Assembly: GCA_050290185.1 (NCBI GenBank) | Contig: JBNKHE010000006.1 | Coordinates: 160,001-224,000 of the forward strand | Direction: 5' to 3' | DNA length: 64,000 nucleotides | From: Pontiella sp. | Lineage (GTDB): Bacteria; Verrucomicrobiota; Kiritimatiellia; Kiritimatiellales; Pontiellaceae | Shown: positions 1 through 64,000 of the stretch, one piece after another | How the letters are laid out: the number at the start of each line of letters is the position of its first letter | How positions within the stretch are numbered: position 1 is the stretch's first letter | The notes under the pieces: model-generated | The model's database searches: none | Seen by the model: only the letters and a program-made list of their open reading frames with translations | What the model was told of the DNA's origin: nothing | Made by a program: the position numbers and the translations under genes

Positions 1-783
1 AAATCCCCCTTACGTAACCCACCACTCCGGAATCCCGCCCAGTCGCTACTTGAACACAAGGAAGAGCTACTTTCTGACAAGCTACTTGGATACGTCATGT
101 ATCCGATGGCTTTCTTTCTGTGGGCTGGCTATGAATGGGTTCGACTTCTACACCCTATGCGGCCCGTACCGTGGGGCGCAACAGTATGTGCTTGTGTGGT
201 AACTGCTATCTGCATTCCAAAAATCCTTCAGTTGAAGAAGCAGGTAAGAAACATTAACCGAGGAATCGAAGGAGAAAAGTCGGTCGGCCAGTTTTTGGAG
301 CAATTCCGCATTAACGGATACGAGGTGTTTCACGATATTCCCGGTGACAGCATCAAGGGGGAAAAGCACAACATCGACCATGTTATGATCGGGCCCGGTG
401 GCGTGTTCACCGTGGAAACCAAATATGTCCAAAAGCCATCCAAGGGACAATGTGTCATCGAAAAGGACGGCGATGTGCTCCGGATCAATGGGCGAGAACC
501 CACTCGCAACCCCGTCATTCAAGCCAAAGCTCAGAGCAAGGAACTGGCCCGGATATTGGCAACATCTACCGGCCAGAAGTACACCGCACAGCCAATAGTG
601 GTTTATCCCGGTTGGTACGTTAAAAACCTGACTCCCGACACATCCGTCTTGGTGCTGCACGAAGATATGATCAGCACGGCGCTAGCGAACTCGAAAACAT
701 CCCTGACACCAGACAAGGTCCATTTGGCGGCCTATCATTTGAGCCGGCATGTCATGAGCATCGATCGCGACAGGAACGGATGA
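1..783 (+). CDS. NERD (nuclease-related domain) membrane protein, 5'-truncated by window edge
   Basis: Frame is open from base 1 (KSPLRNPPLRNPAQSLL...). Two hydrophobic segments, then G.EGE..V, HDIP, NIDHVMIGPGGVFTVETK and NPVIQAK motifs typical of NERD. Confidence 0.8.
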   Translation, partial: KSPLRNPPLRNPAQSLLEHKEELLSDKLLGYVMYPMAFFLWAGYEWVRLLHPMRPVPWGATVCACVVTAICIPKILQLKKQVRNINRGIEGEKSVGQFLEQFRINGYEVFHDIPGDSIKGEKHNIDHVMIGPGGVFTVETKYVQKPSKGQCVIEKDGDVLRINGREPTRNPVIQAKAQSKELARILATSTGQKYTAQPIVVYPGWYVKNLTPDTSVLVLHEDMISTALANSKTSLTPDKVHLAAYHLSRHVMSIDRDRNG

Positions 784-999
784 GCGGTTGCTTTTCAGCA
801 AAAACTGCGCATGAGGCAGAGCGGCGTAACGCATGGGCTGGCGGATAGGTTGATTTCCCCGCTCTTGCGGATCGACTCCAGAGTTGCATTCCAACGCTCT
901 CATTTATGCAAATGGCACGCACAGTGCTATTCATTTGACCTTGACCAGGGTGGGCGATTTGTCACATGGTCTATCGGTTTTATTAAACCCCATTTTTAA

Positions 1000-2043
<1,044 letters not shown>

Positions 2044-2113
2044 TTCTTCCTGATCCATCAAATATCTTCCTGCAACGTGCTGTTGCGCCTGTCCGCCCTG
2101 AGGTAAGGGACGG

Positions 2114-2941
2114 ATGGCTTTTAGGAATAAAAGAGTAGTGTATGCCACAGCTGCGATCGCGTTGCTGGTGGTGGTGTTTGTTCCGCTTCCCTCGCTCACG
2201 CTTAAGGGGAAGGGCGTGGTTCGTAGCGCCATGACCCCGGCCGAACGCGGCACCTCCGGCATATGGAAGCGCCTGTCCGAGGCGGCGGCGGCGATTCGCG
2301 GCATGGGCGGCGCAGTCGAAGAAAACCGCGATCTTTCCCGCGAGCTGGTGCGCGTCCAGGCCAAGCTCAATAGTTTACTCGATGCGGAGGCCGACAACGT
2401 CCGCCTGCGCCACGCGTTCCGGTTTTATCAGGAACAACCGGACACGATGATCCCCTGCGATGTCGTCAGCCGCGATATCAGCGGCTGGTGGAACTCGGTC
2501 CGCATCGGCAAGGGCTCCAAAGCGGGCATTGAACCGGATCTGGCCGTGATCAGTCCCGACGGGCTGGTGGGAAAAACCACGGAGCCTACCCCGTACACTA
2601 CCGAAGTGCTGCTGGTATCCGATCCCGCCTGCCAGGTATCGGCTAAAATCAAGCGTGTGGATGTCTTCGGCCTGGTTCGCGGTGCCGGAACCACGATGAA
2701 GGGCGAGCCCCGTGCGCGGATCGACTTCATCAACAAGGATGTCGAAATCCGCGTGAACGACGAAGTGGTGACCTCCGGCCTCGGAGCATTCCCCAAGGGG
2801 GTGCATATCGGCTATGTGAACAGGATCTACCGCGATGAATCCGGCCTTTTCCAGTATGCAGACATCATTCCGCGCGCCACCGTCGGCCTGCTCGACTATG
2901 TCTTCGTGCTTTCCCCCGCTCCCCGGGAGACCACGGAATGA
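2114..2941 (+). CDS. mreC: Rod shape-determining protein MreC
   Basis: N-terminal TM, coiled coil, GLVGK and VVTSGLG.FPKG motifs; follows mreB. Confidence 0.95.
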   Translation: MAFRNKRVVYATAAIALLVVVFVPLPSLTLKGKGVVRSAMTPAERGTSGIWKRLSEAAAAIRGMGGAVEENRDLSRELVRVQAKLNSLLDAEADNVRLRHAFRFYQEQPDTMIPCDVVSRDISGWWNSVRIGKGSKAGIEPDLAVISPDGLVGKTTEPTPYTTEVLLVSDPACQVSAKIKRVDVFGLVRGAGTTMKGEPRARIDFINKDVEIRVNDEVVTSGLGAFPKGVHIGYVNRIYRDESGLFQYADIIPRATVGLLDYVFVLSPAPRETTE

Positions 2942-3447
2942 AACGACGCGCCTACATGCTGTTCATCATTGTTTTCGGCGCCCTGCTGCAACAGGCGCTG
3001 CCGGGAGTCGCAATGCTTGGCGGGATGAAACCCCCGATTCTGGCGGCCATGGCGCTGCACCATGCATTGCGGAAAGGTACGCCGGACCTCTGGTTGGCGG
3101 TCCTGCTGGCCGCGCTGCTGCAGGACGGGCTTGAGCTGGGCTCCTTCGGACCGGCTCTGCTGGCGTTTCCGGTGATGAGCCAGCTGGCCTACCGCATCCG
3201 GAACGAAATATTTGCCGACGGGCTGGTCACGCAGCTGGCCCTCGGCGCCGCCATGGGCATCTTCACGGCGTTCACCACGTTGCTGATCTATTCCATTACC
3301 GGCCAGCGCGTGCTGCCAGCCGGACTGGTATTCCTGCGGCTTTTCGGTTCGGTGCTGCTAGGCATGGCCACCCTGCCCGTGGTTTCCCGCATCGTCAACG
3401 GTCTGGAATCGCTGATTCCCAAACCCCGGGAGTACGGCTGGCAATGA
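2938..3447 (+). CDS. mreD: Rod shape-determining membrane protein MreD
   Basis: 169-aa multi-TM protein with LLQD motif; ATGA overlaps with both mreC and mrdA. Confidence 0.85.
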   Translation: MKRRAYMLFIIVFGALLQQALPGVAMLGGMKPPILAAMALHHALRKGTPDLWLAVLLAALLQDGLELGSFGPALLAFPVMSQLAYRIRNEIFADGLVTQLALGAAMGIFTAFTTLLIYSITGQRVLPAGLVFLRLFGSVLLGMATLPVVSRIVNGLESLIPKPREYGWQ

Positions 3448-5606
3448 AGGTGCGTCAAAAAAGAGAAGCCAGTATCTTGGTGGTGTGGACGGTCCTTGGC
3501 CTCATGCTGACCGGCATGGGTACACTGGTCGCGGAGCTTTGGAAACTGCAGGTGAAACAGCAGAGTGGCTTCGAAAAGGTCTTCCGCAACCAGTGCGTCC
3601 GGCGCGTCCGCCTGCCGGCGGTACGCGGCAAGATCTACGACACCAACGGCGAGTGCCTGGCCGACAGTGTCCCGAACTATTGCATCGCCATCTATACCGC
3701 CGAATTACGTGCGCCGCATTCCCCCGTCGCCAACGCCCTCGAGTTGGTTCACGAAATAGAAACACGTGTCGGCCGCAAGCCGGACGTTACCTATCGCGAC
3801 ATCAAGCGCCACATGATGTTCACCCCGGACCAGCCGCTGATGGCGTGGAAGGGGTTGAAACCGGAAGAAATCTCCAAGTGGCGCGCGGCCTTCGAAGACT
3901 GGACCGCGCCGCAGAATGGTTCACTGCTGCGGCACCGCATTCCCGGACTCGATCTCGGAAAGCCGGTCGATGGAGACTCGATCGTCATTCATACCCAGAA
4001 ACTGAAAAAAGAACCGACCAGCACCGCGGCGAACACGCTGGAACTCGTGTATGAAATCTCCGAGCGGATCGGCATCGCGCCCCAGGTTACGTTGCGGGAT
4101 ATCAAAAACCACATCTATGCCCGCCGGCCGCTTCCGCTACTGGCGTGGCAGAAGGTTGATAGCCGGACCATGGCCCGGTGGGCGGACACCTGCTCAAACC
4201 TGCTCGGCACCGATATCTACTACAAACCGGACCGCACCTATCCGGAAGGCGAAAATCTGGGCCATCTGATCGGCTACACGCGCGAAGCCGATGCCATACG
4301 GGAAGAAGAAGGCCAGCGGATTGACTTCGACATGCGCGATATCAAAGGCATCAAGGGCCTGGAGAGCACTTACAACGAATTGCTCAGCGGGGAACCCGGC
4401 TATAATCTCGTGCAGATCGATGTCTCCGGCTTCCATCACCGCGACCTCCAGTCGAAACCGCCGGTCCCGGGAGGCGATCTGCTTCTCGCCATCGATAAGA
4501 ACATCCAGCGGTTTGCCGTCGAAGCGCTCGCAATGAAACAGAACGGAGAGGACCCGGACCAGCCGGTGCGCGGCGCAGTGGTGGTGCTCGACCCGAACAA
4601 CGGCGACGTACTTGCCCTGGCCAGCTCGCCTTCTTTCGATCCCAATGCCTACATGGCTTCGTCCAGCTACCGCGCGAAGCTCATGAAGGATCCCTCGATG
4701 CGCGCCATCAATCGCGCGGTTTACGGGCAGTATCCTCCGGGCAGCACCTTCAAGCCAATTGCCGCCCTCGGCGTATTGCGCGTGTATCCGGGCTTCGCCG
4801 AAACCGTCTACGACTGCGACGGCTACATTAGGGTGAACCGCCGGAAAATGCGCTGCGACACCTACCGGACCGGTGGTCACGGCGAGCTCAACCTGCGCGA
4901 GACGATCATGTGCTCCTGCAATGTCTACATGTTCAGGATGGCCCTGGATGTCGGATTTGAGCCGATCCACAACATCGCCGAGCAGATGGGTCTGGGGCAG
5001 TATGCCGGCCTGTTTCCGGATCTCGACAAGCCGCCGCAACAGAAGGATTTGAAATACGGGAACCTGCCCGACCACACCATCAACGACATTGATCTGTGCA
5101 ACATGGCCATCGGCCAGGGAGCCATTACCGCAAGCCCGCTGCAGATGGCAATGGCGACGGCGGCCATCGCCAACGGCGGCACGCTCTACCGCCCCCGCCT
5201 CGTGAAGAAGTGGCGCACCGGTCCGGACGAGGACTACAATAACAACCCGACCTGGGCCATCCGGCGCATTGACGCCCCCATCGAAGCGTTCGAGCTGGTG
5301 CGTGCCGGCATGCTTGATGTGATCGAAGACCGCGGAGGCACCGGAGGGAAAGCCCGGGTTCCGGGCATCGCCATCGCCGGGAAAACCGGCACGGCGCAAT
5401 ACAATAAAAAATTCCCCGATGGCATCGTGCGTGAAAGCCAGCAGACCTGGATGATCTCGTTTGCGCCCTATGATTTCCCCCGCTACGCCATCGCCTTCCT
5501 GGTGGAGGATGGCACCTTTGGCGGCAGCACGGTCGGACCGCGCCTCAGCTACCTCTACGAGCATATTTTCGAATATGACGGAACGCTCAAAAAGGAGGTC
5601 ATGTGA
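3444..5606 (+). CDS. mrdA: Penicillin-binding protein 2 (class B transpeptidase)
   Basis: TM anchor, RGKIYD, then transpeptidase motifs STFK (SxxK), SCN (SxN) and KTG; mre/rodA context. Confidence 0.93.
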   Translation: MKVRQKREASILVVWTVLGLMLTGMGTLVAELWKLQVKQQSGFEKVFRNQCVRRVRLPAVRGKIYDTNGECLADSVPNYCIAIYTAELRAPHSPVANALELVHEIETRVGRKPDVTYRDIKRHMMFTPDQPLMAWKGLKPEEISKWRAAFEDWTAPQNGSLLRHRIPGLDLGKPVDGDSIVIHTQKLKKEPTSTAANTLELVYEISERIGIAPQVTLRDIKNHIYARRPLPLLAWQKVDSRTMARWADTCSNLLGTDIYYKPDRTYPEGENLGHLIGYTREADAIREEEGQRIDFDMRDIKGIKGLESTYNELLSGEPGYNLVQIDVSGFHHRDLQSKPPVPGGDLLLAIDKNIQRFAVEALAMKQNGEDPDQPVRGAVVVLDPNNGDVLALASSPSFDPNAYMASSSYRAKLMKDPSMRAINRAVYGQYPPGSTFKPIAALGVLRVYPGFAETVYDCDGYIRVNRRKMRCDTYRTGGHGELNLRETIMCSCNVYMFRMALDVGFEPIHNIAEQMGLGQYAGLFPDLDKPPQQKDLKYGNLPDHTINDIDLCNMAIGQGAITASPLQMAMATAAIANGGTLYRPRLVKKWRTGPDEDYNNNPTWAIRRIDAPIEAFELVRAGMLDVIEDRGGTGGKARVPGIAIAGKTGTAQYNKKFPDGIVRESQQTWMISFAPYDFPRYAIAFLVEDGTFGGSTVGPRLSYLYEHIFEYDGTLKKEVM

Positions 5607-5715
5607 TGAGCCGCCTTTTTGACCTCTGGCACATGGCGCACGGAGCATGGAGCGGACGGCACGAAACCGCCATGCGTTCTGCGCTTTGCGCTTTGCCGGC
5701 ACGGGAGGTGCTGTC

Positions 5716-6894
5716 ATGAACGGCATCCACCTTAAGCGCCTGGACTGGGTTATGCTCGGAACGATTCTGCTGCTGATCGGGCTGAGTGCCGCGTTTATCT
5801 ACAGTGCCCAGTTTAAGTCGGATGCGGATCCGGTCGGCACCAACTGGATCAAGCAACTGGTCTTTGCCGGCATGGGCCTGGGGGCCTATTTTGCCTTGGT
5901 CTGGCTCGACTACAGCCACATCGCCAAGCTCTCCTGGCTCATCTATGGCGGTGCGATACTGCTGCTGTTGCTAGTATTCGCGTTCCCCGAGGTCAATGGC
6001 GCCCACCGCTGGATTCCACTGCCGGGCTTTACCCTGCAGGCCTCGGAGATCGCGAAGATTGCCGTGGTCATCGGCCTTGCGACCTATTTGTCTGCCCCCG
6101 ACCGCGATATGGATGAATGGAAAACCTTCTTCATCGCAGTCGCGATCGTCGGAGTGCCGTTCCTTTTGATTGCGGCGGAACCGGATCTGAGCACCTCGCT
6201 GACGCTGGCGCCGATCACGCTGGCCATCATGCTCTATTGCGGGCTGCAGCGGCGTCTCCTCATCATCGGCGTTGCGGCATTTCTTCTTTTGGCGGTCGTC
6301 GCCTGTGTGTGGATCAAATACGAGACCACCCCGGAAATTGAAGCGCTGCCCGAGGCCGAACGCCCCGGGATCGTACTGCCGCGGATGCCGTTGCTGGCCG
6401 ACTACCAGAAGGGGCGCATCAAGGTTTTCCTCACCGAGAATCACGATTTGGCCAATGCCGGCTGGAATAAACTGCAGTCGCAGATTGCCGTGGGCTCCGG
6501 CGGGTTTCACGGTAAAGGCTATTTGAACGGGACGCAGAATATCCTGGGATTCCTTCCCCGGACAGTGGCTCCCACCGATTTTATCTTCTGCGTGATCGCG
6601 GAAGAAACCGGCTTTCTGGGTGGAGTGGGCTTCGCGCTGCTTTACTCGTTATTGTTAGGAAGATGTATGTGGGCCTCCATCAGGGCCCACGATGAATTTG
6701 GGCGGCTCGTGGCGCTGGGAATCGGCGTCATGTTGTTCTGTCATGTGTTTGTAAACATAGCGATGACGATCGGCGTATTGCCGATCACGGGGCTTCCGTT
6801 GCCACTGATGAGCTACGGAGGATCCTTCATGGTCAGTACCATGATCGCACTTGGCCTGGTGCAAAGCGTGTACCATCGCCGGAGAATTAGATAA
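5716..6894 (+). CDS. rodA: SEDS peptidoglycan polymerase RodA
   Basis: GAHRWI, EIAK, EPDL, QSQIAVGSGG, TDFIF..IAEE and PITGLPLPLMSYGGS. Start moved to ATG 5716 behind GGAGG at 5704-5708. Confidence 0.95.
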   Translation: MNGIHLKRLDWVMLGTILLLIGLSAAFIYSAQFKSDADPVGTNWIKQLVFAGMGLGAYFALVWLDYSHIAKLSWLIYGGAILLLLLVFAFPEVNGAHRWIPLPGFTLQASEIAKIAVVIGLATYLSAPDRDMDEWKTFFIAVAIVGVPFLLIAAEPDLSTSLTLAPITLAIMLYCGLQRRLLIIGVAAFLLLAVVACVWIKYETTPEIEALPEAERPGIVLPRMPLLADYQKGRIKVFLTENHDLANAGWNKLQSQIAVGSGGFHGKGYLNGTQNILGFLPRTVAPTDFIFCVIAEETGFLGGVGFALLYSLLLGRCMWASIRAHDEFGRLVALGIGVMLFCHVFVNIAMTIGVLPITGLPLPLMSYGGSFMVSTMIALGLVQSVYHRRRIR

Positions 6895-6906
6895 GGAGAG
6901 ATCATC

Positions 6907-8493
6907 ATGTTAAAGAAAATGAAGCCTTTTGGCGGGAAAAAGCGTGAGAAGAAGGAAATCATTATCAACATCGAGCCGCTTGAAACACGCGTGGCGGTGC
7001 TTGAGGATGGGCGGCTCGATAACTTCCACATCGAGCGCGTAGAGGACAACCGGATCGTCGGAAGCATCTTCAAGGGAAAGATTCAGAACCTGGAAGACGG
7101 ACTTCAGGCGGCCTTTGTCGATATCGGACTGAAGAAGAATGCCTTCATCCATTACTGGGACATGATCCCGGAGGATGCCGCGCGTCTGGAACGGGAGGAA
7201 GGCATCCGGGCCAAAAGCTCCACCAGCCGGCGGAAAAAATACAAACCCGGTGAAATGGAAAAGATTTTCCCGGTCGGATCCGAAATCATCGTACAGGTAA
7301 CCAAGGATGCCATTGGCACCAAGGGCCCGCGCGTTACCGCCAACTTGAGTATCCCCGGCCGCTTCCTCGTGATGATGCCCGGCACGCACCTCAAGGGCAT
7401 CTCACGAAAGATCGACGACGTGAAGGAACGCAACCGCCTCAAGAAGATTCTCACGCGCCTGCCGGTTCCGGAAAATCTCGGCCTGATCGTGCGCACTGCC
7501 GGTTCCGGCACCCGCAAGGTCAGCTTTGCGCGCGATGCCCGTACCCTGTTCGAAATCTGGAACGACATCGAAAACGGCATTAAGGAAACCCCTGCACCGT
7601 GCAGCCTGTACTCCGAGCCGCGGCTCGCCGAACGCGTGGTGCGCGACTATCTGACCGAAGATATCGACCGCATCTATATCGACAACCGCGATATGTATGA
7701 AAACACCCGGCAGATCATCGCCAAGTTTTCCCGGCGTTCGCGCAACTGGGTGCAGCTCTACGGCGGCGAAGAACCGATCTTCGACTATTTCGAGGTCGAA
7801 AAGCAGATTGAGTCCGCCTACCGCCGCAAGGTCTGGATGAAGTCCGGTGCCTATCTCATTTTCGATGAAACGGAAGCACTGGTGGCGATTGATGTAAACA
7901 CCGGCCGCCACAAGGGAAGCAAGTCGCAGGATGAATCCATTCTGGAAGTGAACCTCGAATCGGCCGAGGAAGTCGCCCGCCAGCTGCGCCTGCGCAATGT
8001 CGGCGGCCTGGTGATCGTCGACTTCATCGACATGAAGTCCAAGCGCGACCAGAATGCGGTATACCGCTGCCTCAAGGAAGCACTCAAGAAGGACCGTGCC
8101 CGTACCAACGTGCTGCAGATTTCGCAGCTCGGCCTGCTCGAAATGACGCGCCAGCGCGTCGAGGAAAGTATCTACACCTCGGGCTATACCGATTGCCATT
8201 ACTGCCGGGGCCGGGGCCGCGTAAAGTCGACGCTCTCCATGAGCGTGGAAATCCAGCGCCGCGTCAGCGAGTGTATGCGCAAGGACCGCAACGGTACGCA
8301 CTCCATGCGCGTTACGGTCAATCCACAGGTGCTCGACCGACTGCGCAAGGAGGACGAACAGGCCCTTATCGATATGGAGCAGCAGTTCCATGGACACCTG
8401 ACCTTCGTCTCCGACTCGCATTTCCATATCGAGGAGTTCACCATCACCAACGATGACAACGGCAAGGAACTTTTCTCTAGCATAGAAAGTTAA
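6907..8493 (+). CDS. rng: Rne/Rng family ribonuclease
   Basis: S1 region (QAAFVDIG, VQVTKD.IGTKGPRVT), IDVNTG, ARQLRLRNVGGLVIVDFIDM, and CxxC zinc link CHYCRGRG. The rng versus rne choice is uncertain. Confidence 0.9.
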   Translation: MLKKMKPFGGKKREKKEIIINIEPLETRVAVLEDGRLDNFHIERVEDNRIVGSIFKGKIQNLEDGLQAAFVDIGLKKNAFIHYWDMIPEDAARLEREEGIRAKSSTSRRKKYKPGEMEKIFPVGSEIIVQVTKDAIGTKGPRVTANLSIPGRFLVMMPGTHLKGISRKIDDVKERNRLKKILTRLPVPENLGLIVRTAGSGTRKVSFARDARTLFEIWNDIENGIKETPAPCSLYSEPRLAERVVRDYLTEDIDRIYIDNRDMYENTRQIIAKFSRRSRNWVQLYGGEEPIFDYFEVEKQIESAYRRKVWMKSGAYLIFDETEALVAIDVNTGRHKGSKSQDESILEVNLESAEEVARQLRLRNVGGLVIVDFIDMKSKRDQNAVYRCLKEALKKDRARTNVLQISQLGLLEMTRQRVEESIYTSGYTDCHYCRGRGRVKSTLSMSVEIQRRVSECMRKDRNGTHSMRVTVNPQVLDRLRKEDEQALIDMEQQFHGHLTFVSDSHFHIEEFTITNDDNGKELFSSIES

Positions 8494-8536
8494 AAAGCAG
8501 CAGATTCGGAAATCTGAAACCGAACGGGGGATAACA

Positions 8537-9571
8537 ATGAGCGTAGCAAGGACAGTATTTGGGCAAACCACCAACGGGGAACACGTCGACGAATACATTC
8601 TGGAAAACGACCACGGGATGAAGGTTAAGATCATTACGTATGGAGCGGCCATCGTTTCGATCGAGACCCCCGATGCTCACGGCCACGTCGCCGACGTGGT
8701 GCTGGGATTCGATGACATGAGCGGCTACGAAAGCACGGGCAATCCCTACTTCGGGGCCTGTTGCGGCCGTTTCGCCAACCGCCTGGCCGGCGGCCGGTTC
8801 AACATAGACGAAGTCGAATATTCCATGGCCATCAACAATGGTCCGAACGGCCTGCATGGCGGGATCGTCGGCTTTGACAAGAAGATCTGGAAGGCTGAAA
8901 TCGTCGGCGACAGCGCCGTCAAAATGTCGCTGACCAGTCCCGACGGCGAAGAAGGCTATCCCGGCACGCTGACCGTAGATCTGGTCTACACGCTGACCGA
9001 TGACAACGAGCTGAAACTCGAATACACGGCCACCACCGACAAGAAAACCATTCTCAACCTGACCAACCACAGCTACTTCAATCTGGCCGGCAGCGGTTCC
9101 ATACACGGCCACTTAATCCGCATCAACGCTGATCGGTGGACCGTCGTGGACGAACACTCCACGCCGACCGGCGAGCTGCGCGAGGTTGTGGGTACAGAAA
9201 TGGAGCTGCTCGACCCCACGCCCATTGGCAAGAATATTGATCAGGTGCAGGGCCTGGGCTACGACCACAACTACTGCATCAACCAAGCGGCGGCAGGCGA
9301 ACTGACGCTGGCGGCCGCCGTGGTTGAACCGCACAGTAAACGAACCATGGAATGCTGGACCACCGAGCCCGGCGTGCAGTTTTATACCGGAAACTACATG
9401 CAGCACATCCAAGGCAAGGGAGGAGCCATCTACGACAAACAGGAAGGATTCTGCCTGGAGACCCAGCACTACCCCGACAGCCCGAACCATCCAGAGTTCC
9501 CCAGTACAGAGCTGGCGCCCGGCGAAACCTACACCCAGACCACCATCTACAAGTTCGGGGTGCAGGAATAG
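8537..9571 (+). CDS. galM: Aldose 1-epimerase (galactose mutarotase)
   Basis: GRFANR, LHGG, GYPG, NLTNHSYFNL, YDHNY and FCLETQHYPDSPN. Confidence 0.96.
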   Translation: MSVARTVFGQTTNGEHVDEYILENDHGMKVKIITYGAAIVSIETPDAHGHVADVVLGFDDMSGYESTGNPYFGACCGRFANRLAGGRFNIDEVEYSMAINNGPNGLHGGIVGFDKKIWKAEIVGDSAVKMSLTSPDGEEGYPGTLTVDLVYTLTDDNELKLEYTATTDKKTILNLTNHSYFNLAGSGSIHGHLIRINADRWTVVDEHSTPTGELREVVGTEMELLDPTPIGKNIDQVQGLGYDHNYCINQAAAGELTLAAAVVEPHSKRTMECWTTEPGVQFYTGNYMQHIQGKGGAIYDKQEGFCLETQHYPDSPNHPEFPSTELAPGETYTQTTIYKFGVQE

Positions 9572-9581
9572 GAATGCCTGG

Positions 9582-9632
9582 CACGGACGGCTGTCCCCAG
9601 CCGTCCGTGGCGCTCCGGGACACAGAGCGCCC
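9582..9632. repeat. REP-like palindromes between convergent galM and GH2
   Basis: Perfect 12-bp inverted repeat CACGGACGGCTG-TCCC-CAGCCGTCCGTG (9582-9609), immediately followed by GGCGCTC...GAGCGCC. Confidence 0.55.
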
Positions 9633-9697
9633 GGCCCGTCAGACTGACGAAAACCTGCACGTTTTCGGGGGTCCGGGTTTCATCCGACCTGCCTCTA

Positions 9698-12600
9698 TTA
9701 GTCCATCGTTTGAATATCGATTTCCGCGGCGCTGACCAGCGGCTTGCCGTTCTGCGAGGAAAGAGCCCGCAACCGCAGTGCGCTTCCGCCTACCGGTTTT
9801 TCAAACTCCACCGACTGCTGTCCAGCACCCGGCTTAAACGCTCCCCTGGCGGCTTCGGTCCAGTTCTCGCCATCGGCGCTGACTTCAACGACATAATTCC
9901 TGATCCGGCCGCTTTCCTTATCCTGCCGGGGCAGATAGGAAATGCCCGTGAGTATAACGGGCCGGTTGAGCTTGAGGGTGATCCACGCTTCGCTATCCTT
10001 GAAATCCGCGCTCCAGCAGGTCGACTTGTCGCCATCCTGCACGTTGACCGCCGGCGTCTGCTCGTTGCTGGCCATGATCTGCTCGATGAACTTATTGACG
10101 TACCCGATGGCTTCGTCCATCTCCTTGGTCGCGGATACCACGTTCTTGTACGGCCCGGTGTCTTCCAGTTCTACGGACAGCGGCGGGCCTTCATACAACA
10201 CCGCAATTTCCGCCAGCGCGGCGACGGTATCGTCGCCGAAACCGGAAAGCGCCCTGAGTTTGAGATGCGAAGCGGTCACCGTTTTGCCGAACGGAATCCG
10301 TTGCGGATCAAAGGTTGATTCCAGTTCGCCGGACGCAACCTTTGTCCATTGCCCGCCGTCATCGGATACGAGGATTTCATACTCCCGGATGTCGCCTTCG
10401 TGCGCGCGCTGGTCCTGCCGGTTCATGAGCACCAGTCCGGAAAACGGCCCGGCCTTGTCGAAAGCAACCGTCACTTCGTGGGGATGGCTTTCACTGAAGG
10501 CGGAAAGCCAGTATGAATTCGGATTGCCGTCGATCAGGTTTCCCGCGTCCCGCTTTTCCGTCCCGGAACTGGCCTCGGCCCTGGCGCCCAGCTTGCGCAT
10601 GATCAGATTGTCGAAATCGACCTGCCGCAGTTGATCGGGCGTGACGTTGACCGAGGGATTGAATTGCTCGCTCTGCATGTAGGTGAGCAGGCTGTTGCGC
10701 AGCTGCCGGGCGACGGGACGCTTGCTTAGATCCTTTTCCAGGCCCGGCGCACAGATCATCAGCTTGCCTGAACCGACACGGCATTCAACAACGGCGGCGA
10801 GCTTATAGTTCCGGTTCCAGTCGTCGATGACCTGTACGATCGGTTTCAGCTCACCGGGAAGGTGGTCCAAATTGATCGCGCGACAGTACGGATAGAATAT
10901 GTCACCCCATTGCCAGTCATAATGGAAGTCCGTCGCAAAGCCGGATAGAGCAGGATGTTTGGGGTCACATAAAATACCGAGGAAACGTTCCCACTTCGGC
11001 CCCATCAAGCGGCTCCAGAAAATGGGCAGGCGACCGATCGGCGGGCAATCCCAGCTAAGCTCATTGTAGCGGGGCATCCAAAGCACTTTGCTGCCGGCGT
11101 TCAACTTGTCGAGAGCTTCATCGAAGGAACGAGTCACAAAAACATCGCCATCGGACACCGCAATGTCTTTGGCTGGATAGACCCAGAACTCCCAATCATT
11201 CTCTGCCTCGATGTTTTCAATGCCGACGGTGAGCACATATTTTTTATTGGGCGCCAATTCAGACAGATCGACCGCCAGCTCGCCCAGCGAGGTTCCGTTG
11301 TCGATAGGAATATCCACGGCATCCAACTTGCCTGAAGCAACCACCCTTTCGTCAGCGGCAATGGTCCAAAATGGAACCGCGCCCGTCAGCGGTTCCATTC
11401 CGAAATGGGCAATCTCCAGCGGGATCTCCAGCGTTTCATCGGTGCGGTAAATATTCTTGGTCAGGCGCGCCAACGGCACGGTGACATTACAAAATCGACG
11501 AAACTGCACCGGCGTCACATAGCCCTTCGATTCCCAGAACACATTCAACAGGCCGACCAGCGCCGTGCCCTGCCCCGGATAGTCGTGCAGGTCGAGCAAC
11601 TGGAAGCCCCCCATGCCGGGCGTGCGCAACAGGGCTTCGATCTCCTGTTTGTAACATGCCAACTGGAATTTTCCACTGGCCATGAGGAAGTCGCCGGCCT
11701 GATCGAGCATGCCGTGCTCCTTGAGCGATTCGCGGAAGATTTCAAAATTTTTGGCCTTAAGGAACCCGGTGTATTCATCGATTTCCGAAAGATCGGGGAA
11801 GGCGCACCACTGGCCGGTCTCGTGGGAGATGACCGGATAGTTCACGCCGTCGAGCGACGCGGAAAAGTCGCGCCCATGCCACCCCTTATCGCCACGAAAG
11901 CGGTAGCTGCCGATGCGGATCGCATCGAGGAAGTCAATATCCGGAACCGGGCCGGGCTTTGTGCCGAAGTAGCGCCCGGTCTGGCTGGCATAAAGCCGGC
12001 GATTATCTTTTTCCTTCCAGCGGCGTGTCCAGTCGAGCAGCGGTTCCTGCCAACTGCCAGCCGGTTCGTTGCCGGTGGAGAACAACACGAAGGAAGGATG
12101 GTTCCCATAGGCATTGACCAGTTTCTCCGTTTCGCGCTCCAGCCATTCCAAAAGCTCATCTTTTTCCGCGCCGTACTGTCCCCAGTTCGAACATTCCGGC
12201 TGGAGATAGATGCCCAGTTCGTCGGCCGCAGTAAAGGCGGCCTCCGGCGGGCAGTAGGAATGAAAACGGACATGGTTCAGGCCGTAGGATTTGACAGTAT
12301 GGAAGATTTTCTTCCACGACGCGACATCCGTCGGCGGATAACCCGTCATCGGAAATGTGCATCCTTCGTGCGTACCCCGGAAAAATACCCGGTGACCGTT
12401 CATATAGAAACGGGCATCCTTGCTTTCGGGCTTCCGCAGCCCCACCTGAAAGGATTTTTCATCCGCCGCACTTGAGCCGGACAGCGTGAGCGTGAATGGA
12501 TAAAGCGCTGGCGTGAATTCGTTCCAGAGTTGAGCATCCTTCGGCAATGGCACCGTGATTTCGGCTTGTGCTCCGTCTTCCGTCCATGTGACCGGCTTTT

Positions 12601-13381
12601 CAACTCCTCCGACAGACAGCGTTCCGTTTCCGGGCTCGCCGGTTTCATTTCCAAGCTCCACCTTGAAGGTGGCGGTTTTGGCATCGATGTCCGTGAACAC
12701 CTTTGCGTCGGCAATATAGACAGGGGTTGTGGACTGCAGTTCAATGCGTCCAATAATCCCGTTCCAGTCCGTCTGCGTCGAATCGGTAATGCTGTGTGCA
12801 TCGGCACGGATCGTCTTGAGCATCCGGTTGTCGACCCGGATCGAAATCGTGTGCTTGCCGGGCTTCAGCATGCCAAGTTCGTAGATGTGCGGTGCCGACA
12901 GACAATCGTCGAAGCCGATCTTTTCGCCATCCAACCAAACCGTGGAGGACCAGTGGACGCGTTCGAGATAGAGCACGAAACGGCGGCCTGCCCAATCCTC
13001 CGGAATTTTAAACGACCGTGAATACCACGCCGTTCCCACATAGTGCCGTTCCGGTTGCAGCCAGTAGGGAATCTTGAAGTTGTCGGCAGTGGCATACTTT
13101 TTATACGGCGCGCGCAGATACCAGTATTTGTCGTAGAGCGTACCCAGCCAGGGCGTATTGGTCGAAGGCGGGTCGCCATAGCCCTGCTCCTGCAACGAGC
13201 CGGGCAGTTTGATCGAATCCGGTAACGCTTGATTGAACCACTGTTCCGCTACCCCGGCGTCGGCACGATCCAGCGCAAAGTTCCACCTACCCGATAGGTC
13301 GAGCTGATTCTGATCTGCGAGAGCAGCCAACGGGAACGCAATCAGAAATACTGCTACCAATCGCTCGTTTATCAACTTCAT
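9698..13381 (-). CDS. Secreted glycoside hydrolase family 2 with two C-terminal F5/8 (CBM32-like) domains
   Basis: Signal peptide; DLSGRWNF, WNGIIGRIEL, NHVRFHS, HPSFV...GNE (acid/base) and ISHE (nucleophile). Two discoidin-like repeats with DG...W and SxDG..W motifs. Confidence 0.88.
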   Translation of the reverse strand: MKLINERLVAVFLIAFPLAALADQNQLDLSGRWNFALDRADAGVAEQWFNQALPDSIKLPGSLQEQGYGDPPSTNTPWLGTLYDKYWYLRAPYKKYATADNFKIPYWLQPERHYVGTAWYSRSFKIPEDWAGRRFVLYLERVHWSSTVWLDGEKIGFDDCLSAPHIYELGMLKPGKHTISIRVDNRMLKTIRADAHSITDSTQTDWNGIIGRIELQSTTPVYIADAKVFTDIDAKTATFKVELGNETGEPGNGTLSVGGVEKPVTWTEDGAQAEITVPLPKDAQLWNEFTPALYPFTLTLSGSSAADEKSFQVGLRKPESKDARFYMNGHRVFFRGTHEGCTFPMTGYPPTDVASWKKIFHTVKSYGLNHVRFHSYCPPEAAFTAADELGIYLQPECSNWGQYGAEKDELLEWLERETEKLVNAYGNHPSFVLFSTGNEPAGSWQEPLLDWTRRWKEKDNRRLYASQTGRYFGTKPGPVPDIDFLDAIRIGSYRFRGDKGWHGRDFSASLDGVNYPVISHETGQWCAFPDLSEIDEYTGFLKAKNFEIFRESLKEHGMLDQAGDFLMASGKFQLACYKQEIEALLRTPGMGGFQLLDLHDYPGQGTALVGLLNVFWESKGYVTPVQFRRFCNVTVPLARLTKNIYRTDETLEIPLEIAHFGMEPLTGAVPFWTIAADERVVASGKLDAVDIPIDNGTSLGELAVDLSELAPNKKYVLTVGIENIEAENDWEFWVYPAKDIAVSDGDVFVTRSFDEALDKLNAGSKVLWMPRYNELSWDCPPIGRLPIFWSRLMGPKWERFLGILCDPKHPALSGFATDFHYDWQWGDIFYPYCRAINLDHLPGELKPIVQVIDDWNRNYKLAAVVECRVGSGKLMICAPGLEKDLSKRPVARQLRNSLLTYMQSEQFNPSVNVTPDQLRQVDFDNLIMRKLGARAEASSGTEKRDAGNLIDGNPNSYWLSAFSESHPHEVTVAFDKAGPFSGLVLMNRQDQRAHEGDIREYEILVSDDGGQWTKVASGELESTFDPQRIPFGKTVTASHLKLRALSGFGDDTVAALAEIAVLYEGPPLSVELEDTGPYKNVVSATKEMDEAIGYVNKFIEQIMASNEQTPAVNVQDGDKSTCWSADFKDSEAWITLKLNRPVILTGISYLPRQDKESGRIRNYVVEVSADGENWTEAARGAFKPGAGQQSVEFEKPVGGSALRLRALSSQNGKPLVSAAEIDIQTMD

Positions 13382-13394
13382 GAAATCTGCTCCA

Positions 13395-13580
13395 TCATTT
13401 ATAGTTCATGGCCCTTTTCCTATGCTGCAAGCCAGCCTCTTCATCAAAGACGAGCATTTGCGCTAGTGAAGTGGCAAAGTAATCGACTTTATAGTCCTTT
13501 TCCAGCCCGGCTTTTGCGAAGGCCTTCATGGATTTGAGCAGGGCGATAGTCTCGCCGGTGCGATCCAGCTCTGCCATAGC
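13395..13580 (-). pseudogene. Remnant of the C-terminal part of a DUF5107/TPR-type protein
   Basis: 60-aa ORF carrying KVDYFATSLAQMLVFDEE, recalled as the conserved DYFAxSLPxxLxFxxD tail motif of those large proteins. No upstream gene body. Confidence 0.5.
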
Positions 13581-13600
13581 GGCTTCACAGCAGAGCTATG

Positions 13601-13655
13601 AACCACGCCATACACGAAATAGATTCCAAGGACGGGTTTCGTGTATTCCGTGGCT
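13601..13655. repeat. Imperfect palindrome of the CCACGGAATACACGAAA type
   Basis: AACCACGCCATACACGAAA ... TTTCGTGTATTCCGTGGCT arms. Confidence 0.5.
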
Positions 13656-13746
13656 AAACCCCTTATGCCAGCGTGCTTTAAGCATAGGTTGCCCAGGAAC
13701 ACCACAAAGCATGATTCCCGGAGGGAAATAGTGCCGGAGGCACGGT

Positions 13747-14514
13747 TCAAATGGCAAGAATCTGGCTTCCATCCGAGTTGCCGGATGTGAGGTAGGGCTC
13801 GGTCCGGTACTCGCTCACTTCCCTGAGCTTAATGAGAACGTCGCCTATCGCTTCGGCATCCCGGATGCTCTCGTCGATTTCATCCATTTCCTCAACGGTC
13901 TGTACTTTTTCCCTCATCAGGTAAAGCCGCATACGCAACGCCGTGGCCGGTTGCCCCAGGTGGTGGCAGGCCGCACCGATACTTTGCAGCATGACCCGGT
14001 GCCGCTCGGCTTTCAATAATACATGCTGTTGCTGTTCAAGCGCTTTTCGCAATCCGGATTCAATCTGCAATCTCGCCTCGATCGTGTTCATCCTCGTCTC
14101 GATGCCCTTTAGAATCATATTTAACCCATCTTCAATACACTGCAGATCATCGCTCATGCCGGACTGGTCCAGATGTATATTTTCCGGCAACGTTCCGGCT
14201 GCAATTTCTGCGACATAATGACGGAGTTTTATGATGTTGTTTGCATATTTGCGAAGAATGAGGTAGCCCGAAACCGCCACAACAGCCGTACACATCACGA
14301 TGACGAGCACGGCAACAGACGGCAACGACCGATTGCCCTCAACCGCCACAATTCCGCCGATATAAAAACAGACCAGTGCCGGGATGATCGCCAGCAAGAC
14401 GACGGCAATCTTGGCCTGACCATCCACGCTTTGCATATTCAGCGGCGCGCGCCAGCGAACGGTACGTTCTCCGGCTCGTTTGCCATGTTCCTCACATGCT
14501 TTATGCCCAGTCAT
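13747..14514 (-). CDS. Membrane protein with 2 TM, HAMP-like linker and HisKA-like helix; no HATPase domain
   Basis: Two hydrophobic segments, coiled coil, and H-box-like AERHRVMLQSIGAACHHLGQP; ORF ends about 70 aa later. Confidence 0.6.
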   Translation of the reverse strand: MTGHKACEEHGKRAGERTVRWRAPLNMQSVDGQAKIAVVLLAIIPALVCFYIGGIVAVEGNRSLPSVAVLVIVMCTAVVAVSGYLILRKYANNIIKLRHYVAEIAAGTLPENIHLDQSGMSDDLQCIEDGLNMILKGIETRMNTIEARLQIESGLRKALEQQQHVLLKAERHRVMLQSIGAACHHLGQPATALRMRLYLMREKVQTVEEMDEIDESIRDAEAIGDVLIKLREVSEYRTEPYLTSGNSDGSQILAI

Positions 14515-14696
14515 TCTTTATATTCTCTCCCGTAACTATATTCGCAATATTCATGCCACCCCACTTGCTGAGACGTTGTATAGATTATTTCTCAAAATGC
14601 GCCAAACGGAGCCTCCCGGAACAGCCAGAGAACCCTCGAATTATTAAGGTCCAATCCTGCTTGTTTCGCCCTGCCGGCAAAACTAGGCTGGGTGCG

Positions 14697-15821
14697 ATGA
14701 ATATCGGTTTTTCAACGTTTGTATTGCAAGGGGGGTGTTCCGGGTTGTCGACCTATGTCCTCAACCTGTTACGTGCCCTTCAGCTGGAGGACATGGAAAA
14801 CCGCTACCGCCTCTTGATGGCACGGAATGACGCCGACCTTGTTCCCGTGACCAACAGGAACTTCACCAAAGTACTGAAGCCGGCGTTTATCAACCATCCG
14901 CTGGTCAACATCGCGTGGCACAACATGGTTCTTCCGGGCATGGAAAAGCAGCTCGACGTGCTGCATATCCCCAGCGCACGGCGCATTCCGGTGATTAAAC
15001 GTACCAAGGTGATTGCCACAGTGCATGATCTGGCGACATTTTCCGTGGAAGCCAAATACGACCCTGCCCGCATGTTTTTCAACCGCAAGATGGTTCCGGC
15101 CATGATTCGCCGGGCCGATCATGTTATTGCCGTGAGTGAGTTTACGAAGAATGACCTTGTGCGGTATGCGGGCTATCCCGAAGAACGCATCTCGGTCATC
15201 TATTCCGGAATAAACCACGATATGTTCAGCCCGATCGCCAAGGAGGAGGCGTGCGACCGGCTCCAGATGATGCATGGTCTGGACAACCCCATTTTCGTTT
15301 ATGTTTCGCGACTGGAACATCCAGGAAAGAACCATATCCGGCTGATCGAAGCCTTCGAGCGCTTCAAGCTTGAAAACGACAGTGCGCACCAGCTGGTTCT
15401 GGCGGGGGCGGACTGGACCGGCGCCGACATCATCCGTGCGCGCGCCGCGGAAAGCCCGGTGAAGGACGACATCCGCTTCCTGGGCTTCGTGCCAGGGAAG
15501 TCGCTACCCCTGCTGTACAGCGGTTGCGACCTGATGGTGTTCCCGTCGCTGTTCGAAGGCTTTGGATTTCCCATTGTCGAGGCACTGGCATGCGGCGCGC
15601 CGGTAATCTGCTCGAACACCTCCTCCATGCAGGAGCTGGCCACCCATCTGATTCCCACGTTTGACCCGACTGACAGCACGGCTATTTTTCAATGTATGGA
15701 ATCCGTCATATCCTCGGGACCGAATGAGGAGCGCCGGCGAGGCGGCATGGAATATGCATCCCGCTTTGATTGGCGGAAAACCGCCCACCGTGTTATAGAG
15801 CTATACCGGTCGCTGGGATGA
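14697..15821 (+). CDS. GT4 family glycosyltransferase
   Basis: TVHDL, IAVSEFTK, KNHIRLIEAF and VFPSLFEGFGFPIVEALACGAPVICSN. Start placed at MNIGF (14697). Confidence 0.92.
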   Translation: MNIGFSTFVLQGGCSGLSTYVLNLLRALQLEDMENRYRLLMARNDADLVPVTNRNFTKVLKPAFINHPLVNIAWHNMVLPGMEKQLDVLHIPSARRIPVIKRTKVIATVHDLATFSVEAKYDPARMFFNRKMVPAMIRRADHVIAVSEFTKNDLVRYAGYPEERISVIYSGINHDMFSPIAKEEACDRLQMMHGLDNPIFVYVSRLEHPGKNHIRLIEAFERFKLENDSAHQLVLAGADWTGADIIRARAAESPVKDDIRFLGFVPGKSLPLLYSGCDLMVFPSLFEGFGFPIVEALACGAPVICSNTSSMQELATHLIPTFDPTDSTAIFQCMESVISSGPNEERRRGGMEYASRFDWRKTAHRVIELYRSLG

Positions 15822-15833
15822 CCATTTTATCGA

Positions 15834-18800
15834 ATGAAGCGGGGAACCAAAATACTCTTATGGATCATCGCGGTGGCAATTCTTGCCATCGGCGCATTGT
15901 TGCCGTTTGTCATGACCGACCAATCCCTGTCGCGGAGAACGGAACATTCCCGGGAGTTTTCACCTCAAGAGCTTGCCCTGCTCGAAAAACTGTCCAGCCC
16001 CACCAATCAGATCCGCATCGGAAATATTCCCGATACGCCGCCGATTGATTTCGCCGACGGAAGATCCGAGCGCAAGGGGCTCACCTGGGACTATGTCCAA
16101 CTGCTCGAAAACAAACTGGGGCTTCAGTTTGTCCGGGTCGAATGCGACAACTGGGAAAAAGCGCTGCTCGAACATAAAGTCGATCTTGTCGGATCCATTC
16201 AAAAAACCCCGGAACGGGCGGCCAAGTACAACTTTTCCCAGCCGTACTGGACGATCAAAATGTTCATTCTGGCCCGCAAGGACAGCTCCCAGGCGCTCAC
16301 CCTCGACCACATGGCCGGCAAGAAAATCGCCGTGGTCAACGGTACGGCAATTCACAACGAACTGAAGAAAAAGCAGGCGGAAAATCCAAAGAAATACGGG
16401 TATGTGCTGGTCCCGGTGAGCAATGCACAAGCAGGCATGCGGCGGCTGGGTTCCGGCAAAGCCGATGCCATGGTGACCGATGGGGCGGTATCCCGATACT
16501 ATATGCCCTCGCTCGGTGTCGACCTCCGGGTGGCCGGAGAAGTCGACTATGCGTGGAACCTGAGTTTTGCATCCAGCACAAACAGCCCGCTGCCAACCGA
16601 GCTGCTGAATACGGCGCTGGGTATGATGACGGAGCAGGAAAGGCGTGCGATCGAAAAGCAGTGGCCAACCCTGCTGAGCACGGTCGAGGTGGAGAAAACC
16701 CTTCTGCTTAAAATCATCGGCGCCAGCCTGATCCTCACCCTGCTGGCTATCGGAGCCGTTGTGCTCTGGAACCGAACGCTACGGAAACAGATCACCAACC
16801 ATATGCGCGAACTGGGCCAGGTCCGCATGAGCCATGACCAGGCCACACGTGCCCTTGACGTAAGCGAGGAGCGGTTCCGGGTGCTGGTCGAATCTTCGAA
16901 TGATATCATTTGGGAGATGGACCTTTATGGCAGCTATACCTATATCAGCCCCCGCGTTCGCACCATTCTGGGCTATACCCCGGACGAGCTGATAGGCAGG
17001 AGCTCGGTATCGCTGATGATTCCAACCGACTCCGCAAGGAAAATGGAGCAGCTGCGCCAGCGCACGGTGAACAGCATCATCGATTGCGAAATCAACACCT
17101 ACCTGCACAAGGATGGACGCAAGGTCATCCTTGAATCCAGCGGCATGGCCTATGCCGACAACACGGGGGAGCTGGCCGGCTTCCGGGGGGTCTCCCGCGA
17201 CATCACCGAACGGATCACGAATGAAAACGCCTTGCGGCACAGCGAGGAACGGTTCCGGAATCTGGTTGAAACCACCACAGACTGGATCTGGGAAGTCAAT
17301 ACGGACGGGTTCTTTACCTATTTAAGTCCCCAGTCGTCCGAGTTGCTCGGGTATGAGCCGGACGAGCTCATGGAAAAACACTTCACGGCGCTCATGCCCG
17401 ATCATGAGGCCGACCGGCTAAAGCTTCTCTTCGAAAAAATCAGTGAATCCGGCAAGCCCATCCACTCCATGGTCAATACCAACCTCCACCGGGACTCCCG
17501 AGTGGTCGTGCTGGAAACCAGCGCCGTCCCTTTTTATGACAAGGAGTGGAACATCCAGGGCTATCGGGGCATCAGCCGCGATATCACCAAGCGCGTGGCC
17601 ACTGAAAAGCAGCTTGAATTTGAACGGAACCTGTTCCGTACCTTCATGGAGCATGCGCCCGACCTGATTTACTTCAAGGATGCGGAAGGGCGGTTTATCG
17701 AAGTCAATACCGCCAAGGCCGAAGAACTTCGACGGCCCGTCGAATCCATCATCGGCAAGACGGACTTCGATTTTTTCCCCCCCGAGCAGGCCCAGCAGAA
17801 ATTCGACGACGAAACCACCGTGATGCAAACGCGTCAACCGCTTCAGAAAGAGGAAATGGCCACAACACCGGACGGGGACCGCTGGTACCTGACCACCAAG
17901 GTTCCGCGCTACGACGAAGACGGCAACGTGGTCGGAACGTTCGGAACCTCGTGGAACATCACCTACCGCAAGCAGGCCGAAGAGCAACTGCGTCAACTGC
18001 GTGCGCTCCTGAGCAACACCATCGACTCCATGCCTTCGATCCTGGTCGGCGTCGATGCAACGGGCCGGGTAATCCAGTGGAACCGCAAGGCCGAATCCGC
18101 AACCGGTCTGCCGGCATCCACGGCGCTGGGACTCCACCTGCGCAATGCCTTCCCCAATCTGGCCAAGGAAATGGTCAAGGTGGAGCGGGCCATTCGCGAG
18201 CGCATACCCCAGCTCGATGAACGCATCCGTGTCGAAACGGATCAGCGTATCCGCTACCACGACATCACCGTTTTCCCGCTGGAAGGCGATACCGAGGGTG
18301 CGGTTATTCGCGTGGATGATGTTACCGAACGGGTGATCATCGAAGACAGCATCAGGAATATTGTCGAAGGGGTGGCCGTGGTCGGCCGACGCTTCTTCGG
18401 GTCCATGGTCGCCCAGTTGAGCAAGACCCTGGACGCCGACTTCACCTACATCAGCGAATTCGCAGATGACGGCCCAAACATGATGCGCACCATTGCGGTT
18501 TCCGATCATGGCGTGACTGGCCCGAACTTCGAGTATGACCTTACGGCGACCCCGTGCAGCCACGTACTGACTCAAAACCAGTGCACCTATGTGTCCAATG
18601 TACGCGAAGCGTACCCCGGGACCGAACTGCTGCAATCCAGGAACATCGAGAGTTATATCGGCATTCCGCTTGTCGATTCAGAAAACAAAGCGCTGGGCAT
18701 CATGGTGGCCATGTACCGCGAGCCGGTCGAGGACATCGAGTTCGCTTCCGCCATCATGCAGGTTTTTGCAGGCCGCACCGCCGCCGAACTGGAACGCCTG

Positions 18801-19994
18801 CAGGCAACCAAGGAACTGATCTCGCTGCAAAACCTCCTCGAAAACATCATCAACTCCATGCCATCCATCCTGATCGGGATCGATGCAGAAGGCCATGTGA
18901 TGCAGTGGAACCACGAAGCCGAACAGATCAGCGGAATCGAGGCGGTTCACGCCCATGGACAGCCCCTTGAGCGTGTCTTGCCGGATCTGGACATCGATCT
19001 GGACCGACTGATAAAAACCCTGCTTGAAAAAGGGCCCCAGCACCATGAACGCATCCCATGTACCATCCGGGGTGACGAGCGAATCGTTGATGTCACGGTC
19101 TATCCGATCACGACGGACGGCTCCGACGGCGCGGTGATCCGCCTGGACGATGTAACCGACCGGGTGCGCATTGAGGATATGATGGTGCAATCGGAAAAAA
19201 TGATGTCGGTTGGAGGGCTGGCGGCAGGCATGGCACATGAGATCAACAACCCGCTGGCGGGCATCCTGCAGAACATGCAGGTCATCCGGAACCGCGTGAT
19301 GCACAACTCCAAACGCAATATCGAAGCCGCGAGTGAAGCCGGGACCACCATGGAATCCATTCAGGCCTACATGGAAAAACGCGGATTGATCCAGATGTTC
19401 GACTCCACCGCCGAAGCCGGCCTGCGCGCCGCAAAGATTGTCGACAACATGCTCAGCTTCAGCCGCAAGGATGAATCCCATTTCGCACCGCATAATCTTG
19501 AGAACATCATCGAACGCAGTATTGAACTGGCCTCGAACGACTACAACCTGAAGAAACGCTTTGACTTCCGCCACATACAGATTGTCCGCGACATCGACCA
19601 GCTTGAGCCCATCCCCTGCGAGGCCAGCCAGATACAACAGGTACTACTGAACCTGCTGTCCAACAGTGCCCAGGCCATGGCCGAGCAGGAAGAAAGAAAA
19701 ACCGGGCCGAAAATCACCATCCGGCTCAAAAGCGAACCGGACATGGCGCTGATCGAGATAGAGGACAATGGCCCCGGCATGGATGCGGAAACCCGCAAAC
19801 GCGCCTTCGAACCCTTTTTCACCACCAAGGAGGTAGGTCATGGAACAGGCCTGGGGCTCTCCGTCTCCTTCTTCATAGTCACCGAAAACCACGGGGGCAC
19901 GATGCATCTGGATTCCGCTCCCGGACGCGGCACACGCTTCAGCATCCGCATCCCCTACGAACACCGGACCGCCCGCTGGGGCCTGCGCCTGTAA
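15834..19994 (+). CDS. Sensor histidine kinase: periplasmic solute-binding domain, multiple PAS, GAF, HisKA, HATPase
   Basis: TM-flanked PBPb-like domain, repeated SEERFR..V...DIT PAS units, AHEINNPL H-box, and NLLSN, DNGPG, FFTTK, GTGLGL boxes. Confidence 0.92.
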   Translation: MKRGTKILLWIIAVAILAIGALLPFVMTDQSLSRRTEHSREFSPQELALLEKLSSPTNQIRIGNIPDTPPIDFADGRSERKGLTWDYVQLLENKLGLQFVRVECDNWEKALLEHKVDLVGSIQKTPERAAKYNFSQPYWTIKMFILARKDSSQALTLDHMAGKKIAVVNGTAIHNELKKKQAENPKKYGYVLVPVSNAQAGMRRLGSGKADAMVTDGAVSRYYMPSLGVDLRVAGEVDYAWNLSFASSTNSPLPTELLNTALGMMTEQERRAIEKQWPTLLSTVEVEKTLLLKIIGASLILTLLAIGAVVLWNRTLRKQITNHMRELGQVRMSHDQATRALDVSEERFRVLVESSNDIIWEMDLYGSYTYISPRVRTILGYTPDELIGRSSVSLMIPTDSARKMEQLRQRTVNSIIDCEINTYLHKDGRKVILESSGMAYADNTGELAGFRGVSRDITERITNENALRHSEERFRNLVETTTDWIWEVNTDGFFTYLSPQSSELLGYEPDELMEKHFTALMPDHEADRLKLLFEKISESGKPIHSMVNTNLHRDSRVVVLETSAVPFYDKEWNIQGYRGISRDITKRVATEKQLEFERNLFRTFMEHAPDLIYFKDAEGRFIEVNTAKAEELRRPVESIIGKTDFDFFPPEQAQQKFDDETTVMQTRQPLQKEEMATTPDGDRWYLTTKVPRYDEDGNVVGTFGTSWNITYRKQAEEQLRQLRALLSNTIDSMPSILVGVDATGRVIQWNRKAESATGLPASTALGLHLRNAFPNLAKEMVKVERAIRERIPQLDERIRVETDQRIRYHDITVFPLEGDTEGAVIRVDDVTERVIIEDSIRNIVEGVAVVGRRFFGSMVAQLSKTLDADFTYISEFADDGPNMMRTIAVSDHGVTGPNFEYDLTATPCSHVLTQNQCTYVSNVREAYPGTELLQSRNIESYIGIPLVDSENKALGIMVAMYREPVEDIEFASAIMQVFAGRTAAELERLQATKELISLQNLLENIINSMPSILIGIDAEGHVMQWNHEAEQISGIEAVHAHGQPLERVLPDLDIDLDRLIKTLLEKGPQHHERIPCTIRGDERIVDVTVYPITTDGSDGAVIRLDDVTDRVRIEDMMVQSEKMMSVGGLAAGMAHEINNPLAGILQNMQVIRNRVMHNSKRNIEAASEAGTTMESIQAYMEKRGLIQMFDSTAEAGLRAAKIVDNMLSFSRKDESHFAPHNLENIIERSIELASNDYNLKKRFDFRHIQIVRDIDQLEPIPCEASQIQQVLLNLLSNSAQAMAEQEERKTGPKITIRLKSEPDMALIEIEDNGPGMDAETRKRAFEPFFTTKEVGHGTGLGLSVSFFIVTENHGGTMHLDSAPGRGTRFSIRIPYEHRTARWGLRL

Positions 19995-20079
19995 AGCCCT
20001 CCGGACCATCCACTGTATGATCCAAGCCCAACGGGTTTTAGATTTCCGGCCGGTCTTCAGAGCATATCGTATTCCACTC

Positions 20080-22815
20080 CTACGGCGAAGGTGTGCTGAA
20101 CACCCGGTAGAACGACTGGGAATTTTGCAGGCCATCGGGATCGGGAAATGCGATCAGGCTGTTCATGCCGCCCACCGTCGGACCAACACTGCTCCATCCG
20201 TTGGTGTCGCTCAGATCCATTGACGCCTGCATCTGGTAGTTGGTTCCCGTCTGTCCAAATGCACTGATAACGGTATCACCGCCAAGGAAGGTCATGGCGA
20301 TGCTGGAGATATACGCCGGTTCGGGAACATCCACTGCAAACTCATAGACGTGCAGCGGCGTGGGAATGCCATTCCCGGAAACATAGGTGTCATGCTCCTG
20401 AATGTAGACGGCGAGGATGTTGTCGGACAGCAGGCGCGGCTGGTCCAGCAACGGCTCCCCGTCGAAATCATGGTCGTCAATGACCTGCAACACTTCCCAG
20501 TCGGTATATTGGGACGCCTTTGAGGCGCTGGCAATCACCAGCGTTCCGGTAAAGGTGTTGTTAAGTCGAGCTCCGGGTATATCAAACTTGCCTACCGGCC
20601 AGTAAAGGAATGCCGCATAAACGTTGCCTTGGGCGTCATAGCCCATGCAGGGGCGGGACCCGACTTCATAGTCGCCATCCGGCGGTGGAATGCGCCGCTG
20701 CGTCCATTTACCGATGTCCGGATCCCGGAAGTAGTGGTAGTAGGCCGTGAATTTGTTGGAAAACTTTGCCGAGAAGAGCGCGGGGCCGTAGCCAGATTCC
20801 TGCCGGCGATGCAGCATAAGGGCATGCACCCGTCCATCGTTGTCCACGCACTGCGCCTGCTGGTTGATCAGCAGCTGCCGCATATTGAGAGGCACGACAG
20901 TGATGCCCGGCGAGTTCATCGTAATCTTCTGGCCAATACTCGTGTCGGCGATCTTCGTACCCGCATTGTTGTACCAGTTCGTCCCCAGATCCGGGCTGTA
21001 GGCGTAGCAGATATCACGATTCCCGTATTGGCTGGCCGATTCGCGCCAGGTCCATGTGACGTGGATCGTTCCATTGGAATCAAAGTCGAACCCGTTTAGA
21101 TACGCGCAGCGTTCATAAGCGGTGACCGTGTTGCCGTATGCATCGGTCCCCACGTAGGTGCCCGCCCGGTCGATGAACTCGACCTGCGGAAGCCAGTTCG
21201 TGGTCGCGGGATTGTACACATTGAGGTACTGGTCGCCGTTGCCGGATGTTACGTAGCGGCGATCCATGACCAGTCCGCCTGAAGGGGTCGTAATAAACTG
21301 CGGATAGGTCACATCACCTAATTGCGTGGAATCAACCCCCGGTGCCGTCAGCCAGTTTTGTTCGGCGTTCAGCATCCCGGGTTGTCCCCATGCATCCTTT
21401 TTGGTGGTGCACAGGCCGGCAACCGAGCGACGATAACGCAGCGCATTGTCGTGATGATCCCATGCCACGTGCAGCGTTCCATCCTGCGGGCAGATGCCGA
21501 AGGCAATCACATTATGGGCATCCCATGCGTTTTCATCGCCATTAATGAATTCGGAGTCGGTCTGAATAATCTCCCAATCGCCCACGGCGGTTTCATTGAC
21601 GGTTCTTCGTGCCAGGCAGACCTTCTGGACGGAACCGACGGTGTCATAGTAGGCCGTGTACTGGTAGCCATCGAAGGTGTAGAGAATCGAATCCTGGAAG
21701 GATACACCGTTAATAGCGTGGCCGTAGTTCCCCCCGCCCATCAGGCAGGCATTATTGGTGACGACCGAATCGCGCATGTAGGCCACACTGGGGGAAACCC
21801 ACGATGGGTGCTCCGAAGTGAGCAACGGATCAGTACCGCCTATGCGTTCGGCCTGGTTGTTATACCCGTCAAAATCCGGGTCATCATAGGAAGTATAGGT
21901 CAGGTTGGTGAAGTTTCCGAACTCCCAAAGATCCGGCAGGTAGTCGCCATCGGAATCCAAGCTACTGTCGTTCTGAACCGTCGGATCGAGTCCCAGCTCA
22001 TATTCCTGTTGGTTGGTGTAGCCGTCGTCGTCGTAGTCGTCGCCGGGCAGGACATCGTAGATATCCACGATCGCATCGCCGGGATTGTCGTCAGTGATCT
22101 GCTGTTCCCAGTCGTCGGGCAGACCATCGCCATCATCGTCGATGACCGTTGCATTCTGCAGGGTCAGGTTGTCCGCACTGCCGAGGATCCCGGTTGCGCG
22201 CACGTCGGCGTAGAATCCTACCACGTCGCCATCGTTCGGGGTCGAAGGCGTACGGGTGACGATTACCGTGCGATTCGTTCCATCGTAATACCCCGCTTCA
22301 TAGGTGTTTGCCGCCACTCGTTTAATAAACAGCTTGTCGTAGGCAGGGGCGCCTCCTCCGGCAAGGGCATATTCGGCCGTTCCGTCAAGACCCCGGGAAT
22401 ACAATTGCCCATTCCCACGGGCATAAACGGCAATATAGTCCTCCCGCACATCGGTTGCGGGCGTGGTTCCCCCCACGTAGAGCCCCAGATCCTGGCTTCC
22501 GGACACACTGAAATCCGCCTGTATTTCGTCATCCACCGCCAGGCTGAGACCGTCGCGAATGAAGGCATACTGTTCCGCGCCACTGACCGCCGTGCTTGTA
22601 TTGAGTACCAGCGCACCGCCGGAAATCTGCCAGGATGCGGTGTTATGCGATCCCCCATCGGTGTCCAGAATCCGCGTATGCGTATACGCGCTCAAATCTC
22701 CGCTGAAGCCATCGAGAAGCACGGTGGCCGCGAAAACGCTTCGAACCGACGCTATCGCGAAAACGAATGCGGCCGTGGCCCAGGGTGATTTGGTCATGGA
22801 TCTACTTCTTTTCAT
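20080..22815 (-). CDS. Secreted BNR_4-type beta-propeller protein (PL42/former GH145-like) with N-terminal novel domain, acidic Ca-binding repeats and C-terminal sorting-like domain
   Basis: Signal peptide; DDDGDGLPDDWE-type repeats; INGVSFQ..YQYTAYY, DAHNVIAFG..DGTLHVAWDHH, VTYPQF, TWTWRE and YAYSPDLG; tail YQMQASMDL..W...FYRV. Confidence 0.72.
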   Translation of the reverse strand: MKRSRSMTKSPWATAAFVFAIASVRSVFAATVLLDGFSGDLSAYTHTRILDTDGGSHNTASWQISGGALVLNTSTAVSGAEQYAFIRDGLSLAVDDEIQADFSVSGSQDLGLYVGGTTPATDVREDYIAVYARGNGQLYSRGLDGTAEYALAGGGAPAYDKLFIKRVAANTYEAGYYDGTNRTVIVTRTPSTPNDGDVVGFYADVRATGILGSADNLTLQNATVIDDDGDGLPDDWEQQITDDNPGDAIVDIYDVLPGDDYDDDGYTNQQEYELGLDPTVQNDSSLDSDGDYLPDLWEFGNFTNLTYTSYDDPDFDGYNNQAERIGGTDPLLTSEHPSWVSPSVAYMRDSVVTNNACLMGGGNYGHAINGVSFQDSILYTFDGYQYTAYYDTVGSVQKVCLARRTVNETAVGDWEIIQTDSEFINGDENAWDAHNVIAFGICPQDGTLHVAWDHHDNALRYRRSVAGLCTTKKDAWGQPGMLNAEQNWLTAPGVDSTQLGDVTYPQFITTPSGGLVMDRRYVTSGNGDQYLNVYNPATTNWLPQVEFIDRAGTYVGTDAYGNTVTAYERCAYLNGFDFDSNGTIHVTWTWRESASQYGNRDICYAYSPDLGTNWYNNAGTKIADTSIGQKITMNSPGITVVPLNMRQLLINQQAQCVDNDGRVHALMLHRRQESGYGPALFSAKFSNKFTAYYHYFRDPDIGKWTQRRIPPPDGDYEVGSRPCMGYDAQGNVYAAFLYWPVGKFDIPGARLNNTFTGTLVIASASKASQYTDWEVLQVIDDHDFDGEPLLDQPRLLSDNILAVYIQEHDTYVSGNGIPTPLHVYEFAVDVPEPAYISSIAMTFLGGDTVISAFGQTGTNYQMQASMDLSDTNGWSSVGPTVGGMNSLIAFPDPDGLQNSQSFYRVFSTPSP

Positions 22816-22873
22816 GTAATCTGTTCTCCGTATGGATATTAACGGCTTATCTATTATAACGTTTCAAACAATT

Positions 22874-22950
22874 CCGTAGCCACCGATGAACACCGGTTTG
22901 CACGGATGACTTTTTTATCGGTGTTCCACCGTATTGATCCGTGGCTGCGG
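22874..22950. repeat. Degenerate inverted repeat built from CACGGAT-like units
   Basis: Arms 22874-22907 and 22917-22950 match at 23 of 34 positions (counted by hand). Confidence 0.45.
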
Positions 22951-23026
22951 TTTTAATTCATTGGCTCTAGACCGCAGCACAGGCGTTGCAGATCAAACAC
23001 ATTTGCACCCAACCCGGCCATCGATA

Positions 23027-23072
23027 AATAAGAGGCGGCCTTGAACGGCACCACCGGTGCCATCAAGGCCGC
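23027..23072 (-). terminator. Probable intrinsic terminator after the LamG-repeat gene
   Basis: GCGGCCTTGA..GGCACC/GGTGCC..TCAAGGCCGC hairpin, followed on the minus strand by CTCTTATTT. Confidence 0.55.
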
Positions 23073-23122
23073 GTGGGCCCATCTTGATACGCCCCCGTCC
23101 GGGAGTGCATGCAACCCTGCTT

Positions 23123-25675
23123 CTATTCTCCCTGGATCTTGAAGAATTCTGCGGCATCGCCGCTGACGGCCACGGAATCTGAAGTGGTACCGTCGCCGGC
23201 GGAATCAATGCCCGTTTTCACCGGTAGCCAGGTGGCTCCCGTAAGCGTCGACTTGTGCAAAATGCTGTAGGTTACCCCCGATTGCGATGCCCACGTCAGG
23301 GTGGCGTTGCCCCCGGATACCACGATCGAGGTAATGTTGTACGGATCAATCACGATCGTGTCGCTGAACACGAACTCGTTGGCCGCGCGTGCCACCCTGC
23401 TGATGCGCACTTCGTCGATGGCCCCAACGAATTCCTCGGAGTCGTATCCGTTGCCGGGATAGTTGCGCAGTTCGTTGCCGACACCGAATTCCCCCAGCGC
23501 CGCAGGGTTTACCAGATCAACGGTCTGGGTGAAATTGGTCAGCACGTTGGCCTCCGTGGCCCCGCTATCGAGCCGGGTCCAGTAGAAGGTTACATTGTTG
23601 CTCGCCGACTCATTGCCGTTGTACGCTATAGCGACATGGTACCATTCATCGGCCATGATCGCATGCGGACCGCTCAGCGGCAGCGACGCGTCCATGGTTG
23701 TCGCAGCGGTACCAACAGGATCGAAGCGCAGCGTGCTTCCATCGGATTCGATCCGGAACTGGAACGGCCGGCCTTCCACACCGCCGTTTCCTTCCGCCGT
23801 GATGATGTGCATGGCATGTGATGCCGCGCCAGGAATCCAGGCGGGCTGGATAACCGCTTCAAAGGTAAAGGCTCCCGAGGCGGCATCCACGAAGTTGCTC
23901 ATCGCGATGGCCGTATCGAACTCCGCGGCCAGCCGGTTGCCCGGATGGATGGCGTCGTCAAATCCAACCGCCGCTCCAAAGCCGGTGAAGGCATTCATAC
24001 CGAAGACCGGATTATCGTATCCCGTCAGGTTGATCGGGCTGGTCGGCACGTCGTCGTAGGCAACACTCTTCCATACTGCAGGCACCGGGTCGTGCGTGTC
24101 GTCGAAGTGGAACAGCAGCAAGGTATCGACGGTTACCGCATACGGCGATCCGGTCAGGTGGAATCCACTTGGGGCGATGGCGGAGTCGCTGACCCGGACT
24201 TCGTCGATCAGCCCCACAAAGTTTTCGGACGAGATTCCACGGCTCTCGTTGCCGATGCTGTATTCGCCGGTCAGATCAGCGGCAACATTGGCGATGTCGT
24301 TGGTCATGTGGAACGATCCAATCAGGTTGGCGGCCGTATTGGTTCCGTTGAGCTTGGTCCAGTACACGTTCAGATTGTTGTCGGTATCTTCCGAACCGTT
24401 GTAGCTTACGGCAACGTGATACCAGTTGCTTTGCGCCGCCGCATGGTCGCCGGCCATCGGCAATGGAGCCGTAAAGGATTCCGTGAACTTTTCGGGCGAG
24501 ATGACCGTTCCCGTCTGCGCAAATTTGGCGATGTTGGTCACGGTTCCCAAAACACCGGTGCTGCGGACATCGGCATACACACCCACCACATCGCCGGCGT
24601 TCGGGGTGGTTGGGGAGCGCGTTGCAACGACGTGAATTTGGCCGACATCGTCGAACCAACCGGTTTCATAGGTATTGGTCGCCGTGCGTGCTATGTAGAC
24701 GCCTTGGATCGGGCCGCCGGCCACTCCCCCTCCGGAAAGGGCGTATTCGCCCGTCCCATCAAACCCCCTGGAATAGACCGTGCTTTGATCGCGGGCATAG
24801 ACAGCAACATAATCCTGCCGGGTGCCGGCCACCGGCGTGGTGCCGCCGACATAGAGCCCGATATCCTGGGAGGCGCCCGTGTGGTCGATATAGGCGCGGA
24901 TTTGTTCGCCCACGGCCAGGCTGACTCCGGACTTGACCATGACATACTGCTCGATGCCGTCATACGCCGAGGTGTCCAGCTGAAGCCCGCCGCCCTGGAT
25001 CTGCCATATCGCCGTATTGGCTGAGCCGCCGTTGGCGTCGAGTATAACCGTACTGGTCCAAGTGGACAGGTCGCCGGTAAAGTCGTCGACAACCTCCGAT
25101 ATGGACCAGACGTTGGAGCCCACCGCCGGGGTGTAGGAACCGATATTGGAAAATTCAACCGACCATTGCCCGTTGGAGGCCGGCGGCTTCAGCCGGAACT
25201 GGAAAAAGCGATTGGTGGATGCGCCGTCTTCGGAATCGAAGGTCATTATTTCCATGGGCGCGGAGCGGCCGGCAAGGCTGGTCGACGGATCAAAGATCGG
25301 GTAGACCAGCGCCTCATAGGTGAAGGCCCCCGATGCCCCGGTCAACTGGTTGTCGAGCGAGTAGGAGCCGCTGTCGTTATAGGCAATGGCATCCAGCCCG
25401 GCCTGCGTATTCAAAGCCCCGCCCAGCGACACATTATATGCCGGAGCCATCAACGATGCGCCATTGGTTACGTTCAGGTTGAGCGCGCCGACACTAACGC
25501 TTTCCGTCGCCTCAATCACCGGCAGCACGCCGGGAGCTGCTTCATCCAAATGCCACAGGTGCAAGGTGTCCGCATCCGGGGCATAGGGGCTGACCGCCAT
25601 TACCGCAGGTGCCGTGCATACAAAGGCTGCCAGACCCATTGCACACAAGCGATTGAAACCGTGGTTCGTGATCAT
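23123..25675 (-). CDS. Secreted protein with two LamG-like jelly-roll repeats, an inserted novel domain and a C-terminal sorting-like domain
   Basis: Start MITNH behind GAGGAGG; two repeats DTL.L.H.D..GAFT.EA...WYHVA..YNG...F.G.IDEVR.S; tail LTWAS..G.TY....L....W...FFKI. Confidence 0.78.
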   Translation of the reverse strand: MITNHGFNRLCAMGLAAFVCTAPAVMAVSPYAPDADTLHLWHLDEAAPGVLPVIEATESVSVGALNLNVTNGASLMAPAYNVSLGGALNTQAGLDAIAYNDSGSYSLDNQLTGASGAFTYEALVYPIFDPSTSLAGRSAPMEIMTFDSEDGASTNRFFQFRLKPPASNGQWSVEFSNIGSYTPAVGSNVWSISEVVDDFTGDLSTWTSTVILDANGGSANTAIWQIQGGGLQLDTSAYDGIEQYVMVKSGVSLAVGEQIRAYIDHTGASQDIGLYVGGTTPVAGTRQDYVAVYARDQSTVYSRGFDGTGEYALSGGGVAGGPIQGVYIARTATNTYETGWFDDVGQIHVVATRSPTTPNAGDVVGVYADVRSTGVLGTVTNIAKFAQTGTVISPEKFTESFTAPLPMAGDHAAAQSNWYHVAVSYNGSEDTDNNLNVYWTKLNGTNTAANLIGSFHMTNDIANVAADLTGEYSIGNESRGISSENFVGLIDEVRVSDSAIAPSGFHLTGSPYAVTVDTLLLFHFDDTHDPVPAVWKSVAYDDVPTSPINLTGYDNPVFGMNAFTGFGAAVGFDDAIHPGNRLAAEFDTAIAMSNFVDAASGAFTFEAVIQPAWIPGAASHAMHIITAEGNGGVEGRPFQFRIESDGSTLRFDPVGTAATTMDASLPLSGPHAIMADEWYHVAIAYNGNESASNNVTFYWTRLDSGATEANVLTNFTQTVDLVNPAALGEFGVGNELRNYPGNGYDSEEFVGAIDEVRISRVARAANEFVFSDTIVIDPYNITSIVVSGGNATLTWASQSGVTYSILHKSTLTGATWLPVKTGIDSAGDGTTSDSVAVSGDAAEFFKIQGE

Positions 25676-25699
25676 TGATTCCCTCCTCTTTATCAAAAT

Positions 25700-25727
25700 G
25701 ACAGGACCGCGCGTGCGCGGTCCTGTC
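25700..25727 (-). terminator. Intergenic hairpin (terminator/attenuator) between PEP-CTERM and LamG genes
   Basis: Perfect inverted repeat GACAGGACCGCGC-GT-GCGCGGTCCTGTC, followed on the minus strand by ATTTT. Confidence 0.55.
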
Positions 25728-25743
25728 GCCCATACCATACAAC

Positions 25744-26448
25744 CTATCTTTTGAACATACGGCGGCTCGCGAACAGGCCGGCGCCGAAGATGCCGATCAG
25801 ACCGATCGTGGCCGGTTCCGGGATGACCTGAAGATTGTCGAGGTTGCCGAGCGTACCCGCTCCGCGAACATCGGTGTAGAACCCGACAACCGTACCGTCA
25901 TTCGCTGTGCCAGGTGTACGGGTCGAGATAACGTTACGGGTTGCGCCATTGTAGTATCCGGTTTCATAGGTGTTCGCTGCCGTACGGGCAATAAACAGCT
26001 GCGTGTAAGGCTGAACACCGGCACCATCAAGGCCATATTCACTCGTGCCATCGAACCCACGGGAATACAAAGCGCCATCTCCACGGGCATATACTGCCAC
26101 GTAATCCTGACGCGTGCCGGCAACCGGAGTGGTTCCTCCAACATACAATCCGATGTCCTGGGAGGCGCCAGAATGCGTAAGATCAACCTGAACCTCTTCG
26201 CCCACAGCCAGACTCAGTCCGCTGCGAACGATGGCCATCTGCTCAATGCCGTCATAGACGCTGGTGTTCACTTCCATCGTTCCGCTGGGCGATTGTACCG
26301 CGAAGGTATTTCCTGCCCCGCCGTTGGCGTCGAGTATAACCGTTGCCGTGTATTCACTTACATCCGTATCATTAAAGTCGTCGATCAGGACGGCTTGAGA
26401 AGCGGCTGCAAGGCCCAATACTACGGCACCCGTTAGTAGTTTCTTCAT
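25744..26448 (-). CDS. PEP-CTERM sorting-domain protein made of a single novel ~190-aa domain
   Basis: Signal peptide MKKLLTGAVVLGLAAASQA; C-terminal IPEPATIGLIGIFGAGLFASRRMFKR; GGAG RBS. Confidence 0.92.
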   Translation of the reverse strand: MKKLLTGAVVLGLAAASQAVLIDDFNDTDVSEYTATVILDANGGAGNTFAVQSPSGTMEVNTSVYDGIEQMAIVRSGLSLAVGEEVQVDLTHSGASQDIGLYVGGTTPVAGTRQDYVAVYARGDGALYSRGFDGTSEYGLDGAGVQPYTQLFIARTAANTYETGYYNGATRNVISTRTPGTANDGTVVGFYTDVRGAGTLGNLDNLQVIPEPATIGLIGIFGAGLFASRRMFKR

Positions 26449-26756
26449 TTTTATTCTCCTAATTTTCTGTTCATCTGTATGCCTTACTTAGGACATAGCT
26501 CCATTAATACATGCGAAAAACGGCCCTCCGCTGAGTCCACGTTTTTTTGAGAAATGTGTACAATCCTGTTATCTGACAACAGGAACAGGGGGGGATTTCT
26601 TGCATGACTACCGGTGTTTAAGAGCTGTTTTAACCGGATGCGCCCGCTTTGTAGGCGCAACGGCAGGCCATAATCAGAAGGATTCGGATTTCAGCAATAG
26701 CCCTCCCCAAGAGGGCGTGACGGTCATGCCGGGGCAACGCGCAGATCATCTGGTTT

Positions 26757-29018
26757 TCAGGGCGTTTTTTCGATCATCGCTTCGGCTTCATGTAAATGAA
26801 TGCGAACGCAGGCCTGATCGAACCAGAAACCCTGCCATACTTTCGATTTTGAAGGTTCGGCGGAAAACAACGCCTGGATACCGGCCCGGGTCCTTTCAAG
26901 CAGGACTTGCGCCTCTACTTCCCGCCGCAACCGGAAGAACGCGCAGGATTGGATCAGCCGCACGCTGTAGTTGCGGGTGGGCAACCCGCTATTATGGCGA
27001 TTGGCCTGTTCACACCAATACAGGGTTTGCTCGAAGTCCCCGCGACGATAGTTGAACAGCGCCATGGCATAGGCCTGCCAACCCCGAAGCGGATCATTCT
27101 CCTTTGTTCTGCCCTCGCGGATGGATCGTTCGGTCACTCGGGCATATTGATCCAGGGCAAGCATCAGCTCATCGTCGGCGGGAGCCAGCAGACTATTCTG
27201 CAGTATCCGCTGGGCAACCCTCGGGTTGTCCGAGCCGGCATAGCGCGTGATCATGATTTCCTGGAAACGTCTGTACTCTGCCAGATAGCCCTGCTCCACG
27301 AGCAACGCCGCCAGCCGGACGTCGTCCCTCGTGCTCTCGGGCCCCTCGAATTCATTGATCCGGGTCAGTACATCGAAGCGGGCCTTGGCTTTTTCCCAAC
27401 GACCGTTCAACGCATGCCAATCTCCGACATTCCGATACATCAAGGAGTTTTCCAGGGTTGCCTGCGGATGCTGGATCCCGTCCAGGATCACATCAGCCTG
27501 CTCCTTTTCTCCTTTCTGAACCAGCGCCGAGGCCTGGGCCAGTTTATGCTGGTCCTCGACACTGCTCCGCAGGACCTCCGCCTCCTCCTGCAGCACGCCC
27601 TTCTGTTGTTCAGCAATCCGCGCCTTGATCAGGAGCCAGGTAGAGACGGTGGAACTCATCAAAAGGACGGCCAGCGTCACACCTCCAGCAGCAAAAACAA
27701 CCTTGTTGCGGCGAACCAGTTTCCGCAGACGGTAACAACGGCTCGGCGGGCGGGCGATGACCGGTTCATGGTTGAGGTAGCGCTGGATATCGGCGGCCAA
27801 TCCATCCGCCGATCCATAGCGTCGATCCCGATCCTTTTCGAGCGCTTTCATAATGATCCAGTCCAGATCCCCTTCCAGCAAGGCCCGCAGTCTGGACGGA
27901 TGGAGACCGCGGCTTTTCGATATCTTCGCCTGATCTTCCGCAGGCAACCGGGCAAGCCTTGCTGACGGACGGGATGGTTCACATTCTCGAATCGTTCGGC
28001 GCATCGCCTCCAATCCGGACCGGATCAGTTTTTTCTGGTCGAAGGGAGTTTTGCTGGTGAGCAGTTCATAGAGCAGAACGCCAAGACTGTAGATGTCGCT
28101 CCGCACATCGATATCCTGCTCAGCCAAATCTGCCTGCTCGGGACTCATGTAGGCGGGCGTCCCGATGATCTGTTCGCAGGCGGTATATGCCGTATGATCA
28201 CCGAGCAACTCCCCCCCGGTCGCCTTGGCAATGCCGAAATCGATCACCATCGGATCCGGCACTCCATCCCGCTCTGTTATGATAATGTTCGAAGGCTTGA
28301 TATCCCGATGGATAATACCTTTTTGATGGGCGTGCTGAATGGCGTGACAGATTTGGATAAACAGATGCAAGCGCCGGGAAATATCGAGATCGTGCTCGTT
28401 GCAATACGTCGTGACCTCGGTGCCGTGCACCAGCTCCATGACAAAGAAGGGGCGGCCGTCATCCGTTTCACCTGCATTGAGTACGTGGGCAATATTCGGA
28501 TGCTCCATCATCGCAAGGGTCTGCCGCTCAGCCTCGAACCGGGCAATCACGCTTTTGGTATCCATCCCGCGCTTGATGATCTTCAGGGCGACCTGCCGAC
28601 GAACCGGCTTAACCTGTTCCGCCAGATAAACGCTGCCCCCGCCACCTTCACCGATTCGTTTTAGAAGCGTGTAATGTCCGATCTGTTTACCGACCTCTCC
28701 ATCATCCGGAAGCGGCGAGACTTCGGGCCCATTCATTCCGGTGTCTTCGATCACGGTCTGGGTAAGTTCCACGACGGAAACAGACGTCGGGCTGATCGTC
28801 TGGAACATCTCCACGGCCTCGTCCTGGGAGGCCAGCATCTTCTGCACGGCCGTATGAAGCCCGGGATCCCCGGCACAAGCCTCCTCAATAAAAGCCATCC
28901 GCTCTTCTTCCGATTTTATTTCGAGCGCGGCGCAGAATATATCCTCCGCACGTTCCGAGGGGAAATTCGCCATCAAATCGTCATGATTCAGCATATCGCA
29001 ATAACCTGCTCCTTGCAC
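26757..29018 (-). CDS. Membrane Hanks-type Ser/Thr protein kinase (ECF-associated)
   Basis: IGEGGGG.VY, VALKIIK, HRDIKPSN, DFGIAK, GTPAYMSPEQ and DIYSLGV; TM segment and helical TPR-like C-terminus. Start may be ATG 28994. Confidence 0.93.
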   Translation of the reverse strand: MQGAGYCDMLNHDDLMANFPSERAEDIFCAALEIKSEEERMAFIEEACAGDPGLHTAVQKMLASQDEAVEMFQTISPTSVSVVELTQTVIEDTGMNGPEVSPLPDDGEVGKQIGHYTLLKRIGEGGGGSVYLAEQVKPVRRQVALKIIKRGMDTKSVIARFEAERQTLAMMEHPNIAHVLNAGETDDGRPFFVMELVHGTEVTTYCNEHDLDISRRLHLFIQICHAIQHAHQKGIIHRDIKPSNIIITERDGVPDPMVIDFGIAKATGGELLGDHTAYTACEQIIGTPAYMSPEQADLAEQDIDVRSDIYSLGVLLYELLTSKTPFDQKKLIRSGLEAMRRTIRECEPSRPSARLARLPAEDQAKISKSRGLHPSRLRALLEGDLDWIIMKALEKDRDRRYGSADGLAADIQRYLNHEPVIARPPSRCYRLRKLVRRNKVVFAAGGVTLAVLLMSSTVSTWLLIKARIAEQQKGVLQEEAEVLRSSVEDQHKLAQASALVQKGEKEQADVILDGIQHPQATLENSLMYRNVGDWHALNGRWEKAKARFDVLTRINEFEGPESTRDDVRLAALLVEQGYLAEYRRFQEIMITRYAGSDNPRVAQRILQNSLLAPADDELMLALDQYARVTERSIREGRTKENDPLRGWQAYAMALFNYRRGDFEQTLYWCEQANRHNSGLPTRNYSVRLIQSCAFFRLRREVEAQVLLERTRAGIQALFSAEPSKSKVWQGFWFDQACVRIHLHEAEAMIEKTP

Positions 29019-29030
29019 AAGCGTGCAAGA

Positions 29031-29588
29031 TTATGTGTGGGAGTTAATGACCTCGAGCAGCCAGGTTCTGGCACACGTCCAATGGCGAACCACAGAGCTT
29101 TTACCAATGCTCAGGGTTTCGGCCACTTCCTCGTTGGTCATTCCCCCAAAGAATTTCAGCACGACCACCTGTGCACGCTGGGGATTCACCTTTTCAAGCA
29201 GCTCCAACGCCTCGTCCACCAGGAGGATGCGCTCCTCCCTGACAGATTCCGCCAACTCAATTTCATCGACGTCCAGTCTTTGCTGATCCCCCCCGCGCTT
29301 CAGACTTGATTTCCGACGGGCATGGTCGACCAGAATGCGCCGCATCGCCGTAGACGCCGCGGCATAGAAACTGGCGCGGTTTTGCCAGGTACGGTCACTC
29401 TCTCCCACCATGCGGAGCCAGGCTTCATGCACAAGCGCCGTCGCCTGCAGGGTATGGTCGCCGAATTCCCGGGACATGTGTATCCGGGCCAGCTTACGCA
29501 ATTCCTCATAGACCAAGGGTAAAAGCGCCTTCGACTGATCGGAGTCGCCATGAGCAGCAGATTTCAGCATTAACGTAAAATCATTCAT
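29031..29588 (-). CDS. ECF sigma factor of the PVC type (TIGR02999-like)
   Basis: LLPLVYEELRKLA, HTLQATALVHEAWLR, AMRRILVDHARRK...KRGG and VVLKFFGG.T.EE.A. Start placed at MNDFT. Confidence 0.92.
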   Translation of the reverse strand: MNDFTLMLKSAAHGDSDQSKALLPLVYEELRKLARIHMSREFGDHTLQATALVHEAWLRMVGESDRTWQNRASFYAAASTAMRRILVDHARRKSSLKRGGDQQRLDVDEIELAESVREERILLVDEALELLEKVNPQRAQVVVLKFFGGMTNEEVAETLSIGKSSVVRHWTCARTWLLEVINSHT

Positions 29589-29700
29589 GATTTCAAATAC
29601 GTCAAATAGCACAGAGCGCCACATTAACCAATAACTACCTTGTCGCATCCATTTCCACTCTTCAGCGGAGCCGGGAGTCAGCGGAAAAATGCCATTGGCG

Positions 29701-31206
29701 TCAACGGTCCAGATTGAGCCGTCCGTGAGCCTTTGTGCGTAACTCGCTGAACGTGGTCGCATCCGAAGCCAGTTCTTTGCCGTAGGCGGGAACCAAATGG
29801 GCGAGTTTGTCTTTCCAGGCGTCTGCGGCCATCTCTTCGGGAAAACATTTTTCGAGCACTTCGAGCATGATCGAGACGGACGTGGAGGCCCCGGGTGAAG
29901 CGCCCAGCATGGCGGCCAGCGATCCGTCGGACGCCGCTACCACCTCGGTACCAAACTGCAGCTTGCCGGTTCGTTCCGCGTCATTCTTGATGATCTGTAC
30001 CCGCTGGCCCGCAATGGCGAGCGTCCAATCGCCGTTGACGGCGTCCGGGTAGAATTCCTTCAGATTTTCGCAGCGGTCCTCATGGCTGTTGCGGCACTGA
30101 TTAATCAGGTATTTGGTCAGATCCATGTTATCGCGGCCGGCGGCCAGCATCGGAAAAAGATTATCGGGCCGGATGGATTTAAACAGATCCAGGTTGGAGC
30201 CTCGTTTCAGGTATTTAGGCGAAAAACCGGCGAAAGGACCAAACAGCAGCGAGCGCCGGCCTTCGATAATCCGCGAATCGAGATGCGGCACCGACATGGG
30301 CGGCGCACCGACCGCCGCCTTGCCGTAGACCTTCGCATGGTGCCGCTCGACAATGTCCTGGTTTCTGCAAACCAGAAACTGGCCGCTCACCGGAAAACCG
30401 CCAAAGCCCTTTCCTTCCGGAATTCCTGACTTCTGCAGCAACGAAAGCGCACCGCCACCGGCACCAATAAACACAAACCGCGCGTTGAGCGAACGTTTTC
30501 CACCGGCCGACGGCTTGACCACGACATTCCATCCGCCCGAGGTCTTCCGGTTGAGATTGCGAACGGTCGTCTCCGTGGCCAGACGCACGCCATCGAGCGA
30601 AATTAAATAATCCATCAGTTTTTGGGTCAGCGACCCATAATTGACATCCGTTCCGCAGGTAATGCGCGTGGCCGCAATCGTCTCGTCTGCGGAGCGTCCC
30701 TGCAGCAGCAATGGCGCCCACTCGCCGATCCGGTCGTGGTCGTCGGAAAAATCCATGCCTTCAAACAGCGGGCAGGCCACCATGGCCTGCTGGCGCCGGC
30801 GCAGGAAATCGCGGTTTTCATCCCCCGTAACAAAGCTCATGTGGGCCACACTGCGGATAAAATCGGCCGGCTTGGGAAGAATGCCCTGCTCCGCCAGATA
30901 GCCCCAGAAATGCTTCGAAGTCTCAAATTGTTCGTTCACGGAGACGGCTTTGGAAATGTCGATCGATCCGTCGGCGGTTTGCGGGGTGTAGTTCAGCTCG
31001 CACAGGCCGGCATGACCGGTCCCGGCATTGTTCCAGGCATTGGAACTTTCCATCGCCACCTGCGGCAGGGCTTCGATGATCTGGATGGTGCAATCAGGCT
31101 TCAGCTGCTTGAGCAAGACGCCCAGTGTCGCACTCATGATCCCGCCACCAATCAGGACGATATCCGGACTATCCTCGATTTGTGCAGAAACATGATCACT
31201 TTTCAT
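29701..31206 (-). CDS. mqo: Malate:quinone oxidoreductase
   Basis: [44 protein letters not shown] and [11 protein letters not shown]. Confidence 0.97.
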
Positions 31207-31414
31207 GCATTTATCTTTAGGCGATCAAATGTATCCAAGTCAAGCCCCCGACCGGCCATATGTCTATAAACCTAAGCAATGGCTTATTCCCCGTAAAGAT
31301 GTCGTTTGCGCGACCGAAAAATGGCGGGAATATAAATCCCTCCATGTCGGAAAAATTGCTCTTTTTCATGCCATTTTCCTTCGCGATACAAAGCCTGGGA
31401 ATGGAAGATCAAAA

Positions 31415-33043
31415 TCAGTGCTGCAGGGTTTCGGGAATCTCCCGATAGAACATGAACAAGATTATGGCGATCTGAATCACTTCTCTCGCGATGACCTGAA
31501 ATGCGTCGGTTATGCCGGCTTGCCATGCAAAAAGGCCGTACGACAACCCGGTCACCACGACCAACCCCAGTGTAAACACCGACGTGATACTGACCGGGTC
31601 TTTCCATTCATCGCGCAAATGCCGCAGCCAGCCGAAATACTGGTAACCGAGAAGAATGAAAACCGTGAACGACAACCAGGCATAATCCCCCAGCAAGTCC
31701 ACGATCAGAAAGGCATCGTACAAACCGTGAAACGCGACAATCGAGGCAAAGGTTACGGCGGCGACCTGTATGTCTCTGCCCCGGTAAATGCAGGCTCTTA
31801 ACAAGGTCAGCCCACCCATCGCAGTCCATGCAATATGCAGGAAATTGGCCGTGGCAAAACGACCCAGGGCGCTGATGCCGGCCGAACCTTCGAAATAGTT
31901 AATGTTTTCCTCGATGGCAAAACCGAGCCCGACGAGACCGGCCACCGTCAGGATTTCCAGATCGGCCTTGCGCCACAGGAACGGAATAAGGGGACAGAAG
32001 AACAGCAACTTGAGACCCTCCTCCCGGAAGCCGATACCCAGGCAATAGGCAAACTGCCCCATCGGCTCCGGTCCCAGGCCAAGATGGAGCTGATTTTCCT
32101 GCAAGAAAATAAACAGGATCGTGGCGTGAGCCGACAGCGCTCCCAGCAACAAGGCAGGGATAGCCAGCCGCACAGGCGCAGAACGGACCGATATCGCCCC
32201 GTTGAAACGCAGGACGATCACCGCCCAGATCAACCCCGATACAAGTGCCAGAAATACCATCGCCAGATTGACATCTTCATACGCCGCCGGAATCAGCGTT
32301 CGCACAAGCTCCGGCCAGTCCATTCGCGACAGTGCGATTTCCTGTTCGACATAGGCATCGATATACGGGTCGAATGCGGGGTCGCTTTTCAGCGCCCCGA
32401 GTTTATCGAACTCTTTGTCGTGCAGATAATAGCCCACCAGCCGCTCCCGCATGTCGTCCTCGTTGAACAGCTCAATCTCGCGTTGCAGCGCAAGTTCGGA
32501 GGCTTCGGGATCAAGCGAGCGGAAAGCGAGTGCCCATGCAAGGTTGGCATACTGAACCGGTTGCGCCGCGAGGCTTTCCAGCTGGCCGGCCGCGCGGGAA
32601 CTTTTCAGCTCCGAGCCCGTCAGGGTTCTGTTGCCCGCCGCTTCCATCCCCATCTCCCCGAGCGCCGACGCTATCCCGTATTCGTTGCTGGACAGATTGG
32701 AAACGACGCCATATTCGGGCACGGCCAGCCCCGTCTGCACCGGCGACAGCTGGATGACACGCCGGAAATCTTCGAGCTTTTCATAAAACGGTTGCTTGCC
32801 CGCGAGGCAGTCGCGCAGGATTCCATTGACCGCGTCGGCCATCAGGGTTTCATGCCCCTGCACGAGATCGAACCCCTCCTCCACATACATCAGCTCGTAC
32901 ACGCGATCAACCGGGGAAGGTTCATGGTCGTTCAACAGGCTGACCAGCGATCCGGCCGCGACAATAGCCAACCCCAGCATCAGACCGGTTTTCCATAGAA
33001 ATCCGACATTCCGCGTCCTGTAGAAAAGTTTATTCCTGTTCAT
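31415..33043 (-). CDS. PrsW-family intramembrane metalloprotease with N-terminal extracytoplasmic domain
   Basis: EEGLK, GLGFAIEENINY, HIAWT and HGLYD motifs within a multi-TM C-terminal half. Confidence 0.85.
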   Translation of the reverse strand: MNRNKLFYRTRNVGFLWKTGLMLGLAIVAAGSLVSLLNDHEPSPVDRVYELMYVEEGFDLVQGHETLMADAVNGILRDCLAGKQPFYEKLEDFRRVIQLSPVQTGLAVPEYGVVSNLSSNEYGIASALGEMGMEAAGNRTLTGSELKSSRAAGQLESLAAQPVQYANLAWALAFRSLDPEASELALQREIELFNEDDMRERLVGYYLHDKEFDKLGALKSDPAFDPYIDAYVEQEIALSRMDWPELVRTLIPAAYEDVNLAMVFLALVSGLIWAVIVLRFNGAISVRSAPVRLAIPALLLGALSAHATILFIFLQENQLHLGLGPEPMGQFAYCLGIGFREEGLKLLFFCPLIPFLWRKADLEILTVAGLVGLGFAIEENINYFEGSAGISALGRFATANFLHIAWTAMGGLTLLRACIYRGRDIQVAAVTFASIVAFHGLYDAFLIVDLLGDYAWLSFTVFILLGYQYFGWLRHLRDEWKDPVSITSVFTLGLVVVTGLSYGLFAWQAGITDAFQVIAREVIQIAIILFMFYREIPETLQH

Positions 33044-33136
33044 TGATCCTGCTCCAAGCTGCCATCCCGTTCCTACCCTGTGGACATACCCCCGCTACCC
33101 GAAAAAGACCGAAGCCTCCAACTAAAGCCCATATAT

Positions 33137-33156
33137 AAAAAAGGAATCCCCATTCC
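33137..33156 (-). terminator. Weak intrinsic terminator after EEP gene
   Basis: Minus strand GGAAT-GGGG-ATTCC-TTTTTT. Confidence 0.4.
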
Positions 33157-33166
33157 CGGAGATGCT

Positions 33167-34039
33167 TTAGGGGCGTTCCTGCCGTATCGGAGACCGGAAT
33201 CGTACCGTAGCCGTCACCGCAAAGTGGTCAGAGATACAACGGCCGGCCGGCATGGAAAAGTCGATGTCCGCCGCCAGCACCTTCGTGCTGGACGTGGTCA
33301 TGATGTAGTCGATCTTTGCTCCGCGTTTATCGCCCTGGAAACGGTTGAACGTGCCGACCTCTTTCGCATCGGGATGCAGTACCCGGAAAGCGTCGACCAT
33401 TACCACCGGCGTTTTACTATCGTGAGCTTTGCCCTTCAGATATTGTATGGGCAGGCTGTCTTCCGCCGTGTTGAAATCTCCGGTCAACACAAATGGAACC
33501 TCCGGCTTGCGGGCTGCGATCCGTTGGGCAATCAACTGAATTCCCTTCAATCGGGCTTCGGCCGACCGGTAATCCAGATGGGTGTTGAAGTGGTAGAAGG
33601 TTTCTCCGGTTGTTTTGCTCTTCAGCAATGCCCAGGTGCAGATGCGAACGCACGCGGCATCCCAGTTCTGCGATCGTTTTTCAGGCGTTTCAGAAAGCCA
33701 GAATGTCCCGGAATCGAGCACCTCGAATTTTCGCGTGTCGTACAGGATGCAGGAATACTCGCCCTTTTCACCACCATCGCGACCGATCCCCACTTCACCG
33801 TAGTGCGGCAATGCCTCCCGGATCTCATCGATCTGGAACCGCAAGGCTTCCTGCAGGCCAAGCATCTCCGGCGCCTGCCGTTGAATTTGGTCGATCACGG
33901 GTTGGCGCCGGTTTTTCCAGTCGTTCTCGCCGTCACCCGCCGTCCCGTAGCGGATATTGTAGCTCATCACCTTCAGATCGAGGGCCTGAACGGACCCCGC
34001 CAGGAAAAGAGTGAGCAGCATGGTATATCTTAATCCCAT
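33167..34039 (-). CDS. Secreted endonuclease/exonuclease/phosphatase family protein
   Basis: Signal peptide; VMSYNIR, GLQE, NTHLD, GDFN, IDYI and SDH. Confidence 0.92.
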   Translation of the reverse strand: MGLRYTMLLTLFLAGSVQALDLKVMSYNIRYGTAGDGENDWKNRRQPVIDQIQRQAPEMLGLQEALRFQIDEIREALPHYGEVGIGRDGGEKGEYSCILYDTRKFEVLDSGTFWLSETPEKRSQNWDAACVRICTWALLKSKTTGETFYHFNTHLDYRSAEARLKGIQLIAQRIAARKPEVPFVLTGDFNTAEDSLPIQYLKGKAHDSKTPVVMVDAFRVLHPDAKEVGTFNRFQGDKRGAKIDYIMTTSSTKVLAADIDFSMPAGRCISDHFAVTATVRFRSPIRQERP

Positions 34040-34107
34040 GAAAGAAGGCTATCAGGCCGAACCGCTAAGGGCAATCCCGCGGATCGTTCATGCGGAAGAG
34101 AAGGCTT

Positions 34108-34749
34108 TTACCGCTTCACCATGCGCATGGCCAGCAGTCCGACCGGAACGAGGATCAGGACGGGCATATAATGATATTTGAGTGCATGGGCGGGCACATA
34201 CATGCAGGCCAGTTGCATCAGGGCGGCCGGAATGAGGCCGGCAATCAGGCCGTAGAGCAGGCCCAGACGCCAGGAGAAGCGCACCCAACCCCGGCGGATA
34301 AGCACCACAAAGAACAGCAGGCAGACGCCTCCATAGATGACGACTTCATGCCAGCATGCCTCGCGTTTCCCGGCCATGGTGGCTTCGGGGGCCCAATGCG
34401 TAAAACTCGATGCAAAGCCGGCCACGAACAGCGCGCCCAGAATCCAGAGCCCGAACCGTGCGGCACGCGTATTCCGGGCGCCGGGCGTCGAAGCATTCAT
34501 CAGCACATAGGCCCCGAACGCAGCGAACAGGAAGGCCGATGCAATCTCCAGCAGGAAGAGCGGATGGTGAGCCAGCTGACCGGCGAAGCCCGGCCTGAAG
34601 GTTTGAGCGGAGTGCATCCATACGCCGGAGACCCCGGCGGCCACCGCAAACCATAGGAGCGCACGGAAAGACGGCAGCATATGCGGACGCCGGCGGCGAT
34701 GATTCGTCGTCAGATCCTTGATGAAAGCCTGTTTATCCTGATTCGCCAT
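34108..34749 (-). CDS. NrsF/DUF1109-like membrane anti-sigma factor
   Basis: About six TM segments, Cys in EACW and LACM, C-terminal H..P; directly downstream of an ECF sigma gene. Confidence 0.75.
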   Translation of the reverse strand: MANQDKQAFIKDLTTNHRRRRPHMLPSFRALLWFAVAAGVSGVWMHSAQTFRPGFAGQLAHHPLFLLEIASAFLFAAFGAYVLMNASTPGARNTRAARFGLWILGALFVAGFASSFTHWAPEATMAGKREACWHEVVIYGGVCLLFFVVLIRRGWVRFSWRLGLLYGLIAGLIPAALMQLACMYVPAHALKYHYMPVLILVPVGLLAMRMVKR

Positions 34750-34750
34750 G

Positions 34751-35332
34751 CTATGACTCCAACTCCTTCTCCACCAAAACCGCGAGTCTTTTATAGGCCC
34801 GCGATATCCGCTTCCTCAGTGCGCCGGACGAAACCCCCTCTTTTTTTGCGGCTTCCTCGCACGACATACCATCCAATTTGGTCAACTGTACCGCCGTGGC
34901 CCACTCCGCCGGCAATTGCTTCAACAAGGCTTCGAAATTCAGGCGATCCGCCACATCGTCCTCCTCATCCGCTGAGGCATGGTGGTGCGCCAATTCGATG
35001 ACCTCATCGGTCTGTGTGAACTCCTTTCGGCGGGCCTGGGCCCGGAAATAATCCGCCAGCTTGTAGCGGATGATGGCCTGAACCCACGGTTTCAAGCTGC
35101 GCGAAGGATGATATGAAGGCAACGACCGGTGCATCGCCAACACACAGATTTGCGTCAGGTCATCCAGTTCCGGGGAAAAACCGATCCGGATCCGCAGAAC
35201 CATTTCGACATACGGGTACAAGCCGTTCAAGAGGGATTCATACGCATCGCCATCGCCTTGCTGCGCCTTGGCAGCAAGCGTCCCCATTGTTTCGAAATCC
35301 AGTGTTTCGGCGGTTCCCATAAATTTGATCAT
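34751..35332 (-). CDS. ECF sigma factor (SigF/ECF16-like)
   Basis: AQQGDGDAYESLL, DDLTQ..LAMH....Y.PSR...PW..AI.RYKL.D.FR, and region-4 helix-turn-helix. Start is 35332 or 35320. Confidence 0.85.
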   Translation of the reverse strand: MIKFMGTAETLDFETMGTLAAKAQQGDGDAYESLLNGLYPYVEMVLRIRIGFSPELDDLTQICVLAMHRSLPSYHPSRSLKPWVQAIIRYKLADYFRAQARRKEFTQTDEVIELAHHHASADEEDDVADRLNFEALLKQLPAEWATAVQLTKLDGMSCEEAAKKEGVSSGALRKRISRAYKRLAVLVEKELES

Positions 35333-35457
35333 TCCCGTGCGATACCGTACGGCTCGCTTTAGAACAAAGCCGGAACAATAGCACACGGGAATCATATTGC
35401 AAACGGGGAAGGATGGCTGAATGAACATCCTTCCCCATAGTGTTTTCATCTGGATAC

Positions 35458-35916
35458 CTAACCCTTTACAGGAAGTAGCGGGCATTGGAAATACGGCGGC
35501 GGTCCGCCTTCCGGGGAACCCACTTCCATATCGAGATAACCGTACATGTAGTACGTCAGCAGTTCGGCGTATGAATGAACCACGGGCACGGTCTCAAACA
35601 TGGCAAAACCTTCATCCGTCCACCACGCAGTATAGGTGATCCAACGACCACCGCTGAACGCTACGTTCCCCGGTGCGGCTTCCGCCACCGGAAGCTGTCC
35701 GTCCGGATTGTTGCTGTTAATGATCACGAATATCGGGTCGTAGGACTGGATATTGTGTTCATTCGGAGCCGGCAGCTCGGTAGTCCCCTTCGAGCCGTAG
35801 GTTTCTCCGTCCGCCCAAATACCCGGCGCAAAACTGGGTTTCCCCTTGTTGGCCGTCGCGGTCATGGACAGGGCCACGGATGCGATTGCGAGTAGTGCTA
35901 ATTTTTTGTTCATCAT
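35458..35916 (-). CDS. Small secreted protein of unknown function
   Basis: Signal peptide; QLPVAEAAPG...SGGRW and terminal FQCPLLP; first gene of the ECF/NrsF cluster. Confidence 0.75.
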   Translation of the reverse strand: MMNKKLALLAIASVALSMTATANKGKPSFAPGIWADGETYGSKGTTELPAPNEHNIQSYDPIFVIINSNNPDGQLPVAEAAPGNVAFSGGRWITYTAWWTDEGFAMFETVPVVHSYAELLTYYMYGYLDMEVGSPEGGPPPYFQCPLLPVKG

Positions 35917-36028
35917 CTTCTCACCTTTCGTTTAGTGTGCATGTTGCAGTTACCGTTTTGGCACGGAACCTGTTCGTCCTGACGATCACCACCTTGAACA
36001 CCGCAGATTACCTGCCTTCACTTATCTA

Positions 36029-36054
36029 TTCGGCGCGGCAATATGGTTTGTGAC
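36029..36054 (-). promoter_or_regulatory. Candidate ECF16-type promoter
   Basis: Minus strand GTCACA-N16-CGAA, one mismatch from the GTAACA-N16-CGAA SigF/ECF16 consensus. Confidence 0.6.
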
Positions 36055-36294
36055 GAAAAAACTTGATCGAATTGATCAGGCGCCGGTCAGTCGGCGGTGT
36101 GCGGAAATTCCGGCGGGAGCCGATCGCGACTGTGGAGACGTTATCAATTGCAGGGCCGGAATGGACACAGGCGTATCGGAATTCCCGTGGTAATCAGCGC
36201 CGGGGACCTCAACGCCCTCCGCCCGCATACCGTGCAGATGTCGATTACGACAGTGGTGCGAAGACACGCCTGTGTTGGAAAAAACCGGCTGTTG

Positions 36295-37134
36295 TTAGGC
36301 GGGCCAGTGCTTGTCGATGTGGGCGATGCAGTGGGCAACGGTCTCGGGACTGGATTCCTCCAGCAGGATGCTCATGCCCGGTCCGGCGGCAGAAATCAGG
36401 CTACAGAGGCGGCTGTAGTCCAGCTCGCCGAAACCAGTGGGGATCTGCTTGTACTCACCGTTTTCCATCGAGAAATCCTTGGCGTGGATAATCTTGATGC
36501 GGTCGCCGTAAAGCTGGAATGGCTCCTCGATCATGCGGGCCTGATCGTGCGCGTTATCAGCGTTGATCAGATTCACCGGATCATGGATCACGACAAGATT
36601 CGTTGATTGGATTTCGTCGAGCAGGCGTTTCATTTTTTGCGGTGTTGAAGTCGTATGATGCGTAACCGCTTCGACGGCCACTTTGACGCCGTGCTTTTCC
36701 GCTTCGGCCACCAGCTGTTCCATGGTGCGGAGCATGGCCTGGAAGTTTTCTTCGCTGCCCGTATCGGGATGAGGTGAATAACCGGGTGTCGGTGTTCCGG
36801 TTTCGAGCCCGACCAGTCCACAGCCCATGTCGCGGACATAGCGCACGTGATCCTTGAAAAAATCAATCAGGTTTGCACGAACCGCCTGATCCGGATGGAT
36901 GGGATTGATATAGCATCCGAGCACCGCAATCTGTACGCCGTTGCGCAGAAAGCCCTGGCCCACTTCCCAGGCCAGCCCGGGGTTGAGCTGGCCCGCTTTC
37001 AAGTTAAGCCCTTCAATTGCGACATTCAGCGCAACCTGTGCACAGCAGAGGTTCTTTTCCGCCAGCCGTGCACCCAGAGCGTCTGCTGAACCGGTTCCAA
37101 AATCGTGGGCACGGGCACCAATCCGTTTCATCAT
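36295..37134 (-). CDS. Sugar phosphate isomerase/epimerase (xylose isomerase-like TIM barrel)
   Basis: LGCYINP.HPD, ETG, AVEAV, DPVN, IHAKD and LLEE; ATGA overlap with GH105. Confidence 0.88.
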   Translation of the reverse strand: MMKRIGARAHDFGTGSADALGARLAEKNLCCAQVALNVAIEGLNLKAGQLNPGLAWEVGQGFLRNGVQIAVLGCYINPIHPDQAVRANLIDFFKDHVRYVRDMGCGLVGLETGTPTPGYSPHPDTGSEENFQAMLRTMEQLVAEAEKHGVKVAVEAVTHHTTSTPQKMKRLLDEIQSTNLVVIHDPVNLINADNAHDQARMIEEPFQLYGDRIKIIHAKDFSMENGEYKQIPTGFGELDYSRLCSLISAAGPGMSILLEESSPETVAHCIAHIDKHWPA

Positions 37135-39320
37135 ATCTCCTGCAATGCTTTTTCGGCGCAAGCCTGATATTCGTTCAGTTTCTTCACTTCCACGCCGGCG
37201 AGCAGTACAATACCTATGCCGTGGGTGTCGTTGAGCTTCCAGAGCAAATCGTTGATATAGTAGTCCGGTGTGAACGAAAACTCCGAGCCGCGGCAGACGC
37301 CGTGTACGTTGCCCCTGTTATCGATCGCGATGCGGTTAAGCGCCTTCCAGGCCTTGTGTACGGCCTCGGCATAGATATCCGGATGGTCCAGCCAACCGTA
37401 GCGAATACCGCGGGAGAATGCATAGATGAACATCGAGGTGCAGGAGGTTTCCGGATAGGATTCATGATGGGTTAGCACCTGATGCCACATCCCCTCTTCA
37501 TCCTGCAGCGCGCATATGCCTTCGCAGAGGGCCCGGAAGAAGCCAATCAGGTCATCACGCCTTTCATGGTCTTCGGGAAGCACGGCGAGAAGTTCTGAAA
37601 GGGAAAACAACGGCCAGCCGTTGGCCCGCCCCCACGGAATACCGGTAGCCATCCCGCGGCCGATATCATAGACATGCGACATGATCTGCTGCTCCGGAAT
37701 ATAGAGCCGTTTCTTGAATCCGAAGAACTGGTTGGCTGCGTCGTCGATATAGCGGCGATCTCCGGTAAGCTGGTAGTAGCGGCAGAGAAAGGGCACGCTC
37801 ATATAAAGATCATCCGCCCACATGGTGTTGTTGTGAAACGTATGCATCATGTCCCGACGATAGAATGTGCCATCCTCGAAGCGGTCCTGCTTGTTGGCGA
37901 TATGATCGCCCACCAGTTCGGCAATCGGCTCGTACCCTTCGATGTCGCAATGTTTTACCACTTCCAGCATGCAGGAACCGAAGGACCCGCAGTCGTCGAG
38001 GCTGTCGATGCTCGAAAGCAGGTTATGGACATGGGTTGCTCCGCCAAATCTGGCCCGGTCCCACTTGGAATAGGGATAGGTCGTGCAGCAGAACTGTACG
38101 TGGTCGCGGACATAATCCTTAACTTTGTCCGAGCCGAGCTCCATGGACGCATGCAGAAGACCATAAAGGGTAACGCCGAGCGGATAGTTCCATTGACCGA
38201 ACAGCGGGGTTTCGTTGTAGAGCCGCAGATAGGTGTCCGGCGCATCAATCCGCCAGTATCCCTGACCTTCAGCCGTTTCGTGAATGGAGAAAAAGTCCGT
38301 AAGCGACTCCAGCTCAGGCAAGGCAGCCGGATCAAACGGTCCGGCGAAGAGCCAGATTGCATCGCTCCCCTGCAGATCGCACGGGCAGCGGGTTTCAACA
38401 TTCAGCTCGAGTTCAAATCCCCAGCCTTCTTCCGTGCCGGTGCAAAGCACCATCAGGTCATGCGATCCGGACGACAGCTTGAATTGGCCGCTCAATTCTC
38501 CGGAAACATCATTCACTGCAATCTCAGTGCCATCGCATAGTATCCGAATGCCGCCGGTGTGACTCCCCGAAAGCAATGCGTTGACCGGGCTGTCCCCGTG
38601 ATTCTCGATCTTGGTCCAGGCAATGGCCGTCCTTCCCGGTTCCGATCCGTAGATGCGGCCGCAGTTGCCCAGAGCGCGTTCGCTTTCAGACCATTCTGCA
38701 GCCGGATTCCAGACAACGTCCGTATCCCTTTCGTTCTGACCTTCAAGAGGGAGAACCTCTTGATCGGAAGGGAGCGGACTCGAGAAGAGCCACCCTTCCT
38801 GACCCTCCCTTTCGGGTGAAGGCATCATGAAGACATAAGGATGCTTGCCGATCCACGAGCCGAACTTCCATCCGAAGCCGCCACGGGTCTTTTTGGCCCG
38901 GATGACAAAGTGGTTCCAGCCGGCCTTCAGATGCAACGTAATCCGGTTATACTGCTCCGGATCCCGCTCGGAAAAAATGTTGGAGCGCCAGACTTCCTCT
39001 CCGTTTAGGAAAAGCAACATGGGGCCATAGCAGTTGAGATCAAACATGAGCTCACCAGCCGCTTCCGACCACATCTTGGCCCAGGCGTATACGCACTCCT
39101 CATTCTGTGCATCCGGAAAAAAGGTATTGAAGTCGGCCGCGTAGCGGTAGTCGATGGCGCGTTGGATCCCGCGCTCAGAATAGGCCCGGAAGGTTATTGG
39201 ACCACGGGGGTTCAGCTCCATATAGTGGTCAGCAACGACGGAGAGTGTGGTTTCCACCTGATCTCCGGCCTGCCTGGCCATACTCAAATTGTCGTCGAAA
39301 TAAAATCCCATATCATTCAC
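37131..39320 (-). CDS. GH105-family unsaturated uronyl hydrolase with long N-terminal extension
   Basis: WNYP.GV, LDDCG, MWADDLYM, WGRANGW, GMWHQV, ETSCTSMF and DTHGIG. GTG start; no obvious signal peptide. Confidence 0.88.
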   Translation of the reverse strand: MNDMGFYFDDNLSMARQAGDQVETTLSVVADHYMELNPRGPITFRAYSERGIQRAIDYRYAADFNTFFPDAQNEECVYAWAKMWSEAAGELMFDLNCYGPMLLFLNGEEVWRSNIFSERDPEQYNRITLHLKAGWNHFVIRAKKTRGGFGWKFGSWIGKHPYVFMMPSPEREGQEGWLFSSPLPSDQEVLPLEGQNERDTDVVWNPAAEWSESERALGNCGRIYGSEPGRTAIAWTKIENHGDSPVNALLSGSHTGGIRILCDGTEIAVNDVSGELSGQFKLSSGSHDLMVLCTGTEEGWGFELELNVETRCPCDLQGSDAIWLFAGPFDPAALPELESLTDFFSIHETAEGQGYWRIDAPDTYLRLYNETPLFGQWNYPLGVTLYGLLHASMELGSDKVKDYVRDHVQFCCTTYPYSKWDRARFGGATHVHNLLSSIDSLDDCGSFGSCMLEVVKHCDIEGYEPIAELVGDHIANKQDRFEDGTFYRRDMMHTFHNNTMWADDLYMSVPFLCRYYQLTGDRRYIDDAANQFFGFKKRLYIPEQQIMSHVYDIGRGMATGIPWGRANGWPLFSLSELLAVLPEDHERRDDLIGFFRALCEGICALQDEEGMWHQVLTHHESYPETSCTSMFIYAFSRGIRYGWLDHPDIYAEAVHKAWKALNRIAIDNRGNVHGVCRGSEFSFTPDYYINDLLWKLNDTHGIGIVLLAGVEVKKLNEYQACAEKALQEI

Positions 39321-39551
39321 TAAGCCACAACGGGCATTTGTTTGCTGCTATTACATCTGAGCTGCTTCCAACGACTCATCTGGATACATGTCCCCTGTCA
39401 GTCCATAGGTTGACAACCCTTAGAGCTTGCGGCAAGAACAGGAGCCGAACTGGAAATCTACAATTCCAAACATTGCGATTCTCCTGTAATAAGACATCCT
39501 ACTGTAACTCTGTTCCACCTGCCATACTGCCCGGGCGAAGAAACGGGTAAT

Positions 39552-39570
39552 ATTTATTCTTGGAATAAAT
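39552..39570. promoter_or_regulatory. Palindromic operator candidate between divergent GH105 and HAD genes
   Basis: ATTTATTC-TTG-GAATAAAT perfect 8-bp arms in an AT-rich spacer. Confidence 0.35.
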
Positions 39571-39639
39571 CCCAGAAAGAATCCAAAAACTATTAAATTT
39601 AATCATGAAAAAGATGTCTCCGTCAATGAGGGTAGCGAA

Positions 39640-40284
39640 ATGATCAAGGGATATGTTTTCGACATGGACGGAGTGCTCTGCGACTCCGAAGCCTTTATCG
39701 CAGAGGCGGCCATCCGCATGTTCCGGGAACGGTATGGCCTGGAAGTCCACGAAGAGGATTTCATTCCTTTCGTCGGCGCAGGCGAAGATCGCTACCTGGG
39801 GGGCGTTGCCGAAAAGTACGGCATCCAGTTGACCATGCCGGACGACAAGAACGAGACCTACCGCCTCTATGCCGAATGCGCCAAAGGCAGGTTGCAACCG
39901 CTACCGGGCGTGAAGACATTTATTGCAGCGGCCAAGAACGCAGGCATCAAACTCGCCATCGCCACCAGCGCCGACGCATTCAAGCTGAAGGTCAATCTTC
40001 GTGAAATGGGCCTGGAGGAAAACCGGTTCGATGCGCTCGTCAACGGCCTCGACATCCAGCACAAGAAACCGGCCCCCGATATATTCCTGGAAGCCGCCAA
40101 CCGGCTGGGAATCGATCCCGCCGAATGTATCGTGTTCGAAGATGCGATCAACGGCGTCCAGGCCGCCAAGACCGCCGGGGCCCATTGCGTCGGCATCACC
40201 TCGTCCTTCACCAAACAGGAACTTCTGGAAGCCGATGCCGACGAAACATCTCCCAGCTTCGATAAGATTACGCTGCTCTCCTGA
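39640..40284 (+). CDS. HAD-superfamily phosphatase (beta-phosphoglucomutase-like)
   Basis: FDMDGVL, ATSA, KPAPDIF and FEDAINGVQAA. Confidence 0.92.
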   Translation: MIKGYVFDMDGVLCDSEAFIAEAAIRMFRERYGLEVHEEDFIPFVGAGEDRYLGGVAEKYGIQLTMPDDKNETYRLYAECAKGRLQPLPGVKTFIAAAKNAGIKLAIATSADAFKLKVNLREMGLEENRFDALVNGLDIQHKKPAPDIFLEAANRLGIDPAECIVFEDAINGVQAAKTAGAHCVGITSSFTKQELLEADADETSPSFDKITLLS

Positions 40285-40334
40285 CGCTAACCATGATGGC
40301 TTGCCGAGGATCGCGTTGCCTACGGGCTAGCTCG

Positions 40335-43300
40335 TCATGCCCCTTTTTTATGAAGCAACGGCAATGAAAAATAGAACGTCGCGCCTTTATCAAGCTCCGC
40401 TTCTGCCCAGACATGGCCCCCATGGCGGGTGATGATTCGGTGAACGGTGGCCAGCCCGATGCCGGTTCCTTCGAACTTATCAGGAGAGTGCAAGCGCTGA
40501 AAGACGCCAAAGAGCTTGTCGACATAGCGCATATCAAAACCCACGCCATTGTCCGCAACAAAGAAAACCGTTTCACCGTTTTCCTCCCGGGAGCCGACCT
40601 CTATCCGTGCAGCTTTCCTTGGGCAGGTGTATTTGATGGCATTTTCCAGAAGATTGGTCCAGACCTGACGAAGGAGGGCGTAATCCCCCGTGACGGATGG
40701 AAGATCTCCAACGATCCAGTCAATGTCACGTCCCGTACAACTCTCTCTCAACTCAACCATCACCTCCTGCAGCGCCTGGTTCATATCTACCTTTCCCCGC
40801 TGCATCTCGGCCCGACCGGTCCGGGAGAACTGTAGTAGATCGTCGATCAGAAGTCCCATCCTGCGGGCGGCACCGGCGATTGTATCCACATACTGCAGAC
40901 CTTGCTCGCTCAGACCATCGCGACAGCGCGAGACCAGCAGCCCCACATACCCGTCGATATGGCGCAACGGCGCCCGCAGGTCGTGCGAGACGGAATAGGC
41001 GAAAGCCTCGAGTTCCTTGTTGGCCGTTTCAAGCTGTGAAGTCCGCTCGGCAACTTGCTTTTCAAGCCTCAGGCTGCGTTTGTGCATGCTTCTGATCCGT
41101 AATCCATAGCCGGCGTAGGCCAGGGCCAGCAACGACCCGGCCGCGCCGCCCCTAAACCACCAGGTTTGCCACCATGGTGGAATAACAACGATTCGGATGG
41201 ATGCGCCTTGTTCATTCCACAAACCGTCGTTGTTCGATGCCCGAACCCGGAACGTGTATTCGCCGGGACTTAAGCGGGTGTACGTGGCGGATCGGTCGTT
41301 TGCATCCACATAGCGCCAGTCCTTGTCGAATCCTTCCAGCTTGTAGGCGTACCGGCTCTTCTGCGGCGACGCGTAATTCAGCGCCGCAAACCTCAAACGA
41401 ATAACATTCTGGTCATATTGAAGTGTGATCTGGTCCGCGACAGAAATGGCCTTCTTCAGCGGCGAATTCGTCCCGGGCGTGACCGGCATGTTGAACAATT
41501 CAAACCCGGTCAACATTACTGGCGGCGGATTGGTGTTGTCCGGCATCCGAGCCGGATCGAACACATTCAATCCGCTGACCCCGCCAAACGCCAGCCGTCC
41601 GTCGGGCAGGCGGACGCTGGACCGTTCGCAAAACTGGCTGCCTTGCAGCCCGTCCCCGACATCATAGTTCCGGAAAGTGCCCTTGCGCACATCCAGCTTG
41701 GAAAGGCCGGCGAGCGTGCTGACCCACACGTTGCCCTGAAGGTCAACCTGCACAGCCATCACATGATTGTTCGCCAATCCGTCCTTTTCGGTAAAATGGC
41801 GGAGGTATTTCCTGCGGGCCAGGTCAAAGCAATACAATCCGGAATACGACCCCGCCCAGAGGTTCGTGCCGTCAAAACAACTGATCAACGGGCCCGGGAG
41901 CTGGCTGCGCGGCGATGAGGATTCATAGGCGTAGGCGGTGTATTTTTGCCGGGCCGGTTCAAACTGGTAGAGGCCCGCAGGCGCATTGGCCAGCCACAGG
42001 GATTGCGCGTTCTCGACAAACAGCGAAATCGGATACAGATCGGGCAAACTGTCGGTATCGGCACCGTGGGGTCTGAAATGAGTGAAAGTCCGACCGTCAA
42101 AAAAATCCAGCCCCGCGCCATGGACGGCAATCCAGAGTCCGCCGCCGGGATTCGCTTTGATATCATTCACATGGTTGCCTCCCAGGCTGTGCGGATCACC
42201 GGGATCGTGCTGATAGCGTGTGAAGTTTGTTCCATCGAAACTGCACAAGCCCGCCGAGTAGGTGCCGAGCCACAATTTTCCGTCCGTGCCTTCGGTGATC
42301 GTGTCAATGAGTCCAGGACTTATCGTGCCGGGATCTTCGGGGTCGTTCAGGTAGCGGACAAAGCGGCCCTGCTCGAAACGATTCAATCCCCCGGCGGTGC
42401 CCACCCATAGATCCCCGCCCCGATCACAGTAGAGAGCCGAGACGGTGCTCTGGCTCAGGCTTCCGGGATCGAAAGGATTATTCTGATACGTCATGAATCT
42501 TTCCGGCTCGCCGGACCAGCGATTGACTCCGCCGTTCAATGTGCCAATCCAGAGCGCACCCACGTTATCCTCGTAAAGCGCGCCACTGTTAATCTCGTTA
42601 TCGCTGAGGCTGGCCGGATTGCCAGACTCATGCCGGTAGTGGGTGAACGTTCCGCGCTTCCGGTCCATAAGGTCCAATCCTCCGTCGGTCGCCACCCAAA
42701 AACGTCCCGCCCGATCCTCGTGAACCATGCTGACATAATCATTGCCCAAGCCCTCCGGATCGTTGGGAGCGAAGCGGTAGCGGATGAAATTTCCGGCTTC
42801 CGGGTTCCACCGGTTCAGTCCCGCGCGGGTGGAAATCCACAGCGTGCCCTCGCAGTCCTGAAAGATGTCATTGACCGCATTGTCGCTCAGGCTGTTGGTA
42901 TCGCCGATGACGTTGCTGTAACGCGTAAATCGCCCCGTCACTCGATCCAGCACGCTCACGCCGGCGTGACGCGTACCCACCCAGAGCAGCCCGGTCGTGC
43001 GGTCCAGACACATTGCCCGCACATCGCTGTCGCCCAGACTGGATGGGTTGTCAGGCTCGTGGCGATAGGTGAAGAAAGTTCCATTGCTCCGGTTAAAGCG
43101 GCTTAAACCCTGGATGGTGCCCACCCAAAAAACTCCGGCTTCATCCTCATACAACGCCTTCACACCATCATCCGGCAGACTGTTCGTGTCCCCCTCGCGA
43201 TGCCGGTAGTGAACAAAACTATCCGTGTCGCGATCATACCGATCCAACCCCCTGGCTTGCGCCACCCACAAGGTGTGCTGGCGGTCTTCATACAGTGCCC

Positions 43301-43595
43301 AGACCCCGGCAGAACCGAGACTGCGCTCATCCTGCTCATCATGCCGGTAAACCTTAAAGTTATACCCGTTATAGCGATTCAGCCCGCCCCCCGTGGTGCC
43401 AAACCACATGAAGCCTTGATAATCCCGGATAATGCACCGCACGTCGGCGTGAGACAGTCCTTCCTCAAGCCCCAAACGGGTGAACCACAGATCAGGCTTC
43501 GACGGCACGGCCGCAAACACGACTTGCCCGAGGAAAAACAGGGTAACGGTGGCCAAGATGGGGCCGGATATCGTCATCATCGGCTCTCTCCTCAT
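40335..43595 (-). CDS. Beta-propeller/Y_Y_Y sensor histidine kinase (copy 1)
   Basis: Signal peptide, many W.GT..GL repeats, Y_Y_Y (YAYKLEGFD...YTRL.PG.Y.F), TM, ELEAFAYSVSHDLRAPLRHI, HATPase. Confidence 0.93.
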   Translation of the reverse strand: MRREPMMTISGPILATVTLFFLGQVVFAAVPSKPDLWFTRLGLEEGLSHADVRCIIRDYQGFMWFGTTGGGLNRYNGYNFKVYRHDEQDERSLGSAGVWALYEDRQHTLWVAQARGLDRYDRDTDSFVHYRHREGDTNSLPDDGVKALYEDEAGVFWVGTIQGLSRFNRSNGTFFTYRHEPDNPSSLGDSDVRAMCLDRTTGLLWVGTRHAGVSVLDRVTGRFTRYSNVIGDTNSLSDNAVNDIFQDCEGTLWISTRAGLNRWNPEAGNFIRYRFAPNDPEGLGNDYVSMVHEDRAGRFWVATDGGLDLMDRKRGTFTHYRHESGNPASLSDNEINSGALYEDNVGALWIGTLNGGVNRWSGEPERFMTYQNNPFDPGSLSQSTVSALYCDRGGDLWVGTAGGLNRFEQGRFVRYLNDPEDPGTISPGLIDTITEGTDGKLWLGTYSAGLCSFDGTNFTRYQHDPGDPHSLGGNHVNDIKANPGGGLWIAVHGAGLDFFDGRTFTHFRPHGADTDSLPDLYPISLFVENAQSLWLANAPAGLYQFEPARQKYTAYAYESSSPRSQLPGPLISCFDGTNLWAGSYSGLYCFDLARRKYLRHFTEKDGLANNHVMAVQVDLQGNVWVSTLAGLSKLDVRKGTFRNYDVGDGLQGSQFCERSSVRLPDGRLAFGGVSGLNVFDPARMPDNTNPPPVMLTGFELFNMPVTPGTNSPLKKAISVADQITLQYDQNVIRLRFAALNYASPQKSRYAYKLEGFDKDWRYVDANDRSATYTRLSPGEYTFRVRASNNDGLWNEQGASIRIVVIPPWWQTWWFRGGAAGSLLALAYAGYGLRIRSMHKRSLRLEKQVAERTSQLETANKELEAFAYSVSHDLRAPLRHIDGYVGLLVSRCRDGLSEQGLQYVDTIAGAARRMGLLIDDLLQFSRTGRAEMQRGKVDMNQALQEVMVELRESCTGRDIDWIVGDLPSVTGDYALLRQVWTNLLENAIKYTCPRKAARIEVGSREENGETVFFVADNGVGFDMRYVDKLFGVFQRLHSPDKFEGTGIGLATVHRIITRHGGHVWAEAELDKGATFYFSLPLLHKKGA

Positions 43596-46500
43596 ACCGG
43601 GGTCTCCTTTCCCGATGCGCTCTGAAGCGTGAAATAAAACGTGGCCCCTTGATCAACTTTCGCTTCCGCCCAGATCCGTCCATCATGACGGGCGATGATG
43701 CGCTGCACCGTGGCCAGCCCGATGCCGGTTCCTTCGAATTCTTCATGGGAGTGCAGACGCTGAAAGACGCCAAAAAGTTTGTCGGCATAGCGCATGTCAA
43801 AACCCACGCCATTGTCCGCAACACGGAAAACAATGTCATCGCCGTCGTTCTTTGCACCAACCTCTATCCGTGCTTCCTGCCTCGGACTGGTGTATTTAAT
43901 GGCATTTCCCAGGAGGTTGGCCCAGACTTGGCGGAGGAGGGTAAAATCTCCATGGACGGAGGGCAGATCCCCGATAACCCATTCGATGGGACGGTCTGCG
44001 CAACTTTCCTTCAATTCGGACAGCACCTCCTGTAGCGCCTGGTTCATATCGACCGTTCCCCGTCGCATCTCGGACCGGCCGGTTCGGGAGAACTGGAGCA
44101 GATCGTCGATCAGAACTCCCATCTTCTGGGCGGAACCGGCGATTGTATCCATATACCGCAGGCCTTGCTCGCTCAGGCTGTCGCGACAGCGCGAGACCAG
44201 TAGCTCCACATAGCCATCGATATGGCGTAACGGCGCCCGCAGGTCGTGCGAGACGGAATAGGCGAAAGCTTCTAGTTCCTTGTTGGCCGCTTCAAGCTGT
44301 GAAGTCCGCTCGGCGACTTGCTTTTCAAGCCTCAGGCTGCGCTTGTGCATCCTTCTGACCCGCAGGCTAAAGCCGGCATAGACCAAGACCAGCAGCGAGC
44401 CAGCAGCGCCTCCTCTAAACCACCAAGTTTGCCACCACGGAGGGATGATGGCGATCCGGATGGATGCACCTTGTTCATTCCACACGCCGTCTTCGCTCGA
44501 TCCCTGGACCCGAAACACATAGTCACCCGCAGCCAGCCTGGTATAGACCGCCAACCGCTCTTTGCTATCCACTTTGCGCCAGTCAGCGTCAAAGCCCTCC
44601 AGTTTGTAGCGATACTGGTTCTCGGCAGGCGCCACATAACTCAAAGCCGCAAACTCAAAGGACAGGCTGTTCTGGTTGTGCGGCAACGTCAGCCGGTCAG
44701 TAACGTTGATGGCCTTGCGCAGCACCGAATCTCCCCCGACGGGCACCGATTTGCCAAATAACCGAAAATCGGTGAGCACGACTGGCGGTTTAAAGGGATT
44801 GTCCACCACCCCGCGGGGATCAAAGACGTTAAAGCCGTTCATGCCGCCGAAATACATCTCACCCGTGCGTGGACTTTTGCAGAACGCTGTAAAGACATGG
44901 AACTCGTTGCTTTGCAGACCATCCGACATGTCATAGTTGCGGAAGGTTCTGGTCTTCGGGTTGAAACGGGAGAGTCCATTGTTGGTGCTGATCCACAGAT
45001 TCCCCTCCTCATCTTCCAGAATGCCCTCGATCGTGTTGTTGGGCAGCCCTTCCTTTTCCGTGAACACCATGCAAGTTCCGTTCGCCCGATCAAACAAACA
45101 CAAGCCCCCGGCGGTACCGACCCAGAACCGGCCGGCACGGTCTTCGTAGAGAACCCGCACGTCGTTGTTGGCCAGACTAGCCAGATTCTGCGGGTCACTC
45201 TGAAACCGCTGGAACGTTTCCGTCGCCGGATCAAACCGGTTCAAGCCGCCGCCTTCGGTAGCTACCCACAAGGTCTTCGCCCGGTCTTCGTAGATATCGC
45301 TAACCGAGCCCGCACTGAGGCTGTTTGGATTGCCAGGAACATGCGGATAGCGCTGGAAGGTTTCGGTCGTCCGATCAAAGCGGTTCAGCCCGTTATTCCA
45401 GCCGCCCACCCACAGGACTCCGTTGGAGTCGCGGTAGAGCGATCGAATAATGTTATCGCTCAGGCTGTGGGGGTCGCTGGCATCGAACAGATAGGCTTTG
45501 AAACGACCGGTATTGGGCTCAAACCGGTTCAGCCCGCCCCTGAAGGTGCCGAACCAGAGCGTGCCGTCCGGGTCTTCCTGGGTGGCCGTCACCGAACCGG
45601 TCGTGATACTGGCCTCGTTGGCAGGGTCATTGCGATAGAACTGCCAGGTGTTTGATCGGCGATCCCAACGGTTGAGGGTGCGCGAGGTGCCAATCCACAC
45701 GATGCCAGCGTGGTCTTCAAAAATGGAAAGGATAAAATTGTCGGCCACGCTGTTGGCGTTGTCGGCCTCGTGCTTGTAGTGAGCGAACTTGGGCGGGCGG
45801 GAGGAAAACATATTCGCCCCGCCGCCCAGGGTGCCAACCCACAGCGTCCCGGAGGGGTCTTCGTGGAAGAAGCTAATAAAATTGTTCCGCAAACTGTGCG
45901 GATTGCCGGGGTCGTTTTTATACTGCACGATCTGTTGCTGCTGCCGGTCAAACTTCAGTATCCCCGCGCCACCGGTGCCCAACCACAGGTTGCCCGCCGC
46001 ATCTTCGTGGATTTGCGAAATCGTTTTGAATCTGGCCACCTCCGGGTGGTCGGGAGCAATGACATAACGGGTGAAACGTCCGGTATGGCAGTCCAACGTC
46101 CCAAAACCATTTTGGGTCGCCACCCAGAATGTCCCGGTACGGTCTTCGCACACCCCATGCACGATCGCATCCGGCAATGCGTGCGGATCAACCGGATTCG
46201 GCAGATACCGGGTAATCTGCCCGGAGACCGGATCGAGCTGGTTCAGCCCCGCATCCGAGGTGCCGATCCATATCATCCCGCCCGAATCCTGGTAGATGCT
46301 CGCGATCCGATCACTGCTCAGGCTGTTGGCATTCAGGGGGTCGTTGCGATAGTGGGTAAACGCCCCCGTCGCCGGATCAAGGCGGTTCAGGCCGCTATCC
46401 CTGGTGCCAATCCATAACGCACCCTGCCGATCCTCGTAGAGGCAGTGGTCGGAAATGCCAAATCCACTCAAACTGTTGGTGTCAGTTGGGTCATGACGGT

Positions 46501-46906
46501 AGTGGGTGAAGGTTTCGGTGACCGTATCAAACCGATCCAGCCCGCCGCTGGTGGTGGCCAGCCACAAGACATTGCTCCGCCCCCGTTCAATTGCCAGCAC
46601 AGAGCTGCTACTCAGACTGTTGGAGTTGCCGCGTTCGAAACGAAAGGTACGGAACGAATAGCCATCGTAACGACTCAAACCATCGCCGGTGGCGAACCAC
46701 AAAAAGCCCTGGGCATTCTGGTCGATATCATACACATTCCCGGACGACAGCCCCTCTTCGCTGGTGAGGACGGTGAACCGGATGTCCTTGCCCGCGACCA
46801 CCGGCAAAACCACCGAGTCGGAAGCATCCTGAGACTGGCCGGGCATGGCCGCCAGTAAAAACATGGCTGGAACAAAGACTGTTTTCAAAAAAACATGAAT
46901 CTTCAT
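43592..46906 (-). CDS. Beta-propeller/Y_Y_Y sensor histidine kinase (copy 2)
   Basis: Same architecture as copy 1; ATGA overlap with copy 1. Confidence 0.93.
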   Translation of the reverse strand: MKIHVFLKTVFVPAMFLLAAMPGQSQDASDSVVLPVVAGKDIRFTVLTSEEGLSSGNVYDIDQNAQGFLWFATGDGLSRYDGYSFRTFRFERGNSNSLSSSSVLAIERGRSNVLWLATTSGGLDRFDTVTETFTHYRHDPTDTNSLSGFGISDHCLYEDRQGALWIGTRDSGLNRLDPATGAFTHYRNDPLNANSLSSDRIASIYQDSGGMIWIGTSDAGLNQLDPVSGQITRYLPNPVDPHALPDAIVHGVCEDRTGTFWVATQNGFGTLDCHTGRFTRYVIAPDHPEVARFKTISQIHEDAAGNLWLGTGGAGILKFDRQQQQIVQYKNDPGNPHSLRNNFISFFHEDPSGTLWVGTLGGGANMFSSRPPKFAHYKHEADNANSVADNFILSIFEDHAGIVWIGTSRTLNRWDRRSNTWQFYRNDPANEASITTGSVTATQEDPDGTLWFGTFRGGLNRFEPNTGRFKAYLFDASDPHSLSDNIIRSLYRDSNGVLWVGGWNNGLNRFDRTTETFQRYPHVPGNPNSLSAGSVSDIYEDRAKTLWVATEGGGLNRFDPATETFQRFQSDPQNLASLANNDVRVLYEDRAGRFWVGTAGGLCLFDRANGTCMVFTEKEGLPNNTIEGILEDEEGNLWISTNNGLSRFNPKTRTFRNYDMSDGLQSNEFHVFTAFCKSPRTGEMYFGGMNGFNVFDPRGVVDNPFKPPVVLTDFRLFGKSVPVGGDSVLRKAINVTDRLTLPHNQNSLSFEFAALSYVAPAENQYRYKLEGFDADWRKVDSKERLAVYTRLAAGDYVFRVQGSSEDGVWNEQGASIRIAIIPPWWQTWWFRGGAAGSLLVLVYAGFSLRVRRMHKRSLRLEKQVAERTSQLEAANKELEAFAYSVSHDLRAPLRHIDGYVELLVSRCRDSLSEQGLRYMDTIAGSAQKMGVLIDDLLQFSRTGRSEMRRGTVDMNQALQEVLSELKESCADRPIEWVIGDLPSVHGDFTLLRQVWANLLGNAIKYTSPRQEARIEVGAKNDGDDIVFRVADNGVGFDMRYADKLFGVFQRLHSHEEFEGTGIGLATVQRIIARHDGRIWAEAKVDQGATFYFTLQSASGKETPV

Positions 46907-47054
46907 TTCATCCCTCTGGTGTTTTGCGGAGACCTCTATTTGGGCAGCGTGCAGTCGGACGTGGCTCCCTTAACTGCTCGGCCCGCGATCCACCCCCGGC
47001 CACCCGGTGAATGCTTCCGCTCAATGAAGGTTGAATATCCATGGGGTATTCCTC

Positions 47055-50000
47055 TCATGGGTTGGGTTGGGAAAGCGAAAAGTAAAAGGTTGCGCCGCGA
47101 TCGATCCCGGCTTCCGCCCACACGCGGCCGCCATGGCGTGCAATGATGCGGTGCACGGTGGCCAGCCCGATTCCGGTCCCTTCGAATTCTTCCTGGGAGT
47201 GCAGACGCTGAAAGACGCCAAAAAGTTTGTCGGCATAGCGCATGTCAAAGCCAACGCCATTGTCCACAACACGGAAAACAATTTCACCTCCGCCTTCCTT
47301 GGCATCAATCTGTATCCGTGCCGCCTTCCTTGGGCGGGTATATTTAATGGCATTTCCCAAAATATTGGCCCAAACCTGACGAAGGAGGGAGTGATCCCCC
47401 ATGACGGGAGGAAGGTCTTCAACGATCCATTCGATGGAACGCCCAGCATAACTCTCCTTCAATTCGGACAGCACCTCCTGTAGCGTCTGGTTCATATCGA
47501 CCTTTTCCCGCCGCATCTCGGACCGGCCGGTTCGGGAGAACTGTAGAAGATCGTCGATCAAAAGTCCCATTCTGCGGGCGGCACTGGCAACCGTATCCAG
47601 ATAGTACAGGCCTTGCTCGCTCAGATCACCTCGGCAACGGGAAATCAGCAGCTCCACATAACCGTCAATATGCCGCAACGGCGCCCTCAAGTCGTGCGAG
47701 ACGGAATAGGCAAAAGCTTCGAGTTCCTTGTTCGCAATCTCGAGCCGTACAGTACGGTCCAGTACCCGTTGCTCGAGTTCTTCATTGAGCTGGCGGACGT
47801 TCTCTTCCGCCTGCTTGCGCTCGGTAATGTCGATGGCCATGCCCAGAAAACCATCAATGTTTCCTTGCGAATCGCGCAAGGCCGTTACCGAGAGTAAAAC
47901 CGGAAAACAGTGGCCATCTTTGCGAACGTAGGTCCATTCGTATTCGTTGGGCAGATTCCGCCTAGCCTTGGCAACAAAGACCTCGAAGCCCGGCTCGACC
48001 GTGACGCCCAGTTCGTCCGAAAAAATCCGGGCGCGCTCGACCACTTCATCAGGGTCGTGAAAAACACTCGGGGTTTGTTTGCCGACAAGTTCTTCGGCGG
48101 TGTAGCCGAGGGAGCGCTCGGCCGCCGGGTTGAAGGTTGTGATGATTCCCTCGACGTCGACCGAGATCACCATATAGGCGGCATTCGAGAGAATGGCCTG
48201 CTGCAGATCGGCCAGACGATGGATTTCGGCATCGGCCCGGACGCGCCCGGTGATGTCTCGGGCAATGGCGGAGGCACCGACGATTTGTCCCCGGGCATCC
48301 TTGATGGGCGAAATGGTTAAGGAAACGTGGATAATCGTCCCATCTTTGCGTACACGGGTGGTTTGGTGGTGTTCCACTCTTTCGCCGCGATTCAGTCGCG
48401 CTATAATCTCTGCCAGCTCATCCGTCATGTCGGGCGGGACAAGCATCGAAATGGAATGACCCACGATTTCGGCGGCGGTATAGCCATAGATCTGCTCCGC
48501 ACCCCGGTTCCAGCTGAGAATCGTGCCATTCAGCGCCTTGCCGATGATTGCGTCGTCGGAGAACTCCACGATGGACGCGAGATGGGCGACCCTTTCCTGA
48601 GCCAGCTTGCGTTCGGTGATATCGTGCACCGTGCCAACGGAACGCACCGGCGCGCCGCTCTCATCGTAATAGGTTTCGCATTTCTCGGTGACGTACTTGA
48701 TCCGCCCGTCCGGCATCAGCAAACGATGTTCGATTTCGTAGGGCATTTTGTTCTTTAAGGATTCGGTGTAGGCCTGATTCACCATGTCACGGTCATCGGG
48801 ATGAACCGCATCGAGAAACGCGTCATAGGAAGCTCCGAATTCCTCCTTGTCCATTTCGAAGATACGATAGATCTCGTCGGACCACGTCAGCTCGTTGGTC
48901 TCCAGGTCAAGTTGCCAATTACCCAGATGCGCGATGCGCTGCGCATCATTAAGGCGCGCCACCGCATTTCTCAGCCGTTCCGCAACCTCCTTGAGTTCCG
49001 TGATGTCCACCGCGGTGCATAGATCCTCGAAACCGCCGTCCTCCAGTGCCCGACGCAATCGGGAAAAAGCAACCCAGACAATTTTACCGTCCGGTTGGAT
49101 GTAGCGCTTTTCCTCCATGAAATGGTTAATCTTTCCCCCATCCGTCTCGTACATGAACGCATCCCGCTCATCTAAATTATCGGGATGGTTGATGTGCTTC
49201 CAGGTCTCCGGATTGTCCTGCTCGCGCGTGATCCCGGCGATGCTCAGATGGGCATCGTTGATCATACGGACTTCGTTCCCGTCGGCGTACGTCCGGTTCA
49301 GGCTGACTCCAATGGGAAGCGAATCGAAGATAAACTTGAGCCGCTCTTGCTCCTGGGCGGTCGCTTCCTGCGCCCGCTTTCGTGCGGTGATGTCCATCAG
49401 GTTTCCATAGAGCCGCACGACCTTGCCCTCTTCAATGACGGGCTGGGCAGTCGTACGGATCCACAACGGCTTTCCGGTGTACGTGGTGAATGGCAATTCA
49501 AAATCGTAGGATTCGCCCTGTTCGCAAGCGCGTTGAAATGCCTCGTTGAGCATCGGTCGGTCTTCCGGCCGGAAACAGGCCAGACTCTCCTTTACATGAT
49601 CGATGCCCGGATCGTTGGGTATTTCATGGATTCGATAGAGTTCTTCCGTCCAGAATGACGTCCCCGATTTGACATCGTATTCCCATCCACCCACCTTGCT
49701 GAGTCGTTGCGCAGCATTCAGCAAGGTTTCGTTTTTTTGCAGCGCCTTCTCCGCACGCTTGCGTTCGGCGATCTGCTTTTCAAGCTGCAGGTTGCGCTTG
49801 TGCATGCTTCTGATCCGCAGGCCAAAACCGGCATAGACCAGGGCCAGCAACGACCCAGCCGCGACGCTCCGGAACCACCAGGTTTGCCACCATGGAGGAA
49901 TAACAACGATCCGGATGGATGCACCTTGTTCATTCCACAAACCATCGTTGTTGGAAGCCTTCACCCGAAATGTGTATTCGCCGGGGCTTAAGCGGGTGTA

Positions 50001-52367
50001 CGTGGCGGAGCGGTCGTTTGCTCCCACATAGCGCCAGTCCTTGTCGAATCCCTCGAGCTTGTAGGCGTAGCGGTTCTTGGTCGGGGCCGTGTAGTCCAAC
50101 GCCGCGAACCTTAAGCGGAATACATCCTGCTCATACCGAAGCACGATCCGATCAGCGACATCGATTGCTTTTTGGAGCGGGGACTTTTCACCGATGGAAA
50201 CGGGTTTGTTGAACAGTTGAAACTCGGTCAACGCCACCGGCGGCGGATTCGGGTTGATCCTCATTTTATCGGGATAAAAGGAGGCCAGCCCTTCGGTGCA
50301 CCCAAAGAACATCTGGCCATCGGGCGCCTTGGCGGCGGCTCCGATGAAGAATTTATTTCCCGGCAACCCGTCGGACTTGTCGTAGTTGCGGAACAGGCCC
50401 TGCTCGGGGTCAAAACAGGAGAGTCCCGCGGGCGTGCCCAACCATAACCAGCCATGATTGTCCCGCTGAATGGACTGCACGTTGTCCGAGGGTAACCCAT
50501 CCTTTTTCGTGTAGCGGCGCGTAAACCTGCCCGAAACCGGATCAAACCGGAATAGCCCGAACAGTGTGCCCACCCACATTTCCCCTGGACGGTCCCGGTC
50601 AATATAGACGGACAGCAATGAGCGGTTGACTTCGTCCTCGGGATGCTCTGGATCAATGAGGTAGGTCTTGAAACCCGGATCCTCGGGTCTAAACCGGGTT
50701 AGGCCGCCTTCCCCCGCAAGCCAGATAAATCCGTCGCGGTCCTTGGCGAAACCGTACGACTTGCTGGCAGGCACGGCTTGTGGATCCGCGGGGTCCGCCG
50801 TGTAATGGGTGAAGGTTTTGCCGTCGAAGCGGCCGATTCCATCCGCCCAATAAATAATCCACAAACCGCCCAGGTCATCCGTCTCCAAGGCCCAGATTTG
50901 GTCCGTTGCCGGACTGTTGGGATTGTTCGGATCGTGCGGATAGTGGGTAACGTTGTCTCCATGAATGCGAAATAGTCCCTGAGGAAAGGCCCCGGCCCAA
51001 ATTTGCCCTTGTTTATCCTCGGTAACTGCATGGGCATCAATCAGGATTGAGTGCTTGACCGGGGGACGGCAGTCATCGAGGTAATCGAGACCCGCCAGCG
51101 TGCCAATCCAGGCGCGGTTGTTCCGGTCAATATGAATGGCCTGCACCATGCTATGGCGCAGGCTGTTGGTGTTCTCGGGATTGTGGCAGTAGACCTTGAA
51201 CTTCTCCGGAACACTCGGAAGCCGCACCACACCATGCAAGTGGGAGGTGGCCCAGACGGCTCCCGTGTTGTCCTCACAGACCTGGTTGAGCGAGGCCGCA
51301 CAATAGCTTGTCGGATCGCCTTGGGCAGCAAGAAGCCGCGAGAAAACCCCGCGGCTGCGATCCATAAGATTCAACCCCCGCGGCGTGCAAACCCAGAAAC
51401 GCCCGGCCCGGTCCTCGAAAAGCGCCCAGACATAGTTATCACTAACACTGCCGGGGTCTTCTGGATCATGCCGATAGTGAACAAAGGTCTTCGTCTCCGG
51501 CACGAAACGGTTCAAGCCGCCCCCCATGCCGACCCACAGCACGCCCGCCTTGTCTCGGAGAAAGCACGTCACGTCTGAGCCACCAATACTCCCGGGGATG
51601 TTCGGATCATACCGATAGGCGGTGAATTCGCCGCTTTCCGGATCGAGCACACCGGCGCCCTGATCCACCGTTCCCACCCAGAGCAGCCCGCTTTGCGGGT
51701 CGGCAAAGACCGAACGGATGAAATCGCTGCTCAGGCTGCGGGGGTTCTCCGGGTCGTGCCGGTACCTCGTGAATTTACCCGTCTTGCGATCCAGTCGACA
51801 CACCCCCTTGTCGGTGCCCACCCAGATCGCGCCGGAGGCATCCTCGCATAGCGCGCTGACTAATATATCAGCAAGAGAGGTCTCGTCCCCCGGAACGGGG
51901 CGATAGCAGGTAAAGTCGTCCGTATCGCGATTGTAACGGTTCAGGCCGGCGCCCGTGCCTATCCACAATGTTCCCTGACTATCGAGCAACAAGGTGGTGA
52001 CCCTGTTCAGGCTCAGGCTCCGTTCATTGTCCTCATCGTGCTGATAGACCTTGAACTCGTACCCATCATAGCGGTTCAAGCCGCCCCGTTCCGTACCGAA
52101 CCACATGAATCCCTGCTGGTCCTGCACGACGGAGCTCATGGCCGAGTCGGAGAGACCGTCCTCCACGGTCAGATGGGTGAAACGGAAGTGCGGTGATGCG
52201 GGAGCGGTTTGGGTGACTTCGATGGCGGTTGACGTTTCAAACACCCAGGCTGGTGCGGAATTGCTCCCCTCGCCCCCCGCGGACATGACGGTTCCCTGCC
52301 CGAGGACAAACAGGATAACGGCAGCCAAGGTGCCGCCGGATATCGTCATCTTCGACTGCTTCCTCAT
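47055..52367 (-). CDS. Beta-propeller/Y_Y_Y sensor histidine kinase with about five PAS domains (copy 3)
   Basis: Same sensor and kinase modules, with PAS/PAC units (each ending DIT) between the TM and the H-box. Confidence 0.93.
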   Translation of the reverse strand: [1770 protein letters not shown]

Positions 52368-52420
52368 GGGGTTGACTCCTTGTCCGATGCTCGCGGCAGC
52401 AAGAAATAAAACGTGGCGCC
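52364..52420 (-). pseudogene. 57-nt relic of a histidine kinase 3' end
   Basis: Translates GATFYFLLPRASDKESTP*, matching the copy-2 tail GATFYFTLQSASGKETPV*, with the same ATGA overlap. Confidence 0.7.
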
Positions 52421-52502
52421 AGGATGAGGGGATTTTCCCGCCCCTCTCTGTTTATGCTTCATCATTAATACCTATTTAGTCACGAATTCGACCGTCCTCG
52501 AA

Positions 52503-54767
52503 TCAGGAGCTTTCGTGAACCGGAAGGAAAATCTTGAATTCGGCCCCCTCTCCCTCCTTGCTTTCCACATCGATCCATCCCTTGTGCTGCTCCACAATCC
52601 CATAGATGATTGCCAGACCAAGTCCGGTTCCTTTTCCGACCGGCTTGGTTGTAAAAAAAGGCTCGAACAAATGTGCCAGTACTTCCTCATCCATCCCGCT
52701 TCCGGTATCCGCAACCGATATGCAGACAAAACGTCCGGAGCGCTCGGCGGGCACCGGGCTTGAGCTCTCGTACGGGATATCTACATTCAGGGTACGCATC
52801 GAGATCACGCCGCCTTCCGGCATGGCATCGCGCGCATTGACTACCAGGTTCATCACCACCTGCTCAATCTGACTGCGGTCGGCATCGACCTGCCGGAGCT
52901 CGCCTTCCGGATTGAACTCCAGCCGCACTTGTTCACTCAGCAGGCGTTCAAGCATTTTCATTTCCTCTGCAATGATCCCGTTCAAGTCGACCGGCACAAG
53001 CATGGAAGATTGCTTCCGGCTGAAGGTCAGCAGCTGCTGGGTCAGGTCGCTTGCCCGTCTGGCAGCCTGCTGGATCTCGTAAACGTCCGCGTGCAGTTCT
53101 TCCGTCGTCTTGGGGCCCAGGAGCAAAACCGAACTGAAACCGAAGATGGTTTGCAGGATGTTGTTGAGGTCATGGGCCACCCCTCCGGCCAGCCGCCCCA
53201 CGGCATCCATCTTCTGCGACTGGCGAACCATCTCTTCGAGTGCGATCTCTTTCGTGATGTCGCGCTGGACCGCAATATAGTTGACGACGTCACCGGAAGC
53301 ATCCCTCACGGCCGAAATGGTTGCATCCACGGTATAGATTGTCCCGTCCTTTTTCTTGTTGTAGAATCGACCGGACCACCAGCCGTCGTTTAGCAGGCCA
53401 TCCCATAGCTTGCGATAGAATTCCTCATCGTGGCGGTCGCTTTTCCACAAGCGCGGATTCTTGCCAAGCACCTCCTCCCGGGTGTAGCCGGACATGTGCT
53501 CAAACGACGGGTTTACGTATAGAATGTCGCTTGCCGGATCGGTGATAATCACCGCTTCCACAATCTGGCTGATTGCTGCTGACATCCGCAGAAGCTCAAC
53601 CTCTGCCTTCTTTCGTTCGGTGATATCGCGCGCAACACCCTGAGTTGCCACCGGCACGCCCGAGACGGGATCATATCTCACGCGGGTCAAGGCCTCCTGC
53701 CACCTGCGCGAACCGTCTTTGCAGACGACCTCGAAGGTATGTACTCCCCCCGACCGCCCTCCTGCCGTGGCCTGCTGCAATCGTTCGCTGAGAGCACCAT
53801 GGTATTCAGGAGCAACGATTTCCTTAAGATTCATACGGCAAATCTCTTCGGGACGATATCCGCATGCCTTTTCCACGGCGGCGCTGGCAAAGGTGTAGTT
53901 ACCATCCAGATCCAGCGTGAAGACCATATCTTCCATGGTATCCAGAATATATTGAAGCTCCTCCTTGGCTTCCTTCATGGCATCGGTGGCTTTCCTGCGC
54001 CGGGTGACGTCGCGCTCCACCCCCATGACGCCAAACACCTGTCCGTCCGCATCTCGCAGGGGGCTCTTGATTGCCTCGAAATAGCCCACATAACCGTCGG
54101 CGGAAAACGTTAACTGCTCCTCGGTTTTCCAGGGACCGCCTTTTTCAAGGGCAAGGAGGTCGGTTTCCCGAAAAAGGTCGGCTTGTGCCCGGTCCACGAT
54201 GTCGACATCGCTTTTCCCGATTAAATCCATTTCGGACATTCCGCAAAACCGTTCGAAAGCGCTGTTACACCCGAGGTAGTTTCCGTCAAGGTCCTTCATG
54301 TAGATCAGGTCGGGAACCGTGTTGAACAAGGTGAGCAGACGCCGTTGGCTTTTGTCCAGCTCCCGCTGAGCCTGTCGCCGGGCCTGTTGTTCTGCGTATT
54401 CCCTGAGCGCACGCTCAACCACGGGAACCAACCGGGACAATTTATTCTTAAGCACATAATCGGTGGCTCCCGACCGGAGGCTTTCTATCGCAGCATCCTC
54501 CCCCAGGGTTCCCGACACCAGAATGAACGGAATATCCGTATTCCTTTCCCGAACCAGTTTGAGGGCCTCCAGTCCGGTGAACCCCGGAAGAGCATAATCC
54601 GAAAGTATCAGGTCGTATCCGCCCGCATCAAGATGGGACAAGAAGGCGGCGCGGGTATCCACCCGCGTCCACTCGCACTGGATTCCGGCCGTTTCCAAGC
54701 GACTGATTTCGAGCTCGGCATCAAGGGGCGCGTCTTCCAGAATCAGAATTTGAAGCTTGGTCTCCAT
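52503..54767 (-). CDS. REC-PAS-PAS-PAS histidine kinase
   Basis: ILILED...LSDYALPGF...K receiver, three PAS units, AHDLNNIL, NLVVNARDAM and GKGTGLGL. Confidence 0.92.
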   Translation of the reverse strand: METKLQILILEDAPLDAELEISRLETAGIQCEWTRVDTRAAFLSHLDAGGYDLILSDYALPGFTGLEALKLVRERNTDIPFILVSGTLGEDAAIESLRSGATDYVLKNKLSRLVPVVERALREYAEQQARRQAQRELDKSQRRLLTLFNTVPDLIYMKDLDGNYLGCNSAFERFCGMSEMDLIGKSDVDIVDRAQADLFRETDLLALEKGGPWKTEEQLTFSADGYVGYFEAIKSPLRDADGQVFGVMGVERDVTRRRKATDAMKEAKEELQYILDTMEDMVFTLDLDGNYTFASAAVEKACGYRPEEICRMNLKEIVAPEYHGALSERLQQATAGGRSGGVHTFEVVCKDGSRRWQEALTRVRYDPVSGVPVATQGVARDITERKKAEVELLRMSAAISQIVEAVIITDPASDILYVNPSFEHMSGYTREEVLGKNPRLWKSDRHDEEFYRKLWDGLLNDGWWSGRFYNKKKDGTIYTVDATISAVRDASGDVVNYIAVQRDITKEIALEEMVRQSQKMDAVGRLAGGVAHDLNNILQTIFGFSSVLLLGPKTTEELHADVYEIQQAARRASDLTQQLLTFSRKQSSMLVPVDLNGIIAEEMKMLERLLSEQVRLEFNPEGELRQVDADRSQIEQVVMNLVVNARDAMPEGGVISMRTLNVDIPYESSSPVPAERSGRFVCISVADTGSGMDEEVLAHLFEPFFTTKPVGKGTGLGLAIIYGIVEQHKGWIDVESKEGEGAEFKIFLPVHESS

Positions 54768-54806
54768 TTTTTCTCCTTGTCCCTTTCCGCGCCATGCCGG
54801 AAATCC

Positions 54807-55244
54807 TCATCCGCGTGAAGGAACCTCGTTGGTCAACACCCAAAACAGGCCCAGTTGCTTGACCACGTCAATAAACGAACTGAAAATAACCGGCTTGGTC
54901 ACATAGGCGTTTGCGCAGAGGTCGTAGCTCTTGATCATGTCCTCCTCCTCGCGGGAGGAAGTCAGGACCACGATGGGAATACGCTTGAGCTCGGGATCCC
55001 CCTTGACTTGGCGCAACACCTCCAAACCATCTATCTTCGGCATTTTAAGATCGAGAAAGACCACCTCCGGGAGCTCTTCGGGCCGCTCGGCAAAGTTTCC
55101 GCGCCGGAAGAGATAGTCCAGCGCCTCCTCGCCGTCGTGCACGACCACAACCTCGTTGGCCAGGTTTTTCTCCTCCAGCGCCACAAGCATCAGCTCAACA
55201 TCCTGCCGGGAATCGTCCACCACGAGAATCTTTTTCGCCTTCAT
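54807..55244 (-). CDS. Single-domain response regulator (Rcp1-like)
   Basis: ILVVDDS, LDLKMPKIDG, LTSSREEED...Y...ANAYVTKP and terminal FW. Start behind GGAGAGGGAG. Confidence 0.92.
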   Translation of the reverse strand: MKAKKILVVDDSRQDVELMLVALEEKNLANEVVVVHDGEEALDYLFRRGNFAERPEELPEVVFLDLKMPKIDGLEVLRQVKGDPELKRIPIVVLTSSREEEDMIKSYDLCANAYVTKPVIFSSFIDVVKQLGLFWVLTNEVPSRG

Positions 55245-55334
55245 CTCCCTCTCCTTCCGGTTCAATCGAAACCCCCAATCGCTTGGCAAGTCCTTGTCCG
55301 TCCGGCGATCGCCAAGCCTCTCACCCCCGTTTCG

Positions 55335-55814
55335 CTACTCTATTTCAGACTCCAGCAATTCAACAATGTCATGGAAGACCTCGGCGTTCCGTGCATTCAT
55401 ATGGTACAGATTCCGATGCGCCTTGAGCAAAAGCGCCGAACCAGAGGTGGTTTTTTCCGTGATATCGTGCGGGACATCCTCAACCGCCTGTGGTTTCCCG
55501 GTAATGCTGAACACCTGATCGAACCCCATGCAATTCAGGATTTCGTTGACTTCCTTTTTGCACGAAAACAGTGGTGCGGGTTGCTTGAAGCGTTCCATGG
55601 AAAGCGACGCAATCCTCGCAAGCAGGCCAAGGTTGGTGCTGTCGAGATAGTCCGCCTCGGTGAGGTCCACGGCAATGCTGCGAACGTCGGAATCCGAAGC
55701 AATGCGCTCAATCAACCGGTCAAGCCCCTGGCTCATGGTATAACGCACCTGGCCCTGCATCTGGATGGTGTAGTGTCCGTCATGTTCCGCATACAGAATT
55801 CTACCCTCGCTCAT
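55335..55814 (-). CDS. STAS-domain anti-anti-sigma-type protein
   Basis: VDLTEADYLDSTNLG phosphoserine motif and MGFDQVF; translationally coupled to the phosphatase gene. Confidence 0.88.
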   Translation of the reverse strand: MSEGRILYAEHDGHYTIQMQGQVRYTMSQGLDRLIERIASDSDVRSIAVDLTEADYLDSTNLGLLARIASLSMERFKQPAPLFSCKKEVNEILNCMGFDQVFSITGKPQAVEDVPHDITEKTTSGSALLLKAHRNLYHMNARNAEVFHDIVELLESEIE

Positions 55815-56968
55815 GACAGCCCCCAGTCTCGTTCCACGGAGAGCACGGAAATATCGTCCGGAAGATCGTCGATTTCCCGGGCCCGCTCCAAGAAGGCCTG
55901 TACGGCCTCTTCCGAGCCCAGCGAAGCCAGGTATTGCATTTTTTTATCCAGCCCGTCCTGCTCAACCAGATCCAGTGCGCCATCCGAAAAAACCGTGAGC
56001 CGGAAGGAAGGCGGAAGCTCGATCCGGGCATTCTGGTATTCGGCAAAATCGAATAGGCCTACCGCCATGCTTTTCTCCTCAAGCAGCCGGGTGCCATCCG
56101 CAGTAGTGAGAACCGGATAGGGATAGTGGCCGCAACTGGAATAGATCAAGGTATTCTTGGTACGGTCCAGAACACCGAAAAACAGCGTCAAATGCTTATC
56201 GAGCCGCTCGCGTAGCAGTTCGGTGTTCAGCGTCTTCACCAATGCTGCCGGATCGAGCACGGTGTCATCCTTCTCGGAAACATAGTTGTCGCGGAACTTC
56301 ACCATGAAACTTTTGATCAGCACGGTAATCAGCGCGGAAGAAACCCCATGCCCGGCCACATCGGCGGAATAGAAGGCAACATGGTTGTCACCGATGCTGA
56401 AATAGTCCAGAAAATCGCCACTGAGGGTCATGGAAGGCAAGACGCTCTGCCGCATGGTGTAGGCGCCATATGGTTTTAACGGGGGCGGGAGCAGCCGGTT
56501 CTGGATCTTGCGCCCGGCCTCCTCGTCCTCATAAATTTCCTTCAGCTGGGACTCCAGCTTTTTCCGGAAGCGTTCGTTCTGTTTGATCAGCGTAGCGCGC
56601 TCCAGGTTCCTCTCCAAGGTATGGAAGAGGATCGAAGGTTCGTTGACCGGCTTGAGCAGGTAGTCCGAGGCCCCGAGACGGATCGCCTGAATGGCGTCGT
56701 CGATGCGCTCGGAACCGGAAACAACAATAACCGGCGTCGAGGTCTGCTTCTGCGAGATTTTGTCGAGCACCTCCAGGCCATCCATGCCCGGCATGCGCAA
56801 ATCGATCACGACGAGATCCGGATGATGCTCCCCAAACAACCGCAACCCCTCCGGCCCATCCGGAGCTTCGATCACCTCGTAATCCCCGTCATTGAGCAAG
56901 ACCTTCAGCAAATGCCTGTCATTTGCATCATCGTCGATGATCAGTACACGTTTTCTCTCTCCAACCAT
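55811..56968 (-). CDS. Response regulator fused to PP2C/SpoIIE phosphatase (Pseudomonas RssB-like)
   Basis: REC (IIDDD, DLRMP, LLKP) plus SGDF, ADVAGHG, FSDG and DDIS. Start is 56968 or 56986. Confidence 0.9.
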   Translation of the reverse strand: MVGERKRVLIIDDDANDRHLLKVLLNDGDYEVIEAPDGPEGLRLFGEHHPDLVVIDLRMPGMDGLEVLDKISQKQTSTPVIVVSGSERIDDAIQAIRLGASDYLLKPVNEPSILFHTLERNLERATLIKQNERFRKKLESQLKEIYEDEEAGRKIQNRLLPPPLKPYGAYTMRQSVLPSMTLSGDFLDYFSIGDNHVAFYSADVAGHGVSSALITVLIKSFMVKFRDNYVSEKDDTVLDPAALVKTLNTELLRERLDKHLTLFFGVLDRTKNTLIYSSCGHYPYPVLTTADGTRLLEEKSMAVGLFDFAEYQNARIELPPSFRLTVFSDGALDLVEQDGLDKKMQYLASLGSEEAVQAFLERAREIDDLPDDISVLSVERDWGLS

Positions 56969-56997
56969 GACTTCAGCACCCTTCATATAACGGTAAA

Positions 56998-57027
56998 AGT
57001 ATAATGTTGTCTATCAGGAGATGTCAA
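56998..57027 (-). promoter_or_regulatory. Sigma70-type promoter of the signalling block
   Basis: Minus strand TTGACA-N18-TATACT just upstream of the REC-PP2C gene. Confidence 0.6.
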
Positions 57028-57304
57028 TCATGCATGGTGAGCTCCACTGGGCAATAGCCATAAAGCTACGTTGATTTGCTCGCGCGGGTTTAGTTCAAAA
57101 ACCCGGTCTCTTGGATCAGGATTACCGTTCCATCTTCATTGACCATCTCGAAGGGGTTCCCCCTGTCCGGCTTCATCATTCGTACGGTCGTCGAATGATA
57201 CCGTTTATGGCCCTCTCACCACCATGAAACCTGATGGAACGTACGGTACAGACGCAACCTTCTCCGATCTCGAAAACTTGGCCGTGCTTCACGGTGTTGC
57301 CATA

Positions 57305-57334
57305 GAAAAAGCGCGGCTGTTTCCAGTCCGCGCT
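57305..57334 (-). terminator. Intrinsic terminator
   Basis: Minus strand AGCGCGG(A)CTG-GAAA-CAGCCGCGCT followed by TTTT. Confidence 0.75.
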
Positions 57335-57374
57335 ATCCACACACAGGCTTATACCTGCGACTGAATTGTAAAAG

Positions 57375-58088
57375 CTACTTTATCTTTTCTGGCTTGGCCG
57401 GTTTCTCGGGCTTGGCCGGCTTTTCCGGTTTCGCAGGCTTTTCTGGCTTGGCCGGCTTTTCCGGTTTCTCCGGTTTCGTGGGTTTTTCCAGCTTGTCTGG
57501 ACGCGATGAATGGATTGCGCTCATGACATCTCCGACCTTGAGATCGTAAGATTGATAGATCTGCCCCCAGCCCATCTTGGCAGCACGCATATCAAGAATG
57601 CCTTTGCCTGTTTCGGCATCGAACAGAGCCTTTACGATATCCTCGTAAGAGGCCCCTTCGGGGAGCGTAGCTTGCGCCAATCCCAAGGCCAGCACCACGC
57701 CACCATATCCCAATTTCCCGGTCGTGTTTTCGACAACGATCGTTTGGTCCACGAGCTCGGTCTTTTGGACCTGGGTTACGGTTCCATCTTCATTGACGAC
57801 ATCGATCATAACAGGATTCCCCTCTTCGTCGACGACAGGGGTTTCAACCTGGATCACATAGCTTAACGAATCGCCCATGCGCAATGAATCAACCAGTGTT
57901 TTGGTATTCTCGCCGGCAAAATCCGTGAATTTTGCCTCGATCTTGGCGGGGGCCTTTCCTTCGCTACCGCTGAGGATCGTTTGTTCCGCGTCCTGCTCCA
58001 TGGCGGCATCATCTGCATAAATGGCCGGAATAAGCATCGCGAGAGCGGCCACACCTGTCAGTACTCGTGTATATGCCTTCGTAATCAT
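57375..58088 (-). CDS. Secreted protein with C-terminal (KPE/KPA)n repeats
   Basis: Signal peptide; FAGEN..LVDSLR, LGYG.V.LAL and MGWGQI; strong AGGAGG RBS. Confidence 0.85.
   Translation of the reverse strand: MITKAYTRVLTGVAALAMLIPAIYADDAAMEQDAEQTILSGSEGKAPAKIEAKFTDFAGENTKTLVDSLRMGDSLSYVIQVETPVVDEEGNPVMIDVVNEDGTVTQVQKTELVDQTIVVENTTGKLGYGGVVLALGLAQATLPEGASYEDIVKALFDAETGKGILDMRAAKMGWGQIYQSYDLKVGDVMSAIHSSRPDKLEKPTKPEKPEKPAKPEKPAKPEKPAKPEKPAKPEKIK
57384..57486 (-). repeat. Coding tandem repeat KPTKPEKPE(KPAKPE)4
   Basis: Eleven KPx triplets with varied synonymous codons. Confidence 0.9.
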
Positions 58089-58101
58089 TACTACCTCCTG
58101 A

Positions 58102-58950
58102 TTAGGGTTTTAAGGTCAATTGAAGACCCCCTCCTATATCGGAGCTACCCCTGCTTAAACCGATATAAATATAGGGTGTTATGCTCAACAACCTGGTTGC
58201 TTTATAGTTCAAATAGGAAAAAATATCAAGCGGATCTTCCATGCCACCGATGGAGGCCTGCTGATAGTCCAGAGATGTCCCGATATGAATACTGCGCGAT
58301 TGTCGCCAATCGGCGCCGACCGAACAAGAGATGGAGTTATTTAAATCAACTCCTGGAGGATCGCCCCTCACTTTATAAGCCAAGGTCGCCATAGGGGTAA
58401 GCCGACCCAACGGATACATGTAATCGAACTGCAGCACTTCATCGAATTCCCCAGTGCCCAACCCCTTGTTTTCATCCGCCGTGGGTATTTTCAGCTTTCC
58501 AGTAACGTCGAGAAAGCCGAGTTCGTAAGGAAAGACATCAATCCCGTAGGTCATCGAGACCCATGTATCACCGATCCCGGATTCTCTTTGTGACACCCCC
58601 GCCACACCGCCATTAACCACCGTTCCGGGCCCATCGATGCTGATCCAGGAAACAGAAATCTGTCCGCTGTAACTGCCCTTTTCGTATCCCAGCCGGTATG
58701 GAACATACAGGATGGTGGTTTCTTCGTTATCGTTGTACTCACCGGAGCTGTAATCGAATCCGCTCGAATACTTAAACTGGCCATCTTCCGCGGCAACGGA
58801 TCCACAAAAAACGACCGGCAAAAGCAAAAACAGCAGCAGGCGAGAACGATAAAAACCGCTCCGGCTTTTTGACCAAAAAGAAACCACAAACCATGTGGTG
58901 GTTTTAAATATTGTTTTCACCAGGAAAAATATAGGCCGAATCAAGAACAT
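58102..58950 (-). CDS. Putative outer-membrane beta-barrel (MetA-pathway/transporter-like)
   Basis: Hydrophobic signal region ending AAE; GFDYSSGEY, SGIGDT, KLKIPTAD..KGLGTG; alternating terminal strand GGGLQLTL. Start uncertain. Confidence 0.72.
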   Translation of the reverse strand: MFLIRPIFFLVKTIFKTTTWFVVSFWSKSRSGFYRSRLLLFLLLPVVFCGSVAAEDGQFKYSSGFDYSSGEYNDNEETTILYVPYRLGYEKGSYSGQISVSWISIDGPGTVVNGGVAGVSQRESGIGDTWVSMTYGIDVFPYELGFLDVTGKLKIPTADENKGLGTGEFDEVLQFDYMYPLGRLTPMATLAYKVRGDPPGVDLNNSISCSVGADWRQSRSIHIGTSLDYQQASIGGMEDPLDIFSYLNYKATRLLSITPYIYIGLSRGSSDIGGGLQLTLKP

Positions 58951-58960
58951 AGTCCGCTCC

Positions 58961-59998
58961 CTATGCAGTTCCGTTCTTCGGGCCGGCGAGCGCCTTGGTG
59001 GAAAGCAGGCCGCAGGCGGCGTAGATATCCTGTCCGCGCGAGGCGCGGATGGTGGTGAGCAGGCCTTTGTTGTTCAGCTCGTCCTTGAACCATTGCAAGG
59101 TTTTCTCGTCGGTTGCCTTCAGCGGGGTGCCGGGCACGGGATGGAAGCGGATGAGGTTAATGCGGCAGCGGATGCCGTTCAACAGGCGGCAAAGTTCCTT
59201 GACGTGCCGGGCCGTATCGTTGAGTCCGTGGAATACGATATATTCGAACGAGACGCGGCGCTGGCCGCCGAAATCCCATTTCCGGATCACGTCGATGACC
59301 TCTTCCAGCGGATAGGCGATCTGCACGGGCATCAGCTGCTGACGCTCCTCATGGAAGGGCGTGTGCATGCTGATGGCCAGGTGCGCTTCGCTTTCGTTGA
59401 GGAAGCGAACCAGCCCCGGCGTGATCCCGATGGAAGAAACGGTGATCCGGCGCGGACTCATGGCGAAGCCCCAGTCGGACGTGAGGATCTCAATGCTTTT
59501 GAGCACTTCGTCAAGATTGTCGAACGGCTCGCCCATGCCCATGTAGACAATGTTGGTGACTTCGTGACGCTCGGGAATGCTGCGGATCTGGTTGACGATG
59601 TCGCCGGCGGAAAGCTGCCCCTGAAAGCCCTGCTTTCCGGTCATGCAAAAGAGGCATCCCATCTTGCATCCGACCTGCGAGGAGACGCAGACGGTCCGGC
59701 GCTCCTTGAAGGGTATCATGGCGGTTTCGATAAAGTTTTCCGTCGCGGTCTCGAAGAGATATTTTTTGGTGCCGTCGACACTCTCCTGCACCTTGGCCGG
59801 CGCATGCAACCCGAAACAGTAGTGTTCCTCCAGCAGATCACGTGCTTTTTTCGACAGGTTGCTCATGTCGGCAATGGCGTCGATATCCTTGTGATACAGC
59901 CAATCAGCGAGTTGCTTGCCGGTAAACTTTGGAAGGCCGAGGCCGACGGCCAGCTCGGTGAGTTCGCTAAGTGTTTTTCCAAATAATGCGGGTTTCAT
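58961..59998 (-). CDS. rlmN: 23S rRNA m2A2503 methyltransferase RlmN
   Basis: CVSSQVGCKMGCLFC radical-SAM motif, MGMGEP and RGQDIYAACGLL. Start placed at MKPALF. Confidence 0.95.
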   Translation of the reverse strand: MKPALFGKTLSELTELAVGLGLPKFTGKQLADWLYHKDIDAIADMSNLSKKARDLLEEHYCFGLHAPAKVQESVDGTKKYLFETATENFIETAMIPFKERRTVCVSSQVGCKMGCLFCMTGKQGFQGQLSAGDIVNQIRSIPERHEVTNIVYMGMGEPFDNLDEVLKSIEILTSDWGFAMSPRRITVSSIGITPGLVRFLNESEAHLAISMHTPFHEERQQLMPVQIAYPLEEVIDVIRKWDFGGQRRVSFEYIVFHGLNDTARHVKELCRLLNGIRCRINLIRFHPVPGTPLKATDEKTLQWFKDELNNKGLLTTIRASRGQDIYAACGLLSTKALAGPKNGTA

Positions 59999-60035
59999 GA
60001 CGTTGACCTTGCGATGGTGCAGCGGCGGAATCGAG

Positions 60036-60671
60036 TTAAAAATAGATTTCGACAACAATGTTCGTGAAGGGAATCCCCTTGGAAATCAACAGGTCGCGCA
60101 CCTCGACGCACATGGTCGCCTGCCCGCAGATATAGTATTTCCGGTCCTTCGGCAGTTCGTGCAGTTCGAGGTACTGGTTGATGCGCCCGCGGGGAATGCC
60201 GTCGACGTCCTCTCCGGAGCAAAAGCGGTGATACTCTTCGCCCAGTGCGGCTTTCCACTCCTCGCTAAAATAGAATTGATTCGCATGTCGGACGCCGTGG
60301 AGCAGAATCTGGTTTTCGCCCATTCCGGAGCGAAGCATGCTGTAGAACGGCGCGATGCCGGTGCCGGTGGCAATCCAGACGGCGGGATCGGATGTCCCGA
60401 TAAAACTGCCTCCCGGCTCGGAAACCCACACCTCGTCACCCGGCTTGAGTTGGGCGAGCCGTGGCGTCAGCGCCCCGTTCTCCTTGATATTGAAGAGGAT
60501 CCGAAGCTCGTTTTCCTTGTTTCCGCTGCAAATACTGTAAATGCGCGGCGGCAAATCGTCGCCCAACCCGACCTTGACGGTCTGGCCGGGATTGAAGTCG
60601 TGCCGTCGTTCGACCGCCAGCCAAAAAACACCGGGTGCGATTTCATCGTTTCGTAGAATGATCTGCTTCAT
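60036..60671 (-). CDS. FAD/NAD(P)-binding ferredoxin reductase-like oxidoreductase
   Basis: RIYSI, GALT, ATGTGIAPF, YICG and terminal EIYF. Confidence 0.9.
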   Translation of the reverse strand: MKQIILRNDEIAPGVFWLAVERRHDFNPGQTVKVGLGDDLPPRIYSICSGNKENELRILFNIKENGALTPRLAQLKPGDEVWVSEPGGSFIGTSDPAVWIATGTGIAPFYSMLRSGMGENQILLHGVRHANQFYFSEEWKAALGEEYHRFCSGEDVDGIPRGRINQYLELHELPKDRKYYICGQATMCVEVRDLLISKGIPFTNIVVEIYF

Positions 60672-60802
60672 GAATTTATCGATATTCGTTCAGGGATTCG
60701 AAGGGGCAGACCATCGGGGTTTCGTCCCGTCCCCGTCAACCCCATTAGACCTGAAAAGGCCAACGGAAGATTTTACCTGACCGGTGGTATGGCGGTTTCA
60801 TT

Positions 60803-61807
60803 CTATCTGCTCGCGGCAACGTCCACCAGCACCCGCCGCGTCAACTGCGCCTTGAGCATTCCCGCAATCTTCTCTTCCAGACCATTGAGCCCAACCTCAT
60901 CGACCATTTCCTCCAGCCGGTCCGGCTTCCAGGCATTGGCCATTCGCTGCCAGGCCGCGGTCCGCCTGGTCATCGCGCATTCCGCCGAATCGATCCCGAT
61001 CAGGCGTACGCCACGCAGAATGAAGGGAAATACATTGACCGGCAGGTCCGATGAACCCACCAATCCGCAGCAGGTCACGACCCCGCCGTAATTCGTTGCC
61101 TTGATAGCTGCGGCGAGGGTTTCGCCGCCTACACAGTCGACCACGCCGGTCCAGCGCGGTTTCATCATTGGCCGTTCGCTTCCTTCGAGTACGCTGGCCC
61201 GCTCGATTACCTCAGTGGCGCCGAGCCCTTTCAGGTAATCGGTTTCCGAAAGCTTGCCCGTCGCAGCCGTCACCTGAAAGCCGGCCTTTGCCAGCATGGC
61301 CACCGCCAGACTTCCGACGCCGCCGGTCGCACCGGTGACCAGCACCGGCCCCTGCTCCGGGGTCAGACCGCTTTCAACCAGTTCCTGAACCGACAGCGCC
61401 GCGGTCAGGCCGGCGGTGCCCAGCATCATACTCTCCTTGATGCTCAAGCCTTCCGGCAAGGGGACGGCCCAAGCAGACGGAACCCGGATCATCTGCCCAA
61501 ACCCCCCATCGGTCTCCATTCCCAGATCATAGCTGGTAACAATCACCTTGTCTCCGGGCTGAAAGCGGTCGTCTTCGCACGAGACCACCACACCTGCGGC
61601 ATCGATCCCCGGCGTATGGGGAAAATTGCGGGTCACCCCCGGATTTCCGGTGGCGGACAGGGCATCCTTGAAGTTCAGCGATGAATAATGAACCTCAACC
61701 AGCAACTCGCCCGCGGGCAGTTCTTCCACGGTACGCGTAACGATTTCCCGGGTATACGTCTTCTTATCAACCTGCTTGACCTGCAGGGCCTTGAAATTCT
61801 GATTCAT
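60803..61807 (-). CDS. YhdH/YhfP (AcuI-like) medium-chain oxidoreductase
   Basis: YSSLNFKDAL, PGIDAAG, GTAGLTAAL, VTGATGGVGS and PFILRGV.L.GIDS. Confidence 0.93.
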   Translation of the reverse strand: MNQNFKALQVKQVDKKTYTREIVTRTVEELPAGELLVEVHYSSLNFKDALSATGNPGVTRNFPHTPGIDAAGVVVSCEDDRFQPGDKVIVTSYDLGMETDGGFGQMIRVPSAWAVPLPEGLSIKESMMLGTAGLTAALSVQELVESGLTPEQGPVLVTGATGGVGSLAVAMLAKAGFQVTAATGKLSETDYLKGLGATEVIERASVLEGSERPMMKPRWTGVVDCVGGETLAAAIKATNYGGVVTCCGLVGSSDLPVNVFPFILRGVRLIGIDSAECAMTRRTAAWQRMANAWKPDRLEEMVDEVGLNGLEEKIAGMLKAQLTRRVLVDVAASR

Positions 61808-61893
61808 ATCATCCCCTTTCCTTAGGATTTTCCATCGTAGCGTAAGCGGGGTATTATGTCTACGCAGCCGCGATGTTGACTCGTGTTGCAGCC

Positions 61894-63891
61894 TCAGTCA
61901 ACCCAGGGACGGGCCTGTTTAAAGACGAGGGTACCATCGGCCAAAAACTTGAATTCCACCTCCATCGCAAAATCAGGCCGGCCTTCGGCACCGTATGCCC
62001 GCTGGAAATGATCGTGCACCCGCTCCAACTCATCAGCCAGCTGAACCGCCTGGGTCTGCGACAGCACATGACTGCCTTTTGGTATCAGATTGGAATGGCG
62101 AATATACTGGATCTCGTATTCGCTCTGACCGCTAAGTTCGGAAATCAGGAATTCATCCGGAACAACCCCATCATCCGGATTGGTCACCAGCGATTCGCCC
62201 ACCTGTACGTTGACATAGTATCCCCGCCAGTCGGAATCATACAGGTTCCGGGTTACGGCCACCCCGTTGGCCGATTCGTCGCGATAGCTTGGATGGCACA
62301 GGACCCCCATGGCGGAGCGGAGGTGATCAATCCGGTAGAATTCGCGCTCCTCAAACGCCCGGAAACTCCAATTCCCGGCCCAGATCTGCTTGATCGTATG
62401 GCTCAGATGCCCTTCATCGGGCTTGTGCGTTTTTGAATCATAGAGCCCGGCCCCGCTGAAGCCCTCAAGATCTTCCACATTCGCACTCGAGCGGCATCGG
62501 ATCCGCGTATCCGGCGCAAACCGATGTTGCAGCGCCCCCAGTGCTTCCATCATGTCGGGCGGCAGGGTTCCGGCCCGGATCTGTCTGCGAAACTTTTTCA
62601 GGGCATCTTCCCGCACCACCTCATTGGTCTTGAAAGCCGGATCGGCCATCATGGTTTCAGCCACGGCATAGAATCCGTTGGACTGCATGAAACGGTCGTA
62701 CATCGAAAACGGCACCGCATAGCCCTCCGGCGCCATGCCACCGGGCATGATATGCCGAAGCTCGGCGACATTGGCCGACTTGGAACCATAGGCATCGTAG
62801 GCCGACCGCCCGATATCAGCCAGGGCCGCAATCGCCGATACGGAAAGATTGCGCACAGGGACCTGCGGTTTGGCGGGCCGGATCGATGCCTGGAACGTAT
62901 CAACCTCCACCTGAGATGCGGGCTTAATGGTATAGCCATCGGGCGTGAGTTCAAAACGCACATTCCGCCCGATCAGCGGCTGGATCTCCGGCCGGGTGGA
63001 GGCATTCCGGATATACGCATTGGGAATACCGTCCTGCCGGGCCTTCAGGTTGACGTGGGAGAGCGGCGTCTGCGGATCTTCCGTAATGAGACCGGCAACA
63101 CAGGCAAGATCATTTGGCACCGACCGGAAAATCACGATATCGCGCGGCGTCAAGCGGATCCCCGGTTCTGCCACCATCAATCGACCATAGGCACAACCTA
63201 AATGGAGAGGACATTCCTGCCGGCTCCCCAAAAGCTGATCCGTCGAGATGGTCCGCACGCAAGAGTTGCTGTAAGCCGCCCGTTCCTCCTCGAGCAGGAT
63301 TCGTTGCGTCTCCCCGCTGGGATGATACAACAGGCGATCCCCGGCAAACGGCATGGCTTCGGCAATGAGTCTGTAAGCGGTTTCCACGAACGGAAAACCC
63401 ACGGGATCGGAAGGCCAGAACTCGAGGGTGTAGACGCCGGCCGTCTCCCGGTCGTCTGTCGGAACCGAAACGCGGTCATGCGCAATGATGCTTCCCGCCA
63501 GATTTTTCCGGTTCCGGTCCCGAAAGTAGGTGACGGCTTCAAATGCATCGCTTCCGTCGCTGTATCCAAGAATCTCGCGGGCGAAGCAGTAATGATACAC
63601 ATGCTTTTTCGAATTCATGAAATAGAGCCTGGGCCGATCCGAACCAGCATCCATGATGACAAACTTGAGTTCAAACACCCCGTAGGCGCCCGGAACATCA
63701 TCGCGACTGGCCAGCATCTCAAAACTCAGCCGGTCCGGGACCTCCAGCGCCCCGTCCGACGGAAGCAATGGCTTTCCGTTAATCAGCGGGCGTGACGACG
63801 CCTGCGGGACCGGATCAGCGTCCGCAGCCCGCGCGGTGATTGAAGCCAGCACACAGCAAAGAATCAACCACGCTGTTTTCAGTTTTGGCAT
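61894..63891 (-). CDS. Exported dikinase-like protein (phospho-His swivel plus PPDK/PEP-synthase-type ATP-grasp domain)
   Basis: Signal peptide ending ARA; TPLSHVNLKARQDGIP; GSKSAN; RSSANVEDLEGFSGAGLYDS; EVEFK...KQARP. Confidence 0.82.
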   Translation of the reverse strand: MPKLKTAWLILCCVLASITARAADADPVPQASSRPLINGKPLLPSDGALEVPDRLSFEMLASRDDVPGAYGVFELKFVIMDAGSDRPRLYFMNSKKHVYHYCFAREILGYSDGSDAFEAVTYFRDRNRKNLAGSIIAHDRVSVPTDDRETAGVYTLEFWPSDPVGFPFVETAYRLIAEAMPFAGDRLLYHPSGETQRILLEEERAAYSNSCVRTISTDQLLGSRQECPLHLGCAYGRLMVAEPGIRLTPRDIVIFRSVPNDLACVAGLITEDPQTPLSHVNLKARQDGIPNAYIRNASTRPEIQPLIGRNVRFELTPDGYTIKPASQVEVDTFQASIRPAKPQVPVRNLSVSAIAALADIGRSAYDAYGSKSANVAELRHIMPGGMAPEGYAVPFSMYDRFMQSNGFYAVAETMMADPAFKTNEVVREDALKKFRRQIRAGTLPPDMMEALGALQHRFAPDTRIRCRSSANVEDLEGFSGAGLYDSKTHKPDEGHLSHTIKQIWAGNWSFRAFEEREFYRIDHLRSAMGVLCHPSYRDESANGVAVTRNLYDSDWRGYYVNVQVGESLVTNPDDGVVPDEFLISELSGQSEYEIQYIRHSNLIPKGSHVLSQTQAVQLADELERVHDHFQRAYGAEGRPDFAMEVEFKFLADGTLVFKQARPWVD

Positions 63892-64000
63892 TCAGTACCC
63901 TTGTCCTCTTTATCGACACCCCGGCCAATCATTCCTGCGCGTTGGAGTCAACAAACCAACCGCTGTAGTTGACGTCATGGCGATCCGCGATTGCCCTCAT

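Follow-up and report, generated by a model that had tools for sequence, protein, structure and literature searches.

We describe a protein domain of about 190 residues that occurs three times in a single gene cassette of Pontiella sp. and belongs to an uncatalogued family with a predicted concanavalin-A-like (ConA-like) sandwich fold. We consider it moderately probable, from sequence comparison and modelling, that the domain is a non-catalytic binder of L-rhamnose-capped glycans in a kinase-switched, ECF43-like cassette. Rha-alpha-1,4-GlcA ends are its most likely ligand. The three copies, the family, its fusions, neighbours and conserved residues, a promoter-like motif and two hairpins were observed directly. 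The original prediction, of a glycan-binding or self-assembly module deployed alone, on a lectin-like scaffold and on an enzyme, is partly supported as a whole.

Results

Organization of the cassette

The window is a 64,000-nt stretch (positions 160,001-224,000 of the forward strand) of contig JBNKHE010000006.1 from Pontiella sp., assembly GCA_050290185.1 (3.58 Mb, 95.5% complete). Within it we studied positions 20080..29588, where five ORFs, all co-oriented on the minus strand, lie as predicted (Table 1). Pfam and NCBIfam matches to BNR_4 (E 8e-66), LamG3, Pkinase and the TIGR02999 ECF family were confirmed. For the LamG gene, 25675 (Met22, strong RBS) is a more probable start than 25738. The C-terminal tail domain of about 80 residues is common to 56 proteins of the genome and has no NCBIfam match.

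Table 1. Features of the cassette and its surroundings, in window coordinates
Feature	Position	Strand	Remarks
ECF43-like sigma factor	29031..29588	-	TIGR02999; QATA motif
Hanks-type Ser/Thr kinase	26757..29018	-	Pkinase; one hydrophobic segment from residue 440; C-terminal TPR-like region
Candidate ECF43 promoter	26499..26555	-	91 nt upstream of PEP-CTERM gene; matrix rank 8/2863
Stand-alone protein: signal peptide, domain, PEP-CTERM tail (234 aa)	25744..26448	-	
Domain copy 1, the whole mature PEP-CTERM protein	25825..26391	-	predicted ConA-like beta-sandwich
12-bp hairpin followed by ATTTTG, between PEP-CTERM and LamG genes	25700..25727	-	terminator-like or stabilising stem
Secreted scaffold-like protein: LamG1 split by domain, LamG2, F[YF]R-type C-terminal tail	23123..25675	-	
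Domain copy 2, insert within first LamG domain	24527..25093	-	
C-terminal tail domain of LamG protein (~80 aa)	23126..23368	-	
Stable hairpin between LamG and lyase genes	23035..23072	-	z -4.6
Secreted PL42-like enzyme: domain, acidic TSP3-like repeats, BNR_4 propeller, C-terminal tail	20080..22815	-	
Domain copy 3, N-terminal on enzyme	22162..22719	-	
PL42-like catalytic propeller	20329..21720	-	FoRham1 site-residue matches
C-terminal tail domain of enzyme	20092..20337	-	
GH105 gene elsewhere in window	37131-39320		

Three copies of one domain

The three copies, already recognised in the original prediction as one shared domain, are 54-60% identical (104/192, 112/188 and 110/189 positions), have 84 invariant columns in common and find one another by tblastn at E 1e-55 to 1e-63. 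No fourth copy was found in the 3.58 Mb genome. The stretch said to be identical in two copies is indeed so, over 29 residues. The underlying DNA has diverged: these two copies use different codons at 15 of the 29 positions and agree at only 22 of 56 fourfold sites, so the identity reflects protein-level conservation and no recent duplication. Recent triplication or gene conversion of the domain was rejected. Elsewhere, one unexplained run of 26 nt is identical between copies. Copy 2 is a true insert in the LamG-repeat protein, as had been proposed: LamG2 and three insert-free homologues align to positions ~30-215 and 409-526, which flank it. The single-sequence model of the LamG-plus-insert region was unusable (pLDDT 34).

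The local copies are not sisters, and the enzyme copy groups with other Pontiellaceae enzyme copies (100/100). This bears on the idea that the domain is a like-binds-like docking module, which would tether the tail-bearing scaffold and lyase to the PEP-CTERM-anchored copy in a cellulosome-like manner. Docking would suit the finding that solo and fused copies are sisters in some loci, namely L003 (98/90), L020 (100/95) and L024 (100/100), and that 4 of the 18 PEP-CTERM proteins of the genome have a private domain in common with large proteins encoded nearby. However, several loci hold a single domain copy, and the conserved residues are alike in all loci, unlike those of locus-specific docking pairs. 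Together with the branching of the local copies, this makes docking very unlikely. Nothing was seen in favour of self-assembly.

An uncatalogued family

The domain has no sequence match in Pfam, NCBIfam or the PDB (0 families at E<=1), and PDB searches with the domain and two profiles gave nothing below E 0.02. The Pfam profiles of CBM66, GH43_C2, LamG and DUF1080 did not match the domain, nor did they appear among the 25 best matches listed for 120 members or in the 61 members scanned. The domain was thus rightly called unrecognised. In the literature searched, mostly outside subscription journals, neither the domain nor CAZyme loci headed by an ECF43 sigma were described.

The family is real. 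Among 283 proteins fetched the stand-alone form is the commonest (186), and 177 stand alone with a PEP-CTERM tail; the rest are mostly fused to CAZymes and scaffolds. In the 97 proteins longer than 330 aa the domain is N-terminal (50), C-proximal (34) or central (13), and it is doubled in 4 family proteins. Fusion partners include BNR_4, GH78, GH16, the alginate-lyase family, GHL15 with CBM6, a sulfatase with an esterase, a GH-A core with ricin, PKD, Ig and LamG. As a discrete folded domain fused to such enzymes it resembles a carbohydrate-binding module. The full set of Q51, R94, D174 and R176 is retained by 182 of 185 stand-alone copies and by 95 of 101 fused ones, at identities as low as ~27%. 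With G170 these four residues make up the five invariant columns of a 61-sequence distant alignment.

A full-length profile matched 24 of 401 genomes of the phylum (only 7 candidates scored per genome). In 5 of these, among them the source genome, the match extends over the domain, whereas in 19 it is confined to the PEP-CTERM tail. Within the genus 3 of 36 other genomes carry it, a patchiness that argues against a housekeeping or coat role. Cultured carriers among the matches are Haloferula luteola, Aeoliella sp. SH292 and Pontiellaceae B1224.

Predicted fold and the question of catalysis

Modelled alone (pLDDT 97), the domain has 15 strands and no helix, and forms a two-sheet jelly-roll sandwich along its whole length, with Z up to 15.8 over residues 1-190. 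The best structural matches are GH43 C-terminal sandwiches (Z 15.8, rmsd 3.1-3.2, 168-170 residues aligned), which carry the Pfam label GH43_C2 and are also labelled CBM91. A phage receptor-binding domain (Z 15.1) and CBM66 (Z 14.6) follow, and thrombospondin and galactocerebrosidase lectin domains also match. The best Foldseek matches are L-type lectins. A viral fold search returned minor tail and receptor-binding sandwiches, and nothing beyond the fold itself. In the ESM Atlas the clusters of DUF6645 (0.95, 133/256 features), PelX_N, GH43_C2 and DUF1080 serve as leads only, their shared counts being low. The modelling thus agrees with the expected lectin- or CBM-type fold. The module was also called new, which holds for the family and not for the fold, which is old.

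Enzymes of GH16, PL7 and DUF1080 share this fold and appear in the match lists. The domain might then be a small jelly-roll enzyme (a lyase, a hydratase or a hydrolase) whose substrate is either a rhamnose/uronate glycan or the unsaturated product of the PL42-like enzyme, and fusions of the domain would be bifunctional. The invariance of Q51, R94, G170, D174 and R176 has a tightness typical of active sites, and with Tyr172 (kept in 268 of 286 aligned domains) the near-invariant Gln/Arg/Asp/Arg set could be catalytic; the prevalence of the stand-alone form also speaks for an enzyme. Judged from DSSP strand alternation in the model, rather than from coordinates, the conserved residues would lie on one concave face, with R94 in a loop. 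The catalytic motif of GH16 is ExDx(x)E on a cleft strand, and the PL7 motifs are RxExR, QIH and YFKxGxYxQ. No conserved ExDx(x)E instance was seen in the 286 aligned domains, and the family profile offers only a GxYxD resemblance to PL7, with no QIH and no conserved His. Three copies in one locus, tandem pairs, the LamG insert and the unrelated catalytic partners fit a binder better. We regard the small enzyme as unlikely and prefer a non-catalytic binder, though the invariant Q/R/D/R set could allow the domain a catalysis of its own.

The PL42-like enzyme

The best PDB match of the window enzyme is FoRham1 of family PL42 (E 2e-39); the GH145 enzyme BT3686 also matches (E 7e-19, aligned to 5MUK). 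FoRham1 is described as an L-rhamnose-alpha-1,4-D-glucuronate lyase (PDB 7ESK; PMC8377490). The window enzyme aligns with it over the whole propeller, and of the 12 site residues named there 11 are conserved (H434, H455, Y504, R520, S524, Y572, R591, N651, Q652, R721 and E787), in a hand-read comparison with a 2-residue offset and a loosely aligned Arg331 region. F373 replaces FoRham1 Tyr26. The anterior site is present, with counterparts of His85, His105, Arg166, Tyr150 and the Rha/GlcA contacts. Unlike FoRham1, the window enzyme is bacterial and multi-domain, with the new module, TSP3-like repeats and a tail. It also differs from BT3686, scoring 121 vs 700 bits, far under the NCBIfam BT3686 cut-off. 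In GH145 the catalytic residue is a posterior His48. By sequence, the window enzyme is PL42-like and a putative lyase on Rha-alpha-1,4-GlcA.

Sugar context of related loci

A PL42-like lyase, GH78, GH106 or GH105 occurs in 24 of 30 related loci (BNR_4/PL42-like in 18, GH78 in 7, GH105 in 3, GH106 in 2; exemplars Pfam-checked), a count that overstates the association because the loci are kin and some come from duplicate genomes. Of the six loci lacking such enzymes, several end at a contig edge. Two further domain-bearing genomes have GH78 nearby, and none of the 17 other PEP-CTERM genes of the genome has such an enzyme within 10 kb. These enzymes bear out the anticipated rhamnose/uronate context. 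Since the predicted fold is like that of sugar-binding modules and the domain travels with rhamnose-removing enzymes across Planctomycetes and Verrucomicrobia, it likely grips rhamnose-capped polysaccharides.

The ligand could instead be different or broader (a uronate, a sulfated sugar, the cell's own exopolysaccharide), or the domain could be a structural spacer, with the rhamnose link reflecting shared ancestry of one locus. The loci are indeed not independent; GH16, alginate-lyase-family and sulfatase partners occur, and aromatic and Arg positions 83, 101 and 111 vary in 68 distant members. PEP-CTERM/EpsH systems are reported to be tied to exopolysaccharide genes, and most PEP-CTERM proteins are described in that report as having no assigned function (PMC1569441). 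In G341 the cluster around the domain is rich in sulfatases and fucosidases, so the ligand may differ between loci. Yet the rhamnose link is seen in four classes (Planctomycetia, Phycisphaerae, Kiritimatiellia and Verrucomicrobiae), with regulators of three kinds and rhamnose-releasing enzymes of three families, and in a spacer four polar residues would not stay conserved. We find another ligand or a spacer quite unlikely and retain the rhamnose-capped glycan. An arabinogalactan-protein substrate is not pinned down, since the GH43 of L003 is of arabinanase type and the GH16 of L012 is nearest laminarinases, not galactanases. RhaA, RhaI and RhaM have no match in the 95.5% complete genome, so this Pontiella may not eat rhamnose; KduI is present.

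Regulation

The kinase motifs are intact (P-loop, HRD, DFG, SPE). In the sigma factor a QTTA-like sigma-2.2 motif with Thr replaces DxxD, a kinase is adjacent and no anti-sigma is present, the ECF43 assignment being made by TIGR02999 and this motif rather than by an ECF-group HMM. Thr50 of the QATA motif sits where EcfK is reported to carry its phosphorylated Thr (PMC13147305). The genome has five such pairs, all flanking different CAZyme clusters and sharing a candidate promoter: an A/T tract, TG-N4, an 18-nt spacer and CGC-N3-TA-N3-AT. The motif was first spotted by eye and then tested with a matrix trained on only 3 paralogous cassettes. Five unseen cassette genes, including the PEP-CTERM gene, fell at ranks 4-9 of 2863 upstream regions, against a background in which only 63 of 2863 genes have such a sigma within 12 kb. 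The LamG and lyase genes have no preceding site (ranks 1161 and 2089). An exact gapped-word search found nothing common to more than 3 of 8 regions, and sigma-70 promoter and terminator counts were not above shuffles.

The hairpin behind the PEP-CTERM gene (z -2.8) was equalled in stability by 1 of 200 shuffles, and that behind the LamG gene by 0 of 200; the two could block read-through to downstream genes. In one sequence run of doubtful kind (0.07 share) the PEP-CTERM and LamG genes were covered by short contigs; these can neither demonstrate expression nor rank the genes.

From the promoter motif, the proposed induction of the cassette by the ECF/kinase pair is likely. A conserved linkage between domain and pair is not supported: among 30 domain loci the kinase occurs in only 2. 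Other regulators replace it, and 12 loci have an ECF with a FecR-like anti-sigma and 4 a histidine kinase.

Predicted display at the envelope

The stand-alone protein has a signal peptide, PEP motif, hydrophobic helix and basic tail, and scores 16.3 against the TIGR02595 cut-off of 16, although it falls under the Pfam cut-off. The genome holds two exosortase (PF09721) matches. No SusD (PF07980) match was found in the 95.5% complete genome, and its three TonB barrels lie on other contigs. The locus thus has no susC/susD pair, in line with the system without SusD that had been predicted.

Discussion

A glycan cue would activate the membrane kinase, which would phosphorylate Thr50 of the sigma factor; transcription would then begin ~50-90 nt ahead of the PEP-CTERM gene, and the hairpin that follows this gene may yield a surplus of the small protein. 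Exosortase would process this protein, which would serve at the envelope as a surface glycan-binding protein and hold the glycan there. The same module would direct both the LamG scaffold and the PL42-like lyase to the same glycan ends, and the lyase would strip rhamnose by beta-elimination. The unsaturated uronate could pass to GH105 and KduI, leaving the glycan accessible to the arabino/galacto-hydrolases of the genome.

We tentatively suggest, while thinking it somewhat doubtful, that such cassettes represent a third kind of PUL in PVC bacteria. A kinase-phosphorylated ECF43 (or an interchangeable sensor) would switch a cassette that puts one private lectin module on a PEP-CTERM anchor, a scaffold and an enzyme. 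With this module, rhamnose-capped glycans would have their first dedicated binder (or a new tiny enzyme), and the motif would predict sigma regulons. Planctomycetes and Verrucomicrobia are major degraders of complex glycans, and such cassettes bear on the way they capture polysaccharides in the absence of SusC/D. If true, glycan foraging would join defence and stress among the roles of phosphorylation-activated ECF43 sigmas, for which there is also a candidate promoter. A small well-modelled protein, four named residues and a predicted ligand class make a direct binding test possible. As the fold and enzyme type are already known, what is new is one part within a variant architecture, and no new principle is involved.

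The regulatory pair is like EcfK/PknS of Xanthomonas citri and EcfP of Vibrio in its adjacent membrane kinase, lack of an anti-sigma, and QATA motif, which matches QATE/QTTA with the Thr kept (PMC13147305, PMC7826278). The outputs described in those reports are T6SS and stress genes, whereas the five paralogous pairs here flank CAZyme clusters. The domain is like CBM66 (4B1M) and GH43_C2 (5JOZ, 6MS3) in being a whole-length, CAZyme-appended ConA-like sandwich (Z 14.6-15.8, rmsd 3.1-3.2). Unlike them it is 7-13% identical with no profile match, has its own invariant Q/R/D/R set, is mostly stand-alone with PEP-CTERM, and has a rhamnose rather than a fructan or xylan context. The arabinogalactan-protein PULs of Bacteroidota combine surface glycan-binding proteins with PL42/GH145 and GH105 partners. 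The present locus likewise joins a sensor-regulator, a putative non-catalytic binder and enzymes for one glycan. In contrast to those PULs, its genome has no SusD match and the locus no TonB receptor, PEP-CTERM or the tail domain replaces the lipid anchor, and the regulator slot is taken by kinase/ECF43, ECF/FecR-like or two-component systems.

The domain family and its copies in the window

The domain is a real family, and an uncatalogued one. As originally predicted it is unrecognised: no Pfam or NCBIfam model and no PDB sequence matches it, and no description was found in the literature searched. Sequence searches returned 160 near-length proteins (best 120 listed) and 62 longer ones; clustering at 50% gave 207 representatives with a domain match (best 150 listed). 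The domain is full-length in 283 of the 319 proteins collected. Of these, 186 have at most 330 residues, and a PEP-CTERM-like tail is present in 177 of the 186; the remaining 97 exceed that length, and four of them carry two copies. Among the matches listed, named carriers are Planctomycetota and Verrucomicrobiota, Kiritimatiellia included. The distribution is patchy: 3/36 other genomes of the genus, 0/24 others of the order and, with tail-only matches excluded, 5/401 genomes in a phylum draw, sets that may overlap the 30 related loci gathered around domain homologues.

The five genes and three domain copies were correctly placed from the start, and the middle copy is indeed an insert, splitting the first LamG domain of its host. 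The 3.58 Mb genome holds no copy beyond these three, which are 54-60% identical. The named relatives that come closest are from Pontiellaceae (Kiritimatiellia). A 29-residue stretch is identical in protein between two copies, yet 15 of its 29 codons differ, and fourfold sites are near saturation (same in 22/56, 14/48 and 20/51). The copies are therefore old and kept alike by selection. Copies 1 and 2 also share an identical 26-nt run, with silent sites elsewhere near saturation, possibly a short conversion tract. A tree was built from 50 domains, omitting L008 as a near duplicate; L029 gave no full-length match. The tree pairs solo with fused copies as sisters at some loci, but not at the window locus.

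Features discussed in the text (C1-C4, contigs of the genome containing the window; L, related loci)
Feature	Location	Remark
TIGR02999 sigma/kinase pairs	C1:646905; C1:628013; C1:264790; C4:67999; window 29031-29588 (-)	all beside CAZyme clusters
Other PEP-CTERM proteins with a private domain	C3:62988; C4:47722; C4:56823; L012:4722; L030:3835	domain also in large secreted neighbours
C-terminal tail, ~80 aa	window 23126-23368; 20092-20337	secreted proteins; terminus F[YF][RK]-hydrophobic
Aldose 1-epimerase	window 8537-9571 (+)	7-11 kb from cassette, with next
GH2 with F5/8 domains	window 9698-13381 (-)
GH105/GH88 protein (729 aa), then sugar-isomerase-like TIM barrel	window 36295-39320 (-)	likely uronate step
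Three consecutive large sensor-kinase-like ORFs	window 40335-52367 (-)	1086, 1104, 1770 aa; response regulators downstream
Second BNR_4 protein	C1:678609-681745	distant; adjoins kduI
ORF like kinase N-terminus	C2:391350-391661	103 aa; strong promoter-motif copy upstream
Histidine kinase in regulator slot	L006:10644-13253	LamG type seen in cassette
FecR-like protein in regulator slot	L005:5384-7102	NPCBM

Fold and conserved residues

An AlphaFold2 model from 120 sequences (pLDDT 97.4) has 15 strands and no helix, and predicts a concanavalin-A-like sandwich. A wide structural search ranked GH43 C-terminal sandwiches first (Z 15.8), followed by a phage receptor-binding domain (15.1) and CBM66 (14.6), with thrombospondin and galactocerebrosidase lectin domains and then GH16 and DUF1080-type proteins lower; the top matches are almost tied, and their identity is 7-13%. 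The best Foldseek matches are L-type lectins. This fold alone has no power to tell a binder from an enzyme. That the domain is itself a small enzyme is unlikely in our judgement; the aligned family lacks the GH16 and PL7 catalytic motifs.

Q51, R94, D174 and R176 occur together in 182/185 stand-alone and 95/101 fused copies, and Y172, D79 and E50 are conserved in 80-95%. Strand alternation in the DSSP string, rather than coordinates, would place Q51, D79, Y83, Y97, Y101, R103, R111, Y172, D174 and R176 on one sheet surface. D4-x-F6, G37 and D185 form a candidate calcium site, resembling the structural one that belongs to this fold. That the domain binds some other ligand, or is a spacer, seems rather improbable.

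Genomic company and proposed role

BNR_4/PL42-like (18), GH78 (7), GH105 (3) or GH106 (2) enzymes accompany the domain in 24 of the 30 loci, each up to 20 kb and searched with queries from the loci themselves, Pfam-checked among 74 selected ORFs. L008, L013, L019, L025, L027 and L030 have none of these enzymes; several of these six are truncated by contig ends. Since the loci are related by descent and two genomes entered twice, 24/30 is not usable as a statistical test; its weight lies in three unrelated rhamnose-releasing families recurring across four classes. L024 additionally has rhamnose isomerase. GH78 lies near the domain in two further genomes, G341 and G373; in G341 the surrounding cluster is rich in sulfatases and fucosidases. 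In the genome of the window, no enzyme of these rhamnose-related kinds lies within 10 kb of any of the 17 remaining PEP-CTERM genes. The LamG type of the window occurs in 14/30 loci and a pilin-like N-methyl/DUF1559 gene in 9/30.

The window enzyme is closest to FoRham1 (E 2e-39), described as a PL42 lyase for Rha-alpha-1,4-GlcA; of 12 site residues taken from PMC8377490, it retains 11. The genome encodes GH105 (in the window, 17 kb off), one GH78 and KduI. RhaA, RhaI and RhaM have no match there, so Pontiella sp. may strip rhamnose caps instead of consuming rhamnose.

We lean towards the domain being a non-catalytic binder of rhamnose-capped glycans. The PEP-CTERM protein would present it alone, the same domain would direct the LamG scaffold and the PL42-like lyase to the target glycan, and a kinase-activated sigma would govern the cassette.

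Four of the genome's 18 PEP-CTERM proteins have a private domain in common with neighbouring large proteins, and a different domain is shared in this way at L012 and L030. The LamG protein and the enzyme end in a tail common to 56 proteins of the genome by iterated profile, without NCBIfam match, and replaced in homologues by PEP-CTERM or dockerin-like ends; it is a candidate sorting or anchoring signal. We consider it very doubtful that the domain is itself a docking module.

Regulation

The window sigma scores above the TIGR02999 threshold and has QATA at the site where ECF43 members are described as having QTTA/QATE with a phosphorylated Thr (PMC13147305, PMC7826278). All five TIGR02999 sigmas of the genome adjoin a kinase and flanking CAZyme genes (GH43/GH51; GH31/GH51/GH27; GH31/GH43; GH97/GH29; and the window locus). 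Regions upstream of the first cargo genes share a promoter-like motif (A/T tract, TG-N4, 17-18 nt, CG[CT]-N3/4-TA-N3-AT), present in three copies in the C4 cassette. When a matrix was trained on just three paralogous cassettes and applied to 2863 upstream regions, five unseen cassette genes came out at ranks 4, 5, 6, 8 and 9, the window PEP-CTERM gene at rank 8. Only 63 of the 2863 are situated 12 kb or less from such a sigma. This supports direct control by the sigma, as a prediction. Sites in L003 and L012 would take ranks 6 and 4; a separate six-site model was also made. Rank 7 is the short C2 ORF, possibly a remnant cassette. Neither large gene is preceded by a site, and strong hairpins lie behind the first and second genes.

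The expected linkage with an ECF/kinase pair is conserved within Pontiellaceae only, because the upstream regulator slot is interchangeable across the family. A kinase is found in 2/30 loci (in both, the sigma position falls outside the retrieved region), an ECF with a FecR-like anti-sigma in 12 and a histidine kinase in 4. The slot sensors of L006 and L005 carry sugar-binding-type domains.

Relation to known systems

CAZyme clusters with two-component regulators are reported from Kiritimatiellia in a work whose listing makes no mention of PEP-CTERM (bioRxiv 10.64898/2026.10.06.756941). By term count, PEP-CTERM, DUF1559 and SusC are absent from PMC11685898 and PMC11131199. The domain brings no new principle: it is a new family with a known fold, set in a variant type of polysaccharide utilisation locus.
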